Shown piece by piece: positions 1-64,000 of a stretch of DNA of 64,000 bases; the stretch's first letter is position 1, and every line of letters begins with the position of its first letter. The notes under the pieces are model-generated. The model had not been told where the DNA came from, did not search any database, and saw only the letters and a list, made by a program, of their open reading frames with translations. The position numbers were made by a program, and so were the translations under genes. The stretch lies in NCBI GenBank assembly GCA_963666985.2, contig CAXXIA010000002.1:2304001-2368000 (forward strand). Reading direction: 5' to 3'. The DNA is from Spirochaetia bacterium. Lineage in GTDB: Bacteria > Spirochaetota > Spirochaetia > DSM-2461.

Positions 1-150
1 CTCCCGCGGGACGCCGAAGGCGGCGGGGGTAATGGTTTTCGGACTTCGTCGGCAGCGTGCAATTCTGACCGTTGGATGTACAATTTTGACGGTTGCGGCT
101 TTTTTCAGCACCTGCTGAGATAGATATTACACATTACAAGGAATAAAAAT

Positions 151-1668
151 ATGAAGATGGAAGCAGATGTCGTCGTTATCGCCGCAGGAGCCTCCGGCAT
201 CGCCGCGGCGGTAGCCGCCGCGGAAAAAGAGGCCAGTGTCGTTGTTTTTGAAAAAGGAAGCACCACAGGCGGCGCCGCCAGCATGGGAATGGGCTTCTTC
301 GCGGTTGAATCGAAATATCAGAAGAATCAAATGATTCCCCTCACGGTGGACGAAGCCTTTAAAACATTCATGGAATATACCCATTGGCAGGTTGACGGCC
401 GTCTGGTGCGCAAGTACTTCGGTCAATCGGCCGGCACCGTCGAATGGGTGGAAAGCATGGGCGTGGAATTCCTGGGTGCCTATAAGTATTTCAAGGATTC
501 CCTCCAAACATGGCATGTCATCAAAGCGTTCGGCAGCAATAGGCCTTCCGAGCGCGGAGCCTCGGTTATGTTCAAAGCCCTGACCGACAGGGCCGTGGAA
601 TTGGGTGTGGAAATCAAATTCCACACTCCGGCCCATAAGATTCTGACCAATCCCGATACCGGCCGGGTAACCGGTGTTCTGGCCAAAGACGCCGACGGTA
701 ACGAGATTGAATGCGAGTGCGATACCGTTATCGTCTGCACAGGCGGTTTCGGAGACAATCCGAAGCTGATTAAGGATAAGATCGGTTTTGATTGGGGAAA
801 GGATCTTTTCTCCTTCCGTATCCCCGGAAACGTGGGCGACGGCCTGAACATGATGTGGAACATCGGCGGCGGAAAAACACCGGTCAATATCGAAATGACC
901 TACAACAGCCCCGGACTGACCGACATTTTCAAAACCCTGAGCGAAACCATGCGTCAGCCCAACCTTCTGGTGAACCTGGAAGGAAAGAGATTCTGCAACG
1001 AAGAAATCATGAACAACACAACCTTTACGGGAAATGCCGTCAGCCGGCAGACTCAGAGAAAGGGCTTCACGATTATCACCGATGAGATTCTTGATGATTA
1101 CCGAAAGAACGGTCTGGATTTCATTACCGTGCACCACAACATTAAAACCGTGGACAAATGGGACGAGGAACTGAAAACATACCTGAGCGGCGAGAAAGCC
1201 GAAGCCTCGGGACTCAGCCTTCTTCATGACGAGGAAGAGAATGAATCGGTTCTTTGGGAAGCCGACAGTCTTGAAGAACTGTGTGAAAAAACCGGTATCA
1301 ATCTTAAGAATCTGAAAGCCACCATCGAGGAATACAATTCTTATGCCGGTACCCGGGATATGCAGTTCAACAAGCATCCCAAATACATGCGGGCCATCAA
1401 GGGGAAGAAATTCTACGCCGTGGCCCACAGGCCCTGCGGATACGGAACTCTCGGCGGCATCAAAGTGAATGACGATCTTCAGGTTCTCCGCGACGACGGG
1501 AGTCCGATTCCCGGACTCTATTCCGCCGGAACCGACGCCTGTAATATTTTCGGCGACAGCTACTGTTTCATCATGCCGGGAAACACCATGGGCTGGGCGA
1601 TCAATTCCGGAAGAATGGCCGGATACAACGCCGTAGATTATCTCGATTCCGATGATTTTGTAGAGTAG
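151..1668 (+). CDS. FAD-dependent oxidoreductase, fumarate reductase/flavocytochrome c flavoprotein-subunit superfamily; substrate unknown
   Basis: N-terminal dinucleotide-binding motif VVVIAAGASGIAAA, TGG/TGGFG motifs, C-terminal 'GTLGGIKVN...PIPGLYSAG'; AAGGA SD upstream; no signal peptide visible. Confidence 0.85.
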   Translation: MKMEADVVVIAAGASGIAAAVAAAEKEASVVVFEKGSTTGGAASMGMGFFAVESKYQKNQMIPLTVDEAFKTFMEYTHWQVDGRLVRKYFGQSAGTVEWVESMGVEFLGAYKYFKDSLQTWHVIKAFGSNRPSERGASVMFKALTDRAVELGVEIKFHTPAHKILTNPDTGRVTGVLAKDADGNEIECECDTVIVCTGGFGDNPKLIKDKIGFDWGKDLFSFRIPGNVGDGLNMMWNIGGGKTPVNIEMTYNSPGLTDIFKTLSETMRQPNLLVNLEGKRFCNEEIMNNTTFTGNAVSRQTQRKGFTIITDEILDDYRKNGLDFITVHHNIKTVDKWDEELKTYLSGEKAEASGLSLLHDEEENESVLWEADSLEELCEKTGINLKNLKATIEEYNSYAGTRDMQFNKHPKYMRAIKGKKFYAVAHRPCGYGTLGGIKVNDDLQVLRDDGSPIPGLYSAGTDACNIFGDSYCFIMPGNTMGWAINSGRMAGYNAVDYLDSDDFVE

Positions 1669-1676
1669 GAACGCTG

Positions 1677-3611
1677 ATGAAAGCATACCGCTATCCCAAT
1701 CTTCTGAAGCCCATCAAGATAGGAAAAGTGACATTCCGGAATCGGATTTTCACCGCGCCGACGGGTCTGCACGCCGTTCAGGCGGAAGAACCGTATCCCA
1801 CCGAAGCGGCCATCGTTCATTTCGCCAACAGGGCCAAGGGCGGCGCAGGCTGTGTTACCTGCGGCGGCGTCAGTATTTTCCCCAGGAAAAAAGACGACGG
1901 TCACGCCACTTGGGATGTGTATGAGAAGTCGAATGTCCATGTCTTGGCCCAGTTGGCCGAGAGTATTCATTTCCACGGCGCCAAGGCTTCCATGGAGCTC
2001 GGAGTGGCGGGAGTCGTCGGCGGTGAGTACGGCGCCAGCGACGGCATTATTCTCATGGCGGGAAATCCCGCCAAGGAAATGCCCGTATCCGAAATGAATC
2101 GGATTGCCGACGGCTATGCCGCGTCCGCCTCCGGCTGCAGGGCCGCCGGATTCGACATGATTATGCTCCATTTCGGTCACGGGCTCCTGGTGGGGCAATT
2201 CATCTCTCCGCTGACCAACCGCCGAACCGACGAATACGGGGGAAGCGCCGAGAACCGCGCCCGATTCCCGATGATGATTATCGATCGGATTCGGGAGAAA
2301 GTCGGCCGGGATCTGCTGATCGAAGTCCGCATCAGCGGAGCCGAACACGTCCCCGGCGGGATTACAATTGAGGATGCCATTGAATTCACGAAGCTGATCG
2401 AGGATAAGGTGGACCTTATTCACGTGTCCGCCGGTGTTCACAATCCGGACTATATGACCGTGGTGCATCCCTGCGGATTCCGTCCGCATATGCCCAATCT
2501 TCCTTTGGCCGAAGCCATGAAAAAATCGGGAGTGAAAATCCCCGTGGTAACGATCGGCGGTATCCAGGAACTCGGCAGCGCCGAGGCCGCATTGGCCGAC
2601 GGCAAGGCGGATATCGTCTCCGTCGCCCGCGGATTCATCGCGGATACGAATTTGGGCAACAAAGCCTACCGCGGCGAGGGTGAGGATGTGCGGCCCTGCA
2701 TCAAGTGCATGCGGTGCCATGACAGCGTTGTTTGGGAATATCACTATTCCTGTACGGTGAACCCGGAAATCGGATTCGAACATCGGCTTCCGCTGTTGGT
2801 GGAACCGCCCAAAGCGAAAAGGAATATCGCCGTCGTCGGCGGAGGTCCCGCCGGAATGCAGGCGGTTCTGACGCTGATTTCCAGGGGACATGAGGTAACT
2901 CTTTATGAAGCCGAAGATGTTCTCGGCGGAACCTTGAACTTTTCCGAAAAGGTCGATTTTAAAAGGGATTTAAGGCGCTATAAAGATTACATGGCGGACC
3001 GGGTTCTTCAATCCGGCGCGACCGTGAAGCTGAACACCCGCGTCGACGCGAAATTTTTGAACGCCGCGGGTCATGATGTGGTTATCGGAGCCTTGGGATC
3101 GTCTCCTCTTGTTCCTCCCATCCCCGGTATCGATAATGACCATGTGGTTATGGCGCTGGATTCCTATGGTGCCGAAGATCGGCTCGGGGACGAGGTTCTC
3201 GTATTGGGAGGCGGACAGGTCGGCAGTGAGACGGCCCTCCATCTTGCCCGCATGGGTAGAAAGGTAACCTTGCTGGAAATGAGAAGCGGTATTGTTCTGG
3301 ACGCTTCCGAAACCCACAAGGGAGAGATGATCTTTGAAATTAAAAACAATGAGAATATTACCGTTTTAACCTCGGCCCGCTGTACTTCCATCGGTAAGGA
3401 TTCGGTTACGTATGCCGATGCGGAAGGAGAGGAGAAAACCGTCTTCGCGCCGAGCGTTATTGTCGCCGTTGGAATGGTTTCCGCCGAAAAGGATGCCGAA
3501 GCCTTAAGGCAGGCTCTTGATTGCGAGTTTTATTCCATAGGTGATTGTCAAAGGGTCGGAACCGTGGAGAGCGCCACAAAGAGCGCTTACTATTTGGCGG
3601 TCCGACTTTAA
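1677..3611 (+). CDS. NADH:flavin oxidoreductase (Old Yellow Enzyme TIM barrel + 4Fe-4S + FAD/NAD(P)H domain; FadH/BaiCD-like architecture)
   Basis: 'LKPIKIGKVTFRNRI', 'SPLTNRRTDEYGGSAENRARF', CxxCxxC-x11-C cluster motif, two GGG(P/Q)xG Rossmann motifs. Confidence 0.9.
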   Translation: MKAYRYPNLLKPIKIGKVTFRNRIFTAPTGLHAVQAEEPYPTEAAIVHFANRAKGGAGCVTCGGVSIFPRKKDDGHATWDVYEKSNVHVLAQLAESIHFHGAKASMELGVAGVVGGEYGASDGIILMAGNPAKEMPVSEMNRIADGYAASASGCRAAGFDMIMLHFGHGLLVGQFISPLTNRRTDEYGGSAENRARFPMMIIDRIREKVGRDLLIEVRISGAEHVPGGITIEDAIEFTKLIEDKVDLIHVSAGVHNPDYMTVVHPCGFRPHMPNLPLAEAMKKSGVKIPVVTIGGIQELGSAEAALADGKADIVSVARGFIADTNLGNKAYRGEGEDVRPCIKCMRCHDSVVWEYHYSCTVNPEIGFEHRLPLLVEPPKAKRNIAVVGGGPAGMQAVLTLISRGHEVTLYEAEDVLGGTLNFSEKVDFKRDLRRYKDYMADRVLQSGATVKLNTRVDAKFLNAAGHDVVIGALGSSPLVPPIPGIDNDHVVMALDSYGAEDRLGDEVLVLGGGQVGSETALHLARMGRKVTLLEMRSGIVLDASETHKGEMIFEIKNNENITVLTSARCTSIGKDSVTYADAEGEEKTVFAPSVIVAVGMVSAEKDAEALRQALDCEFYSIGDCQRVGTVESATKSAYYLAVRL

Positions 3612-3633
3612 TAGAAGAAGGAGTTTTATTAGT

Positions 3634-4836
3634 ATGATATCTCAATCACGCCGGGGCTGGATTGTGCTCTGGGCGGCGGTGATCCTTAATTTTTTCATCG
3701 GTCTGGGGTATATCTGGAGCATTATCGCCAAGCAGCTTATTGAACAGCTGCATTGGACGAGCGTTCAGGCATCCCTTCCGTATACCGTTTTTTCCATTAT
3801 GTTCGCCGTTTCCATGATGCTTTCGGGCCCCATCCAAGATAGAAAAGGACCGCGTTTCAGCTCGACGCTCGGCGGTCTTCTGATCGGCGGCGGACTTATT
3901 CTTACCGGATTCGCCCTGAAGCCTTCCCTGATGGTTCTGACTTTCGGACTGATCACCGGAACCGGTTTGGGCTCGATGTATTCCGCGACGGTTCCGCCGG
4001 CTTTGAAGTGGTTCCCGCCCGAGAAGAAAGGCACCATTAACGGAGCTATCGTGGCGGTTTTGGCTTTGGCGTCCATTATGTATTCTCCCGTTGCCAAGAC
4101 GCTCATGGAGAATATGGGCATCGCTCCCACCTTCTGGATTATAGGCGGAGTGCTTATTGTTATTCTTACAGGGACTTCACAGCTGCTCTGTAATCCTCCC
4201 GAAGGGTATCAATTCGCTTCCGAATCCGGATCGCCGGCCGCCGTTACCGCCGTTGTGGAGCAGGGACCGCGGGAAATGCTCAAAAGCGGCGACTTCTATA
4301 AGATTTGGTTCATGTTCGCCCTTTCCGCGTCTTCCAGTCTCATGGTTGTCGGGCATATCGCGAACATTGCCAAGAGTCAGGCCGGCTGGAACGGCGGGTT
4401 CATCCTGGTGATTCTTCTGGCGCTGTGCAACGGCGCCGGTCGCTTTTTTCTCGGCGGATATCTTTCCGACAAACTGGGCCGCGGAAATCTGATGCGGCTG
4501 ACGTTTATTCTTCAGGCCGTCAACATGCTCCTGTTCATGTTCTACAGAAGTCCGCTTCTGCTGATTATCGGCGTCGCCGTGGCCGGACTGTGCTACGGCT
4601 CCACGATGGTTGTCTTCTCGGCGGCCACCGCGGATAAATGGGGCATGAAGAACTTCGGCGCGAATTACGGAATCGTCTTCATGGCCTGGGGACTCGCCGG
4701 GGTTGTCGGGCCTTTGCCGAGTGCGTTCATCTTCGACGCAACCGGCAGCTATACGGGCGCCTTTTTGATCTCCGGCGTTCTGGTGATTGTCTCTTTGATT
4801 CTGGCTTTTACCTATAAAGCATCCGATAAAGGTTAA
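3634..4836 (+). CDS. MFS transporter, oxalate/formate antiporter (OFA/YhjX-like) family
   Basis: About 12 hydrophobic segments, 'GPIQDRKGPR', 'KWFPPEKKG', 'GMKNFGANYG'; start moved to ATG 3634 behind AAGGAG. Confidence 0.85.
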   Translation: MISQSRRGWIVLWAAVILNFFIGLGYIWSIIAKQLIEQLHWTSVQASLPYTVFSIMFAVSMMLSGPIQDRKGPRFSSTLGGLLIGGGLILTGFALKPSLMVLTFGLITGTGLGSMYSATVPPALKWFPPEKKGTINGAIVAVLALASIMYSPVAKTLMENMGIAPTFWIIGGVLIVILTGTSQLLCNPPEGYQFASESGSPAAVTAVVEQGPREMLKSGDFYKIWFMFALSASSSLMVVGHIANIAKSQAGWNGGFILVILLALCNGAGRFFLGGYLSDKLGRGNLMRLTFILQAVNMLLFMFYRSPLLLIIGVAVAGLCYGSTMVVFSAATADKWGMKNFGANYGIVFMAWGLAGVVGPLPSAFIFDATGSYTGAFLISGVLVIVSLILAFTYKASDKG

Positions 4837-4865
4837 AAATCCCGTTTCCCGATTCGCCGAATAAG

Positions 4866-4893
4866 CCTGCGGGACCCGAATGGGTCCCGCGGG
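4866..4893 (+). terminator. Probable intrinsic terminator of the oxidoreductase-MFS operon
   Basis: CCTGCGGGACCC-GAAT-GGGTCCCGCGGG hairpin followed by TGTTTAT. Confidence 0.65.
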
Positions 4894-4905
4894 TGTTTAT
4901 AACCC

Positions 4906-4966
4906 TTGACATCGGGTTATTCTCGATTGTATACATAGTATAACGTTATACTAAAACGTTATACTA
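4906..4966 (+). promoter_or_regulatory. Sigma-70 promoter and LacI-family operator(s) upstream of the LacI gene
   Basis: TTGACA (4906-4911), 18 nt, TATACA (4930-4935); perfect palindrome TAGTATAACGTTATACTA (4936-4953) with central CG; overlapping second copy TACTAAAACGTTATACTA (4949-4966). Confidence 0.8.
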
Positions 4967-4969
4967 ACA

Positions 4970-6010
4970 ATGAAGATGACAATAAAAGACATCGCGCGTC
5001 TGTGTGATGTTTCCGTGACAACCGTTTCTCGCGTGCTGAATAATAAAACCGACTCCATAGGCCGGGAAACCGTTGCGCGCATCCGTGAAAAAATTGAGGA
5101 AGTCGGCTATCGGCCCAACAGCGTGGCCAGGAGTATGATAACCGGCCAATCCCATACGATAGGACTTGTTGTTCCCGATAATTCCAATCCTTTTTTTGCC
5201 GAGCTGGCGCGGAGTATCGAGGATATCGGTTACGCCGAGGGATACAGCGTTATTCTCTGCAATTCCGATTACAGCGTGAAGAAAGAATTGGCCTATGTCG
5301 ATGCGCTTATCGCCCGCCAAATTGACGGCATAATTTATATTTCAACGGGTCAATCCGGCGATACCTCCCGGAAAATGCAGGGGAATGGGGTTGCGTTCGT
5401 TGAAGTGGGCCATAACATCGTCGGTTCCAGTTTCGGAGTCGTGTCAATCGATTACGCGAAGGGCGGTTTTCTGGCCACATCTCATCTGATTGGGCTGGGA
5501 CATAAAAGAATCGGGTGTATCGCGGGGGGGATTGTCTATACCCATAGCGAACAGAGACTGGACGGATACAAAAACGCGCTGGAGACGGCGGGAATGGAAT
5601 CCGATCCCCGCCTTATCGTATCGGGTGATTTTCGTCTGGAAGGCGGAGAACGCGCGATGCAAGAACTCTTGGCGCTTAAGGAACCACCCTCGGCCGTTTT
5701 CGCGTTCAACGACATGATGGCATTGGGCGCCATCCGCGCCGTGAAGGCGAGCGGTTTCAGAGTTCCTGAGGACATTTCGATCGTGGGTTACGACAATATC
5801 GGCTTCGGCCGGGTTATCGATCCTCCTTTAACGACAATCGATCATCCCGTCGCCGCCGTTGCCGATGCCGTAATGAATTTACTCTTCAGAAATATCATGA
5901 AAAAAAGCGGTCTTCCTGAAAACCGGTCTGAATTTCAGGGTATCGAACCTCGGCTGATAATCCGGGAATCCGCGACAAGGCGGAATCCGGATATCGAACA
6001 GGAAGCATAG
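4970..6010 (+). CDS. LacI-family transcriptional regulator (RbsR/PurR-like)
   Basis: HTH 'TIKDIARLCDVSVTTVSRVLN', hinge 'YRPNSVARSM', sugar-binding domain 'VPEDISIVGYD'. Confidence 0.95.
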   Translation: MKMTIKDIARLCDVSVTTVSRVLNNKTDSIGRETVARIREKIEEVGYRPNSVARSMITGQSHTIGLVVPDNSNPFFAELARSIEDIGYAEGYSVILCNSDYSVKKELAYVDALIARQIDGIIYISTGQSGDTSRKMQGNGVAFVEVGHNIVGSSFGVVSIDYAKGGFLATSHLIGLGHKRIGCIAGGIVYTHSEQRLDGYKNALETAGMESDPRLIVSGDFRLEGGERAMQELLALKEPPSAVFAFNDMMALGAIRAVKASGFRVPEDISIVGYDNIGFGRVIDPPLTTIDHPVAAVADAVMNLLFRNIMKKSGLPENRSEFQGIEPRLIIRESATRRNPDIEQEA

Positions 6011-6164
6011 GAGGTTCTTATAGAGAAAAGTGCAGTAATCGGAGAATCAAATTGGATAGCCGGAAGAGAGTGTGGACGGGAGACCACGGCACGATCCCCC
6101 GCCCACGATGAGTCGACTCTGCAGTCACAAACTCTCTTTGATTGTACCAAACCTGGAGTAATCA

Positions 6165-7442
6165 ATGAAACGAATTTTAACACTCGGCATCGCGGCGGCT
6201 CTTCTTATCACCGCGCTGCCGCTCTTTGCCAACGGCGCCGGTTCCGGAGAATCGTCCGAAGAAAAGCCGGTTAATCTTACATGGCTGATCCTGGAATTCT
6301 GGAATCCCGATACCGTTATCGCGGCTTATCAGGAGCTTCATCCCAATGTCACGATAGAAGCGGAGAAAGTGGGCTGGGGCGACTTTTTCCAGCAGAACCA
6401 AATCAGACTGATGTCGGGAGAGGGCGATCCGGATATCGTGAGTATCGATCTTCCCTTGGTCGCATCTTATGGGGCTCGCGGTTGGCTTGAACCTTTGGAT
6501 GATGTTATAAGCTCCGAAGATAAATCCCGCTGGATTCCGGCGGCCGTCGAATCGGGAACATACAACGGAGCATTGCTGGCCGCGCCTCAGCATACCTCCA
6601 CTCAGCTGCTTTTCGTTAATAAGGATCTTCTTGAATCAAAAGGAATTACCCCTCCCGGAACGGATGATCGCCTAACCTGGGAAGAGGTTCTCGCCGCGGC
6701 GCAAGCTGTTTCCGAAGGGGATATTCGAGGATTCAATTGGGAACAAAACACCGCGATTTATCAGCTGCAGCCCCTGCCTGTTTCCTTGGGCGGGAAATGC
6801 ATCGGAGAGGACGGTTTAACCGTCGAGGGTTTTATCAATTCCCCCGAGTGGATTGAAGCTTTCACGTTTTACAAAGATGTCTACAACAAGTATGGAGTCG
6901 CACCCAAAGGCGATACTCCTGCCGCGGATCTGTTCGCGTCGGGAAAGCTGGCGATGTTCGTCGGCGGTCCCTGGAATATCCGCCGTTTCGCGGCCGAAGC
7001 GCTCCTTTTCGACTGGACTGTGTCCCGGCATCCTTATTTTGAACAAGGAGAGATTGTTACTCCCACGGGAAGCTGGCATTTCGGCGTAAACGCGGCCGGT
7101 GAAGATAAAAAGGCGGCCGCCGAATTCGTCCGTTGGCTGACCGCCGGAGAAGGCGCCGGTCTTTGGTGGAGTAAAGACAGTTATGACATGCCCGCGCAGA
7201 TAGCGCTGCTTGAGTCTTTCAATACGATTGAGGATTTCCAAAAACCGCCTCTTTCTTTCATGAAAGTCGCCGCCGCCGAAGCGCGGGTCAATCCGGTTCC
7301 TCGGCCCGTTACGCCGGGATTCCTGGAGTACGATCAGCTGCTTCAGGCGGCGTTCAGCGATATTCGCAACGGGGCGGATCCGAAAAAAACCCTTGATACC
7401 GCCGCCGGACGCATTTCTTCGGAAATGAATAAATATCGATAG
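6165..7442 (+). CDS. ABC transporter substrate-binding protein (CUT1 sugar/nucleoside type)
   Basis: Signal peptide ending 'PLFANG', SBP_bac_1-like motifs ('GWLEPLDD', 'FASGKLAM'); upstream of two CUT1 permeases. Confidence 0.9.
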   Translation: MKRILTLGIAAALLITALPLFANGAGSGESSEEKPVNLTWLILEFWNPDTVIAAYQELHPNVTIEAEKVGWGDFFQQNQIRLMSGEGDPDIVSIDLPLVASYGARGWLEPLDDVISSEDKSRWIPAAVESGTYNGALLAAPQHTSTQLLFVNKDLLESKGITPPGTDDRLTWEEVLAAAQAVSEGDIRGFNWEQNTAIYQLQPLPVSLGGKCIGEDGLTVEGFINSPEWIEAFTFYKDVYNKYGVAPKGDTPAADLFASGKLAMFVGGPWNIRRFAAEALLFDWTVSRHPYFEQGEIVTPTGSWHFGVNAAGEDKKAAAEFVRWLTAGEGAGLWWSKDSYDMPAQIALLESFNTIEDFQKPPLSFMKVAAAEARVNPVPRPVTPGFLEYDQLLQAAFSDIRNGADPKKTLDTAAGRISSEMNKYR

Positions 7443-7447
7443 GAGAT

Positions 7448-7476
7448 GATCCATCGGGACCCGGCCCCGATGGATC
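7448..7476 (+). terminator. Intercistronic hairpin after the binding-protein gene (mRNA-stabilising or attenuating)
   Basis: GATCCATCGGG ... CCCGATGGATC 11-bp inverted repeat, no U-tract. Confidence 0.55.
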
Positions 7477-7482
7477 GATCAA

Positions 7483-8343
7483 ATGAATAAAGATAAAATC
7501 GTTCCGTATACGCTGATTGCACCGGCTCTGCTGTTACTGATTCTCTATAGGTTCTGGCCTACGGTTCTGGGACTTCATGAAAGTCTGTTTACCACGTCTT
7601 TCGCCCAGGGCGGAAAAAAGATTTTCATTGGTCCGGGAAACTTTATCCATTTGTGGAATGATCCGGTTTTCTGGAGTTCGGTAATCGCGACAGTCTTATT
7701 TAACGTGATAGCGAATCCTCTTCAAATCTTTCTTGCTTATATCCTTGCGGCTTTGCTGAACCGAAAGGTGAAGGGAATTAATTTGTTTCGAGGCCTCTTT
7801 CTTATTCCGGTGGCCATATCCATCAATGTTTCTTCCATCATCTGGAAGCTGATGCTGGATTCCGGAGGACTGGTGAATGGAATCTTGGATCGGATGGGAC
7901 TGGCGCCTCAGCCCTTTCTGCTGTCCGTCGATCAGGCGCTTTGGTCCGTTATCTGGATTTCTTCCTGGATCGGCGTGCCTTTTTGGTCGCTGTTTATATT
8001 AGCCGGGTTTCAGAGCATTCCGCGGCAAGTTTATGAAGCCGCCGCCATTGATGGTGTTTCCTCTCCACAGAGAACTTTTCGAATCACTCTTCCTTTGATG
8101 AAAAACTCCCTGGCCTTTGTTCTTATCGCGGACACCGTCGCGAATTTTTTATTGTTCACCCCCGTGCTGCTTTTAACCGGAGGAGGACCGGAGCTGTCGA
8201 CCAATGTCGCGATGTTTGAAGCCTATAGAAGAGGGATGATATACGGAGATTTGGGAACGGCTTCGGGTATTGTCATGATGCTGCTTTGCTTAATCATTAT
8301 CGTCGTCGGACTTCAGTCGCTTTTATTCCGGGAAAAGAAATGA
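7483..8343 (+). CDS. Carbohydrate ABC transporter permease (MalF/UgpA-like)
   Basis: EAA motif 'SIPRQVYEAAAIDG', multiple TM segments. Confidence 0.92.
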   Translation: MNKDKIVPYTLIAPALLLLILYRFWPTVLGLHESLFTTSFAQGGKKIFIGPGNFIHLWNDPVFWSSVIATVLFNVIANPLQIFLAYILAALLNRKVKGINLFRGLFLIPVAISINVSSIIWKLMLDSGGLVNGILDRMGLAPQPFLLSVDQALWSVIWISSWIGVPFWSLFILAGFQSIPRQVYEAAAIDGVSSPQRTFRITLPLMKNSLAFVLIADTVANFLLFTPVLLLTGGGPELSTNVAMFEAYRRGMIYGDLGTASGIVMMLLCLIIIVVGLQSLLFREKK

Positions 8344-9191
8344 AAAAAAACGGAACTTATTCGGTTTCTCACCGGATATTGACCTATGCCTTTCTCTTTA
8401 TCGTATTCATCATCGTGTTTATCCCTTTGTTATGGTCGCTTTCCGCTTCGTTCACGCCAAATAATCGAATCTATGAATATGTCGCGCCATTTTCCTGGAA
8501 AGCCTTTGTTCCGGTGGACTTTACCCCGGAAGCGTATGGGATTCTCTTCGGTGAAAGAGGATTCGGAATCGTTGTTTTAAGAACGCTGGTTATATCTCTG
8601 CTGACGGTCGTGTTCGGGGGAGTCGTCGCTTTTGCCGCCGGCTTCGGTTTCGCGAGATTCCGTTTCCGGGGCAGAAATCTTCTGTTCGGTTTGGTGATGG
8701 TTTCCTTCATGGTTCCCATCGAGGTTACCGTATTGCCCCTTTATATCATGATTGTTCACTCCGGCTGGGTGAACACATGGCGGGGGGTTGTTATTCCGGG
8801 ACTGGCCAACGGGCTGGTTATTTTCCTTTTTCGGCAGTTCTTTATGGAAATCCCGGGAAGTATGCTGGAAGCGGCCCGCGTCGACGGAACCTCCTGGCTC
8901 AGAATCCTGAGAAGTATTGTCTTGCCCGTTTCTCTCCCGGTAACGATAGGCGCGAGTCTTATTCTGTTTTTGTCGGCGTGGAATAACTATTTCTGGCCTC
9001 TTCTTGTGGCGACCAAACCCCGTTTTCGGCTCGTGCAGGTGGCCATTTCCATGGCCATTCAGCAGCAGCAGATTTATTGGAACGAACTTTTTGCCGGGGC
9101 TCTTATTGCCGCCTTGGTACCGATCGTTATCGTTTTGCCCCTGCAGAAATACTACGTTCAGAGCGTCGTTTCTTCGGGAATTAAGGGATAG
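8340..9191 (+). CDS. Carbohydrate ABC transporter permease (MalG/UgpE-like)
   Basis: EAA motif 'EIPGSMLEAARVDG', C-terminal 'SGIKG'; ATGA overlap with the upstream stop sets the start at 8340. Confidence 0.92.
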   Translation: MKKNGTYSVSHRILTYAFLFIVFIIVFIPLLWSLSASFTPNNRIYEYVAPFSWKAFVPVDFTPEAYGILFGERGFGIVVLRTLVISLLTVVFGGVVAFAAGFGFARFRFRGRNLLFGLVMVSFMVPIEVTVLPLYIMIVHSGWVNTWRGVVIPGLANGLVIFLFRQFFMEIPGSMLEAARVDGTSWLRILRSIVLPVSLPVTIGASLILFLSAWNNYFWPLLVATKPRFRLVQVAISMAIQQQQIYWNELFAGALIAALVPIVIVLPLQKYYVQSVVSSGIKG

Positions 9192-9199
9192 GTTCCGGA

Positions 9200-10108
9200 A
9201 TGAAAAGAATCCCCGTGATTATCGACACGGATATCGGTACGGATATAGACGATACCTGGGCCGTTCTGATGGCCCTTAATTCGCCCGAACTGGATATTAA
9301 ACTCATCGTTTCTTCCACCGGAGATACAATTCTTCGGGCGGCTCTTCTGGCGAAATTTCTGGATCGCTGCGGCCGTACGGATATTCCGATAGGCATCGGG
9401 ATTCCCTTGGAAGTCAGCGGACATTACCAGAAAGGATGGATTGGAGATTACTCGATAGAGCGCTATCCGGGAAGGATTTTGGAAGACGGTGTTGGAGGCA
9501 TCATTGAAACCATTATGTCTTCATCGGAAGAAGTAACCGTTATCGGAATGGCGCCTCTTCCCAATATCGGTTCGGCATTGAGACGGGAACCGGGCATCGC
9601 GAAGAAATCCCGGTTTGTCGGAATGCACGGAAGTCTCTTTAAAGGATATTTTGGAGCGGATGAGGCCGTCGCGGAATTTAATGTGCTGAAGTACCCTTAT
9701 TCCTGCAGGGATGTTTTCGCCGCTTCATGGGATGTTACGATTACGCCTCTCGACACATGCGGTTTGGTGCAGCTTAAAGGCGATCGCTACCGGCAAGTGT
9801 CTCGAAGCGGATCGGCCGGGCCGGTCTCGGTTATGGAAAATTACAGGATTTGGACGGAGTGCAACGATCATCCCAAGTACCACGGATTCAATCCCGAGAT
9901 TGAGAGTTCCATACTCTACGATTCGGTCGCGGTGTATTTGGCCTTCAGCGAGGAACTGCTTGATATCGAGGAGTATGGGATTTTCGTTACGGATGACGGT
10001 TATACGCGGATTGATTCCGGCCGGAAAAAGATACGCTGCGCAACGGGCTGGAAAGACCAATCCCGCTTTGAAGATCTTCTTGTTCGGAGGCTGCTGGGAA
10101 ATCCGTAA
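9200..10108 (+). CDS. Nucleoside hydrolase (inosine-uridine preferring NH family)
   Basis: Aspartate-rich Ca-binding motif 'DTDIGTDIDD', 'AEFNV', 'TPLD'. Confidence 0.88.
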   Translation: MKRIPVIIDTDIGTDIDDTWAVLMALNSPELDIKLIVSSTGDTILRAALLAKFLDRCGRTDIPIGIGIPLEVSGHYQKGWIGDYSIERYPGRILEDGVGGIIETIMSSSEEVTVIGMAPLPNIGSALRREPGIAKKSRFVGMHGSLFKGYFGADEAVAEFNVLKYPYSCRDVFAASWDVTITPLDTCGLVQLKGDRYRQVSRSGSAGPVSVMENYRIWTECNDHPKYHGFNPEIESSILYDSVAVYLAFSEELLDIEEYGIFVTDDGYTRIDSGRKKIRCATGWKDQSRFEDLLVRRLLGNP

Positions 10109-10190
10109 TGCAATCATAGGAAACAAGGCCGCGAAGAGACTCCGTTCGCTTCTCATGTTGCAAGGGAATGTTCGCATGGTATGATCAGTC

Positions 10191-11042
10191 ATGCTGCGAA
10201 CCTACGTTGAGATTACCGGTAACCGGGAACTTCGAGATTTCTGCAAGAGCCTCGCCGATCGAGGTATAACGCGTCTTGCCGTGGATTTCGAGGGCGAGTT
10301 TAATTTGCACGTTTACGGCGAGAAACTCTGCCTGATTCAGGTTTACGATGGACGGGATTTTTATCTTATCGATCCTCTCGGTATTTCCAAAGATGCCCTG
10401 TTCGATTTCTTTTCCATTAAGGACATGGTGTACTTTTTCTATTCCGCCGATTCGGATATGAGCCTGATTTACAAGCAGTATGGAATTAAGATGCGTTCGG
10501 TTTACGATATCCAGCTTATGGTTGAGGTGCTGAATCTTCCGAGCAGGGGACTGGACGGCGTTTTATCCTCGGAGCTGGGAATCGTCGTGGAGAAAAAGAG
10601 CCGGTTCCAGCGTCATAACTGGACTTTAAGACCCATCGATGAAGACGCGAAACAGTACGCCCTGAACGACGTGGCGTATCTTTTCGAACTGCATAAAAAG
10701 CTTATGGTGAAAATAAAGGACCGCGATCTCTTCGAAGCGTTGGTGTTGAAGCTTGTCGCTTCGGCAAAGGATTTCGATAAGAAGAGTGTTCCCGGGATTT
10801 TTAAAACCCAGGCATATAAACAGATGAGCAGGGCAAGAAAAGCCGTTTATAAGAAGATTGTCGAAATCAGGGAATCGTACGCGAAAGAACTCGACGTTCC
10901 GGCTCATCTGGTTATTCCCAAGCACGATTTACCCGATTTGGCCGAAAATCCCGGAAAGATTCGGAACATACGTTTCCATAATCGGGTTCCCGGGGAGATG
11001 AAGGAACGGATCGTAAAGGACGTCTCCGCGATAAAACCGTAA
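10191..11042 (+). CDS. rnd: Ribonuclease D-like DEDDy 3'-5' exonuclease with C-terminal HRDC domain
   Basis: 'AVDFEGE', 'LCLIQ', 'NWTLRP', 'YALNDV', HRDC-like 'RESYAKELDVPAHLV'. Confidence 0.8.
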   Translation: MLRTYVEITGNRELRDFCKSLADRGITRLAVDFEGEFNLHVYGEKLCLIQVYDGRDFYLIDPLGISKDALFDFFSIKDMVYFFYSADSDMSLIYKQYGIKMRSVYDIQLMVEVLNLPSRGLDGVLSSELGIVVEKKSRFQRHNWTLRPIDEDAKQYALNDVAYLFELHKKLMVKIKDRDLFEALVLKLVASAKDFDKKSVPGIFKTQAYKQMSRARKAVYKKIVEIRESYAKELDVPAHLVIPKHDLPDLAENPGKIRNIRFHNRVPGEMKERIVKDVSAIKP

Positions 11043-11129
11043 AGCATCTTTTTAGCGTGGTGTTCCGGAAATTCTAAGACGGCGAAACGGCGGTTTAATG
11101 GAACGAATTGAGGCCGCGGATAGGAAAGG

Positions 11130-11315
11130 AACGGCGCGGCGGCCGGTATCGGCACTACCTCCAATGATATTGCTGCCGCGGAAAGTAAATTTGCAGTTGG
11201 CTTAGATCCCCTTGTTGATCCTCGTTAGTTCAGCGGCAGGATTAATGAGGTAAGATTGTTCAAGTATCAGCTGACCGCCGATGAGATTTCTGATATCTAC
11301 GATTCGGAGAAGTGA
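11130..11315 (+). pseudogene. C-terminal fragment of a LamG-like (concanavalin-fold) domain gene with an internal stop
   Basis: Hand translation NGAAAGIGTTSNDIAAAESKFAVGLDPLVDPR*FSGRINEVRLFKYQLTADEISDIYDSEK*; fits the LamG C-terminal pattern F-x-G-x-I-D-E-V-R-I-Y...EI; TAG at 11226-11228; no start codon. Confidence 0.65.
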
Positions 11316-11478
11316 TGCGCAGCCAATAACGGCCGTCACTTACGTTGCTTGTTCTCCCCTCCTTCCACCGAGGGATGGGCCGGCTTCGCTTAATCTATGG
11401 GATTTGAAGCTTCGGGATCTGATGATTTCGCGATTGGCTTCCACGCGGGGATGGGTGGAAGCATGTAATCATCTATCA

Positions 11479-12822
11479 TCAAAATATCAGGCTCCACCAT
11501 CCTCGATAAACAACGATGATGCTAAAAAGAACAATAAGAGTCAGAATTTTCGCATAGCGCAGGATTATGCCGCTTTTAAAATACTCGTTTCCCTCGCCAA
11601 TAATGATAATGACATGGTGAAAAGGAAAAAAAAAATGGGAACAGATACTGGTATAAATTAGGAATATCAGTATCTTCGGATCAATAATCCCCGAAGTGAT
11701 TGACGCGAGCCCCGGTACCACGATGGACATTGTTGTGATATTACTCCCAAGAATCATGTGCAGAAACATTGATATCCCTGTTACGGCGACAATCGGCATC
11801 AGTGTTCCGTTTCGCGGGATAAGGTTTGAAAATTTGGAGAAGAGTATAGAAGAAACTCCGCTTGCTTCCAGAGCAGGTCCAATGGCGAATGCCGCCGTTA
11901 AGAAAACCATCAATTCGAAATTTACGGATTTAATATCTTTTTTACCCAGCATACCGACTGCGAACATCAGCGCCGTACCTGCTGTTACGATAATGGCACC
12001 ATGTATTTTGTGGAAATCTTCCACCGCCCATAGAACAATAACCGCCAGTATAATTATGAGATTTGTTTTTTCTTTCGCCGTAAGGCGCAATTTTTTCGGT
12101 TTATTACTTGGAGGCTCTTTAAGAGGGCTAAAATCAGACAACTTTTTCCTGAAGGTGAAGAGAAATCCCGCAGCCGCCAAAAGGTAGAAAACAAAGGAAG
12201 GAACAGTCATTGCTTTTATCCATTCAAACTCCGTGATATCAAGGTTTCCCATAATCAGTATGGCGTTGTTTAAGATGATATCTCCCCGGATTAAGAACAT
12301 ATTAACGAAGGCCGAAGAGGCAAAAATCCAGAAGAGCAGAATTGACTTCAGTTCGGCATTTATTCTTTTTCGTTCAAGAAATTCGGAGAAAATCATTGCA
12401 AGCAGAATCACTCTGGAAAATGGCTGAGGAATAATAAAAATAAAAAGAATCTCCGCAAGGAATAAAACCGCCATGAAACGATGGGTATTGAGGGTATATT
12501 TTTCTATCAGCGGCTGTACCAGTTTTGCGGAGAGTCCGCTGTTGAGAATTCCTTGTGAGAACAGAAAAGAAAAAAGAATAGTCACAAAATTGGCTGATAA
12601 AGGGAAATGAAAAACCTTGTTAACAGGCAGTTCACTGAAGATTAAAAAAGCAAGCAGTAAAAAAAGAGAAGAGTAGAGTTTCCTTACCGCACCGGTAACC
12701 CATAGGATTATCGTTGCCGCCGTTGAAGAAAGAATAACAGTTTGTTCGACTGAAAGGCCGATCCAGAAAGCCATAGTCATAACGATAAGGACCATGAGAA
12801 TTGAAAGTGTATGCTTCAGCAT
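11479..12822 (-). CDS. SLC13/DASS-family (divalent anion:sodium symporter-like) transporter
   Basis: Highly hydrophobic 447 aa, 'IPQPFSR', 'HMILGS', 'FFPFHH' motifs; last gene of the SSS-buk-ptb run. Confidence 0.7.
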   Translation of the reverse strand: MLKHTLSILMVLIVMTMAFWIGLSVEQTVILSSTAATIILWVTGAVRKLYSSLFLLLAFLIFSELPVNKVFHFPLSANFVTILFSFLFSQGILNSGLSAKLVQPLIEKYTLNTHRFMAVLFLAEILFIFIIPQPFSRVILLAMIFSEFLERKRINAELKSILLFWIFASSAFVNMFLIRGDIILNNAILIMGNLDITEFEWIKAMTVPSFVFYLLAAAGFLFTFRKKLSDFSPLKEPPSNKPKKLRLTAKEKTNLIIILAVIVLWAVEDFHKIHGAIIVTAGTALMFAVGMLGKKDIKSVNFELMVFLTAAFAIGPALEASGVSSILFSKFSNLIPRNGTLMPIVAVTGISMFLHMILGSNITTMSIVVPGLASITSGIIDPKILIFLIYTSICSHFFFPFHHVIIIIGEGNEYFKSGIILRYAKILTLIVLFSIIVVYRGWWSLIF

Positions 12823-12898
12823 CTATAAGTTACCTAATTTTTTTTGTCGAAAATGATTCTTGTATATAAAGCGGAAATTTGCCGAAATGTTAAGTGAG

Positions 12899-12922
12899 AT
12901 CTTCGTGTTTTCACACGAAGAT
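12899..12922 (-). terminator. Hairpin between ptb and the DASS transporter gene
   Basis: ATCTTCGTGT-TTTC-ACACGAAGAT perfect 10-bp stem. Confidence 0.5.
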
Positions 12923-12932
12923 TCTCGTTCTA

Positions 12933-13826
12933 TTAAGCTATTAGGCAGGTTAGTGCCACAGCCAGAATCTTATTCCGGGCGGAATCCGTTCGTGAGGTCA
13001 TTACTATTGGAACTTCCGCACCCATAACAGCGGCGCCTACATCTTTTTGAGCGATGAATGTAATCGCTTTATGGAGGATATTTCCAACTTGAATATCCGG
13101 AACAATCAGTATGTCTGCATTTCCGGCAACTTCACTTGATATCCCTTTTCTCTCTGCGGCTTCTCTTGATATAGCATTGTCCAGAGCAAGAGGACCGTCG
13201 AATGTCGCTCCGGAAATTTGTCCCCTATCCCCCATCTTGCTGAGGATCGCGGCGTCCAGCGTTGCGGGCATTGCCGGATTAACATTTTCAAGTGCTGAGA
13301 GAAAAGCCACTTTGGGGTTATCCAATCCAAGCTTATGTGCAAGTTCGATGCAGTTTTCGGTTATCTGCTTCTTTTCCTGTAATCCCGGATTGATATTCAT
13401 GGCGCAGTCTGAAACAAGAAGCAGCCCGTCTCCGTTCGGTTTGTTTAATACCGATATTTGAGATATCAGTTTTCCCGTGTTTAGTCCTCTTTCTTTATCA
13501 ACAACGGCTTTCAAGAACGTCCCGGTATGGAGGAGTCCTTTCATAACGGAGTGAGCCTCGCCCGTCCTGACGAGTTCTACCGCTTTATAGGCCGCTTTAG
13601 CATGGTTCGGTTCATCAATTATCCGATAGCTGCAGTCTTTATTGTATTTCCCGGCGATATCTTCAATTTTCGATTTGTCTCCGACAAGAATAAAATCGGC
13701 AATACCTCTCTTTACGGCTTCCTCGGCGACTTCGAGCACCTCAATATCCTCTGCGGCAGCAACGGAGAGGGTTTTTGGGGGAGATTCAATAACAATATCC
13801 AATATATGGTTAAGGTTTTTAATCAT
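12933..13826 (-). CDS. ptb: Phosphate butyryltransferase (phosphate acyltransferase)
   Basis: 'VMKGLLHT', 'DGPLALDNAIS', 'AGNADILIVPDIQVGN', 'PIVMTSRTDS'; adjacent to buk. Confidence 0.93.
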   Translation of the reverse strand: MIKNLNHILDIVIESPPKTLSVAAAEDIEVLEVAEEAVKRGIADFILVGDKSKIEDIAGKYNKDCSYRIIDEPNHAKAAYKAVELVRTGEAHSVMKGLLHTGTFLKAVVDKERGLNTGKLISQISVLNKPNGDGLLLVSDCAMNINPGLQEKKQITENCIELAHKLGLDNPKVAFLSALENVNPAMPATLDAAILSKMGDRGQISGATFDGPLALDNAISREAAERKGISSEVAGNADILIVPDIQVGNILHKAITFIAQKDVGAAVMGAEVPIVMTSRTDSARNKILAVALTCLIA

Positions 13827-13843
13827 TTTTTTTCCTTTTGTAC

Positions 13844-14911
13844 TTAGTAAGTTTTAGCCGCTTCTTTCCCATGGAGATACCGGAGTGCGTTCTCCGCTAA
13901 CGAAAGCATTTCGTTTTCACCGGCTCTGATATACATTGGGGCAATAAACTCGGTTCTTTTTTTTATCCAGGAAACAATCCTTTCGGAATGAGCAAGACTT
14001 CCGGTAAGGATAATGGCATCTATATATCCCTCGAGCACACAGGCGCAGGCTCCAATTTCCTTGCATATCTGATACGTCATGGATTCCAGAACCTCAAGAG
14101 CATACTCATCCCCATTTATGATTTTTTCTTGCACTTCCAAAACGCTGTTTGTTCCGAGGTATGACATCAGTCCACCTTCACCTTTGATTTTTTTTACCAT
14201 TTCCTGTTCGGAAAACTTTCCGGAGAAGCACATCTTGATTAAATCTCCCGCTGGAACAGTCCCCGCTCGTTCAGGTGAAAACGGTCCGTCGCCGTCAAGT
14301 GCATTATTTACATCAATAACCTTTCCCATTCTGTGGGCGGCTACGGAAATTCCTCCTCCCAGATGAGCGACAATCAGGTTCAATTTTTCATAAGGAATCC
14401 CAAGTGTCTCGGAAACATTCCTTGCGGTTCTCTTTTGATTCAAAGCATGAAAAGAACTGATTCTTGGGATTTCCTTCATGCCTGAATAACGCGCCAAAGG
14501 TATAAACTCATCGGTAACGGGAGGATCGGCCACAATTACGGGTATCTTGTATTCCTGACCAATTTCATAGGAAATTATGTTTCCAACACTGGTCGGATGG
14601 GATCCGTATCGTTCGCTTTTCATATCTTCAACCATCTCTTCATTAAGAATGTAGATACCTCCTTCTACCGGTTTTAGAAGACCTCCCCGACAAGAAATGG
14701 CATCCAGAGTGGAAAGACTGATGTTATTTTTTTTCAGAACCTCAAGGATTTTGCTTTTTCTGAAATCCGTTTGTTCCCAGATTGTAATAAAGGGCTTGAG
14801 TTCATCTTGAGAGTGCGAGATGGATTCAGAGAAAACTTCCGCCATCTCGGAATAGAGGGACACCTTCGTAGAGGTGGAGCCCAGATTTATAATGAGAATA
14901 TTTTTTTTCAT
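13844..14911 (-). CDS. buk: Butyrate kinase (branched/short-chain acyl kinase)
   Basis: 'INLGSTSTK', 'RGGLLKP', 'HALNQK', 'HLGGGISV', 'GPFSPERAG', 'GENEM'; ATG at 14911 behind GGAG. Confidence 0.95.
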   Translation of the reverse strand: MKKNILIINLGSTSTKVSLYSEMAEVFSESISHSQDELKPFITIWEQTDFRKSKILEVLKKNNISLSTLDAISCRGGLLKPVEGGIYILNEEMVEDMKSERYGSHPTSVGNIISYEIGQEYKIPVIVADPPVTDEFIPLARYSGMKEIPRISSFHALNQKRTARNVSETLGIPYEKLNLIVAHLGGGISVAAHRMGKVIDVNNALDGDGPFSPERAGTVPAGDLIKMCFSGKFSEQEMVKKIKGEGGLMSYLGTNSVLEVQEKIINGDEYALEVLESMTYQICKEIGACACVLEGYIDAIILTGSLAHSERIVSWIKKRTEFIAPMYIRAGENEMLSLAENALRYLHGKEAAKTY

Positions 14912-14940
14912 GGCTGCTCCATTTGTGAACGAATAGAACA

Positions 14941-14962
14941 CTGCAGGGATGATTCCCTGCAG
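14941..14962 (-). terminator. Intercistronic hairpin between the SSS transporter gene and buk
   Basis: CTGCAGGGA-TGAT-TCCCTGCAG 9-bp stem. Confidence 0.45.
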
Positions 14963-15001
14963 ATCAATTAGTACGAATTTCTTATGGTGTTTTTTTTGTT
15001 T

Positions 15002-16489
15002 TTAGCTGTTTATTGTTACAGCTTCTTTCCCGAATTTCTCAAAGTATCCTTTTGTTCTGAAGAACGCCGGACGCTTATCGACGAGCATTACAATCAAGAA
15101 AACAATCGGACAAGTTATCAGATGGAGAAAAACAACATGAGGTAAGCCTGATGAGATTCCCGGAATTGCATACCATGCAACTATGTCGAGAAAACTCATA
15201 AGAATTATTGCGTTGGCCGTACTCTTTCGGCAGGCTTTCGGGATGTAGAGTGAAGCGATAAGAATGATGAAATAGCCCACACTTAGTGATAATCCCATTG
15301 TTGTGAACTTAAGGAGGGAATCAATATAGAATGCCGTGAAAAGGGCAATAAGGGAGAAAATAATACAAGCAGTCTTTGATAAGAGTATTTCCTTTTTATT
15401 GTTGGTTTTTTTACCTTTCTGCAATGGTCTGTAGACATCGTTAATAAAAAGGGCTGAGCCTCCAAGGATGTAAGTAGTTGCCGAAGAGACAACCGCTGCC
15501 CAGAGCCCCGCAAGAACGATACCTCCGATAATGCCGGGGAATGTCGTTACAACCATGGGAAGTGCCGCCGCGGTATTTTCAAGACCGGGGAAAAGATTGG
15601 TTGCGGCCATGCCCAGAAGGGCAGTAAAAAAACCGAAAGGCAGTACAAGCAGTCCGGCGATTAAGAATCCCCAGAATGCCGCTTTTTCATTTTTTGCGGA
15701 GAAAGCCGGCTGAATTGAGGCTGTGCCCGTCGGAACGTTAACCAGAAAAAGAAGGAGATAAGATATTGTTACTCCAAGTGTAAGTCCCTTAACCGGATGA
15801 AGATATAAACTTCGATCGGGAAGATTATTCACCATGGTGGTCAATCCCCCCGCTTGGGTTATCGAAAAGATAACCGCAATTGCTATACTGATATATAAAA
15901 GAACGATGTTGATTATGTTTGTTACACCGGCGGAAGATAATCCGCCGATCATCGCAATTGATATAAAGAGAAATGCCGACAAGATCATTCCTCCATTCAT
16001 GGAGAAGAACTGCGGCAACAGGCTGTTGAGGATGGCTCCTCCGGCAATATACTGGGATACCATGATCGTATAGATCATGAAAATTTGCCCAATAGATACA
16101 AGAGTTCGAGTCAACTCGCCGTAATAATCGCCATAGATTTCGGTTATTGTCGTAAGATTAAGTTTTCTTAGCTTCCTTACAAAAAGAAGTGCCGTAATGA
16201 TTATTCCAATACCGAAAGCACCGTCGTACCATCCGGCCGAGATACCGAACTTGTATCCGTTCTGGGCGATTCCAACGGTTCCATTTGCGCCAATGGCGGA
16301 ACCGACCAGGGTGAACATAACCAGAAAGGGACCAAATGATTTTCCCGCAAGCAGGAATCCTTCGGCGTTAGCCTCGGAATTGTTGATCCGTTCCAATCGC
16401 TTTTGTCTTATCTTTGCATAGAATGCAAAGATGAACAAAGCGAGCATGTATACTATTACAACTGATAGTGCTATTAGCTTACTATTCAT
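15002..16489 (-). CDS. Sodium:solute symporter (SSS/SLC5) family transporter
   Basis: 'FLLAGKSFG', 'GANGTVG...GYKFGIS', 'AAVVSSAT', about 13 TM segments. Confidence 0.9.
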   Translation of the reverse strand: MNSKLIALSVVIVYMLALFIFAFYAKIRQKRLERINNSEANAEGFLLAGKSFGPFLVMFTLVGSAIGANGTVGIAQNGYKFGISAGWYDGAFGIGIIITALLFVRKLRKLNLTTITEIYGDYYGELTRTLVSIGQIFMIYTIMVSQYIAGGAILNSLLPQFFSMNGGMILSAFLFISIAMIGGLSSAGVTNIINIVLLYISIAIAVIFSITQAGGLTTMVNNLPDRSLYLHPVKGLTLGVTISYLLLFLVNVPTGTASIQPAFSAKNEKAAFWGFLIAGLLVLPFGFFTALLGMAATNLFPGLENTAAALPMVVTTFPGIIGGIVLAGLWAAVVSSATTYILGGSALFINDVYRPLQKGKKTNNKKEILLSKTACIIFSLIALFTAFYIDSLLKFTTMGLSLSVGYFIILIASLYIPKACRKSTANAIILMSFLDIVAWYAIPGISSGLPHVVFLHLITCPIVFLIVMLVDKRPAFFRTKGYFEKFGKEAVTINS

Positions 16490-16701
16490 TATCTATAATC
16501 CTTTGATTTATTAATCTGATACCCGCAAGAACCGGCTTTCCAGGGAAATTGCTAAATGCTTTCCCTTTGCTACACGATGACAACAGTTTCACCATTCCAT
16601 TGAATTCGTGTGAAAGATTAAGCCGCATTCCGAATGTCCTTTTATGGAGACTCGCTATGAAGCTCAATCGTCCTTGATTCAAGGTATCCGTGAATCTTAA
16701 C

Positions 16702-16717
16702 AGCAATTCCTGTGCCA
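16702..16717 (-). promoter_or_regulatory. Sigma-54 (-24/-12) promoter for the SSS-buk-ptb-DASS operon
   Basis: Minus strand reads TGGCAC-AGGAA-TTGCT, an exact fit to TGGCAC-N5-TTGCW. Confidence 0.88.
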
Positions 16718-16779
16718 ATAAAAATAATTCCACGCTGTTTTATTAAGATGATTTTTTAAGCCTACGAATGAAAAGCTCC

Positions 16780-16819
16780 GTGTTGGGAAATAGAGAATTA
16801 TGTCTTGAATTCCCTACAC
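16780..16819. promoter_or_regulatory. Candidate upstream activator sequence for the sigma-54 activator
   Basis: Inverted repeat GTGTTGGGAA (16780-16789) / TTCCCTACAC (16810-16819), one mismatch, and a TGT-N12-ACA box (16801-16818), lying between two divergent sigma-54 promoters. Confidence 0.6.
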
Positions 16820-16949
16820 TTTCCTGGGGAATCACTCTGTTCGATATCGGGCTTTAAAAGAGGACGGTGTGATCTTATTTTAACGGCTGCTGTTGTATAA
16901 GCTCGATTATCGGGATATTCCAAAGATTGTTTTTTTTAAATTATCCGGA

Positions 16950-16965
16950 TGGCATATAAATTGCA
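16950..16965 (+). promoter_or_regulatory. Sigma-54 (-24/-12) promoter for the BKACE gene
   Basis: TGGCAT-ATAAA-TTGCA with correct GG-N10-GC spacing, 57 nt before the ATG. Confidence 0.85.
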
Positions 16966-17022
16966 AAAACATTAAGTCAACAGTTTCACCGAATTAAACA
17001 GAAAAACCAAGGAGACTTAATA

Positions 17023-17904
17023 ATGGCAAGGAAAGTAATTATTACGGCGGCTCTCACCGGGGCGTTTCATGGAAAAGAAGTCAATCCCAATCTTCCGGAA
17101 CAGCCCGATGAAATTGCCCAGCAGGTACAAGATTGCTGCAATGCGGGAGCATCAATTGCCCACATCCATGCAAGAGACAAGAACGGGAAATCCAGTGTTG
17201 ATCCGGCCATATTCAGTGAGATAAACAGTAAAGTCAGAGCCAGATGTCCGATTATTATTCAGAATTCAACGGCTCCGGCCACTCGCGACGGAGCTGTGGC
17301 TGATGACGGATTGGCTCTTCTGAATGCGAAAGATGTTGTTCTCCCTGAGATGTGCTCTCTTGACTGTTCTCTCATTGCCACTACCTGGCAAGATCGTACA
17401 TGGATTTATGAGTGGACCAGAGAATGGCTGATAAAAGCATCAAAACTTATGCATGAAAAGAAGATTAAGCCGGAATTGGAGATTTTTAATCCCACATCAA
17501 TTGAAGATGTGGTTAATTATGTCTATCCCTCGGGTTATCTTAAGGAACCGCTTTCTTTCAGCTTTGTTATGGGTATGGATAAAGCCAGTCAGCAGGCGAT
17601 GGAATTTTCGATTGATAATCTAATGTATATGATTAATAAAATTCCTAAAGGCAGTTTTTTTTCCTGTCTGGCTATTGCTCAGCACCAGCTCCCCGGCACA
17701 GGACTGGCCATGCTTCTAGGCGGAAATATTCGGGTTGGAATGGAAGATAATGTGTTTTATCGAAAGGGAGAGCTTGCCAAAAGCAATGCTCAACTGGTTG
17801 AACGAGCAGCCGGAATTGTCAGGGAATTTGGTTTTGAAGTGGCTACTCCGGAAGAAGCCAGATCGATGTTGGGTATTCCTCAGCTTGCTGAGAGCGGCAG
17901 ATAA
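17023..17904 (+). CDS. Beta-keto acid cleavage enzyme (BKACE/Kce, DUF849 family)
   Basis: 'IITAALTGA', Zn ligands 'HIHARD', 'KPELEIF', 'RVGMEDN', 'ATPEEARSMLG'; AAGGAG SD. Confidence 0.92.
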   Translation: MARKVIITAALTGAFHGKEVNPNLPEQPDEIAQQVQDCCNAGASIAHIHARDKNGKSSVDPAIFSEINSKVRARCPIIIQNSTAPATRDGAVADDGLALLNAKDVVLPEMCSLDCSLIATTWQDRTWIYEWTREWLIKASKLMHEKKIKPELEIFNPTSIEDVVNYVYPSGYLKEPLSFSFVMGMDKASQQAMEFSIDNLMYMINKIPKGSFFSCLAIAQHQLPGTGLAMLLGGNIRVGMEDNVFYRKGELAKSNAQLVERAAGIVREFGFEVATPEEARSMLGIPQLAESGR

Positions 17905-18318
17905 ACAAATCTGATTTTCAAGTCCTGCATGTCGTCGGAGAGATGAAAAAGTTCATTTCTCCGCTTTGCATTCAATTTATGATGATTACTGATTCCGATT
18001 GATTAGAAAAGATCGAATGTTTATTAAATCACTTTTTTAAAATTCTGAAAACAAAACGGAACGGCGCAATCCAACTGTTTGAATTAAATGCCGAAGACTG
18101 TGGAATCGGAACAGTTTTTGTTTTTAAAGTTTCTTGCGATCTGGTAATTCCGGCTTTACAATAATGTGCGATTCAATTCGGCGGTTTTTAAATATCTTCG
18201 GAAATACGGGATTCGGCTGTCGGGAATAATTTGTAAATGGTGACTATTCACAGCTTAAGAGAAAAAACATATTTTTACAGCATGATTTATAAGCTTCTAT
18301 GTTGGAGATCGGAATCAT

Positions 18319-19734
18319 ATGTGCCTAAGCAACTGGCTTGAAGATGGAACCCTGGATTTGGAAACGAAGGCTTTTTTAGCCAATACCAGTATGGAGATTC
18401 TCGGTGGTATTGTAATTATTGATGAAAATGGCCGGATTGTTTATATGAATGATAAGTATGCCGATTCCATGCAGATTGATAAGAGTACGGCACTCGGAAG
18501 AAATATCGGTGAAATCATTGAGAATACCGAGATGCTCAGTGTTCTTAATTCAGGAAGAACGGATATCGGAGTGCTTTACTCAAGGAATGACAACAATTTT
18601 ATTGTTAATCGTTTTCCTATAATAAAGGATAATAAAATAGTTGGAGAAATCGGGCATTCCACATTTGCTGATATATACGAACATGAGAAATTGAAAAAAA
18701 AGATCAATTATATAAAACGAGAGCTTAACTATTACAAATCCCGAGTAAAAGCGTCGACAACCGCCAAGTATAGCCTTGATGATATTGTTACTGAAAATGA
18801 AGATATGCTGGAACTGAAAAGATTGACGGCGAAAATTGCCTCTACAAGATCCACTGTATTGATTTCGGGGGAGAGCGGTACGGGAAAGGAACTCTTTGCT
18901 CATGCTGTCCATGCATTGAGCCCTCGTTCTCAGAATCCTTTCATTCGGATCAACTGTGCCGCAATACCCGATAATCTATTGGAATCGGAGCTTTTCGGTT
19001 ATGAAGAGGGCTCCTTTACCGGAGCTGTTAAAGGGGGTAAAAAGGGTCTCTTTGAGGAAGCTCACGGAGGTACGATCCTTTTGGATGAGGTTGATTCTCT
19101 GTCGGTCAATCTGCAATCAAAACTTCTTCGAACAATACAGGAACGCGAAATAAAGAAGATCGGAGGCATCAATACAATAAATATCGATATCAGATTTATC
19201 TTTACTACGAATAAAAGTCTTCAGGATATGGTTGATAAAGGGACTTTCCGAGAGGATCTGTATTATCGAATAAATGTTGTTAACCTTAAAATACCTCCTC
19301 TCCGCGAAAGGATGGATGATCTTTTATTGCTGGTGGATCGTTTAATTGAGAAACTGAACCATGAACTTGGAATGAATATCGTCGGTATTGAAAAAGAAGC
19401 GTTCAAACTGCTTTGCGGCTGGCGGTGGCCGGGAAATATCAGAGAACTGGAAAACTGTCTTGAGAGGGCCTTTAATTATGCTTTATGTGGTTCTTTAAAA
19501 AAGGATCATTTTGAATATCTGGTCAATCAGGATTCGGGACGTTTGCCCGCCGAAGAGGAGTCTGATAACTGCCTTTCTTTACGGGGAGTTAGAGCTTCTG
19601 CTGAAAGGGATACCATTATTCGGGTTTTGGAGCTGGTGAGGGGAAATAAAAAAAGGGCGGCTTCGATTCTTGAGATTGATCGAAGTGTTCTTTACGACAA
19701 AATCCATAAATATCGTATTGGCAAAATTGCTTAA
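18319..19734 (+). CDS. Sigma-54-dependent transcriptional activator (PAS + AAA+ + Fis HTH)
   Basis: Walker A 'GESGTGKE', 'ESELFGYEEGSFTGA' (GAFTGA variant), 'WPGNIRELEN', C-terminal HTH; N-terminal PAS-like region. Confidence 0.95.
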   Translation: MCLSNWLEDGTLDLETKAFLANTSMEILGGIVIIDENGRIVYMNDKYADSMQIDKSTALGRNIGEIIENTEMLSVLNSGRTDIGVLYSRNDNNFIVNRFPIIKDNKIVGEIGHSTFADIYEHEKLKKKINYIKRELNYYKSRVKASTTAKYSLDDIVTENEDMLELKRLTAKIASTRSTVLISGESGTGKELFAHAVHALSPRSQNPFIRINCAAIPDNLLESELFGYEEGSFTGAVKGGKKGLFEEAHGGTILLDEVDSLSVNLQSKLLRTIQEREIKKIGGINTINIDIRFIFTTNKSLQDMVDKGTFREDLYYRINVVNLKIPPLRERMDDLLLLVDRLIEKLNHELGMNIVGIEKEAFKLLCGWRWPGNIRELENCLERAFNYALCGSLKKDHFEYLVNQDSGRLPAEEESDNCLSLRGVRASAERDTIIRVLELVRGNKKRAASILEIDRSVLYDKIHKYRIGKIA

Positions 19735-19864
19735 TTCCGCCTTTGGGAAAAACGCTCTTATCGAACAGGGCCTTTTCGTTTATTTCCTTCCCGATAATCG
19801 GCCCGATTCGTTCGGAATGATTATCGAAGAGATCCCGGAGAAAACCGAGATCTCTTCGCAGGGA

Positions 19865-20338
19865 TCAGTTTTCCGTTAAGCTGACGATTTCGTCGACCGA
19901 AATAATCGCATCCAGATTCAAGATCATCGTCATGTCTTCTTTCATCCGCGCAATTCCCAGAAGATACTGCGACTTCATCTTTAAGCCCAAACGCGGTGTT
20001 TCTTCCATATCCTTATGAGTGATATCCACCACCTCACGAACCGAATCCACGGCAAGACCGAGATTATAGACTCCGGACTTCCCGATAACGTCCACGATAA
20101 TGAAAACCGTTTTGTCGTCGTAATCCACCTCGGGAAGCCCGAACTTACTACGAAGATCCAGCACCGGGATAATCTTTCCCCTGAGATTAATCACACCTTT
20201 GATATAATCCAGAGTCTTGCGCACCGGCGTAATCTTCTCGTGTCGGATGATTTCCCGCACCTTGATGATGGGAATCGCATACGATTCGGAAAGAATGGTG
20301 AAAATTAAATGTTTTTCGCTCTTCTGTATGTCACTCAT
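19865..20338 (-). CDS. cheW: Chemotaxis coupling protein CheW
   Basis: 'YAIPIIKVREI', 'GVINLRGKIIPVLDL', 'GLAVDSV'. Confidence 0.95.
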   Translation of the reverse strand: MSDIQKSEKHLIFTILSESYAIPIIKVREIIRHEKITPVRKTLDYIKGVINLRGKIIPVLDLRSKFGLPEVDYDDKTVFIIVDVIGKSGVYNLGLAVDSVREVVDITHKDMEETPRLGLKMKSQYLLGIARMKEDMTMILNLDAIISVDEIVSLTEN

Positions 20339-20340
20339 TT

Positions 20341-22263
20341 TTAAAACTCGCTGAATTCTTTTTCGAGAGGGATTTGTTCTTCCGCGCTGCCAAGATCGAT
20401 TCCGGTTCCGCCGACCGGGACTTTGAGTTTTTCTTTCTTCGGCTCTTTAACCTCCCGCTTATCGGACGGGCGGAGTGCACTTTCCCTTGAATATTCCGCG
20501 TTTTTTTCCGCCGCCCCCTGCCGTTCCGAACTTCCTTTAACGATGATGTTCAGCCGATCCACCACTCCGTTGAGGCCTTCGGCCTGGGCCAGCAGCTCCT
20601 CGCTGGCCGCGGCCGTCTCTTCGGCGCCGGCCGCCGTCTGCTGTACAACGGAGTTGGTTTGGGTAATCGCGCCCGTGATTTGATTGATGCCCTTCATCTG
20701 TTCCTTGGAAGCCCGATTCACCTCGTCGAGGAGCACGCTGACTTTTCCGGCCAGTTCACCCGCGGCGGCCTGGACTTCCAGAACTTCACTGCCGAGAGTC
20801 TCGCCTTTAACGGCGCTGTCGAGAGCATTCTCAATCAGTGAAGATGTTTCCTTCGCCGCTTCCGAACTTTTATGGGCCAATTCCTTCACTTGGTCGGCGA
20901 CTACCGCGAATCCCCGGCCGGCTTCTCCGGCCCGGGCGGCTTCCACGGCGGCGTTCAGCGCAAGGATGTTCGTCTGAAAGGCGATGTCCTCGATTACCTT
21001 GATGATCTTTTCTATTTTCCGGCTGTTCTCGCCGATTTCGTTGATCGCCGTCTTCAGTTCCACCATCTGAGCGGTTACTTTCTGGGCTCCCTCGTTGGTT
21101 TCTTTCATCATCAGTTCGCTCTGATTGATGTTTTTGGTGTTCAACTCAACCACGGACTGGAGTTCCTCCAGTGAGGAAGTAATTTCCTCGATGCTCGATG
21201 CCAGCGCCGAAGAGCCGCTGGAGAGTTCCTGGCTGGAAGAGGAAATCTGATAAGAGGCCGCTTCCAGGTTGTTCGATCCCGAGGCGAGGTTGTTGGTAAT
21301 CTTTGAAATAGGCCGGCCCACCATCAGCATGATTCCAAAGATCATGATGATTATGAGCGCCGCCAAAGACACGGCGCTGATGATCAGGATTTGGTTCCTC
21401 ATTCGGAGAGAAAGACCGACCAAATCCTTTTCGTCGATAGTGGCTGTGACAATCCAGGGCATGGATTCCAATTTCTGGAAAAACTGATACCTCATCAGTC
21501 CCTTTTGGCGATCGCTTTCATAGTAGACGAATCCGGACGTTTCCGAACTGGTAATGATGTCATGGATATAGGATGTGTTGCTGATATCTTTTCCGCATTC
21601 GTCGAGGGCTATCTCTTTTGCGATAAGATTCCCTCTGTCGTCGAACAGATACGCGTATCCAGATTCACCGTATTTTTCCGGAAAAATGTAGTCTTCGGAG
21701 AGTGCGATCATATCGAGGCTTGCAATCATGATTCCCGCGAACTTTCCGTTCACAACCACAGGCGCATATAAACTGAGAATGAAGGTTCCGTCATTCACCA
21801 TGTGCGGATACGGATCGATATAGCATGATGTACTCAGGGATGAAATCGGCTGCCAGCCGTCGTCTCCCGTTACGTTCATGCCGATGTATTTCTTCTTCGG
21901 ATAGCTTGCCACGATATTCCCATCGGCGTCGGCAAATTTCAAATTGTCGGCATTCACCAGGCCGCCAAAACTTGCTTCCGCAATCACCTGCAGCGCCGCT
22001 GCGGGATTCTTGTCCCGGTAAGCGCCGAGTATGGCCGTCTGCTGTGCCGCATGAGCTAAGCGGAGCTTGTAGACTTCGATAACCTGATCCATCTCCGCCC
22101 GCAGCAGTCGTGAGGACTGTTCCATATTCGCCCTCTGAGTTTCGGTGACTCCTTCCCTGATTTGACGGCTAACCAGCACCGTAATCAAACCCAGAACGAT
22201 AACGAACAGAATTACAACAATACCGATAATCTTTATCGACAATCCCATCGAACGTTTTTTCAT
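20341..22263 (-). CDS. Methyl-accepting chemotaxis protein with extracytoplasmic Cache-like sensor
   Basis: Two TM helices, '[10 protein letters not shown]' Cache motif, hairpin tip '[30 protein letters not shown]'. Confidence 0.95.
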
Positions 22264-22270
22264 CTTACCG

Positions 22271-22633
22271 CTACTCCTTAATGATCATTTTGATGACATT
22301 CATCAATTGCTTTTCGTTGAATGGTTTAATCATCCAGCCCGTTGCTCCGAGGCTCTTCGCCTTGGCCATCTTCGATTTGTCCGTTTCGGTTGTCAGCATT
22401 ACCACCGGTGTGGATGCGTCGAACTTCCGCAATTCTTCCAGCATCGTCAGACCGTCCATTACAGGCATGTTGATATCCAGGATGTACAGCCGAATCCCGC
22501 CCGACATCTCTTTGGCCTTTTCCAGCCCCGCCGCTCCGTTTTCGGCCTCCGCCACGTCGGTGTAGCTGTTCATTGTCAAAGCTTTCTTGATGACGTCCCG
22601 GCCGATCGCCGAATCGTCCACGATCAATATCAT
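22271..22633 (-). CDS. cheY: Single-domain response regulator, CheY-like
   Basis: 'LIVDDS', phosphoacceptor 'DINMPVMDG', 'MLTTE', 'KPF'. Confidence 0.9.
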
Positions 22634-22645
22634 CCTTATTTCCCC

Positions 22646-24850
22646 CTACTGACTTGACTGCGCCTTTTTAATGAACTCGTCGATATCAACCACGAACCCT
22701 ATCGTTCCGTCGCCGAAAATCGTTCCCCCCGAAAACAGGTTCATCTCCCTGAGCACCTCGTTCAGACTCTTAATTACGATCTCCTGTTTCCCAATCACCT
22801 CGTCCACGGCGATTCCGTACAGCGAATCTTCATAGCTGATCAGAAGGATCACATACTCCCCGGCTTTCTTTTCCGTCATCCGGCCGCCGACGAGTTCTTC
22901 GGTGAAAATCACCGGGATATGACGTTCCTGGTCGTATAGGATTACTTCACCGTCTTCCATCCGGCGCACGTTTTCCCTGTTCGGCACCACGATGCCTTTG
23001 ATCAGATTGAACGAGAAGATATAGCGTTCTTCACCGACTCGGGTTACGAAGCCGTCGATAATCGCCAGAGTCAGAGGAAGACGAATCCGGAATGAAGTTC
23101 CTTCTTTTTCCTTGGAACGCACTTCCACCTTTCCGTGGATCTTCTCAAGGTTCATCTTCACAACATCCAGACCGACACCCCGGCCGGAAAGTTCGGTTAC
23201 CTTCTTTGCCGTGGAAAAACCGGGATTGAACATCAGCTCATAGCACAGCTTCTCGTCGGCCAGGTAACGCGTCTCGTCTTCTTTTTTTACAAGTTTTTTC
23301 TCTAGCGCTTTCTTCACGATTTCGCGGCGGTCGATGCCTTTCCCGTCGTCCCTCACGGTTACTTCGATTCCGTTACCCTTGTGCTCCGCCGTGATTGCAA
23401 TCCGTCCTACGGGATTCTTTCCCGAGACCTCCCTCTCTTCGGTTCCCTCCAGACCGTGATCCACCGCGTTGCGAACGATGTGCACCAGCGGATCGTGAAT
23501 CGCTTCGATGAGGTTTCGATCCAGCTCCGTATCCTCGCCCGTTATCGCCGTTTCCACCATTTTCCCCGTGTCTCTCGAAGCGTTGCGGATTACAACCCGG
23601 AGCTTGTTGAACACCTCCGCGATCGGAACCATGCCCATCGACAGCACGATGTTCTTGATGTTCGTCGTTATCTGATTCAGCTGATGAAGTTCCCTCTCCT
23701 GGACCTGAATCCCCGAGAGCACTTCCTCACGGATCATCGACTGGTTCACCACCAGTTCCCCGACCATGTCCACAAGGTCGTTCAGCCTTGCCGCGGCCAC
23801 CTTCACGTACGAAAACCGGTTCTTTTGCGCCGTCTGAACTCGAACCGCCCGCTCTATGTCTTCCTCGGCGAGCTCCTCTTCTTCTTCCAGGGCGATCTCG
23901 CCGAACCGGCGGTTCTCCGTTTTCTGCCGACTCAGGATTTCCCGGATTTTTCCGTTGTCGATTTTTCCCAGGTCGCTCAGGATTTCGCCGATTTTCTTCG
24001 TTCGCCGTTCGGCCGTGATTTTTCTGATTACCCGGACGATCGGACGGATGTCGATTCCGAGGAAGCTTTTAATAATCCTCTCCCTGTCGTAATCCGCCCC
24101 GTCGAACACCGCCGCCATGTCTTTGACGAAGCCGATGCTGTAGAACACGATGTCCACAAGCTCCGGGCTCACCGGAATCTCACCGTCCCGAACCAGGGCC
24201 AGCATGTTTTCGATGTAATGCGCCGTTTCCTCAAGGTTTTTTACCCCGAGGAACGCCGAGGAGCTTTTGATCGTATGGAAGCCTCGGAATATCGTGTTGA
24301 TGTTCTCCTGATTGTTCGGGTCGTATTCCAGCTCCAGCAGCGCGATCTGCACGTTTTCAAGGTGTTCGTGGATTTCCGATACGAACTTCCGGAGCATCTC
24401 AACATCTTCAATCAGTCCCTCGAACCATTCGGGCGTTACGATCAGTTCCGCGTCTTTCTCATCTTCTTTCGTATCTTCCTCCGCCTCTTTCTCCGATGTC
24501 GGGAAGAACTTACTCAGAACGGCGGCGGCATCTTCGGGATTGATGTTGTTTTTTTGCGACGCCCGAAGCAGGCGTTCTATTTCCGCGATGAATTCTTTCT
24601 GTGATTTCAGGACGACGAGGTTATTGAAGAAAGGGAGAATTATTTCGGAGATTTGCCCGAGAAGATCGTCTTTATGCGTTTCCGCAATGGATTGCAATCG
24701 AACCCCGATTGTTGAAAGAACGATGAGATTCCCTTCTTCGAAATTTTCAAGAAGAGGCCATAATTCCGCGATATCTCCGACTGTTTCCGAAACGTTTTTT
24801 GACTTTTTCATGCTACGGAACTCCTGTTGTTTCGCTTTTCTTATCGTCAT
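22646..24850 (-). CDS. cheA: Chemotaxis histidine kinase CheA with N-terminal extension and an MshEN-like segment
   Basis: Hpt 'FRGFHTIKSSS', dimerisation 'LVDMVGELV', 'HIVRNAVDHG', 'PGFSTA...SGRGVGLDVV', C-terminal CheW-like domain; exact start uncertain. Confidence 0.93.
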   Translation of the reverse strand: MTIRKAKQQEFRSMKKSKNVSETVGDIAELWPLLENFEEGNLIVLSTIGVRLQSIAETHKDDLLGQISEIILPFFNNLVVLKSQKEFIAEIERLLRASQKNNINPEDAAAVLSKFFPTSEKEAEEDTKEDEKDAELIVTPEWFEGLIEDVEMLRKFVSEIHEHLENVQIALLELEYDPNNQENINTIFRGFHTIKSSSAFLGVKNLEETAHYIENMLALVRDGEIPVSPELVDIVFYSIGFVKDMAAVFDGADYDRERIIKSFLGIDIRPIVRVIRKITAERRTKKIGEILSDLGKIDNGKIREILSRQKTENRRFGEIALEEEEELAEEDIERAVRVQTAQKNRFSYVKVAAARLNDLVDMVGELVVNQSMIREEVLSGIQVQERELHQLNQITTNIKNIVLSMGMVPIAEVFNKLRVVIRNASRDTGKMVETAITGEDTELDRNLIEAIHDPLVHIVRNAVDHGLEGTEEREVSGKNPVGRIAITAEHKGNGIEVTVRDDGKGIDRREIVKKALEKKLVKKEDETRYLADEKLCYELMFNPGFSTAKKVTELSGRGVGLDVVKMNLEKIHGKVEVRSKEKEGTSFRIRLPLTLAIIDGFVTRVGEERYIFSFNLIKGIVVPNRENVRRMEDGEVILYDQERHIPVIFTEELVGGRMTEKKAGEYVILLISYEDSLYGIAVDEVIGKQEIVIKSLNEVLREMNLFSGGTIFGDGTIGFVVDIDEFIKKAQSSQ

Positions 24851-25510
24851 GAACCATCAGGAGATCAATAATTTTTTACGTCCGCTATCTCGTTATATTA
24901 TAACAAATTGCAAAAATTGAACGAATGTTTTAGAAGCAAGTGATTGCTAATGGATTAAAGGATTTTTTTTATATATATTACGATTGTATATTCATCGGAA
25001 TATCAAATTAAGTTATTCATTTTTCTTTCAAGAATAATCTTAATTCGTCTAAACATTTATATTATAAAAGTTTATCTTTTCATGAATTTAAATAGAAGGA
25101 TATGTGATAAAATAGTGCTTGATTATTATTTTATCCGCCTGCCGTATGATTCATGAAGGAATATCCGGATGGAATTAATAAAAAAACCATTTTCGAATAA
25201 GAAATCAAACGAACAATATTAAGCCTTTTCTTGAAAATATTTTTGTATTTTTTCAGATTATAGAAAGTTGGAAAATTCAAAAATGTCGCAGTTTTCGTCC
25301 GAAAAGACGGGCGGTGAGGATGAGATTTCCTGTGAATATCGGCCTCTTTTCATCGAACGGATCGGTTTTCTCATCAGCCCGAATCGATGGCGAGGACCTT
25401 TTTTAATCCGCGGCGGACGGAAGAAGCCTTAGGCTAAGAAAAAAACTTTCGGGTCGGTCCTATTGGGGGGGGGCGGAGAAAAATGGAGTCCGTATCATTA
25501 TCTTTATATT

Positions 25511-26224
25511 ATGAGAATCTGGGACATCTCTCCGGGGTACTTAAACAGGCAGAGCCTTCTGGGAGAGCATCGGGAATTGCACGGGCTGATGAACATCATC
25601 GTTCTAGGGAAGAAAGGGTATTCGCGGCATCCGGAAACCCTTCGGTGGATTTCTTATCCGGCCGCGCTCGCCTTCAGGCACCGTCAGCTTGCCGCGGAGA
25701 TGGCTCTGCGGGGGTACACGGACCAATCACCGGTTCCTGATTTTCCGATGCCGGAAGGTCCGCGGGAATGGCCGCCTGGTTACATCGACTCGCCGGGAGA
25801 TCAATACCGAATCCTTAAAGAGAAATACCGGGACAAGGAAGAAGGGCGAATTCCCCTGCCGGAGAACGCTCAGCAGATGTGGGCGCAGCATAAATACTCC
25901 ATCCTCGCAAGAGATCAGGAAGAATACCGGAGGCTTGGCCGCATGGTTTCAGAGCCGGAAGATGAGGATACATGGATGGAACTCGCCGAAACTTTGGTAA
26001 CCCTGATGCGCGTTCCTCCTTCAGCCGGCGGTATTCGTAATGCGCTTTTTCATATGTGGGGATACGTGAATGATTCGGACGGGAACGGCGGCCGTGAGGA
26101 GATATTGGATTCGCCGAACCTCCTTCTTGGTGAAATCCAACGCCGGATAAGGCTTCAGCCCCAGGAATATCTTTTGGCTTCGACGGCGCTCAGCGATCTG
26201 GGTACCTGGAATGAGCGAACATAA
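25511..26224 (+). CDS. Pyrimidine-dimer DNA glycosylase (T4 endonuclease V-like) domain fused to a DUF1722-like domain
   Basis: N-terminus 'MRIWD...LLGEHRELH', 'HPETLRW', 'EMALRGY'; C-terminal 'NALFHMWGY'. Confidence 0.7.
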   Translation: MRIWDISPGYLNRQSLLGEHRELHGLMNIIVLGKKGYSRHPETLRWISYPAALAFRHRQLAAEMALRGYTDQSPVPDFPMPEGPREWPPGYIDSPGDQYRILKEKYRDKEEGRIPLPENAQQMWAQHKYSILARDQEEYRRLGRMVSEPEDEDTWMELAETLVTLMRVPPSAGGIRNALFHMWGYVNDSDGNGGREEILDSPNLLLGEIQRRIRLQPQEYLLASTALSDLGTWNERT

Positions 26225-26271
26225 TAAGCACCGAAAGAGTAAAAAAATTCGATTAACGATATAATTCCGCC

Positions 26272-26739
26272 ATGGGAAAAACGAACGCGGTAAGAATGCT
26301 GGAACACGGCAATATTCCTTTCAAGCTGAAAGAGTATGAAGCGGACGAATCGGATCTGAGCGCCGTCGCCGTCGCGTCCAAAGCGGGAATCGATATAGAC
26401 CGGGTTTTTAAAACGCTGGTGCTGCGAAGTTCCTCCGGTGATATCTTCGTGTGCGTGATTCCCGGGGCCTGCGAGCTGAATCTGAAGAAAGCCGCCCTGG
26501 CCGCGGGAGCCAAGAAGGCCGATTTGGTTCCGGTTAAGGAAATCCTATCTTTGACCGGCTATATCCGGGGCGGCTGTTCCCCGGTGGGCATGAAGAAGAG
26601 TTACCCCACTTACTTTGATGAAACCTGCCTGCTTTTCGAGGAGATTTACGTCAGCGCCGGAATCCGGGGACTGCAGCTTATCATTTCTCCCGATGATCTG
26701 CTAAAAGCCGTCGGGGGCCGGGCCGCCGATTTGGTGTAG
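26272..26739 (+). CDS. ybaK: Cys-tRNA(Pro) deacylase YbaK
   Basis: 'KTNAVRML', 'VFKTLV', 'TGYIRGGCSPVG', 'VSAGIRG'. Confidence 0.93.
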   Translation: MGKTNAVRMLEHGNIPFKLKEYEADESDLSAVAVASKAGIDIDRVFKTLVLRSSSGDIFVCVIPGACELNLKKAALAAGAKKADLVPVKEILSLTGYIRGGCSPVGMKKSYPTYFDETCLLFEEIYVSAGIRGLQLIISPDDLLKAVGGRAADLV

Positions 26740-26754
26740 AGGGTTAAAACGACT

Positions 26755-27960
26755 TTAAGAGATGTTTTTCTTTCGCTGAAAGAACGTAAAGAAAACGATA
26801 GTCACCGCCGCAAGAGAGAGAAAAACGAACATGGCGAAGAATACGGCATTGATGCTGAAGTGATTACTGATGAAGGAACCCGCCAAGGGAGCCGCGAACC
26901 AGCCGAGATTCCCTACCGTTGTTTGGATTCCGAACATCAAACCTTGCTTTTTCGCCGGAACATTGCCGATGATTTCCGACTGAAGAAGAGGTTCTATTCC
27001 GCCCATGAAAAATGTGGCCAAGATAAAAAAAGCCGAGAAGCCGAAAAGACTTTGCATTAAGAAAACCGGGAATGTGATGATTGCGGAAATCGCCACCAAT
27101 ATGGAAATCATCTTTAATTTGTTATACCGATCTCCCAATCGGACAATGGTAACCGAAGCCAATGCCGTAACGGCTCCCCGTGCGAAGGAAATGAAACCCG
27201 TGGTTGAGGCCGCCCCATCAACCGTTCCTAAGAAATCTTGGATATACAGCGGGATGAACGGAATGGGCAGAATTCGGGAAAAGCGAAGAATCAGTATGAT
27301 GAAAAGAGCACCGACTATTGAGAATGTGACCAGACGTCCGTTTTCATTACCGGAAGCTTCATTATTTATGTTCCGTCCATCTTCGGAAACCTTGTTTTCC
27401 TTGATTGTGAACAGCACCAGGAAGAAACCGGCCGCGAGAATGGCCGCTCCAATCATGAAGCTCGGACGATATCCCAAATACTCCGCGGCGATTCCGCCGA
27501 ATAAGGGGCCGATTGAAATCCCGATGAAATTGGATGATGAGAGTATGCCCAGCGCATAGCTGAGTTTGTCTTTCGGTGTTCCGGCGGAAACGAGTGCGGC
27601 CGCGGCGGTAATCGTTCCCGTAAGAAATCCTTGAAGCAGCCGTAAGATAAAAACAAAGGTTACCGAATGGGCGAAGCTCAGGCATGCAAGAATAATCGCT
27701 CCGAAAAACATGGCCCGCAAAAGCATGATTTTCTTTCCGATATGGTCGGCAAGGTTTCCCCAAATGGGAGCCATGACGGCCATGCTTAAAGCCGGGGCGC
27801 TGGCCATAATCCCCGTCCATAAGTTAATCCTCGACGTATCCGTTACGCCCAGTTCCTGAATGAAATAAGGGAGGAACGGCAGACCGAAATTAAATCCCGA
27901 CAGGCTGAGAATTTGTGCGATCCAGATAATCCAGAGATTTCGGCGCCAGTTGTTGCTCAT
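26755..27960 (-). CDS. MFS multidrug-efflux-type transporter (MdtG/DHA1-like)
   Basis: 'WRRNLWIIW', 'PFLPYFI', motif A 'WGNLADHIGKKIMLLR'; start at 27960 behind AGGAG. Confidence 0.85.
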   Translation of the reverse strand: MSNNWRRNLWIIWIAQILSLSGFNFGLPFLPYFIQELGVTDTSRINLWTGIMASAPALSMAVMAPIWGNLADHIGKKIMLLRAMFFGAIILACLSFAHSVTFVFILRLLQGFLTGTITAAAALVSAGTPKDKLSYALGILSSSNFIGISIGPLFGGIAAEYLGYRPSFMIGAAILAAGFFLVLFTIKENKVSEDGRNINNEASGNENGRLVTFSIVGALFIILILRFSRILPIPFIPLYIQDFLGTVDGAASTTGFISFARGAVTALASVTIVRLGDRYNKLKMISILVAISAIITFPVFLMQSLFGFSAFFILATFFMGGIEPLLQSEIIGNVPAKKQGLMFGIQTTVGNLGWFAAPLAGSFISNHFSINAVFFAMFVFLSLAAVTIVFFTFFQRKKNIS

Positions 27961-28233
27961 GCTATCTCCTATGGTTTTCGGCCCGTATTTTTTTATAAGA
28001 GACACAACCAAGGATGAAGCGAGGTAACAAAATGTGCCTTAATACAAATAACGGAAGTGGAAAATTACTTAATTCTGAATGAAATAACCATATTCTTTCA
28101 AGCCGCCGGCTGTTCGGATCCTATCGGGAAGAATGAAAATATCCTTATTTCTGTAAACGGCCGTGAGTTGAGTGTATTTTATGTCCGCCTCTTGTATCTT
28201 TGAGAAGACTTCCATCGAATCCGGAGCCTGCTT

Positions 28234-28878
28234 ATGACGCGAAAAGTCTTCTGGGACAATCCCTACCTTACAACCTTAACAACTCGGATCGCCCATGTTG
28301 ACGGATCGGATGTTTTTCTTGAAGAAACAATCTTCTTCGCGTTCTCGGGCGGTCAGGAAAGTGATGCCGGCTCCATCGCCGGGAAGTCCGTAATCCGCGC
28401 GGAAGTCCGGGACCGGGAGATTGCCTACACACTTTCGGATAACCATGGACTGAGTGCGGGAGACTCGGTTGTTATTCTGATTGACCGGGAGAGACGATAC
28501 CGCCTGATGAAGCTTCATTTTGCGGCGGAACTCGTTCTGGAAACGGTTTATCGAACTTTTCCCGGAATTGAAAAGATTGGGGCTCATATTTCGGAGCACA
28601 AAGCACGGCTGGACTTTCTCCTGAATGAGAGTATTACTCCGTATCTTCAAAAGATTTCCGATAACGTAACGGCTTTGATTCAATCGGATTATCCGATAAT
28701 AAGCGATTATGAGGACAAAGACACCGAACGAAGATACTGGAAAATCGATGGATTTGCCCAAGTCCCCTGCGGCGGAACACATCTGAAAACAACAGGAGAA
28801 ATCGGACCAATTCGACTGAAACGCAATAACATCGGAAAAGGGAAAGAACGTATTGAAATCGAATTGAGTTCGATTTGA
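28234..28878 (+). CDS. alaX: Free-standing alanyl-tRNA editing protein (AlaX-M type)
   Basis: 'FFAFSGGQESDAG', 'MKLHFAAEL', Zn motif 'PCGGTH', 'GKGKERIEI'. Confidence 0.85.
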   Translation: MTRKVFWDNPYLTTLTTRIAHVDGSDVFLEETIFFAFSGGQESDAGSIAGKSVIRAEVRDREIAYTLSDNHGLSAGDSVVILIDRERRYRLMKLHFAAELVLETVYRTFPGIEKIGAHISEHKARLDFLLNESITPYLQKISDNVTALIQSDYPIISDYEDKDTERRYWKIDGFAQVPCGGTHLKTTGEIGPIRLKRNNIGKGKERIEIELSSI

Positions 28879-29135
28879 CTTCTTTTATGAGAATTACGTT
28901 CGGTTGAGGCAATTTCATAATTCTTGAAATTGTTTATATTCGATGGCCGAAATCCCTTAAAATCGCTGATTTTAAAGCCGCTTCGGTTAATAAACCGGAT
29001 AAGAATGGGACTGAAATATCGCCGGTTCATTGAAGTCCGTTTATATGTGTTTCTATATTATGCCGTAGTTAATGGATGCAAAGTTCGATATCTTAGGAAA
29101 TAGAGAAATATTTTTATAAAACTTACCGAACTTAT

Positions 29136-30497
29136 TTAAAATGATCTCCTTAATTCTTGGGGTGATTCAATACTATAAAGTGACTGTTTGATTAAGTCTT
29201 TCCTCTTTGCGTTTCTGAGTAAGAAGAAAGCAATAATTAATGTTAAAAACTCTGCCGTTCCTACTGTATACCAGATAATCCCGTTGCCAAATATTATCGG
29301 CATAATAAATATGGCCAATGGAGTTATTAGTAGACATCTGGAGCATGCGATAATTACTGCGTATTTTGTTTGCTTGGTTGAATAGAAAAATGTCGTTGTC
29401 AGAAGATTTGCAGACATAATCATAAACGCCCAGCTGAAAGAAGTTAAGGCCTTTGTCGTTGTTTGTATCAGTAATAGATCTGAATTAAACAGCATGGTTA
29501 TGCTTTTTTTGAAAATAAAAAGGAGGGAAAAAACTGTAAAGGCGCTTGAAACGTTGATGACCATACCTGAATTGAAATAGTACTTTAAATCATTTTCATT
29601 CCGTCGGCCATAACTTTGTCCCAATAAAGGTTGCAATCCTTCAGATACACCCATAAATATACCTAAAGAGAAAGAAGTCAAATATGTTATAATGGAAAAA
29701 GCGGATACTGAAATATCTCCTATTTGACGAATTAGAATGTAATTCATACAAAGTGTCATGATTGGCATACCCATTTGTGAAATCATTTCCGGAAGACCGC
29801 GAAGAATTATTTTTTTTATAAGAGTCGAAGATATTGAAAACTGTTTAATCCGTATCCGCAATCTGCCTTTATGGTGAATAAAATGATTTATCAAGATTAA
29901 AAAGCTGATTGCCTGTCCTAATCCGGATGCTATTGCTGCTCCTTTTACACCCATCTTAAAAGGGAAAACAAAAAGCCAGTCAAAAAATATATTTATGACT
30001 GCTCCCGAAATAACAGCAGCGCTAACAAGAATGGGAGCACCATCATTCCTAACAAATCCTTGCAATATGATGTTGCATAGAAGAGGGAGCGAAAAAGCGC
30101 TTACATAGAAAAGGTATTCTTCTGTCATTTTAGAGAATGTATTATTTGCACCGCTTAATTCAGCTATCTTTTTTGCGAAAATCATTCCCATTGTCATAAA
30201 TATGATTCCCAGTAAAAAGGCCATTGTGGCTGAATGCATAAATGCATTGTTTGCACCTTCTACATCTTCTCTACCGAGGCGTATCGCAGTGACTGTAGTT
30301 CCTCCGATAGTTAGTAAAATAGCAAAGGCATTTGCCATTAGTGTAAATGGTACTGCAAGGTTGACTGCTCCTAGAGCGTCTACACCTATACCTCGGCCTA
30401 CGAATATACCATCCACTATTACGTATAAAAATGTTGTTGTGGATCCTGCTACGGTGGGTAGAATATATCGATAGAGATTTTGAGTTTGTTTTTTCAT
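29136..30497 (-). CDS. MATE family efflux transporter
   Basis: 'YVIVDGIFVG...ALGAVN', 'FVRNDGAP', 'MGVKGAAIAS', 'GLQPLLGQSYG'. Confidence 0.93.
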   Translation of the reverse strand: MKKQTQNLYRYILPTVAGSTTTFLYVIVDGIFVGRGIGVDALGAVNLAVPFTLMANAFAILLTIGGTTVTAIRLGREDVEGANNAFMHSATMAFLLGIIFMTMGMIFAKKIAELSGANNTFSKMTEEYLFYVSAFSLPLLCNIILQGFVRNDGAPILVSAAVISGAVINIFFDWLFVFPFKMGVKGAAIASGLGQAISFLILINHFIHHKGRLRIRIKQFSISSTLIKKIILRGLPEMISQMGMPIMTLCMNYILIRQIGDISVSAFSIITYLTSFSLGIFMGVSEGLQPLLGQSYGRRNENDLKYYFNSGMVINVSSAFTVFSLLFIFKKSITMLFNSDLLLIQTTTKALTSFSWAFMIMSANLLTTTFFYSTKQTKYAVIIACSRCLLITPLAIFIMPIIFGNGIIWYTVGTAEFLTLIIAFFLLRNAKRKDLIKQSLYSIESPQELRRSF

Positions 30498-30514
30498 TTA
30501 AACTTTTTTCCAAT

Positions 30515-30961
30515 TTAACAAAGATATGCAGTCTCTTCTTTGAATAGATCTAAATATTTTTTTGAATATTGAAGCATTCCGGCACGTTCTTCTTTTGTCA
30601 TTCGTTTCCATGTTTGTTCTTCCGCTTGGAAAACAGTCTCTATAAATTCACAAGAGAAATTGTATCCAGATTGTGTTATTTCTATGATTTTGCTTCTTCT
30701 GTCATTTTCTGATTCCTTGAGAATTATAAATCCATTCTTCTCAATTTCTTTAAGAGCGCTATTGACTGTTTGCTTGCTCATTGACCATTGATCGCAGATG
30801 TCTTTTTGAGTGCAGTGATTACTCATCTCGTAAATTGCATAAAGAACCCAATATCCGCTTTCCGATAGTTTGCTTCTTCTTGCCAATTTTTTATAGATTG
30901 CATCAGTTTGCTTCCAAATTGAATAGTATTCTTGCAATTGAGTATGCAGTTTATTTTGCAT
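30515..30961 (-). CDS. MarR-family transcriptional regulator
   Basis: 'CTQKDIC...SKQTVNSALKEIEKNGFI...DRRSK' winged HTH; directly upstream of the MATE gene. Confidence 0.92.
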   Translation of the reverse strand: MQNKLHTQLQEYYSIWKQTDAIYKKLARRSKLSESGYWVLYAIYEMSNHCTQKDICDQWSMSKQTVNSALKEIEKNGFIILKESENDRRSKIIEITQSGYNFSCEFIETVFQAEEQTWKRMTKEERAGMLQYSKKYLDLFKEETAYLC

Positions 30962-30962
30962 C

Positions 30963-31010
30963 TTATCTGCCTTATATTAGTCCGATATCGGACTAATATA
31001 AGGCAGATAA
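30963..31010. promoter_or_regulatory. Perfect 48-bp palindrome, probable MarR operator
   Basis: TTATCTGCCTTATATTAGTCCGAT|ATCGGACTAATATAAGGCAGATAA, no mismatch and no spacer, 1 nt from the marR start codon. Confidence 0.75.
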
Positions 31011-31180
31011 TGAAAAAATGTCAATGCGATGAATCAAAAAAATATTACTATTGGGAACTCATTGTTATATATCGGAATAGAACATGGGGAGGACCAAGTG
31101 TGTATGCTGAGCTGACATTGGCATATTATTATTGCAAATGCATGGAGGCTGGAGTTTTATTTCCTGCGAAACGATCATCT

Positions 31181-31358
31181 CTAGTCACAATGATGTGAGC
31201 CGAATGCCCCCCTCACAAAATCGTAGATTACGCTTTTGTGAGACACACAGCAGCGCAGAGCTACATACGAGGGGGGCACTATGAAGGTTAGCACGAAGGT
31301 CGGGCGGTTTGTAGTTTTGGACGTTCACGCTGAGACCATCGCGGCAGCAGGGTGTTGA
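31181..31358 (+). mobile_element. IS110-family left-end remnant: structured non-coding leader plus 25 codons of truncated transposase
   Basis: 31281-31358 translates MKVSTKVGRFVVLDVHAETIAAAGC*, resembling the DEDD recombinase N-terminus (G-L-D-V-H-x-x-T-I-A); leader has IR TGCCCCCCTC/GAGGGGGGCA covering the SD; left boundary approximate. Confidence 0.65.
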
Positions 31359-31396
31359 AATCCCCACCCCATGCCCCCTCCATGGCAAAATAACGA

Positions 31397-31564
31397 TAGC
31401 AGTCTGTTGAAAAAAAAGAGATTTGGTTCGGAGATAGCGAGCGAGACTTGCAGCTCGATGCTGCCGGAGCACAGAAAGCGCAGTGTAGTGGAGCTACATA
31501 AGCATTCCGAGCACCGCCGAACGGCCGTATACGGGCTATAAGATTCTTTTTCAACAGTCTGCTA
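31397..31564. mobile_element. MITE-like non-autonomous element, about 168 bp
   Basis: Terminal inverted repeats TAGCAGTCTGTTGAAAAA / TTTTTCAACAGTCTGCTA (1 mismatch), TA at both ends, internal hairpins, no credible ORF. Confidence 0.75.
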
Positions 31565-31600
31565 GAAACGTCTGCGGATTCTTCAAACCGATTATTTTTT

Positions 31601-32566
31601 TTAAATACCTATTCCTTCTGTAGCCGAAGGAGGACTTAACCTTTGAATCAATATGGGATGCGCTTCCTCTTCCAGATGGTATTGGGCCCACTGTGAAGGT
31701 GGGACACCTGTCTTTTTTTTGAATAATCGTGAAAAGTAATATTGATCCTCGAAAGCCAACTTATGTGCGATTTCCTTGATGCTGAGTTTTCCGATTTCAA
31801 GCAATTCCTTAGCTTTGTTAACCTTAAGGTGTAGGTAAAATTGATAGGGAGTCATCCCCGTGTACGATTTGAATACTTCTCCGAGGTATGACGTACTGAG
31901 ATGAAGTTTTCCTGCGACTTCCTCTAATTCAATATTCCCATATAGATTTTCCTGTAGAATGAATTTCGTCTTTTCTACCAGCGTATCTGAATTACGGCCG
32001 TGCTCCTGGCTTCGATCGTAACTAATAATTTCAGCAAGGAGCATTATGATATTCGCGGAAATCCTGTATTGATAATGAGGGCGCTGTTTTTCTACACGAT
32101 CAAAAATCGTATCATATAAACGCACAATAACATTATGTAATCCAATATAATATACCGGTTTTTCCGGAGAAATGACTCCTTCCGACTGAAGTGCTTCGAG
32201 GTATTCTCCCTTCACTCCCACCCAATACTCATTCCATCCGATATCATCATCCGGTTTATATGCATGTTTTACTCCGGGGAAAAGTAGCATTATCGTCCCC
32301 GGGATGACTGTATACTCCCTGCCTCTGGACACAAACCTTCCCCGGCCTTTGGTAATATAGACTATTTGATATTCGGATAAAATTCGTGATGTGGCCACAG
32401 CTTTGAACGCTTTCGGATGCTTCTCAAGATTTGGCGGATAAGATGTGCTGGCCCCGATTTCATTAGACCCTACATCCGTACAGATAAGCTGCCATTTGAG
32501 GTCATCATCCGAGTAGGTCAGGTAAGTCGAGAAATTTTTAATATCCGGCCTCCTTCTTTTCGCCAT
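31601..32566 (-). CDS. AraC-family transcriptional regulator (cupin + double HTH)
   Basis: 'YQIVYITKGRG', 'FKSYTGMTPYQF', 'FEDQYYFSRLFKKKTGVPPS'; start 32566 preferred because ATG 32614 falls in the predicted operator repeats. Confidence 0.92.
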   Translation of the reverse strand: MAKRRRPDIKNFSTYLTYSDDDLKWQLICTDVGSNEIGASTSYPPNLEKHPKAFKAVATSRILSEYQIVYITKGRGRFVSRGREYTVIPGTIMLLFPGVKHAYKPDDDIGWNEYWVGVKGEYLEALQSEGVISPEKPVYYIGLHNVIVRLYDTIFDRVEKQRPHYQYRISANIIMLLAEIISYDRSQEHGRNSDTLVEKTKFILQENLYGNIELEEVAGKLHLSTSYLGEVFKSYTGMTPYQFYLHLKVNKAKELLEIGKLSIKEIAHKLAFEDQYYFSRLFKKKTGVPPSQWAQYHLEEEAHPILIQRLSPPSATEGIGI

Positions 32567-32604
32567 TTTACAACAGGCATCTTTAAAGCTGTTGTGATTC
32601 CGTA

Positions 32605-32680
32605 AAAAATCCATTCCTTAAATAGTTCTGTCCATCATATCCAGAGAAAGTCTATGCCTGTTACGTGAAAAGTCCATTTC
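32605..32680 (+). promoter_or_regulatory. Candidate AraC-type direct-repeat binding sites
   Basis: TCCAT/TCTAT cores at 32610, 32631, 32651 and 32673 (spacing 21/20/22 nt), three preceded by A-runs, in the araC/rhaM divergent region. Confidence 0.6.
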
Positions 32681-32738
32681 TTAACGGAGAATCCCTGGAG
32701 GATAGTAGTTCTACTACGATAAAGACGGAGTCGACAAC

Positions 32739-33053
32739 ATGAATCAGGTAGCGTTTAAAATGCAGCTTAAACCCGGTTTTAAAGAAGAGTACAAGAAACG
32801 TCACGATGAAATTTGGCCTGAATTGCATGCCGCCTTGGCTGAAGCCGGTGTCTATGACTATGCAATTTATTTGGATAAAGAAACGCTGACACTTTTCGCT
32901 GTTCAGAAATTGAAGGATGGGGAGACTACCTCCGAACTTCCCGACAATCCGGTTGTTAGGAAGTGGTGGGATTATATGGCCGATATCATGGAAACCTATT
33001 CGGATAGGGCCCCGGTTTGTATCGGTCTTCAAGAAGTCTTTTACATGGAGTAG
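32739..33053 (+). CDS. rhaM: L-rhamnose mutarotase family protein
   Basis: 'AFKMQLKPG..EEYKKRHDEIWPEL', 'KWWDYMADIM', 'EVFYME'. Confidence 0.88.
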   Translation: MNQVAFKMQLKPGFKEEYKKRHDEIWPELHAALAEAGVYDYAIYLDKETLTLFAVQKLKDGETTSELPDNPVVRKWWDYMADIMETYSDRAPVCIGLQEVFYME

Positions 33054-33057
33054 GGAG

Positions 33058-34482
33058 ATGAATAAACCCGTCACCATAGGTCTATACGGAATCGGATTAG
33101 ATACATACTGGCCTCAATTCGTAGGTTTGGAAGACCGGTTGAAGGGTTATCTCGGAGAGATCGCCGATCGCCTCAATAAGGATAATATTCGAATTATTAA
33201 TGCCGGATTGGTGGACAATCCGACATCTGCCCGGGAGAAGGGGCGGATATTCAAATCGGAAAACGTTGAGATTATCGTTCTCTATATATCAACCTATGCA
33301 CTCTCCTCTACAGTTCTGCCGGTTGTACAGTCAGTGGGAGTTCCGGTGATTGTTCTGAATTTGCAACCGGTATCTCGAATTGATTATGAGTCATTCAATG
33401 CTCTTGGAGACAGAGAAAGAATGACTGGAGAATGGCTGGCGCATTGCCAAGCATGCTCCGTACCGGAAGTGGCTAACATTTTTAACCGATCGAGTATCCC
33501 TTACCACTTAATTACCGGTTATTTAAAGGAAGAGAGAGTCTGGAGAGAGGTTGATGAATGGCTGGATGCCGTTGTGGTGAAGGCCGGAATACGAGACGGG
33601 CGAATCGGTATACTCGGACATTACTACAACGGCATGCTCGATGTTTATACCGATATCACATTGATGTCGGTAGTATTCGGGACGCATTTTGAGTTGCTTG
33701 AAATGTGTGAGCTGAAAACTCTACGTGATGCTGTTTTACCTGAAGTTTTGGAAAATAAAATCCATCAGTTTCATAGGGAGTTTGAAGTATCGGATGAATG
33801 CGAATCCTCTGAGATTGAACGTGCCGCACTTACTTCCTGTGCGCTTGACGCTCTGGTTGAGAGGAATTCATTGGATGCTATGGCCTATTACTACGAAGGA
33901 TCAAGCGGAAATGATTATGAGAATATCGTTACTTCATTGATTGCCGGCAATACACTGTTGACCGCGCATAACGTCCCTATTGCGGGAGAATGCGAGATAA
34001 AGAATGTCATGGCTATGAAAATCATGGATCTGTTCGGTGTTGGAGGCTCCTTCTCGGAGCTCTATGCTATGGATTTCATTGATGACATCGTAATGTGGGG
34101 ACATGATGGTCCGGCCCATGCGGCTATAGCTGAGGATAGTGTCGGTCTCGTACCGCTTCCAGTCTATCACGGGAAGCCTGGGAAAGGGCTGTCCATACAA
34201 ATGTCGGTGAAGAACGGACCGGTTACTCTGCTAGCGGTCGTTCAGGGTTGTAAAGGGAAAACTTTTCTTCTCTGTGCCGAAGGCGAATCGGTAGTTGGGC
34301 CGGTTTTAAATATCGGCAATACCAATTCCCGATATAAATTCCCGCTATCTGCACGGGATTTCATTGAAGCTTGGTCTCTTCGGGGACCATCTCATCATTG
34401 CACCATCGGCATCGGTCATATTTCCGGCAAATTGGAAAAACTGGCATCGCTTTTAGGTATTGAGTGTATAAAAGTCTGCTGA
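33058..34482 (+). CDS. L-fucose/L-arabinose isomerase-family sugar isomerase
   Basis: 'GLDTYWPQF', metal-ligand motifs 'AGECE', 'SFSE', 'GHDGPAH', 'GPSHH'; ATG 33058 behind GGAG. Confidence 0.85.
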   Translation: MNKPVTIGLYGIGLDTYWPQFVGLEDRLKGYLGEIADRLNKDNIRIINAGLVDNPTSAREKGRIFKSENVEIIVLYISTYALSSTVLPVVQSVGVPVIVLNLQPVSRIDYESFNALGDRERMTGEWLAHCQACSVPEVANIFNRSSIPYHLITGYLKEERVWREVDEWLDAVVVKAGIRDGRIGILGHYYNGMLDVYTDITLMSVVFGTHFELLEMCELKTLRDAVLPEVLENKIHQFHREFEVSDECESSEIERAALTSCALDALVERNSLDAMAYYYEGSSGNDYENIVTSLIAGNTLLTAHNVPIAGECEIKNVMAMKIMDLFGVGGSFSELYAMDFIDDIVMWGHDGPAHAAIAEDSVGLVPLPVYHGKPGKGLSIQMSVKNGPVTLLAVVQGCKGKTFLLCAEGESVVGPVLNIGNTNSRYKFPLSARDFIEAWSLRGPSHHCTIGIGHISGKLEKLASLLGIECIKVC

Positions 34483-34549
34483 CTGCTGAAAGGTTTATCC
34501 TCCGCTTTTGCGGAGAAGGATGTGAAGGTAAATGTTCTTTAGGAGGGAC

Positions 34550-35551
34550 ATGATGAAAAAACTGAGCATGATCGTGCTGTTTCTGGTAGTGTCGGGGATG
34601 CTGTATGCCAATGGCGGCAGTGACAAAAAAGCAGATGATGAAATCATCATCGGTTTTAACAATGGTTCCACTACGGTGAATTTCCTGCGTTTGGTCGGTG
34701 AAAGTATGGAAAAAGCCGCCGCGGATTACGGGATTAAGATCCTTGTTGCCGAATCGAATTTCGAAGCTGAGAAGATTTTGCCGAATGTCGACAACATGCT
34801 GGTCCAGGGTGCGGATATCATTGTTGATTTTAATGTAAATGCAGAAATCGGCGGCAGCTTGGTTGACTATTGCGGTGAACAGGGAATACCCGTCATCGGA
34901 GTAGATGTGCTTTATACCGGAGCCGATGGAGCCGAAGGCTATTTTTTTGGCGCCAATAATCAAATGGCCGGAGAAGTGGCGGGCGGTGGCCTGGCTGATG
35001 CCGTTAAGGTGAATTGGGGGGGGGAGATCGATACTTTCCTTGCCTTTTTCAACTCGGAAAACGGCGATTTGGTCCGTCTGCGTCTTTCCGGAATGATCGA
35101 TGGAATGCGAAATGCAGGCATCAAGATTGCTGATGACCAGATTGAATGGATTGAGATGGGTGGCGGTGGATCCGATACAACATTGACGGCCAATCAGAAG
35201 ATGACCGACTGGCTGACCGCCCATCCCGATTTAAATAAAATTGCCGTGGGAACTGTTAATTGCGAAACTGGTCAAGGTGTATTCTCTGCTGTTCAGGCTG
35301 CCGGTCGCGACTCGGATGTATTCCTCGCGACCAACAACAACGGTGCTCAGACTTTGGCGGCTTTCGAGCAAGGTGAGAATATGTGGCTTGGCGGAACCGA
35401 GTACTTTCCCAATCGCTATGGTGAATACATTGTACCTATGGCTTTGGATATCCTGGCCGGTAAGGATGTACCGAGGGTTCTGACGATGGAGCATGAGTTT
35501 TTAACTCGTGATGACATTCCGGCAATCAAGGCCGCCAACGGAATCGAGTAG
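34550..35551 (+). CDS. Monosaccharide ABC transporter substrate-binding protein (RbsB-like, CUT2)
   Basis: Signal 'MLYANGG', 'GIPVIGVD', 'FFGANN..AG', 'WLTAHPD'; AGGAGG SD. Confidence 0.9.
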   Translation: MMKKLSMIVLFLVVSGMLYANGGSDKKADDEIIIGFNNGSTTVNFLRLVGESMEKAAADYGIKILVAESNFEAEKILPNVDNMLVQGADIIVDFNVNAEIGGSLVDYCGEQGIPVIGVDVLYTGADGAEGYFFGANNQMAGEVAGGGLADAVKVNWGGEIDTFLAFFNSENGDLVRLRLSGMIDGMRNAGIKIADDQIEWIEMGGGGSDTTLTANQKMTDWLTAHPDLNKIAVGTVNCETGQGVFSAVQAAGRDSDVFLATNNNGAQTLAAFEQGENMWLGGTEYFPNRYGEYIVPMALDILAGKDVPRVLTMEHEFLTRDDIPAIKAANGIE

Positions 35552-35620
35552 ATCCCTATAATCAACATCAGCACCGCTTGGATCTGTGATTCTGGGCGGT
35601 GTTTTACTTTGGAAAGTAGA

Positions 35621-37129
35621 ATGAACGACCCATACGTTCTTAGATTGAAGAACATTGTAAAAAGGTTTCCGGGTGTTCTTGCGCTGGACCGGGCAGACCT
35701 GGAAGTGGCAAGAGGCGAGGTGCTGGCAGTCATTGGCGAAAACGGTGCGGGAAAATCAACAATGATGAAAATCATTTCCGGGGCTTATCGACTAGATTCG
35801 GGAGAAATACTTCTGGAAGGTGAGCCTTTAAATCCCGCTTCGACTCCTCGAGAGCGATTGGATGCCGGTATCGCGACTATTTATCAAGAATTGACCTATC
35901 TGAATGAGATGACTATAGCCGAGAACCTCTGTATGGGAAGTATTCCCTTGAAAGGTATCTTTAAAAAAGTTGACTACTCCCGGATGTACAAGGAAGCCCG
36001 GAATTTGATGCGAACTTTCGGGCTTGAATATGAGCCCGACATGCCCGTTAAGGAGCTTACGGTAGCCGAGAAGCAGATAATTGAAATCCTCAGAGCTGTA
36101 TCGAGACAGGTGAAAGTTCTGATTATGGACGAACCGACATCGTCGCTGAATGAAATAGAGTCAGAGAGACTTTTCGAGTTCATTCGTGATCTGAAATCCA
36201 GAGATGTCTCAATAATTTTTATTTCTCATAAGCTTGAAGAAGTTTATTCCATCGCGGACCGTGTTCAGGTGATGCGTGATGGAAAAAGAGTCTGTGTCTC
36301 ACCGATTGGTGAAATCAACAGTGATGAACTGGTTACCCAAATGGTCGGACGAACCATCACCGATATGTACCCGAAAGATTCTGCTGAAATAGGTGAAGAG
36401 GTTTTACGGGTGGAGAATCTTTCTTGCCGCCGTATGAGGAATGCATCATTCAGTGTTCGGAAAGGAGAAATCCTGGGATTGTTCGGGCTGGTGGGATCGG
36501 GCCGGGTTGAGGTTATTGAGGGAATACTGGGACTGAAGAAGCCGGATTCCGGAAAAATATATATCGACGGTGTCCGAGTAGAGATTCCTGATCCGCTTGA
36601 GGCAAAGAAATATGGAATCAGTTATATACCGAGTGACAGAAAACAGGATGGCCTTGTACTGATTAATACCGTTAAGAATAACCTGACGGTTACAAAGCTG
36701 GATGAGCTGAACAAATGATTTCGGTTGGATGCTCGTGCGGAAGACGGGTATTGTCGGAAGTGGATTGAGAAATTGGGAGTGAAAACCCCTTCTGGGGATA
36801 CGGTCATCGAAACATTGAGCGGAGGCAATCAGCAAAAAATAGTAATAGCAAAATGGCTGCTGACGGAGCCAAAAATTTTGATTATGAACGATCCTACCCG
36901 TGGCATTGATGTCGGTGCCAAGGTGGAAATCTATAAAGTGATGGAAGAACTCTGTAAAGAAGGGATTTCCATCATCATGGTCTCCTCGGAGCTGCCTGAA
37001 ACCATGGGTATTACCGACAGGATGATTGTATTCGCCGATGGAAAAATCGCAGGCGAAGTGAAACGAAAAGATTATGACCAGAAAAGCCTACTTCAGATGG
37101 CCGTCGGAGGAGAAAATTATGACAAATAA
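35621..37129 (+). pseudogene. Monosaccharide ABC transporter ATPase (RbsA-like) interrupted by an in-frame TGA
   Basis: Walker A 'GENGAGKST' and 'MDEPT' in the first part, 'LSGGNQQK' and 'DPTRGIDVGAK' in the second; both ORFs share a frame and are separated only by TGA at 36716-36718. Confidence 0.88.
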
Positions 37130-38102
37130 TACAACATCGCCCCTAAGAGCCGGAGCTTTTTTCAGCAAGCTCCCCATAGAAGGTAATACATTGAGTCTTA
37201 CTATCGCCTTTGTGGCTTTGTGTGCTGTTTGGACGGTTTTGTCTCCCTTTTTTCTGACTTTACAGAACATTATGAATGTTTTGATGTTCGCTTCGATATT
37301 GGGTATAAGGGCTTCCGGATTGACAGTCGCCATGATATTGGGCTGTATGGACGTTTCTCAGAATTCAGTCGGTGCCATTGCGGCATTGCTTGCCGCTTTG
37401 GCCGCCGCTGCCGGTGCGCCCTGGTGGCTTGTGATTCTCTTGGTGTTTGGATTAAGTCTTTTAATGGGTTTCGTCAATTCGACACTGATCAGCGTATTCA
37501 AGATTGCGCCGATTATTACGACATTGGGAACGATGCAGATATTCAGAGGAATCGCTTGGCTAATCAAAGATGCCACGGTTATGGTTAAGGATCCGGTTCT
37601 CTTACGTTTCGGTCGGGGAAGGCTTTTTGGTGTTGTTCCTTTTATCGCACTTATTGCAGTCGGAATATTGACACTGACATGGTACATCTTGAAGTACACG
37701 TCATTCGGCCGAAAAGTGTATATGGTAGGTGGAAACGAGCAAGCTTCGTATCTTTCCGGTATTAACAGTAACAAGGTGAAATTTTTAGCTTTTACCATAA
37801 GCAGCCTCACTGCGGGAATAGCCGGTTTTTTGCTGGCCTGTCAGGTAGGAGCCGCGCTTCCTCAATCCGGAGCCGGAACAGAGATGAGCACGATCTCGGC
37901 AGTTATTCTCGGCGGTATCAGCTTGTCAGGAGGTAAAGGCAAAATATCCGGCACAATCTTGGGTGTTCTAATTCTTCAGGTGATCAATAATGGCCTCACG
38001 TTATTGAGCGTGAATGCGTACTTTCAGATGGTTGTAAGCGGTACGGTTCTTCTTCTTGCCGTTCTGATTGATATTGTTCGAAGCGGGATGCTCAAGAAGT
38101 AA
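37119..38102 (+). CDS. Monosaccharide ABC transporter permease (RbsC-like)
   Basis: 'IITTLGTM', 'FGRKVYMVGGNEQASYLSGI', 'AVILGGISLSGGKG'. Confidence 0.92.
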   Translation: MTNNTTSPLRAGAFFSKLPIEGNTLSLTIAFVALCAVWTVLSPFFLTLQNIMNVLMFASILGIRASGLTVAMILGCMDVSQNSVGAIAALLAALAAAAGAPWWLVILLVFGLSLLMGFVNSTLISVFKIAPIITTLGTMQIFRGIAWLIKDATVMVKDPVLLRFGRGRLFGVVPFIALIAVGILTLTWYILKYTSFGRKVYMVGGNEQASYLSGINSNKVKFLAFTISSLTAGIAGFLLACQVGAALPQSGAGTEMSTISAVILGGISLSGGKGKISGTILGVLILQVINNGLTLLSVNAYFQMVVSGTVLLLAVLIDIVRSGMLKK

Positions 38103-38421
38103 CTGTAATTAAACTTAAGTTTTTAGAGGTCTTTTCAAAATGCACCTTTGATTCGTATACAGCGTTTGGCGGTTCCCGAAAAGCCCATATATCTGCACTG
38201 CATTGCGGTTTTATGCTCCGGCGGCCTTGTCTGTAAAACCAAATCCATTGTTTTGAGAAGGCCTTTTTATAAAAAATATTTGATAAGGAGGGATGGACTT
38301 CTCCATGCTTTATATTCTCTTCATTCGATGTCTGTTTCTTATATCTATCTTATATGGATGATTCAATAAGAATAAAATTAAATTGGGAGATGAGCCTCCC
38401 ATGTTCTCTATACGGCAAAAA

Positions 38422-40144
38422 GGGGCTGTCTCATAAGAGGCGGCCCTTTTTCATGTCTGGAAGAATTCCCTTCTGAATTCAAGGGTGGTAGAATTCTTCA
38501 TGGACACTAAAAAGAAGGCTACATTCAAAGATTACGAAATCAGCCAACAGATGCTCCTGCCTCCAAGTCTCGATGAACTGCTTCCCGCAAACCATATATC
38601 CCGCACAATCAACAACTTCATCGACACGATGGATACCAGTGAGCTCTTCAACGCCTATCCGGGAGGCGGTGCCAGCAGCTACCACCCGGTGATGATGCTG
38701 AAGGTTCTGGTGTTGGCCTACTCGAAACAGCTGTATTCCTGTCGTCAAATCGCAGACGCTCTTCGTGAGCAGATATGCTTCATGTGGATCAGTGGTAATA
38801 ACCGTCCTGATTTCCACACGATAAACAGATTTCGTAACGGTCCATTGAAGAAGAGCATCGAGAAAATCTTTGCCTCAATGGCCAACAGCCTCATCGAGAG
38901 CGGACATGTCCAGATGGAGAACTACTTTCTCGACGGCACAAAAATCGAATCAGCAGCTAACAAATACACATGGGTATGGGGCCGGGCGACAGACAAGTTC
39001 CAGAAGCGCCTGGCCGGCAATATGGATGAGCTTTTCGAATACATCGACCGCATCAATGAAGAAGAGGATGAGAAGTACGGCGACCATGACCTTCCCCATG
39101 TGGATCCTCAAGGCAGGCCGATGTCGGAGATTCTCGAAGATGCGGTATCCAAGCTCAATGAAGAGCTGCGCAAGGATCGGGAGGAGCGAGAAAAGAAGGA
39201 GATTCAACGGAGATTGAATACCGCTAGCAAGGACTATCTCCCTCGTGCCAAAAAGTATGAGCAGCAGAAGAGAATCCTCGGCGACCGAAATAGTTACTCG
39301 AAAACAGACTATGATGCGACTTTCATGCGGATGAAAGAAGACTATATGAAAAATGGTCAGCTCAAGCCCGGGTACAACATCCAAATGGGTACTGAGAACC
39401 AGTTCATCCTCGGATATAGCATCCACCAGAGTCCCGGTGACTCCCTGACATTGCCGCTACATATGGAGAAACTGAAAAAGAATCTGAAACGCTATCCGAA
39501 AAGAATCATTGCTGATTCAGGATATGGTAGTGAAGAGAACTACCAGTGGTGTGAGGATCATGGTGTCGAGAAGTACATCAAGTTCAGCTACTTCCACAGG
39601 GAGCGGAAACGGAAGTTCAAGAAGCAGATTCATATGAAAGAGAACTGGGACTATCGTGCCTCTGATGATACATACCGGTGCCCCAAGGGTCGCCGATTCA
39701 AACACGAGGAGACCAGAATCTCGAAAACAGGTTCAGGATTTCCGACCACTGAAAAAAGGTATACAGGCCCTGGATGCCAAAGGTGTTCTCTCCGAATCCG
39801 GTGCTGCAAATACGGAGGCAAAGAGCGCATCCTGACGGTTCGTCCAAACCTGGAACGGCATAAGTCTGAAGTGCGCAAGTTGCTGACTTCAGAGGAAGGA
39901 CTGAGAATGCGCTCTCTCAGGCCGATTGAAGTCGAATCTGTATTCGGAGATATCAAGACGAATATGGGATTTCGGAGATTCCGAACCAGGGGATTGAAGA
40001 TGGTCAGTACTGAATGGGGACTGTTGAGTATGGCTCATAACATGAGGAAGCTACAGAAACGATAAGGGGATGGGAGGGAACCTCCCGTCTTCGGAGGTCA
40101 ACCAAATTTTAAAAGGGGCTGTCTCAAACTAATGAGACAGCCCC
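38422..40144 (+). mobile_element. IS1182-family insertion sequence, apparently intact
   Basis: Terminal IR GGGGCTGTCTCAT (38422-38434) / ATGAGACAGCCCC (40132-40144), extendable by AAAA/TTTT; single transposase ORF inside. Confidence 0.9.
38500..40065 (+). CDS. IS1182-family DDE transposase
   Basis: 'YHPVMMLKVL', 'PDFHTINRFR', 'FLDGTKIES.ANKY', 'SKTDYDATFMRMKED', 'ADSGYGSEEN', 'VESVFGDIK'. Confidence 0.95.
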   Translation: MDTKKKATFKDYEISQQMLLPPSLDELLPANHISRTINNFIDTMDTSELFNAYPGGGASSYHPVMMLKVLVLAYSKQLYSCRQIADALREQICFMWISGNNRPDFHTINRFRNGPLKKSIEKIFASMANSLIESGHVQMENYFLDGTKIESAANKYTWVWGRATDKFQKRLAGNMDELFEYIDRINEEEDEKYGDHDLPHVDPQGRPMSEILEDAVSKLNEELRKDREEREKKEIQRRLNTASKDYLPRAKKYEQQKRILGDRNSYSKTDYDATFMRMKEDYMKNGQLKPGYNIQMGTENQFILGYSIHQSPGDSLTLPLHMEKLKKNLKRYPKRIIADSGYGSEENYQWCEDHGVEKYIKFSYFHRERKRKFKKQIHMKENWDYRASDDTYRCPKGRRFKHEETRISKTGSGFPTTEKRYTGPGCQRCSLRIRCCKYGGKERILTVRPNLERHKSEVRKLLTSEEGLRMRSLRPIEVESVFGDIKTNMGFRRFRTRGLKMVSTEWGLLSMAHNMRKLQKR

Positions 40145-40156
40145 TTTTCGCTATCG

Positions 40157-40283
40157 TACCGGCGGTACTCTCCGCAACAACGACGTTGTTGCGGAGGTTC
40201 GTCCTGCGTCGGCTCGGTCATGTCTGAGCAAGCTCAGCCACGACGCTCGCTCTCCTTGTCCGTCGAACTCTTCGAGTCCTCCC
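40157..40283. repeat. 127-bp structured tRNA-linked repeat, copy 1
   Basis: 123/127 identical to 40351-40477; begins with TACCGGCGGT, identical to the complement of the tRNA-Leu 3' end. Confidence 0.9.
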
Positions 40284-40350
40284 GAGGTCTCCAAATGAGT
40301 AAGCGTGATTCTGTGAGTAAAAGATGGTGGCCCGGGGGATAAGATGTCTA

Positions 40351-40477
40351 TACCGGCGGTACTCTCAGCAACAACGTCGTTGTTGCTGAGGTTCGTCCTG
40401 CGTCGGCTCGGTCATGTCTGAGCAAGCTCAGCCACGACGCTCGCTCTCCTTGTCCGTCGGACTCTTCGAGTCCTCCC
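40351..40477. repeat. 127-bp structured tRNA-linked repeat, copy 2
   Basis: Direct repeat of 40157-40283; hairpins CTCAGCAACAACG-T-CGTTGTTGCTGAG and CTGAGC-AA-GCTCAG. Confidence 0.9.
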
Positions 40478-40482
40478 ATAAA

Positions 40483-40519
40483 CCAGAAAAAGCCACCCCG
40501 ACGGGATGGCTTTTTCTGG
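40483..40519 (-). terminator. Intrinsic terminator immediately 3' of tRNA-Leu
   Basis: CCAGAAAAAGCCA...TGGCTTTTTCTGG inverted repeat with A/T tracts on both sides. Confidence 0.8.
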
Positions 40520-40520
40520 A

Positions 40521-40604
40521 TACCGGCGGTCGGACTCGAACCGACACGTTCTTGCGAACAACAGATTTTGAGTCTGTCGTGTCTACCAATTTCACCACGC
40601 CGGC
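40521..40604 (-). tRNA. tRNA-Leu (anticodon CAA), 84 nt, CCA not encoded
   Basis: Minus strand GCCGGCGTGGTGAAATTGGTAGACACG-ACAGA-CTCAAAA-TCTGT-long variable arm-GTCGGTTCGAGTCCGAC-CGCCGGTA; full cloverleaf. Confidence 0.97.
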
Positions 40605-40621
40605 GGGTAAACGTGAGACGG

Positions 40622-40651
40622 ATTATAGGACGGGGCGGGGAGCGGGGTCAA
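40622..40651 (-). promoter_or_regulatory. Sigma-70 promoter of tRNA-Leu
   Basis: Minus strand TTGACC-18 nt-TATAAT, ending 17 nt before the tRNA 5' end. Confidence 0.75.
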
Positions 40652-40775
40652 CGGAATGTGAAAGAATCGGTACCCGCCGTATTTCGATGATCGCCGGTTC
40701 GGCGGGATTCGCGGCATATCCAATACCATTCCTTTCGCGTATCATGCCGTATTCTTCGGCGGAGACTTAAAAAAG

Positions 40776-41672
40776 ATGAACCGAAAAACAAATCCGACAA
40801 TGAATATCGGAATGATGGAAATCGTCTTGGCGGTTTTCATTTTGAGCTTCAGCGGGCCGTTTGTTCGGTGGGCCGGATTGAACACGGGAGCCATGACGTT
40901 CCTGCGGACGGCGATTCCCAGTGTGGTTCTGGGCCTCTGGCTGCTGATTCGAGGCGGGATTTGGCAGGGAATGACCCGAAGGAAGTTCGTTTGGATGCTT
41001 ATCGCCTCCACTTTGAATGCCGTGCGCCTTTGGCTTTTTTTTGAATCCTTCCGGATAACGTCGGTGGGGAACGCCGTTATCGTTTTGTATTCCTGGCCCG
41101 TCTTTACGGCGCTGTTCGGAGCGCTGCTTCTGAAAGAGTACTTGAACGGACGTGATATGGTGTTCCTGGGCATTGCGTTTTTTGGAATGATCGTCGTGTA
41201 TTCCGGCGGCGAGTTTTCGCTCGGCGATGATGATTTTCTCGGAATGACTCTGATGCTGATTTCCGCCATTTTGTATTCCCTGATGATTGTGCTGATTCGT
41301 CGGGAGAAGATCGAGAAGCTCCAAGCGACGTTCTGGCAGAATCTTGTCGGGGCGATTGTTTACATTCCCGCGTTCCTCGGTGTTGCCGGAACAATGGCGC
41401 CTTCCTCGTGGATTTTCGCCGGTTTGAACGGTTTTCTTGTGGGTACAGTGGGTTTTGCCCTCTTTTTCTCCGCGCTGGGACGCATCCCCGCCGCCATAGT
41501 GGGGCATATTTCGTATCTTGAAGTGGTTTTTGCTCTTATCTGGAGTTGGGCCATTTTTCATGAACCCGTGGGATGGCGCCATCTTTTGGGCGGAGGACTG
41601 ATTATTCTTTCCATGGTGATTCGCGCCGAACTGACCCGGAGAAGTTCCTTATCCGGCAAGACGGCCGCCTGA
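40776..41672 (+). CDS. DMT/EamA-family transporter
   Basis: About 10 TM segments in two EamA repeats, 'YSWPVFTALFGALLLKE', 'SYLEVVFA'. Confidence 0.9.
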   Translation: MNRKTNPTMNIGMMEIVLAVFILSFSGPFVRWAGLNTGAMTFLRTAIPSVVLGLWLLIRGGIWQGMTRRKFVWMLIASTLNAVRLWLFFESFRITSVGNAVIVLYSWPVFTALFGALLLKEYLNGRDMVFLGIAFFGMIVVYSGGEFSLGDDDFLGMTLMLISAILYSLMIVLIRREKIEKLQATFWQNLVGAIVYIPAFLGVAGTMAPSSWIFAGLNGFLVGTVGFALFFSALGRIPAAIVGHISYLEVVFALIWSWAIFHEPVGWRHLLGGGLIILSMVIRAELTRRSSLSGKTAA

Positions 41673-41721
41673 TTATAGCAAGAGCGCCTTCCGGCGTATC
41701 GATTCCGGAGGGGCTTATCGG

Positions 41722-41752
41722 AAAAAAGCGCCGCCGCCGGTAACGGCGGCGG
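41722..41752 (-). terminator. Intrinsic terminator for ppx-ppk1, between convergent genes
   Basis: CCGCCGCCG-GTAA-CGGCGGCGG stem with AAAAAA on the plus strand (U-tract on minus). Confidence 0.7.
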
Positions 41753-41810
41753 TCAATCTCGGCGAACGTTCAGGCGATTCCCGGACTCCAACTTTAAGTC
41801 CGATTAAAAA

Positions 41811-43901
41811 TCAGTCTGTTTCCGGAGGTTTGCGCCGCACCTTCAGAGCGCTTGTTTCGGTTCGTTCCCGATCCGCCGCCAATGCGGCTATCGAATTGGC
41901 GAAATATTCCTGAATACGGAACGGCTTTTCTCCTTTGGCCGGTTTCTTCATTTCCCAGGTACCGTCCGCAAGGAGTTCCCAGGCACGCGTATTGTCCCTG
42001 AAATAGGCGTCCAGCGATCGGGTGATTCTCCGTTTATGTCCGGGATCGGCAATGGGAAAGAGGAGTTCCACCCGGCGGTCGAGATTCCGGGTCATCCAAT
42101 CGGCGCTTGATAAGTACACTTCCCGGTTGCCTCCGTTGTTGTAGACGAAGGCCCGCGTATGCTCCAGGAAACCGTCGATGACGCTTATAACACGAATATT
42201 TTCACTTAAACCCTTTACCCCCGGCCTCAGGCAGCAGATGCCCCTGACATTCAGATCGATGCGGACTCCCGCGGATGAGGCTTCGTAGAGGGCGTCGATG
42301 ATTTCCGGATCCACCAGAGAATTCATCTTCGCGATAATACCGGCCTCTTCTCCGCCCCGGGCTCTTTCGGCTTCCCTGGCGATAAGGCGGAGGGTTTCCC
42401 TGCGGATTCCGAAGGGCGCCATGAACAGGGCTTTTAAATGAGGTTCGGAGGAGTAGCCGGTAACGGCGTTGAAAAAAAGCGCGACATCACGGGTGTATTT
42501 CTCTCTTGAGGTCATCAAGCCCATGTCGGTGTAGAGCTTCGCCGTGGAATCGTTGTAATTGCCCGTACCCAAATGAACATACCGGCGGATGCCTTCGTCT
42601 TCACGTCTGACGACCATGAGCGCCTTGGCGTGAACTTTCAGTATCGCAAGTCCGAAGATTACGATGGCTCCGGCCTTCTCCAGGCGTGATGCCCAGGCGA
42701 TGTTGGCGCCTTCGTCGAAACGGGCCTTCAATTCCACCAATACTGTTACCTGGATTCCCCGCTCGGCGGCTCTGATGAGCGCTTTAACGATGGGGGAATC
42801 GCCGCTGGTGCGGTAGAGGGTCATTTTGACGGCCATGACGGCCGGGTCCTCGGCGGCTTCTTCCACCATCCTGATAACCGGCGAATATGATTCGTAGGGG
42901 TGGTGAAGCAGAACGTCGCGGTCTTTGAGAGTTTCCCAGAGATCGTCCTCGTCGGTTAAATCTTCGGCGGGTTTGGGCGTCGGAACAGGAGACTTGAGTG
43001 CGTCGAATCCCGGCAGAGTCGTTAGGGCGAAGAAGGCTTTGACATCGAGGGGCCCCTCGATGCGGATGTGATTCGCCTTGGGCAGTTCCAGTGTTTCTCT
43101 GATTTTATCGGCCAGAACCGCGTCGCCTTTGGACATGATTCTGACGGGGAAACTTCGTTTTCGGCTTTCGAGAACTTCCTTCATCGCGGCAATGAAGTCT
43201 TCATCCCTCTCTTCATCGACCGTCATGTCCGCATCCCGCGTTACGCGGAACAGGCAGGACGATTCAATGGTACGGCCCGGGAAGTAGCGTTCCGCCCGGG
43301 AAAGGAGAATATCTTCGAGCAGGATGATTCCCAAGCGGCCGTCTTCCATACGGAGCTTCCGAAATCTGTTGAGTATTTTCGGTACCCGTACAATGGCCAA
43401 ATCTCCGCCGTCCAGGGAAAAAGCGGCGTAGATCCGCGTTTGGGCCACGAGTTCGTCCAAATCGCGTCCTTCGGTAAGGGCGATGGGGGTGGAGGTTGGA
43501 AAGAGTTCGTGCTCAAAAACCCGGTCGGCTTTTATGTTTTCATCACGTCCCCATTGATCCGGAGGCAAAAGAACCAGGCCCTTTTCGACGAGAGAGGGAA
43601 TGATGTCCCGGATCATTGTTCTATCAATACGCTCCGTTACACGGCGGATATCGTTCAGGAGTTCTTTCAGCACCTCGGACGGACGTTCTCCTCCGGGTGT
43701 GTATACGGCATCTCCCGCCGCCGCGTCGCGCATCAGCCTGGCCACGCGGACCATATAAAATTCGTCGTAGTTCGAGGCGGTTATGGCCAGAAATTTCAGA
43801 CGATCCAGGAGCCCCAGGTCTTCTCTGAGTCCCTCGTTCATAACACGTTCATTGAATGCGTTCCAGGAGAGTTCACGCTGGATGTATTTGCCGTCTTTCA
43901 T
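41811..43901 (-). CDS. ppk1: Polyphosphate kinase 1
   Basis: 'RELSWNAFNERV', 'LHHPYES', 'KMTLYRTS', 'ELKARFDE', phospho-His 'KVHAK', 'SSADWMTRNLDRRVE'. Confidence 0.97.
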   Translation of the reverse strand: MKDGKYIQRELSWNAFNERVMNEGLREDLGLLDRLKFLAITASNYDEFYMVRVARLMRDAAAGDAVYTPGGERPSEVLKELLNDIRRVTERIDRTMIRDIIPSLVEKGLVLLPPDQWGRDENIKADRVFEHELFPTSTPIALTEGRDLDELVAQTRIYAAFSLDGGDLAIVRVPKILNRFRKLRMEDGRLGIILLEDILLSRAERYFPGRTIESSCLFRVTRDADMTVDEERDEDFIAAMKEVLESRKRSFPVRIMSKGDAVLADKIRETLELPKANHIRIEGPLDVKAFFALTTLPGFDALKSPVPTPKPAEDLTDEDDLWETLKDRDVLLHHPYESYSPVIRMVEEAAEDPAVMAVKMTLYRTSGDSPIVKALIRAAERGIQVTVLVELKARFDEGANIAWASRLEKAGAIVIFGLAILKVHAKALMVVRREDEGIRRYVHLGTGNYNDSTAKLYTDMGLMTSREKYTRDVALFFNAVTGYSSEPHLKALFMAPFGIRRETLRLIAREAERARGGEEAGIIAKMNSLVDPEIIDALYEASSAGVRIDLNVRGICCLRPGVKGLSENIRVISVIDGFLEHTRAFVYNNGGNREVYLSSADWMTRNLDRRVELLFPIADPGHKRRITRSLDAYFRDNTRAWELLADGTWEMKKPAKGEKPFRIQEYFANSIAALAADRERTETSALKVRRKPPETD

Positions 43902-45478
43902 GCCTTTTTCAATCCTTGTCCCGAATCGTCGAATCTCAGGATAACTTTAAATCCGAAGACATCTTCGAACAGGTCGCTTTTTTCCGCGAGGCTCATGCTC
44001 TCCATTGATAAATCTCCGGGATAGGAGGTGTGGATAACCAGACGGTCATCTTTAACATCCAGTCCTTCGATGGGAACCTGCTGGGTATGGGAACGATCCA
44101 GCGCGTCGGCCACCCGAAGGAGGGCGGAGAGTTTCTGCACGACGATTCGATCGGTTCTGCCGAGGTTCATGTAAAGTCCGTGAGTTCTTTGAGGCTTGGC
44201 CCTTCTGTGATACCGGACGATATGAGCGACGATTTCCTTATCATGCGCGGAGAGACCGAAAATATCCGAGTTTCTGACGATATACTGGCTGTGTTTATGA
44301 TGACCGGTTCCGCTGATGAAGCTTCCCACGTCATGCAGGATGGCCGCGGTTTCCAGAAGGAGCCTGTGGTATCCCTTCAGGCCGAGCTCGGCGGTCATGG
44401 CGTTATAGAGAACAATTGCCTGGTTGCGAACGAATTCCGCGTGCTTCAAATCGGCCCGGTAATGTTTGGCCAGAACCCGGGCGCCGGCCAGAACCTGGGT
44501 GCTGAACAGCTCGTGAAGCGTATTGCGGCCGGCGGCATAATTCACCAAAAGACCTTGGCGTATGCTTGCCGAGGGAACCAGAATTTCATCGGCCCGCGTG
44601 GCCTGAACGAATGTGTCGAAAATCACCATGGCCGGGTAGAGGAGTTCCGCTTCATTCCAGGTTAAATCCAGATTGGAGACGATGTCTTCCGGATTGAGGG
44701 TTTCGATTTTCTCCATGAATTCGCGAAACGCTTGTCTGGGAATAACGGACATTTCATCGGTGAGCCGTTTGCCGAGCTTGGAAGCCACCAATCTTGCGTC
44801 GCTTCCAACCGCAACCAGTTTGGATATTTTCGAAAGTTCCATTTCATGGGAAACGGGCGTTACGTTTCTGACTGCGTAGTTGCGGAAGAACGATTGGATA
44901 TTGCTCGGCGCTCCGTATTGGCCGTTCAGTTTCTGAAGAAACCGGAGCGTTCCCAGCGGAAGAGCTTTCGTGCTGGAGATGTTCCCGTGGCGCAGAATCA
45001 TCAAGTCGGTGTTTCCGGCGCCGACTTCGATAATAAGGCAATTGTGCCGGCGGAATCCGGGCAGCGCTTCTTCCAATGGTTCGCGGACGGCAAGCCAGGT
45101 GAGCTGATTGGCCTCGACTCCGTCGATGACTCGAATCTCGATACCCGTTTGAAGCATCACGCGATCGATGAACATTTCCCGGTTATAGGATTCCCTCAGG
45201 GCGCTGGTTCCGATGGCGACGATTCGGTCCACGCTGTAGGGAACCATCAGTTCCCGGAATCCTTTCAGGATTTCCACCGCCCTGTTTATCGTTCGGCGAT
45301 CGATGCTTCCTTTTCGAAACACGTCCCGGCCGAGGGCCAGGGGCTGCTCCGCCCGTTCAAGGATTTCCCAGTCCCTCGGGCCTCCGTTTTCGTTGGCGTC
45401 AAAGGGGCTTTGAGCAATGAGAAGGCGAATTGCGCTTGAGCCGATATCGATGACGGCAATGATTTCTATTTCGCTCAT
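43898..45478 (-). CDS. ppx: Exopolyphosphatase / guanosine-pentaphosphate phosphohydrolase with HD domain
   Basis: 'IDIGSSAIRL', 'GTSALRE', 'EVGAGNT', HD domain 'LHDVG...HHKHS'; overlaps the ppk1 start; exact start uncertain. Confidence 0.92.
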   Translation of the reverse strand: MSEIEIIAVIDIGSSAIRLLIAQSPFDANENGGPRDWEILERAEQPLALGRDVFRKGSIDRRTINRAVEILKGFRELMVPYSVDRIVAIGTSALRESYNREMFIDRVMLQTGIEIRVIDGVEANQLTWLAVREPLEEALPGFRRHNCLIIEVGAGNTDLMILRHGNISSTKALPLGTLRFLQKLNGQYGAPSNIQSFFRNYAVRNVTPVSHEMELSKISKLVAVGSDARLVASKLGKRLTDEMSVIPRQAFREFMEKIETLNPEDIVSNLDLTWNEAELLYPAMVIFDTFVQATRADEILVPSASIRQGLLVNYAAGRNTLHELFSTQVLAGARVLAKHYRADLKHAEFVRNQAIVLYNAMTAELGLKGYHRLLLETAAILHDVGSFISGTGHHKHSQYIVRNSDIFGLSAHDKEIVAHIVRYHRRAKPQRTHGLYMNLGRTDRIVVQKLSALLRVADALDRSHTQQVPIEGLDVKDDRLVIHTSYPGDLSMESMSLAEKSDLFEDVFGFKVILRFDDSGQGLKKA

Positions 45479-45594
45479 GAGGTTGTATTCCTGTACCATT
45501 TCCGTTCGAATTCCATTAAATATCAGTATGGGGGACGAAGTTTCTTTTGTTAAAGGGCTATTCTCCATAGATTGCTGAGGATATAGTCCGGAAT

Positions 45595-45987
45595 ATGAAA
45601 ACGGTCGTCGCGGCCTATTGCTTTCGAGGAAAAGGCGCCGAACACGAAATCCTTCTCATCACGAGTTCCACCGGCAGGTGGATTATCCCCAAAGGGAAAA
45701 CCGAGAAACGCTGGGGAAAAACGACTGTTGCCCTGATGGAAGCCTGGGAAGAAGGCGGCGTTAAGGGTCATGTTGTCGGCCGTCCCCGGACTTATGTTAT
45801 CCGGAGAGGAGCGACGAGCGAATGGAAATTCTATCCCGTGGAAATCAGTGAAATCGCCGATGATTGGCCCGAGAAAAATAAAAGGAAAAGGAAATTCGTT
45901 TCCCGCAAAAAAGCGAAAACGCTTATCGATAATCCCGATTTGGCGAATGCCGTAGCGGAACTCGCTAAAATATACCGGAAAGTGTAA
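45595..45987 (+). CDS. NUDIX hydrolase (DIPP/Ddp1-like subtype)
   Basis: 'LLITSS.GRWIIPKG', Nudix box 'EAWEEGGV', 'WPEKNKRKR'. Confidence 0.82.
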   Translation: MKTVVAAYCFRGKGAEHEILLITSSTGRWIIPKGKTEKRWGKTTVALMEAWEEGGVKGHVVGRPRTYVIRRGATSEWKFYPVEISEIADDWPEKNKRKRKFVSRKKAKTLIDNPDLANAVAELAKIYRKV

Positions 45988-45997
45988 AATACCTTCC

Positions 45998-46753
45998 ATG
46001 CCCCTGGAAACCGTTTACCGTACTACGCTGATTTTTCTGTTATCCGCCGCCGCGGTTATTTTCATCTCTTTGCTGTTCGTGAGCGCTCCTTACGGAAAAT
46101 TTTCCCGGAAAGGCTGGGGGCCGAGGATGAACTCGCTGTTCGCCTGGATGCTCATGGAGTTCCCGGCCGTATTGACCATTGCCCTTTGCGCCTGGATTTA
46201 CCGCGGAACCATCGGATGGGGGTGGGTTTATCTGGCCGTTTGGGAGTTCCATTATCTGTATCGGACTTTTATTTTTCCGATCGGGATGCACCACGGCAGA
46301 AAGACTTTCCCGGTTTCCATGGTGATTTCGGCCGTATTTTTCAACGTACTTAACGGCTTTATCAACGGATATGGACTTTTTCATCTTCATCCGACCGTCG
46401 ATGCGGCCTGGTTTTTCGATTTACGCTTCATCGCCGGATTGGCGCTGTTCTTTTTCGGCTTTGCCGTTCATTTCGATTCCGACAGGCGCATTCAGGCGCA
46501 GAAACCCGGTCCGGGGCGTTATGTCGTTCCTCAAGGGGGGCTGTTCCGGTGGATCTCCTGCCCGAATTATTTCGGGGAAATCATCCAATGGTTCGGATGG
46601 GCGCTGCTGACTTGGTCTTCGGCCGGACTGGCCTTCGCCGTTTTTACCTTCGCCAACATTTTTCCTCGGGGACTCTCCGGGCACCAATGGTACAAAGAGA
46701 CCTTTCCCGATTATCCGGATGAAAGGCGGGCCGTTATTCCCGGCCTTCTTTAA
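45998..46753 (+). CDS. Steroid 5-alpha-reductase-like membrane enzyme (3-oxo-5-alpha-steroid 4-dehydrogenase family)
   Basis: 'APYGKF', 'AWMLME.P', 'HYLYR', 'YVVPQGGLF..ISCPNYFGEIIQW', 'HQWY...FPDYP..RRAVIP'. Confidence 0.9.
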   Translation: MPLETVYRTTLIFLLSAAAVIFISLLFVSAPYGKFSRKGWGPRMNSLFAWMLMEFPAVLTIALCAWIYRGTIGWGWVYLAVWEFHYLYRTFIFPIGMHHGRKTFPVSMVISAVFFNVLNGFINGYGLFHLHPTVDAAWFFDLRFIAGLALFFFGFAVHFDSDRRIQAQKPGPGRYVVPQGGLFRWISCPNYFGEIIQWFGWALLTWSSAGLAFAVFTFANIFPRGLSGHQWYKETFPDYPDERRAVIPGLL

Positions 46754-46843
46754 TCCGGGCATCCCATCGTTTGCTTTCTTTCACGCTTGTGAGGATGCCG
46801 GCGGAAGCCCGAGTTCCCTCCGGCAATTCCCGAAGCGGTTCTG

Positions 46844-48259
46844 TCAGTCGTCGATTTCCAGCTGCAGGAAGGGCTGCTCTTTATTCTTCGGTTTTGAAAG
46901 CCGTTCCGATTGAGGATTTCCCGCTTGGGCGTCTTCCACATATTCTTCGGGAAGACTTTTTGCCGTGGAGATTCCCAGTTCTTTGAGCATTTCCGCTTGG
47001 CGGATAACGTTCCCGCGGCCGCTGGAGAGTTTGGTTTTGGCGTTCTCGAAGCTGGATTGAGTCCGTTCGATGTGCCTGCCGACATCCTCGAAATCCTGTA
47101 TGAAGCCGACGATTTTCTCGTAGAGCGCCGCCCCTCTTTTGGCGATTTCCTTGGCATTGCGGCCGCGGTATTCCTGCCTCCAATGCTGCATGACAATCCA
47201 CATAACGGGCAGCAGCGTGGAGGGACAAACCAGAAGGATGTTGTTTTTCCAGGCCTCTTCCCAAAGCTTGGATTCTTCGGAAACCGCGACAACATAGGCC
47301 GGCTCGATGGGAATGAACAGGACGACGAAATCCGGCGACTTCTCGTCATGGAGTTTTTCATATTCCTTGGACGCCAAGCCCTTGATATGGGTGCGTATGG
47401 AGGCGACGTGACGCTTGAGAGCTTCGGATCGTCTTTCGGGATCTTCCAAACTCATGTATTCCTCATAGGCTTTCAGCGACACCTTGGAATCGATAACCAG
47501 ATGGCGGTCTTCCGGGAGGTGAATCACCACGTCCGGCTGCAGGCGCCCGCCGTCCAAGCTGTGGCTTTCCTGAACCGTATATTCCTCGCCCTTTCTGAGA
47601 CCGGAGACTTCCAGGATGCGTTCAAGGATCATCTCCCCCCAGTTCCCTTGAGTCTTGCTTTCCCCTTTCAGGGCGTTCGTCAGGTTCACCGCCTCTTTGG
47701 AGAGACGGTCGTTCATTTCCATGAGCTTGTGAACTTCGTTCCGGAGAGAATGACGTTCTTTACCTTCGGTTTCGTAATTTTCCTGAATTTTCTTTTGAAA
47801 TTCCCCGAGTTTTTCTTTGAGCGGATTCAGGATTTCTCCGAGCCCTGTCTTGCTGCTTTCGGCGAAACTCTTGGTTTTTTCTTCGAGGATGGAATTGGCC
47901 AGGACTTTGAAATGGTTCCCCAGTTCTTCCCGAGCTTCTTTGAGGAGCCGGAGCTTTTCCTCTCCCTGTTCGATTTCTTTTTCGAGGTCTTTCCGGGAGA
48001 GTGCCAAATCCCGTTCCAGAGAAGAGATGGTTCTCTCCCTTTCGCTTAGAGATTGATTCAGCTTTTCGATTTCGTCCTTGCGGCTTTCGGCCTCCGAGAC
48101 CAGCCGCGTCCGTTCGGTCTCATATCCGCGGATGCGCTCCTCGAGAACGGCCTGTGTTTCACCGGCCTTGCCGGCGGAATTCCGTTTTTTAAGCAGCACC
48201 GCGGCCGTTGCGGCGGCGAAAATCAAAATCGAGAGAAGAATGATGATAAGGATTTCCAT
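46844..48259 (-). CDS. rmuC: DNA recombination protein RmuC
   Basis: N-terminal TM anchor, coiled coil, 'QGNWGEMILE', 'PDVVIHLP...IDSKVSL', 'DFVVLFIPIE'. Confidence 0.95.
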   Translation of the reverse strand: MEILIIILLSILIFAAATAAVLLKKRNSAGKAGETQAVLEERIRGYETERTRLVSEAESRKDEIEKLNQSLSERERTISSLERDLALSRKDLEKEIEQGEEKLRLLKEAREELGNHFKVLANSILEEKTKSFAESSKTGLGEILNPLKEKLGEFQKKIQENYETEGKERHSLRNEVHKLMEMNDRLSKEAVNLTNALKGESKTQGNWGEMILERILEVSGLRKGEEYTVQESHSLDGGRLQPDVVIHLPEDRHLVIDSKVSLKAYEEYMSLEDPERRSEALKRHVASIRTHIKGLASKEYEKLHDEKSPDFVVLFIPIEPAYVVAVSEESKLWEEAWKNNILLVCPSTLLPVMWIVMQHWRQEYRGRNAKEIAKRGAALYEKIVGFIQDFEDVGRHIERTQSSFENAKTKLSSGRGNVIRQAEMLKELGISTAKSLPEEYVEDAQAGNPQSERLSKPKNKEQPFLQLEIDD

Positions 48260-48463
48260 ATTAAGACTTCCTTTTCTTAAGGCGGGTTCCATCCGTCAGT
48301 GTATCGGAAAGAAGCGTGCGGGGGGACCGCTTCCTGAATATCGATGAAATGACTATAATCCCTCAACCGACCGATGAACAATCTCGGCATCGAATCCCCG
48401 GCATTGATATCAGAGGCTCATGAACAGGCTTTTTAAAGCCCTCCCGGAAGGAGAACCCTTAAC

Positions 48464-50299
48464 ATGAATAATAATCTCAGGAACGAACACTTACGAAATA
48501 TCGCCATCATCGCTCATGTCGATCATGGAAAAACAACTTTGGTGGACGCCATTTTCCGGCAGGCCGGTGTGTTCCGTGACGGTCAGGAAACCAAAGAACG
48601 CCTGATGGACAGCATGGACCTGGAACGGGAGCGGGGCATCACCATCGCGGCGAAGAACTGCGCCGTTTTGTGGAAAGGGGTAAAGATTAATATCCTCGAT
48701 ACTCCGGGGCATGCCGATTTCGGCGGTGAAGTGGAACGGGCCTTGTCCATGGTGGACGGGGTGGTTCTTCTGGTGGACGCCTCCGAGGGACCGCTGCCGC
48801 AGACACGGTTCGTTCTTGAAAAGGCCCTGAAAGCCGGGCTCAACGTTATCGGCGTTATTAATAAAATCGACCGATCCGACGCCAGACCGCTGGCCGTTCT
48901 GAACGACATTCACGATTTGTTGATTGATCTGGATGCCCGCGAGGACCAGCTGGATTGTCCGATTTTGTTCGCCGACGGCCGTTCGGGAATTGTTAAAAAG
49001 AATCTTGAGGACGAAGTCGATAATCTTCACATCCTTCTTGATACCATCATCGAATCCGTTCCTTCTCCGTCCTACAGCTCGGACGAGCCTTTTCAGATGC
49101 TGGTATCCGATCTTTCCTATTCGGATTTCCTCGGCCGTCTGGCGGTGGGAAAGGTTATTCACGGCACGGCGAAGAACCGGGAAGCCCTGGTTTGCCTCGG
49201 AGCGGGCGGCCGCAAGATTCCGCTGAACGTTACACGCCTTCAGGTTTATAACGGACCGGCTCTGGAAGAGACCGACAAAGCCGAACCGGGGGATATCATT
49301 GTTCTTTCGGGCGTGGAAGATGTGCATATCGGCGACACCATCTGTTCCAAGGATGAACCGAAGGCCCTGCCGCGTATTTCCGTCGACGAACCGACGGTTT
49401 CCATGGTTTTTGCCCCGAATACCTCTCCTCTGCTCGGCAAGGAGGGAAAGTTCGTACAGTCGGGCAAAATTCGGGAACGACTGCATAAAGAAACCATGCT
49501 GAATGTTTCCATGCAGGTGGAGGATTTGCCCGGCAAAGAAGGATTCCTTGTGAAAGGCCGGGGGGAGTTTCAGATGGTTATTCTTCTGGAAACCATGCGC
49601 CGGGAGGGTTTTGAGCTGAACGTCGGACGGCCCAGGGTTATCTGTAAGAAAGAAGACGGAAAACTTTTGGAACCCATCGAGCATCTTTATGTCGAATGCG
49701 ATGATTCTTTTACCGGAATCGTAACCGAGAAGCTCTCGAAACGGAAAGGGCGGATGATCAACTACGAATGTCATGAAGGTCATCGGGCCCGGCTGGAATT
49801 CAGCATTCCCTCCCGGGGACTCATCGGATACCGCGACGAGTTTCTTACCGACACGCGCGGAACGGGAATCCTCAACTCCGCCCTGGACGGCTATGAGGAG
49901 CACCGCGGAGATTTCCCGTCACGCTTTACAGGATCGCTTGTGGCGGACCGGCTCGGCGAATGCGTCCCCTACGCCCTGTTTAATCTGGAACCGCGCGGAA
50001 CGCTGTTCGTCGTTCCGGGCAACCCGGTGTATGAAGGAATGATTGTGGGCGAGCACAACCGGGACAACGATTTGAACGTGAATCCCTGCAAGACGAAGAA
50101 GCTCACGAACATGCGGGCCTCCGGGAAGGACGACGCGGTGATTTTAACTCCGGTTATGCCGATGACTCTCGAACGGGCCATCCAATTCATTCGGGACGAC
50201 GAGATGGTGGAGATTACGCCGAAATCCATTCGATTGAGAAAAGCCTCTTTGGCGGCCCAGGACCGCAAATCCGATCTTCGGAGGATGAACATCTCCTGA
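48464..50299 (+). CDS. typA: Translational GTPase TypA/BipA
   Basis: 'IAHVDHGKTT', 'ERERGITI', 'DTPGHADFGGEVER', 'NKID', 'KKLTNMRASG'. Confidence 0.98.
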   Translation: MNNNLRNEHLRNIAIIAHVDHGKTTLVDAIFRQAGVFRDGQETKERLMDSMDLERERGITIAAKNCAVLWKGVKINILDTPGHADFGGEVERALSMVDGVVLLVDASEGPLPQTRFVLEKALKAGLNVIGVINKIDRSDARPLAVLNDIHDLLIDLDAREDQLDCPILFADGRSGIVKKNLEDEVDNLHILLDTIIESVPSPSYSSDEPFQMLVSDLSYSDFLGRLAVGKVIHGTAKNREALVCLGAGGRKIPLNVTRLQVYNGPALEETDKAEPGDIIVLSGVEDVHIGDTICSKDEPKALPRISVDEPTVSMVFAPNTSPLLGKEGKFVQSGKIRERLHKETMLNVSMQVEDLPGKEGFLVKGRGEFQMVILLETMRREGFELNVGRPRVICKKEDGKLLEPIEHLYVECDDSFTGIVTEKLSKRKGRMINYECHEGHRARLEFSIPSRGLIGYRDEFLTDTRGTGILNSALDGYEEHRGDFPSRFTGSLVADRLGECVPYALFNLEPRGTLFVVPGNPVYEGMIVGEHNRDNDLNVNPCKTKKLTNMRASGKDDAVILTPVMPMTLERAIQFIRDDEMVEITPKSIRLRKASLAAQDRKSDLRRMNIS

Positions 50300-50490
50300 C
50301 AATCCGTTTCTTGAAGGATGGCCGTGCAGGGAGATTCCTTTAGGCCCGGTTTGCTGTAATTGACGTTTCAGGCCCGCCCAACCCTTGTCTGGGGGCCGGG
50401 CCGAAATCGTTGAACCGCTTTACACAACACGAACGTCTTCGCTAATCTTTTTTATGCTTATTCTTATTTTGAGAGAAGAGGTTGCACCGT

Positions 50491-51615
50491 ATGCCTGTTG
50501 ATGAATTCGTCGACATCGGCGTTCTCTTCGGCGTCTTTTTATCCCTCATAATGATCGTCGCGCAGCTGCTGCTGGTAAAAAAAGATCAAAAGAATTATCT
50601 GTTCATCACGGCGATCGCGTGTCTCGGAATCTATCAATTATCCCTTTGTTTCGGCATGTTCGGGCAGATAGAGCATTGGCAGGAGATCTTCCGGCCTCTT
50701 TACATTCTCGGCATGGCCGCTTTGTTCTCCAGCATCCCGGCGATCTTCTTTTTCTTTCGTTCTCTTCCGGATGCGGAATATGCCTTGAATAAATACGCGC
50801 TGCCGCATCTTCTCATTCCAATTTTCGCGGCGGTTTCACTGCTCCTTTTCGGTCGCTTCCCGGTAAATCCTTCCGTCGCTCCCCCAAATTATTACGATTT
50901 TATTTATAAAAACAGCTTAGCCGTCCGCGTTATAGACATGCTCTCAATTATCTGTGCACTTCTCTATTTCTCTTTCTTATTTGTGTTTTATTACCTAAGA
51001 GCGAAGAAGGCGGAAAGTCATAGTAAAAGAAATATCATATTCGTTTTGTATTTCTTATTTCTTTCTCTTTTTTTCCTGCTGATTTATTTTCAGAGCATCA
51101 AGGATTCGGAATATCTCTATTATGTTTTCCGGTTGAGATTCACAATAATGTTGAGCGGCGTTTTCGTTTTCGGTTATCGTTTTCCCTATATCGCCAATAT
51201 CGTCAAACTCGAGGCTTACCGGGAATACTATTACAAGTCCCAACTTGCGAATGTGAATGTCGAACTTATCCTCAAAAGTTTGGAACAGATGATGGAGAAG
51301 GAGCATGCCTACAGAGAAAACGGCCTGACCATGAATATGGTTGCCAAAAGTCTGGATATTTCTTCTCATCAGCTCTCGGAGATATTCAATACTCGCTTAG
51401 AGACGACTTTCAGTGCCTATATCAATGAAAAGCGAATAGGATTTGCCGAGGAGCTTCTTCTTAAAGAACCCTACAAATCCGTAATGATGGTGGCTATGGA
51501 ATGCGGCTTTAATACGATTTCCACTTTTAATAAGGCATTTAAAAAGAAGACAGGCCTGTCGCCTTCGGAATATAGAAAGACAAAAAAATCGGGAAAAACG
51601 ATCAATGCGGATTAG
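50491..51615 (+). CDS. Membrane-anchored AraC-family regulator (multi-TM N-terminus + HTH), paralogue 1
   Basis: Several TM helices followed by 'SSHQLSEIFN', 'CGFNTISTFNKAFKKKTGLSPSEYR'. Confidence 0.88.
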   Translation: MPVDEFVDIGVLFGVFLSLIMIVAQLLLVKKDQKNYLFITAIACLGIYQLSLCFGMFGQIEHWQEIFRPLYILGMAALFSSIPAIFFFFRSLPDAEYALNKYALPHLLIPIFAAVSLLLFGRFPVNPSVAPPNYYDFIYKNSLAVRVIDMLSIICALLYFSFLFVFYYLRAKKAESHSKRNIIFVLYFLFLSLFFLLIYFQSIKDSEYLYYVFRLRFTIMLSGVFVFGYRFPYIANIVKLEAYREYYYKSQLANVNVELILKSLEQMMEKEHAYRENGLTMNMVAKSLDISSHQLSEIFNTRLETTFSAYINEKRIGFAEELLLKEPYKSVMMVAMECGFNTISTFNKAFKKKTGLSPSEYRKTKKSGKTINAD

Positions 51616-51668
51616 GCGGACGAACAACGACGGAGTCATCGTTCTATTGCTTGGCAAGGTTTACCGAA

Positions 51669-52790
51669 ATGCCCATTGAACGATTCGCCGACATCGGTGT
51701 TCTCTTCGGCGCGTTCCTGGCTCTTTTAATAACCGCCGGGCAGCTTCTTCTGGCTAAGAAAGATCAAAAGAACTATCTGTTCATTCTGACCATCGCGTGC
51801 CTGGGCCTCTATCAGGTATCCCTCTCTTTTCCCTTGTTCGGACATTTGGAGCATTGGCAGGAGATCTACCGTCCTCTCTACATCGCCGGCATGGGCGCCG
51901 TTTACAGCAGCATCCCGGCGATGTTTCTTTTCGTTCGCTCTCTCCCCGATTCGGAATATTCCAGGAAAGGGTACAGGCTGCTTCATTTCCTGATTCCGCT
52001 GATCGCGACGCTCGTCTTGGCTCTTTTTGTGTCGTTTCCCAAGGATCCGGCCGTCTCTCCGTGTGATTATTATGATTTCCTCTATAATGGAAGTCCGCTA
52101 CTTCGGATCATTGATCAAATCTCCGTACTCATGGCTTTAGGCTATTTCTCTCTGGCCTTTGCGCAATTCTATTCACTAACCAAGAAATCAAGCGATGAAA
52201 AGAAGAAAAATCTCTTAGCCGTTTTAGTTGTCTTATTCTTGATTCTTTTCTTCATGTCGCTTTATTTTCGATACTCGAATCAAGGCGACCTGCTTCATTA
52301 TCTGTTCAAGTTGCGATTCACCCTGCTGATGATCTGCGTTCTCGTTCTCAGCTACCGCTATCCCTATATCACCAACATCATCAAGCTGGAGGTCTACCGG
52401 GAGTCCTACACTAAATCCACCTTGGCGAAAGTGAATGTCGACAACGCCTTGATGCTTCTGGAGAAGTCCATGGAAACCGACCATGCCTTCCGTGACAGCA
52501 CTCTGACCATGAAAAGGATTGCCGCGGACTTAGGCCTTTCGGCTCACCAGCTCTCGGAAATTTTCAATACGCGTCTTAAAAAGACATTCAGTTCCTACAT
52601 CAATGAAAAGAGGGTTGCGTTCGCCAAAAAACTGCTGTCGGAAGAGATCGGCATGCCCGTAACCGACATCGCGAAGGAATGCGGATTCAATTCCATTTCG
52701 AATTTCAACACTCTATTCAAAAAGGCCGCGGGGATATCGCCTTCCGATTATAGAAAGTCCCTTCTTTCAGGTAAAAAGAAGGGACTTTGA
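51669..52790 (+). CDS. Membrane-anchored AraC-family regulator, paralogue 2
   Basis: Colinear with paralogue 1 ('DIGVLFG', 'KKDQKNYLF', 'EHWQEI', 'HQLSEIFNTRL'); AraC HTH at the C-terminus. Confidence 0.88.
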   Translation: MPIERFADIGVLFGAFLALLITAGQLLLAKKDQKNYLFILTIACLGLYQVSLSFPLFGHLEHWQEIYRPLYIAGMGAVYSSIPAMFLFVRSLPDSEYSRKGYRLLHFLIPLIATLVLALFVSFPKDPAVSPCDYYDFLYNGSPLLRIIDQISVLMALGYFSLAFAQFYSLTKKSSDEKKKNLLAVLVVLFLILFFMSLYFRYSNQGDLLHYLFKLRFTLLMICVLVLSYRYPYITNIIKLEVYRESYTKSTLAKVNVDNALMLLEKSMETDHAFRDSTLTMKRIAADLGLSAHQLSEIFNTRLKKTFSSYINEKRVAFAKKLLSEEIGMPVTDIAKECGFNSISNFNTLFKKAAGISPSDYRKSLLSGKKKGL

Positions 52791-53050
52791 GAAGACCGCC
52801 GAATGTCTCTCACCGGAAAAGGCTCCCGACGAGGGCGCTGCGGTCCGGACCGCGGCCAAAGAGAATTTCCTGCCGGTATGATTCTATTCCTAAATTGTTT
52901 TACGGGAAAGACATACGCATATTAATGGCTAATTTGCACTATTTAAAAAAACTATCAGACTTATAAGATCCTGAGACAGTCTTCAATCTAACCGTCATTC
53001 TTTTCTTCCAAAAAAAGAGGCGGATAAGAAATCCGCGATTGGAGGAGACC

Positions 53051-53512
53051 ATGAAATCAAGGAACTTTGTTCTTTCGGGAATTCTGGCGGGGCTTCTTGC
53101 CGTTCTGGCGGCGGGATGCGGCAACCCCAATTCCAACGCTGACGGCGGGACATCTCTGCAGACCGGTACTTTGAGTATCGCAAGTAATGCCGAAAAAGAT
53201 GGTTACATAGCAGAAGTTCTAGGTAATGGCGCTGCAATGAGCTCAACTGCAACTTACTTACGTTTTGGCGACACATCAATTAATACCGTTTTTTACAATG
53301 CCGTCAGTTTTGATCTTTCGGAGCTTCCGGAGGATGCCTCCATTGCCTCGGCGGTTCAGAACGATCTTGACAACAGCCGAGACACCTGTGAATTCTGCGT
53401 CTATTCAGGAACGGATAATGACAGCACATTCTCATATGCTTACGTCTATACTGGAGACTATTCCGGCTACGAACCTTATCTTGAGCTGACGTACACATAT
53501 TCCGAGGAGTAG
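53051..53512 (+). CDS. Putative lipoprotein with a partial DNRLRE/CBM96-like domain
   Basis: GGAGGAG SD, signal peptide with lipobox 'LAAGC', 'SFDLSELPEDASIASA', C-terminal 'PYLELTY'. Confidence 0.65.
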   Translation: MKSRNFVLSGILAGLLAVLAAGCGNPNSNADGGTSLQTGTLSIASNAEKDGYIAEVLGNGAAMSSTATYLRFGDTSINTVFYNAVSFDLSELPEDASIASAVQNDLDNSRDTCEFCVYSGTDNDSTFSYAYVYTGDYSGYEPYLELTYTYSEE

Positions 53513-53622
53513 GCGGTTCGGCCGGTGGGCGATACCGGCGTCTATTTTAACGGTTCCTATCAGTATCAGGCAGGTTCGTTGAGTTCCGTTGATGAAGGGT
53601 TGCGAATAATTGCTGAATCTTT

Positions 53623-53660
53623 CTCCGGGAGGGGCTCCCTAAGGGAGCTTTTTCCCGGAG
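53623..53660 (+). terminator. Probable terminator hairpin after the lipoprotein gene
   Basis: CTCCGGGA-GG-GGCTCCCT-AA-GGGAGCT-TT-TTCCCGGAG nested inverted repeat. Confidence 0.45.
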
Positions 53661-53895
53661 TCTCCATGATTTGCCGGTTGAGCGTTTTTCTTCCGAATTG
53701 CTTTATGGAAGAGAGTTATTGGTTAGCATCGTTGATTTCCAAAGGTAAGGTATTGTCCTGAAAATCGTTTCCGGCGGCTGAATTTTCGGTCTCTCTGTTC
53801 GCAATATGCCTTGAAGTATAAACTGGTGCTGTGATTCATACGTTATTGATAAATATGAGCCGAATATCCGGCTATGAATATCGCCGGAGCTTCTC

Positions 53896-55170
53896 ATGAG
53901 CGGCGGCGCTCAAAAGACAGCGGGCGCTCCGAAGAAGGAGCGCCTGGGCGGATTCTTCGCCATGTTCTCCTCCGCCACCGTGGAGCGCTACTACCTGTAT
54001 CTGCTGGCTATGGCCCTCTTCGGTTTATCCTACGGGCTTTTCATCGGGGTGCAGGATAACTACTTGGCCTGGCTGGGCATCGGAAAGACCGGCCGCGGCG
54101 TGGTGGAGTTCTTTCGGGAATCTCCCGGTCTTCTTCTGATTTTCATTCTGGCCGCCTTTTCCCGGATGGCCGAGCGCAATCTCCTCCGGCTGTCTCTGAT
54201 TTTTTATGCTCTCGGTGTTATCGGAATTTGGATGTCGGGAACTTCAATTTTCGGAGCGGTGTTCTTTTTGACTCTGATGAGTACCGGTCAGCATCTGATT
54301 ATGCCGGTGCGCCAGTCGTACGCCATCCACGCGGCCGAAAAGGGGAAGGAAGGCCGGGCCGTCGGATTCATGCGCGGTTTGGAAAGCACGGGGAAGGTCG
54401 GAGGGCTGCTGGTTGTGCCGATTTTGTTCCTTCAGCCGTCCATCCGCGCGGACAGGGACGCCGGAGGCCGATTGGGTTATGTGATCATTTTCATCGCCGT
54501 TCTTATCGCCGTGGCGTTTTCTCTGACGGCCGCCATGGGTATGACGAAGTCCGGCGGATCGCTGGAGCGGAAGAAAATCTATTTCCACAGGAAGTACATG
54601 AAATATTACGGACTGGAGATTTTCTACGGCGCCAGGAAACAGGTCTTCATGACCTTCGCGCCGTACCTTCTCATCCTGGTGTACGGCGCCGGCGCCGAGT
54701 ATATCGCGACTCTGCTGCTCATCAGCGAATTGATCAATATCTTTTTTAATCCCCTCATCGGCCGCATCATCGATAAGCTTGGTTATCGGATGGTGATGAT
54801 CGGCGATACCTGCATCCTGTTTTTCGTTTGTCTTGTCTACGGTTTCGCCGGACGGTTTTTTTCACATCAAACGGCTCAGATGGTCATCAGTGTCGCGTTC
54901 ATTATGGACATGATGCTCTCCAACGCGTCCATAGCGTCCAGTATTTACGTGGGCCGGATCAGTGAGAATAAGGAGGAAATGACCTCCACTCTGTCCACGG
55001 GGCTTTCCCTGAATCATTTGGTGAGCGTTCTCATCGCTTTGGCGGGCGGCGTTATCTGGGAGAATGTCGGCGTGGGTGTCCTTTTCTCCATGGCCGCCGT
55101 CATGGCCGTGGGGAATACTCTGTTCGCCCTTACCGTGCCGAAGGTGGACGGGCACGGCCGCCCCGCGTGA
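53896..55170 (+). CDS. MFS transporter of unknown substrate
   Basis: About 12 TM segments, 'EFFRESPG', 'YGARKQVF', motif A-like 'GRIIDKLGYR'. Confidence 0.8.
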   Translation: MSGGAQKTAGAPKKERLGGFFAMFSSATVERYYLYLLAMALFGLSYGLFIGVQDNYLAWLGIGKTGRGVVEFFRESPGLLLIFILAAFSRMAERNLLRLSLIFYALGVIGIWMSGTSIFGAVFFLTLMSTGQHLIMPVRQSYAIHAAEKGKEGRAVGFMRGLESTGKVGGLLVVPILFLQPSIRADRDAGGRLGYVIIFIAVLIAVAFSLTAAMGMTKSGGSLERKKIYFHRKYMKYYGLEIFYGARKQVFMTFAPYLLILVYGAGAEYIATLLLISELINIFFNPLIGRIIDKLGYRMVMIGDTCILFFVCLVYGFAGRFFSHQTAQMVISVAFIMDMMLSNASIASSIYVGRISENKEEMTSTLSTGLSLNHLVSVLIALAGGVIWENVGVGVLFSMAAVMAVGNTLFALTVPKVDGHGRPA

Positions 55171-55356
55171 TTTTTGTTCACTCGGCGCCGCCGATGAGCG
55201 CCCGCGCGGTTTTCGCTTCGGCATAGGGCTTAAGCACCCCGCGGGAAAGAAGGCCGATGGTCGCTCTGTTGGCGCTTGGTGGCGGAGAAAGACCGGAAGC
55301 CGCGGAAATAAAATCCGCTGTCCCTTCAAATCTCGAAAAGTGCTATGATGCCGCTC

Positions 55357-55917
55357 ATGAAACCGACACGAGAACAAGCGGAAAAACTTTTCTGCAAGTA
55401 CAATCAATCCGACAGTCTTTATCGTCATGCCGTTGCCGTGGAAGCGGTGATGCGGTATTTCGCGGGCGAATATGGTGAAGACGCCGAGAAATGGGGCATT
55501 ATCGGCTTTGTTCATGATTTGGACTGGGAAGAATGGCCCGAAGAACACTGTAAAAAGACGAAAGAACTTCTGGAAGCGGATGGCTGGCCCGAGGACTGGA
55601 TTCGCGCCGTTATGTCTCACGGATGGGGTTTGGTAACCGATGTGGAACCGGTTCATGTGATGGAAAAGGTTCTCTATGCCGTTGACGAACTCACGGGGCT
55701 TATCACCGCGACGGCCCTTATGCGGCCTTCGAAAAGTCTGATGGATCTGGAAGCCCGATCGGTCGTTAAGAAATGGAAAGACAAGGGTTTTTCCGCCGGT
55801 GTGAACCGGGATGTCATCGACAAGGGCGCGGCCATGCTGGGACTGGAGCGGAGCGAACTGATTAATAAAACCATTGCCGGCATGAGGATCGTCGCCGCGG
55901 ATCTCGGCCTCGGCTGA
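55357..55917 (+). CDS. HD-domain (HDIG-like) metal-dependent hydrolase
   Basis: 'HAVAVEAVMR', 'VHDLD', 'LYAVDELTGL...RP', 'KDKGFSAGVNR'; start 55357 chosen from the extended -10 position. Confidence 0.85.
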   Translation: MKPTREQAEKLFCKYNQSDSLYRHAVAVEAVMRYFAGEYGEDAEKWGIIGFVHDLDWEEWPEEHCKKTKELLEADGWPEDWIRAVMSHGWGLVTDVEPVHVMEKVLYAVDELTGLITATALMRPSKSLMDLEARSVVKKWKDKGFSAGVNRDVIDKGAAMLGLERSELINKTIAGMRIVAADLGLG

Positions 55918-55935
55918 ACCGCCGCGGTTGATTTC

Positions 55936-56892
55936 ATGACGGTCGATTCTCCGTATGCGGACTGCCGACTCTGCCCGCGTTTATGCGGCGCGGACCGGAT
56001 TGCGGGCGAGCGCGGTTTCTGCGGCGAAACCCACGAGCTTCGCCTGGCCGCGGCCGGACTCCATTTCGGCGAAGAGCCGCCTCTAACCGGGAACGGCGGA
56101 AGCGGAACCATTTTTATTTCCGGCTGCTCCATGGGCTGTCCGTTCTGTCAAAATCACCAAATCAGCAAAGGCGGACTTGGACGTGTTGTGGACCGGACGG
56201 AATTCATCCGTATCTGCGAAGTCCTCCGGGACGCCGGCTCCGAAAACCTTAATCTTGTTACACCGTCTCATATGGCTCCCACTCTCGCCGATTATCTGGG
56301 GGCCGTCCGCGAGGCGGGAATCGGCCTCCCCGTTGCCTGGAACTCGTCGGGATTCGAATCGCCCGAAGCCGTGGAACTGGCCGCGCCGCTGGTGGATATT
56401 TGGCTGCCCGATTTGAAAACCCTTGATGAATCGGCAGCGAAAGAAATTTACGGCGTTTCCGGCTATCCGCAGGCCGTCCGCGCCGCTCTCGGTGCGATGG
56501 CCGCGGCGAGTGAACTTTCTGTGGATGAAGAGGGCCGCCTTGTACGCGGTTTGATGATTCGGCACCTGGTTGTTCCGGGACGGCTGGAATCCACCAGGGG
56601 CGTTCTGGAGTGGTTCGCGGAGAATCTGGCGGAAAAGGCCTGGCTCTCGCTGATGACCCAATACACACCCGTCCGTGTTCCCGGAGAAACGAGGGCCGTC
56701 CCCGAAAGACAGCTGAACGGCTCCGAATACGAGACTCTCCTCGAATGGCTGGAGGAACTCGGAATAGACGACGGATTCCTTCAGGACCTGGTTCCCGGAA
56801 GCGATTGGCTGCCGGATTTTTCGCGGCCGAATCCGTTCGGATCGGAACTCTCGCGAATCCTCTGGCGGTGGGATACGGAATTCACCGTTTAA
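55936..56892 (+). CDS. Radical SAM protein, PflX-like
   Basis: N-terminal 'CRLCPRLC', 'HFGEEPP', CxxxCxxC 'CSMGCPFCQN', 'NLNLVTPSH', 'IRHLVVPG'. Confidence 0.88.
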   Translation: MTVDSPYADCRLCPRLCGADRIAGERGFCGETHELRLAAAGLHFGEEPPLTGNGGSGTIFISGCSMGCPFCQNHQISKGGLGRVVDRTEFIRICEVLRDAGSENLNLVTPSHMAPTLADYLGAVREAGIGLPVAWNSSGFESPEAVELAAPLVDIWLPDLKTLDESAAKEIYGVSGYPQAVRAALGAMAAASELSVDEEGRLVRGLMIRHLVVPGRLESTRGVLEWFAENLAEKAWLSLMTQYTPVRVPGETRAVPERQLNGSEYETLLEWLEELGIDDGFLQDLVPGSDWLPDFSRPNPFGSELSRILWRWDTEFTV

Positions 56893-57010
56893 TCCGCGGC
56901 CGCTCTTCGTCGGCCGCTTCTGCATAACCTTAACTTCCTTAGCTTCCGAAACCAATTTTTCCGGCGGCTTTTTTTCAGCACGAAACGGCGGGATCTTTTT
57001 CTACAGCCTG

Positions 57011-57712
57011 TTAGGGCGCGATTACGGTTCCGACGAATTCTTTCCCTTCCAGAATGGCCGTGAGATTCTCCAAATCCCGGCCCGCGGCGGCCACAACGGT
57101 CAGTCCCGCTTCGGCCGCCCGTTTCGTCGCCACCGGGTCGAAGGGGACATTGGCGCCGGGATTCCATTGAGTACCCGCCAAAACGGAGTATTCGTTCCAG
57201 GTTAATCGTTCCAGCGGTACGGCGTCCGGATTTTTCTTGGGATCGTCGCTGTACACCTGTGCGATGTTCGAAAGCATTAAGATTTGAGATGCTCCGAAAC
57301 GTTCGGCCAGCATGACCGCGTCGAAATCCGTTGAGAAGCCCGGTTTCCATCCGGCGGCCATGAGAATGCGTCCGGTAAAGTCGAAATCGGCCGTCGGATC
57401 GGTTACCACGGGGTCCGGACTGAGCGGTCCGAGAAGCGCCCTGACCATTTCCGCGTTGAGCCGCGTGGCCATTACGCCCACCCAGTCCAGTGATTCGGCC
57501 GGTGTGCCGGGCGCCAGTTCCCTCACCGCTCCCTGCCAGGCTCTGGCGGCTCCGCCTCCGCCCACGACCATGATGAATCGTTCCTCGGGATTCTTTCGCA
57601 GCCGATCCGCGATAAAAGCTAAGAATTGCTTCAGGAACGCCGTATCGGGTTTTTCCGGAGCAACGATGGATCCGCCGAAATCCAGAACAGTCACATTTGC
57701 ATTGTCTTTCAT
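57011..57712 (-). CDS. pyrH: Uridylate kinase (archaeal-type UMP kinase)
   Basis: 'FGGS', 'VVGGGGAAR', 'ATRLNA', 'GWKPGFSTD', 'VYSDDPKK', 'PFDPVA'. Confidence 0.9.
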   Translation of the reverse strand: MKDNANVTVLDFGGSIVAPEKPDTAFLKQFLAFIADRLRKNPEERFIMVVGGGGAARAWQGAVRELAPGTPAESLDWVGVMATRLNAEMVRALLGPLSPDPVVTDPTADFDFTGRILMAAGWKPGFSTDFDAVMLAERFGASQILMLSNIAQVYSDDPKKNPDAVPLERLTWNEYSVLAGTQWNPGANVPFDPVATKRAAEAGLTVVAAAGRDLENLTAILEGKEFVGTVIAP

Positions 57713-57879
57713 GGTCTTCTCCCGAGGGAATGATGCTCAGAATATCAGTCGGCATGCCTGAGGATAAAGATCATCCCGCTGAAAACCGAATATTATATTT
57801 TCCGAACCTTAATCGGGCGGCACGGAACGCCGTCTTGACGACCGGGGGGAAAGGGCGGTTAAATGGCCCGAGAGGTTTC

Positions 57880-58569
57880 GTGTTGAATCGTCCCGTCATT
57901 TTTCGCATTGTCATTATGCTGACCGTTTGCCTTGCGCAGGCCGGTTCCGCTTTCGGACAGGAAACGGCTTCCCGTTTTTTCGAAAGGGTTTCCGAGCGTT
58001 ACGAATCCATTGAGGATTACACGGCCGATCTGAAGATTACGAAAGGCGATGAGGAGCAGTTCGCGACCGTCTGGTACAAAAATCCGGACAAACTCCGTCT
58101 TGATTTTTCCGAGCCGGCCGAAATGGTTATCGCCGTTGGCGAAGAGACGCTCCAGGTCTGGGTTCCCTCATACGGCGTGACATTTTCTCAGCCGCTTAAA
58201 AGGAACAGTCAGGCTCAAATGGCCGGATTGTCCGGATCTCGGGGATTGGAGCTGCTTTCAAAATATTACACGATTTCCTATAATCCGTCCCCGACTCCGG
58301 TTCCGCTTGATGCCGGTTCCTCGGAAATGGTCGTCAAACTGAAGGCGGAATGGAAGACGACAAACGAAGGTTTCCGCAGACTCGAGCTGAGCATCGATTC
58401 CGACTTGAGAATTCGGAGGATAATCGGTGTTACAACCGTTGGTGAGACCATTATGTTCGATTTTTCGAACATGGTTCTGAATAAGGGGATTCCCGATACC
58501 CGATTTGACTATGAAAGTCCGCCAACCGGTAATACCATCGAGAATTTTTTATTTGATCCGGAGAGCTGA
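57880..58569 (+). CDS. lolA: Outer-membrane lipoprotein carrier LolA-like protein
   Basis: Signal peptide, 'DYTAD', 'YKNPDKLRLDF.EP', 'NKGIPDTRF.Y..P'; GTG start behind GAGG is inferred. Confidence 0.75.
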   Translation: MLNRPVIFRIVIMLTVCLAQAGSAFGQETASRFFERVSERYESIEDYTADLKITKGDEEQFATVWYKNPDKLRLDFSEPAEMVIAVGEETLQVWVPSYGVTFSQPLKRNSQAQMAGLSGSRGLELLSKYYTISYNPSPTPVPLDAGSSEMVVKLKAEWKTTNEGFRRLELSIDSDLRIRRIIGVTTVGETIMFDFSNMVLNKGIPDTRFDYESPPTGNTIENFLFDPES

Positions 58570-58574
58570 ACATC

Positions 58575-59670
58575 ATGAAATCCCTAGGCGACACATTAAA
58601 GACGGCGCGTGAAGAACGCGGGATTTCCATGGATCAGGTGGTTCATGAAACGAATATCTCCCGGAACTACCTCGAAGCACTTGAGAATGAGGATTTTGAC
58701 GAGTTTCCCGCGGAGGCCTATCTCATAGGCTTCCTTCGAAATTATTCGGATTTCCTGGGACTCGACTCCGACAAAATCGTCGGCCAATTCAAAAATTACA
58801 AACTCAGCGAGGAACCGACTCCCTTACAGGAATTGGTCGGCCGGCCGAAAGGTTCGGTGATTAAAAAGATAGGTCCCTGGGTTCTGATTGCGGTTGTTTT
58901 GGCCGCCGCGGGAGTCCTCGGGATTCCCCGTCTGATTTCCGTGGCCGGCAACTTTAAGGAAGAGCGGGCCCGAAAGGCCGAAGAGGCGCAGGAACCGGCG
59001 GAAATCCGTGAGATTGTCCCCCCCCCCGCCGCTTTGGGAAGGAGAGATTCGCCCGACGGATATTCTCGTTCTCGAGGGCCCCGACGGAACTCTCCGTCTG
59101 TCGGTCTCCGGCGGAGAAGGCTCGCTGGCGTTTTCCGATACCGATGGACATATCTGGTCCATGATTTTGGGTGAAGAAATCTATATCCCGGACAGTCACG
59201 GAAAACCCGCCTGGAGAATGTATCTGAAGGATCTGGGACTTCCGGGAAACGGCGGAATCCTCGAAATCCAGTTGTTGGCTGAAATTATCGCCGAAGAGGA
59301 TTATGTCGCCCAAGATGTCGAGCCTCCCAGCGGAGAAGCCGAACGCCGCCGTGAACCGCAGATTATCTTCGGCGCGGAGAGACCGGATCGGTTTACCCTG
59401 GAAATCGCGTTCAATGATTTTTGTCTGTTCCGCTATAAGGTCGACAGCCAGGAACCCCGGGAAGACTATTATGCCAACGGCGAGAACTTTCGTCTGGACA
59501 TAGGCCGAACCCTGACGATTTGGGCCTCGAACGCCGGCGCTCTTTCCGCTAAAATCGGTGGGAAGGAATTGGTTTTGGGGAAACGCGGAGAAGTTTCCGT
59601 CGGGCAGTTCCGCTGGGTGCTTAACCAGGACAGCGGCGCTTACGATTTGTCATTCGTTCCCCTGTACTGA
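58575..59670 (+). pseudogene. rodZ: RodZ-like protein (HTH + TM + DUF4115-like), frameshifted at a C10 run
   Basis: 'LGDTLKTAREERG...YLEALE...GFLRNYSDFLGL' in one frame; continuation with 'WASNAGAL...LGKRGEV' in the +1 frame; switch at C10 59018-59027; may be a sequencing artefact. Confidence 0.8.
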
Positions 59671-59804
59671 TACGCGTCCGGTTCCGCCGCTTACGGCGTT
59701 ATGAACCGGCGAATGATTCGGAAGGACGAGAGTGACGCGCGGATGAAGTCCGTGCGTCGCGGAAACGTCGCCGGATGCCCCGAAGAGAGCATATAATGAA
59801 CATT

Positions 59805-61289
59805 ATGTCTTCAGACCGAATCCCCGGCGTTTCGTCCGGCGGCGGTGTTTTTTACGTGGAAAACTTGGGCTGCGCGAAAAACCAAGTCGATGCCGAGGTT
59901 ATCATCGCTTCCCTGAAAGCATCCGGCTGGACCTATGCTCCCGACAATCCCGATTCGGCCGACCTTATTATCGTCAATACCTGCGGCTTCATCCGGAGCG
60001 CTCAGCAGGAAGCTCTGGACGCGCTGATGGGCGCCAAACGCGAGTACCCGCATAAGCGCGTTATCGCCGCGGGATGTTTGGCCCAAAGATGGGCGAAGGA
60101 ACTCTCCGACCTGCTTCCCGAACTGGACGGTGTTTTCGGCAACAGGTCTCCCCGGCGCATCGCCGAGATCACCGAAGCCGTGATGGCCGGAAAAAAACCC
60201 GTTTTTACGCCGGAAGGAGAAAATCAGGGTGCCGACAGGCGTGATTTTTTCGGTTTTAAACGATCTGTTTTCCTGAAAATCGCCGACGGATGCGATCATC
60301 GCTGCCGCTATTGCGCCATTCCTTTGATTAAAGGTCCGCTGGTCAGCCGACCCGAAGCGGATATTCTGGCGGAGACGGACGCCCTGTTGGCTCAGGGCGT
60401 TTATGAGATCAATCTTGTCGCTCAGGATCTGTCGGCCTACGGATCGGACCGCGGAGAGCGGGGCGGGGAAGGATTGATCCGTCTTCTTCGCGGCATTCTG
60501 GATACGAAGCGGGTTCGGGACGATTTTCGGATTCGGCTTTTGTATCTGCATCCCGACGAGTTCCCTCTCGGCCTGCTCGATCTTATGGCTTCCGATCCGA
60601 GGCTGCTGCCTTACCTCGACATTCCCTTCCAGCATGCCTCCGCGCCGGTGCTGCGGGCCATGGGACGCTCCGGAAACACGGATTCCTATCTTCGTCTTAT
60701 CGATACGATCCGCGGCAAACTTCCCGATGCCGCGATCCGTTCCACCTTCCTTGTGGGGCATCCGGGAGAAGGCCGCCGTGAGTTCGCGGAGCTCCTTCGG
60801 TTCCAAGAGCGGGCCGAACTCGAATGGGTCGGTGTTTTTGCCTGGTCCCGGGAGGAGGGAACGCCGTCGGCCGAAGACCGGGGAGTCTTTTTCTCCCGCT
60901 TCGGGGAATTAATCGGCCGAAGGCGCAAGGAAGAAATCGAAGCGCGCCAAACCCCGCTAACGGAAATGAGGCTGGAGAGGATGATCGGGCGGGAAATCGA
61001 CGTGCTCGTGGAAGAACCGGTGGACGGCGAAGAGTTGGCCATCGGCCGGGGGCCCATGCACGCGCCGGAGGTGGACGGCAGTATCGTCCTTTCTCTGGAA
61101 GATTCGCGGGAAGGCGATGTGGTCCGTTCCCGCATTACGGGCCGGAGCGGATTTGATCTCCGGGGAGAGCCGGTCGCACAGACGGGTAAAACGGCGACCG
61201 GTTCCAGGGCCGCGGGGAAAGCGGATTCCGGATCGCCGGCAGTTGATGCGCCGTTACCGAATGATCCGGCCGCAGGGGGCGCCTTGTGA
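59805..61289 (+). CDS. rimO: Ribosomal protein S12 methylthiotransferase RimO
   Basis: 'LGCAKNQVDAE', 'NTCGFI', CxxxCxxC 'CDHRCRYCAIP', 'APEVDG', TRAM domain; start could be 59775, 59796 or 59805. Confidence 0.93.
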   Translation: MSSDRIPGVSSGGGVFYVENLGCAKNQVDAEVIIASLKASGWTYAPDNPDSADLIIVNTCGFIRSAQQEALDALMGAKREYPHKRVIAAGCLAQRWAKELSDLLPELDGVFGNRSPRRIAEITEAVMAGKKPVFTPEGENQGADRRDFFGFKRSVFLKIADGCDHRCRYCAIPLIKGPLVSRPEADILAETDALLAQGVYEINLVAQDLSAYGSDRGERGGEGLIRLLRGILDTKRVRDDFRIRLLYLHPDEFPLGLLDLMASDPRLLPYLDIPFQHASAPVLRAMGRSGNTDSYLRLIDTIRGKLPDAAIRSTFLVGHPGEGRREFAELLRFQERAELEWVGVFAWSREEGTPSAEDRGVFFSRFGELIGRRRKEEIEARQTPLTEMRLERMIGREIDVLVEEPVDGEELAIGRGPMHAPEVDGSIVLSLEDSREGDVVRSRITGRSGFDLRGEPVAQTGKTATGSRAAGKADSGSPAVDAPLPNDPAAGGAL

Positions 61290-61338
61290 TCTTTATGCGG
61301 CTCCCGCCCCAAATACCGGTTTCTCTTTGGAGCAAGGC

Positions 61339-63555
61339 ATGAGCCGACCGGCTTCGGGGATTTCCCCATGGACTTCCGGATTGAACGAAATGCAGAGGGA
61401 AGCCGTTGTTCACGGAGCCGATCCTCTGCTGATTCTCGCCGGGGCCGGTTCCGGGAAAACGCGGGTTGTAACTTCCCGCATCGCGTGGATGGTGGCCGAA
61501 AAGGGCTTTGATGCTCCTTCCATCCTGGCGGTGACCTTTACGAACAAAGCCGCCGCCGAAATGCGCGAACGGGTTTCGGCCATGGTTCCGGCCGCCGAAT
61601 CGGCCATGATCCGCACCTTTCATTCTTTCGGCGCCTGGCTGCTCCGGCGGAACGCGGGCGCCGCGGATTTGAATCCCAATTTCACCATCTATGACGATGA
61701 CGATCAGGTAACGCTTCTTTCCCGAATCCTCGAAGGCGTGCCCCGCCGGGAACTGCGTCTCTGGGCCCACCGCATCGCCCGGGCCAAGGACGAGGGACTG
61801 AGCTGTGATGACGATTTGTCCTCGTTTTCTCACGATCCGGATTTTCCGGAGATTTACCGCCGCTATGAGGAGAGGCTGAGGAAAATCGGCAACGTGGACT
61901 TCGGCGATCTGATTCTTCTGCCCGTTCTGATGCTGCGCAAAAGGCCCGAAATCCGCGAGCGAATCAGGCAGAGGTTCCGGGCCGTTCTGGTGGACGAATA
62001 TCAGGATACGAACGTGGCCCAGTACGAACTGCTGCGGGAACTGGCCGGTCCGGAGACCTGGCTCGGAGTGGTGGGCGATGAGGATCAGTCCATTTACCGC
62101 TTCCGCGGCGCCGAAGTGAAGAACATCCTCGATTTTCCGAGCCTGTTTCCCGGAACGCGCGTGGTTCGTCTGGAACAGAATTACCGTTCCACCGGGGCCA
62201 TCCTCGATATTGCTTCTGCCGTGGTTTCCCACAACACCGGCCGCCTGGGAAAAACTCTCTGGACCGCGGGTGAGCGGGGGGAGAAGGCCGTTCTGGCTTA
62301 TCTTGAGGATCATAATCAGGAGGCTTCCTGGTGCGCGGACCGCGTGGACGCCGACGGGAATTTCGGCGGAACCGCCATTCTTTATCGGACGAACGCTCAG
62401 TCGCGAATTTTCGAAACGGTCTTTCGCCGCCGCGATATTCCGTATCGCATCGTCGGGACGACAAGTTTCTATCAGCGTGAAGAGGTAAAGGACGTTCTGG
62501 CCTATCTTTCCTGGCTCTCCAACGGGCGCGACGAGGTGGCGTTCCGGCGCATCGCCAATAAACCGGCCCGGGGACTGGGAAAGACCAGTCTGGATCGGCT
62601 GATGGCATCGGCGGCCGGCGAATACGGCGGCGATATCCTGGCGGCCTGCCGTAATACCGATTTGAAGGGAAAGGCGGGCAAAGCTCTGGAGTTTCTTCGC
62701 GGTCTTTCGGAGCGTAATAAGAACGCCGAGTTCGAGCATCTTGGGTTTCTGGTTCAGGATTTGGCCGACGCCTCAGGGTTATTGGCCCATTATCGGGAAG
62801 TGGACCGGATCGAGAACTCCAAGCGGACGGCCAACCTGGACGAGCTGGTGAATGCCGCGGCCGAATACCCGTCGACTCCGGAGGGTTTGGCGGCCTTCCT
62901 GGAACTTGTGGAGCTGGATCAGGCCGTTCTGGAAGAAGAAGAGGACGACGAGAACCGGGTAACGCTCATTACCATGCACAATACGAAGGGACTGGAATTC
63001 GACCGGGTGATTATCACCGGACTGGAGGAAGGTCTTTTTCCCAGGGCCGACGGCGGGATTGACGAGGATGAACTGGAAGAGGAACGCCGTCTGTTTTACG
63101 TGGCCATTACCCGGGCCCGAACGGATTTGGCTTTTACCACCTGCCATCGCCGGATGCTGTGGGGACGAACAGAAACGCGCCGGCCTTCCCGTTTTCTAAG
63201 AGAAATCCCGGACGAATGCGTTCGCGTTGAAGGCGGCGATGCGGATGGGATCTTCGGAGGCGCGGGAGGCTCTTGGGGCGCCGGGTATGGAGCTGGAGAC
63301 GCCGCCGGGATTGCGGGAGGCGCTGGGGTGGGAGGTGCCGATGGCCGTGATGGGAACGCTCCGCCGGATCCCTGGCAGCCGGGTGTTCGGCTGATCCACG
63401 ACGAATATGGAGTCGGCGTTGTGCAGAAACGTCTCGCGAACGGCGGACATACCGTTATTCATGTGCTTTTCGAATCCGGCCGCCGTGCTACGATACTCCC
63501 TGAGTTCTCATCGCATAAAATGGAACTGCTGGGTGTCGCCGGGGAGGATTTCTGA
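61339..63555 (+). CDS. pcrA: SF1 ATP-dependent DNA helicase, PcrA/UvrD type
   Basis: 'AGAGSGKT', 'TFTNKAA', 'DEYQDTN', 'LEQNYRS', 'TKGLEF', 'EERRLFYVAITRAR', Tudor-like tail. Confidence 0.93.
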   Translation: MSRPASGISPWTSGLNEMQREAVVHGADPLLILAGAGSGKTRVVTSRIAWMVAEKGFDAPSILAVTFTNKAAAEMRERVSAMVPAAESAMIRTFHSFGAWLLRRNAGAADLNPNFTIYDDDDQVTLLSRILEGVPRRELRLWAHRIARAKDEGLSCDDDLSSFSHDPDFPEIYRRYEERLRKIGNVDFGDLILLPVLMLRKRPEIRERIRQRFRAVLVDEYQDTNVAQYELLRELAGPETWLGVVGDEDQSIYRFRGAEVKNILDFPSLFPGTRVVRLEQNYRSTGAILDIASAVVSHNTGRLGKTLWTAGERGEKAVLAYLEDHNQEASWCADRVDADGNFGGTAILYRTNAQSRIFETVFRRRDIPYRIVGTTSFYQREEVKDVLAYLSWLSNGRDEVAFRRIANKPARGLGKTSLDRLMASAAGEYGGDILAACRNTDLKGKAGKALEFLRGLSERNKNAEFEHLGFLVQDLADASGLLAHYREVDRIENSKRTANLDELVNAAAEYPSTPEGLAAFLELVELDQAVLEEEEDDENRVTLITMHNTKGLEFDRVIITGLEEGLFPRADGGIDEDELEEERRLFYVAITRARTDLAFTTCHRRMLWGRTETRRPSRFLREIPDECVRVEGGDADGIFGGAGGSWGAGYGAGDAAGIAGGAGVGGADGRDGNAPPDPWQPGVRLIHDEYGVGVVQKRLANGGHTVIHVLFESGRRATILPEFSSHKMELLGVAGEDF

Positions 63556-64000
63556 TGTTCGGGCCGCTGAATGAACAAGAGAGTGCCGCAATAGACCGTC
63601 TGCCCGTTATCTCCCGGGCTCGGGGGCATCGCCTCTACGGCATCGACGGAACACGCTGGCTGGATTGCTGGGCGGACGGCGGCCGTGCTTTGGCCGGTCA
63701 TCGTCCCAAGGGCGTTTCGCTGCGGCTGAAGAACGAGATTGACCGCGGCCTGTACGCTCCGTATCCGAATCTGTGGGACCGAAGGCTGGAAAAGGCCCTG
63801 CTTCGAATGTTCCCGGGGTATGCGGAGGTTCGGGTGTACCGAAATATTGAGCGTGCCCTGAATCTCCTGGGACTGGAAACTTGGCCCGCCGATCCCCTGG
63901 ACCTGCCGCCGGGAACTCCGTTTGTCGACGGAGCGCTCTGGGGGCGGCCGGGTTTGCCGGATCATCCCCGCTCGGAGATTCTTTTTCCCATTCTGCCGCT
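63555..64000 (+). CDS. Partial ORF running off the window; N-terminus resembles class-III aminotransferase small domain
   Basis: TGATG overlap with the helicase stop; hand translation MFGPLNEQESAAIDRLPVISRARGHRLYGIDGTRWLDCWADGGRALAGHRP; not in the ORF track. Confidence 0.55.
   Translation, partial: MFGPLNEQESAAIDRLPVISRARGHRLYGIDGTRWLDCWADGGRALAGHRPKGVSLRLKNEIDRGLYAPYPNLWDRRLEKALLRMFPGYAEVRVYRNIERALNLLGLETWPADPLDLPPGTPFVDGALWGRPGLPDHPRSEILFPILP

Follow-up and report, generated by a model that had tools for sequence, protein, structure and literature searches.

Comparison of gene sequences across genomes indicates that six genes in the spirochaete DNA analysed here (the window, 64,000 nucleotides) form a real, conserved unit, found with the same make-up in a number of unrelated anaerobes. 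Its β-keto acid cleavage enzyme (BKACE) is, as judged from sequence, a member of an uncharacterised clade with intact catalytic residues and a pocket signature of its own. We propose, with slightly less than even confidence, that the unit would support a redox-free fermentation of an imported β-keto acid, most likely an aroylacetate. Such a fermentation would live on one carbon–carbon cleavage and make its ATP at substrate level from an acyl phosphate that is probably aromatic, and the unit would put names to genes for a step in the anaerobic turnover of plant phenolics that still lacks assigned enzymes. Relatives in gut bacteria suggest a possible route by which plant phenolics become benzoic acids; gut phenolic metabolism is termed "largely unknown" in the accessible text of PMC11130242. 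If the substrate were aliphatic, the unit would add a modest branch to an enzyme system that is already known.

The six-gene block and its sigma-54 motifs

The activator, the BKACE gene and the divergent SSS-buk-ptb-DASS arm described in a sequence-only reading of this DNA were all found as six intact open reading frames where that reading had placed them (11479-19734 of the window), and profiles confirmed their families (Table 1). For buk, an ATG with a GGAG was taken as the start, the ORF list beginning at an upstream GTG. The block is AT-rich, as had been claimed: its GC content is 0.417 against a genome mean of 0.512, and only 3.3% of 2,417 windows of the same size are equally low. The term self-contained proved too strong, because rpoN, acetoacetate CoA-transferase and thiolase are encoded elsewhere in the genome and none of the six genes would produce the β-keto acid.

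Table 1. Features of the block, numbered from the first letter of the window.
Feature	Position	Strand	Basis
Divergent DASS/CitMHS-like carrier, 447 aa; predicted product-acid exporter	11479..12822	-	CitMHS/Na_sulph_symp profiles
Perfect 10-bp inverted repeat, ptb/DASS gap	12899..12922	.	repeat scan
Phosphotransacylase (Ptb-like), 297 aa	12933..13826	-	profiles and PDB match
Butyrate-kinase-family acyl kinase (Buk), 355 aa	13844..14911	-	TIGR02707
Hairpin, SSS/buk gap	14941..14962	-	hairpin scan
Sodium:solute symporter (SSS), 495 aa; predicted substrate importer	15002..16489	-	SSF profile
Sigma-54 -24/-12 motif, SSS-buk-ptb-DASS arm	16703..16717	-	exact match
Candidate activator site (putative): two 10-bp arms, 9/10 complementary, 20 bp apart	16780..16819	.	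by eye
Sigma-54 -24/-12 motif, BKACE gene	16950..16964	+	one mismatch
BKACE (PF05853), 293 aa, uncharacterised clade	17023..17904	+	PF05853 profile
Terminator-like hairpin 3' of BKACE	17936..17963	+	hairpin scan
Sigma-54 activator, PAS-AAA+-Fis HTH, 471 aa	18319..19734	+	Sigma54_activat, PAS profiles

Sigma-54 promoters had been read on both arms, and the motifs bear this out. Both lie in the correct orientation inside the 533-bp divergent gap, they are the only two matches in the whole window (2.5 expected window-wide), and they are present again 5' of the same genes at related loci; shuffling of the gap yielded both in 1 of 20,000 shuffles. These -24/-12 motifs, the AAA+ activator, whose loop sequence is GSFTGA, and an rpoN gene present in the genome outside the block mark a predicted sigma-54 regulon. 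The activator gene lies 414 bp past a hairpin and showed no sigma-54 motif of its own in the motif scan; its nearest mapped relatives share 51-52% identity (loci L180 and L181). The candidate activator site between the two promoters was read by eye and is absent from the inverted-repeat scan output. Scans for sigma-70 promoters and terminators gave output at chance level.

The gene set is co-conserved in other genomes. All six genes occur together in four Bacillota genomes (G786, G765, G819 and G771), which are 4 of the 5 matches among 401 genomes, and BKACE, buk, the activator and a DASS-type carrier occur without SSS in three others (G061, G500 and G063), with ptb in the first two and a contig that ends in the third. 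By comparison, ptb/buk was found at 0 of 105 non-clade BKACE loci, a control that leaves out one exception in the window's own genome and in which 34 loci have 4 kb or more of flanking sequence on each side.

The BKACE clade and its exchangeable end modules

The PF05853 profile and a TIM-barrel fold place the enzyme in the BKACE family, and its predicted model (pLDDT 91.6) matches solved BKACEs with TM 0.84-0.89. The active-site check proposed earlier found the zinc-ligand and catalytic residues intact (H47, H49, E241, E151, R237 and D242, invariant in 61 of 61 aligned members), and the pocket signature F15, P85 and W131, peculiar to the clade, sets the enzyme apart from Kce and triacetate acetoacetate-lyase (TAL). 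The positions of W131 and P85 hold N and G, respectively, in four of the six BKACE paralogues of the same genome, two of its paralogues having Trp at the Glu14 position. The roles of the remaining active-site residues are those of their counterparts in Kce. BKACE enzymes are promiscuous and their reactions reversible; the roles of the catalytic Glu and Arg are given in the accessible text of PMC11961710.

Among 43 clade loci, 10 carry buk, 22 carry a fused 520-aa CoA-transferase and no buk, two carry another CoA-transferase type (L179 and L060), and in nine none was seen. L182 has the gene order of the G786 type with a CoA-transferase in the ptb-buk slot. Most sister loci combine BKACE with a 3HCDH-family dehydrogenase of the free-3-hydroxy-acid type and a CoA-transferase. 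Ptb and Buk are thus not the defining novelty; they form an end module, open to replacement, of a broader BKACE clade that is so far undescribed, since their ATP is gross and the net yield would equal that of the CoA-transferase version.

The clade was found in 22 of 301 sampled genomes of one gut family, Oscillospiraceae, and its named cultured carriers are Fusibacter ferrireducens, F. paucivorans, Aminipila butyrica and Papillibacter cinnamivorans. No clade member was found among 60 relatives of the window's genome (best 40% identity), in 170 genomes of its class, or in a draw of 399 genomes from the class to which G063 belongs, where the count is a floor. Of 7,998 longer candidates searched for fused BKACE forms, one matched, a BKACE-MFS fusion (33%) that falls outside the clade, and the evidence is weak. 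An ABC binding protein and a C-GCAxxG-C-C protein at L146, L180 and L183 were rejected as a link, being merely 25-32% alike, and F51/F52 beside L051 are apparently spurious frames or unrelated genes.

Predicted flow and candidate substrates

In the proposed flow, the SSS carrier would bring in the β-keto acid, for which an aroylacetate is the likeliest candidate (benzoylacetate, with or without ring substituents), BKACE would cut it with acetyl-CoA to aroyl-CoA and acetoacetate, Ptb and the variant Buk would convert aroyl-CoA to free acid and ATP, and the DASS carrier would send out the acid, while CoA-transferase and thiolase encoded outside the block would recycle the acetoacetate. The net reaction would be R-CO-CH2-COO- + ADP + Pi -> R-COO- + acetate + ATP, without a redox step. 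Gene order supports the carrier roles first read from the DNA, which we consider somewhat probable: SSS lies immediately 5' of BKACE in 5 of 6 loci (55-58% identity to orthologues located before BKACE), and of 13 mapped copies of DASS, 10 lie directly 3' of the acyl-CoA-discharging gene, whether ptb or CoA-transferase. An ESM Atlas search with the SSS carrier returned only "SSS family" annotations.

The earlier claim that acyl-CoA is converted to acid and ATP appears quite probable, because Ptb/Buk interchange with CoA-transferases across clade loci and because the nearest Buks (57-67%) lie in four-subunit 2-oxoacid:ferredoxin oxidoreductase-buk-ptb-DASS operons in all three genomes examined, two of these operons having a separate TRAP importer. 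The nearest mapped Ptb relatives (58-60%) lie in operons of the same kind. Substrate-level ATP is therefore likely, as claimed, but it is gross rather than extra: BKACE spends acetyl-CoA, so a net gain of one ATP would require the acetoacetate recycling encoded elsewhere, and in this respect too the block is not self-contained. AtoD/AtoA and thiolase genes were found elsewhere in the same genome, and each of the five Ptb/Buk-type genomes tested has AtoA-like genes.

Buk scored 479 bits against TIGR02707 (cut-off 289), which identifies it as a butyrate kinase family member. Compared with solved and housekeeping enzymes, it has HPTSVG for HASNLG and SSFH for SIFH, stretches that presumably line the acyl pocket. 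The variant Buks, grouped in the tree with an SH-aLRT of only 90, would constitute an unstudied acyl-kinase group serving two different upstream enzymes. Ptb falls below both model cut-offs (TIGR02706, 354 against 410 bits; NF004472, 369 against 399 bits), although it is predicted to act as a phosphate butyryltransferase; its best PDB match is 7VG9 (E 8e-84).

The substrate had been called unknown, but the context suggests aromatic β-keto acids, with aroylacetates the leading candidate at a little under even probability. Protocatechuate-decarboxylase (AroY) genes share an operon or regulon with the clade BKACE at 3 of the 43 clade loci, of which two are 82% alike, and one clade member comes from a cinnamate-to-benzoate degrader. 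These aromatic markers sit in clade relatives, outside the window's own subgroup. G1020 holds 19 BKACE candidates, so other genes may account for its use of cinnamate; its clade-dehydrogenase locus has a DMT carrier and an MFS gene but no hydratase. No AroY orthologue was found in the window's genome (best 33%) or in five genomes tested (best 38%), and no orthologue of the clade dehydrogenase or cupin in the window's genome or the Ptb/Buk-type genomes tested. A search of the window's genome for the phloretin-hydrolase family gave no match, and its control search likewise gave nothing. Also against an aromatic substrate, the oxidoreductase beside the nearest Buks scored no better as a phenylglyoxylate enzyme (PadG, 348 bits) than as a pyruvate (465) or ketoisovalerate (326) enzyme.

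More tentatively, the BKACE clade may be the core of an undescribed anaerobic shortening of phenylpropanoid side chains on free acids. Aroylacetate would come from a hydratase, a role that the cupin may fill, together with a 3-hydroxy-acid dehydrogenase; BKACE would yield aroyl-CoA, and CoA-transferase, or Ptb and the variant Buk with ATP via aroyl phosphate, would release benzoate, protocatechuate or anthranilate. If true, this would explain cinnamate-to-benzoate fermentation in Papillibacter, gut Oscillospiraceae could form hydroxybenzoates from dietary cinnamates, and dehydrogenase-less carriers like the window's would be cross-feeders living on C-C cleavage alone. No BKACE route from cinnamate was found in the non-subscription literature searched. 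The sequence-only reading knew of no characterised BKACE-Ptb-Buk pathway, and none with Ptb/Buk in the cluster was found in that literature, NetSyn supplements lying outside it.

A non-aromatic hydrophobic substrate with the flow unchanged, such as β-ketoisocaproate (giving isobutyryl-CoA) or an alicyclic or heterocyclic β-keto acid, is rather unlikely. All flow evidence also fits it, the BKACE pocket has the apolar F15 where Kce has Glu14, and aliphatic keto acids are the substrates of most BKACEs screened in the apolar group. The beta subunit of the oxidoreductase beside the nearest Buk scored best for a 3-methyl-2-oxobutanoate model (350 bits, under cut-off). However, HASNLG is kept in housekeeping Buks beside branched-chain-type oxidoreductases and lost in all 13 Buks of the window's group, and AroY in the same operon or regulon would be left unexplained.

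It is also improbable that Buk/Ptb mainly re-activate acetoacetate (ATP to acetoacetyl-phosphate to acetoacetyl-CoA), either alone or as a two-step CoA-transferase moving the thioester from acyl-CoA to acetoacetate. Clostridial Ptb is active on acetoacetyl-CoA, and Buk/Ptb occupy the slot of a CoA-transferase capable of both jobs; Ptb-Buk is described as reversible and promiscuous in the accessible text of PMC3000843. Against this, the same Buk group follows 2-oxoacid oxidoreductase, where acetoacetate does not arise, and at L145 buk-ptb adjoins an AtoDA-like pair preceded by a sigma-54 motif.

Lower still is the probability that the BKACE fold catalyses another reaction, such as the splitting of a 1,3-diketone or of a cyclic precursor imported whole. 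No source of the β-keto acid was found in the block or elsewhere, W131 and P85 replace the N and G of most paralogues, and the fold includes epoxide hydrolase, oxalate-forming and decarboxylating members; yet the catalytic residues are invariant and most sister loci show the usual BKACE grammar. Very improbable is the reverse direction, in which an imported acid would be activated by Buk/Ptb with ATP and condensed with acetoacetate and the β-keto acid exported: BKACE reversibility and the missing upstream dehydrogenase in the window's version would allow it, but ATP would be spent for no visible gain, the dehydrogenase and downstream decarboxylase of sister loci would pull towards acid release, and at other loci this Buk group comes after an oxidative decarboxylase. 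That the genes came together by chance in an acquired island, or that an ordinary butyrate ptb-buk sits beside an unrelated BKACE, is scarcely credible given the same set in seven other genomes, the motifs on both arms, the empty control and a block without thiolase, crotonase or Hbd, even though Buk, Ptb and the activator of the window all have closer relatives in other operons than in the matching clusters, parts having therefore been exchanged.

Relation to known systems

The lower phloroglucinol pathway of Clostridium scatologenes, as given in the accessible text of PMC10470551, comprises TfD, TAL, CoA-transferase and thiolase. Like the proposed fermentation, it uses anaerobic BKACE cleavage of a free β-keto acid by acetyl-CoA with acetoacetate recycled; there, ATP is made further down by phosphotransacylase and kinase, whereas ptb-buk lies inside the window's regulon, which also has two carriers and no ring-opening genes. 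In TAL, according to that text, a Trp takes the place of Glu14, and the product is acetoacetyl-CoA. Triacetate was rejected as the window's substrate on F15 in place of Trp and 161 bits against the 3,5-dioxohexanoate model (NF053538, cut-off 430), and 3-oxoadipate (group G4) on 171 bits against NF053568 (cut-off 350).

Kce of lysine fermentation (group G2; 2Y7D/2Y7F) is the best structural match of the predicted BKACE model (TM 0.86), and its zinc ligands and catalytic residues align with and persist in the window's enzyme. Its Glu14 binds the 5-amino group of the substrate, whereas the window's BKACE has F15 and reached 248 bits against NF052387 (cut-off 382), so a lysine-fermentation substrate was rejected. 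The Kce product is taken away by an ammonia lyase, the predicted product here by Ptb/Buk.

In the carnitine pathway, CdhC (BKACE group G5), CdhA and CdhB are a BKACE, a dehydrogenase and a thioesterase. Sister loci resemble it in combining BKACE with the 3HCDH-family dehydrogenase and a 153-aa protein. However, this protein is cupin-like, not a thioesterase (an ESM Atlas search returned only "hypothetical" annotations), the dehydrogenase reached 123 bits against the carnitine dehydrogenase model (cut-off 592), and the thioester is predicted to be conserved, not hydrolysed, in the window's system. Carnitine was rejected as the substrate, the block having no carnitine dehydrogenase or thioesterase neighbours.

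Clostridial Ptb-Buk (7VG9; Thermotoga Buk2 1X9J) and the 2-oxoacid oxidoreductase-ptb-buk operons of amino-acid fermenters share with the window's Ptb/Buk both the protein families and the predicted conversion of acyl-CoA to acid and ATP. The window's Buk differs in variant motifs common to a separate group, and the pair is predicted to be fed by BKACE, not by beta-oxidation or an oxidoreductase. Denitrifying aromatic degraders convert cinnamate or benzoylacetate to benzoyl-CoA by CoA-dependent beta-oxidation, which costs ATP at a ligase step and uses thiolase to split the CoA ester. The same aroyl-CoA would arise here from an aryl C3 side chain, but cleavage would act on the free keto acid and the discharge of aroyl-CoA would yield ATP, the ring staying intact.

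The six-gene block, its sigma-54 motifs and its probable origin

The six genes named in the sequence-only reading (DASS carrier, ptb, buk and SSS transporter on the reverse strand; BKACE and PAS-AAA+ activator on the forward strand) are all intact at their coordinates and belong to the families assigned. The most likely buk start is the ATG at 14911, with GGAG upstream, giving a 355-aa product that matches the database protein length. The activator's PAS domain covers roughly residues 15–140. The sigma-54 motifs described for both arms were recovered as two outward-facing motifs in the 533-bp gap. Their window-wide count is two, which is at chance level; among 20,000 shuffles, only 1 placed both motifs in this gap in these orientations. 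Such motifs also precede buk, SSS, BKACE or CoA-transferase genes in related loci, and the genome carries a single rpoN.

The block is indeed AT-rich (GC 0.417 vs. 0.512; 3.3% of 2,417 windows are as low), and the GC3 of its genes is 0.38–0.45 against a median of 0.59 for 1,808 long ORFs. No member of the BKACE (PF05853) subgroup that includes the window's enzyme, hereafter the clade, was found in 60 relatives or in 170 genomes of the host class, and the named relatives of this BKACE, at 63–74%, are Bacillota; acquisition by transfer from Bacillota is the simplest reading. Just outside the block's left end lies an intergenic element of about 70 bp with five further genome copies (78–92% identity). 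A second AT-rich stretch (GC 0.34–0.49) carries MATE, AraC and arabinose-isomerase-like genes together with a sugar ABC system, and includes a DDE transposase.

Conservation of the unit and its BKACE clade

The sequence-only reading treated the genes as one pathway, and genomes with clade BKACEs hold them together elsewhere: all six in four genomes of a single family (G786, G765, G819 and G771) and partial sets in three. Identities of the four to the window's proteins are 71–74% for BKACE, 55–58% for SSS, 50–53% for Buk, 48–50% for Ptb, 40–44% for DASS and 32–37% for the activator. The partial sets (G061, G500, G063) comprise BKACE, buk, activator and DASS-type carriers, with ptb also in G061 and G500. 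The matching genomes include kin and represent about three independent lineages plus the window. A sigma-54 operon (thiolase, 3HCDH, CoA-transferase, GntP, SDR) and a second DASS adjoin the unit in two genomes; at locus L133 the second DASS-type carrier is just 155 aa, an apparent internal deletion, with its sigma-54 motif retained.

Searches with an alignment as query gave clade matches in 5 of 401 genomes in the order of L008 (labelled Tindallia), 2 of 59 in the family of L004 (labelled Sedimentibacter, its own copy cut by a contig end), 3 of 121 in the family of G808, 22 of 301 in the family of L002 (labelled Oscillospiraceae), and none of 399 drawn from the class of G063. Outside the clade, neither ptb nor buk was found at 105 BKACE loci (34 with at least 4 kb on each side), a control that leaves out the sole exception seen, the host's own L032 operon. 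This second, unrelated BKACE operon, about 5–14 kb before the window, encodes a BKACE (39%), thiolase, Ptb, a Buk with yet another motif set, a crotonase-like protein, 3-hydroxyacyl-CoA dehydrogenase and two 4-hydroxybutyryl-CoA-dehydratase/HpaB-family proteins.

The structure model of the window's BKACE (pLDDT 91.6) resembles solved BKACEs, most closely Kce (TM 0.86), and zinc ligands and catalytic residues are conserved in all 61 aligned relatives. Its pocket is unlike that of any curated subfamily, and the protein scores below the cut-offs of the Kce, 3-oxoadipate and 3,5-dioxohexanoate enzyme models. Its F15 stands at the position of the amine-binding Glu14, and all 61 relatives share F15, Q80, P85, M110, S112, D114, L117 and W131 without exception. 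This signature is common to 10 of 13 other tabulated clade loci, three more differing once (L117 to I); a fourteenth, L060, differs at several positions, and none of six own-genome paralogues carries the set. By sequence, the window's BKACE is assigned to a new clade within a known family. Triacetate lyase has Trp at the Glu14 position, according to a phloroglucinol paper, where butyrate kinase acts further down, in ordinary butyrate formation (PMC10470551). Two of the genome's seven BKACEs likewise have Trp there; elsewhere, P0416 (755 aa) fuses a BKACE (33% to the query) to an MFS carrier.

A section of the NetSyn preprint gives valine/leucine, carnitine, lysine-type and aromatic BKACE contexts, the present one not among them (10.1101/2023.02.15.528638). 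Literature searches, covering few subscription papers and some sources in part, returned neither a BKACE cluster with Ptb/Buk nor a BKACE route from cinnamates; the papers covered include PMC4922564, PMC11961710, PMC6486533, PMC6449761, PMC11130242 and PMC3000843. The unit is a real, conserved, uncharacterised catabolic unit that resembles other BKACE pathways and lies outside every curated BKACE subfamily.

Ptb, Buk and the carriers

We mapped 43 clade loci (very short L054 and L121 omitted; L051 and L175 identical in sequence). Within 6 kb of BKACE, 10 have buk and 22 a fused 520-aa CoA-transferase without buk. The CoA-transferase of L179 is of the AbfT type and that of L060 belongs to family III; nine loci show neither buk nor CoA-transferase, most of them close to contig ends. 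The order at L182, activator-DASS-CoA-transferase / SSS-BKACE, is that of G786 with one gene replacing ptb-buk, and Ptb/Buk loci are scattered over separate places in the BKACE tree.

The window's Buk is closest (57–67%) to Buks of operons that place buk, ptb and a carrier of this DASS family behind a four-subunit 2-oxoacid:ferredoxin oxidoreductase (three of three genomes examined); their substrate is possibly of the phenylglyoxylate type. The HASNLG stretch is missing from every one of the 13 Buks encoded at BKACE or oxidoreductase loci, and these Buks cluster apart from housekeeping ones (SH-aLRT 90). In the host's own housekeeping-type Buk, an Ala/Glu-rich segment about 55 residues long is inserted. 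2-Oxoacid:ferredoxin oxidoreductases form acyl-CoA; because the nearest Buks follow such enzymes, the buk-ptb-DASS module is best read as converting acyl-CoA to acid plus ATP, followed by export. Of 13 copies of this DASS, 10 immediately follow the gene for the discharging step, and SSS immediately precedes BKACE in five of six loci, the window being the rearranged exception. We consider the overall flow probable: keto-acid import, BKACE cleavage, ATP formation through Ptb/Buk and acid export.

Coordinates of features in the window and compared loci
Feature	Location	Remark
Intergenic element	window 11053-11123	
Second AT-rich stretch	window 28001-40065	
DDE transposase	window 38485-40065	
Second BKACE operon	L032:6370-15482 (G000:C2:2290370-2299482)	own genome
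Housekeeping-type Buk	L038:7154-8395 (G000:C2:395160-396395)	own genome
BKACE paralogues with Trp	G000:C1:735049-735879; C1:54232-55059	own genome
Operon adjoining six-gene unit	L142:433-9382; L143:10401-12883	
Shortened DASS-type carrier	L133:10419-10886	
Oxidoreductase-buk-ptb-DASS operon	L146:7278-13547; L200:6225-12201; L201:4952-11323	two with IclR and own TRAP importer
48% BKACE subclade	L145:2727-13637; L195:2-7384	with cyclase-family hydrolase, buk, ptb
Cupin-like gene	L178:6168-6626	18 other loci

Substrate and energy balance

Two further genes are present in most sister loci. One encodes a dehydrogenase of the 3HCDH family whose closest matches are enzymes acting on free acids (lambda-crystallin type), the other a cupin-like protein of 153 aa that falls in no named family; the predicted reactions would turn a 3-hydroxy acid into the 3-keto acid and this into acyl-CoA. 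The cupin-like family has a conserved H-x-H...E...H, is always encoded between dehydrogenase and CoA-transferase slot, and is a candidate hydratase or isomerase. Genes for UbiD/UbiX of the protocatechuate-decarboxylase type occur at three loci: at L196 upstream of BKACE on the same strand, at L180, whose activator is closest to the window's, downstream of the CoA-transferase and preceded by a sigma-54 motif. A molybdoenzyme of the aldehyde oxidoreductase type is encoded at two loci, and an ene-reductase likewise at two. Within the 48% subclade, L195 also encodes a xanthine-dehydrogenase-type enzyme of three subunits, along with TRAP; this subclade is a candidate for anaerobic N- or O-heterocycle ring opening, and, speculatively, its gene set would fit ring-opened aroylacetates such as 2-aminobenzoylacetate.

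Clade member P0051 is named as a protein of Papillibacter cinnamivorans, which is reported to convert cinnamate to benzoate and acetate (PMC6956005), exactly the products predicted here; this and the UbiD/UbiX neighbours count for an aromatic substrate. Against it, no AroY, dehydrogenase or cupin orthologue was found for the window's subgroup in the genomes tested, the oxidoreductase beside the nearest Buks did not come out as phenylglyoxylate-specific, and BKACEs are promiscuous. An aromatic keto acid falls somewhat short of an even prospect, and the full aromatic route is more doubtful still. With no such orthologue found in those genomes, the window's subgroup may obtain its keto acid by cross-feeding or from an unrecognised upstream enzyme.

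BKACE would consume acetyl-CoA and leave acetoacetate, from which AtoDA and thiolase would regenerate acetyl-CoA, for a net yield of acid, acetate and one ATP; the CoA-transferase version would yield the same, with ATP via acetate kinase. Net ATP would be zero if acetoacetate were not recycled. From formation energies, acetoacetate hydrolysis to two acetates releases about 48 kJ/mol (ΔG about -48 kJ/mol), roughly one ATP. The genome encodes AtoDA and thiolase at two sites away from the block, and AtoA-like genes occur in all five Ptb/Buk genomes tested. Sigma-54 motifs precede both the AtoDA-like pair beside buk-ptb at L145 and the thiolase operon at L142/L143.
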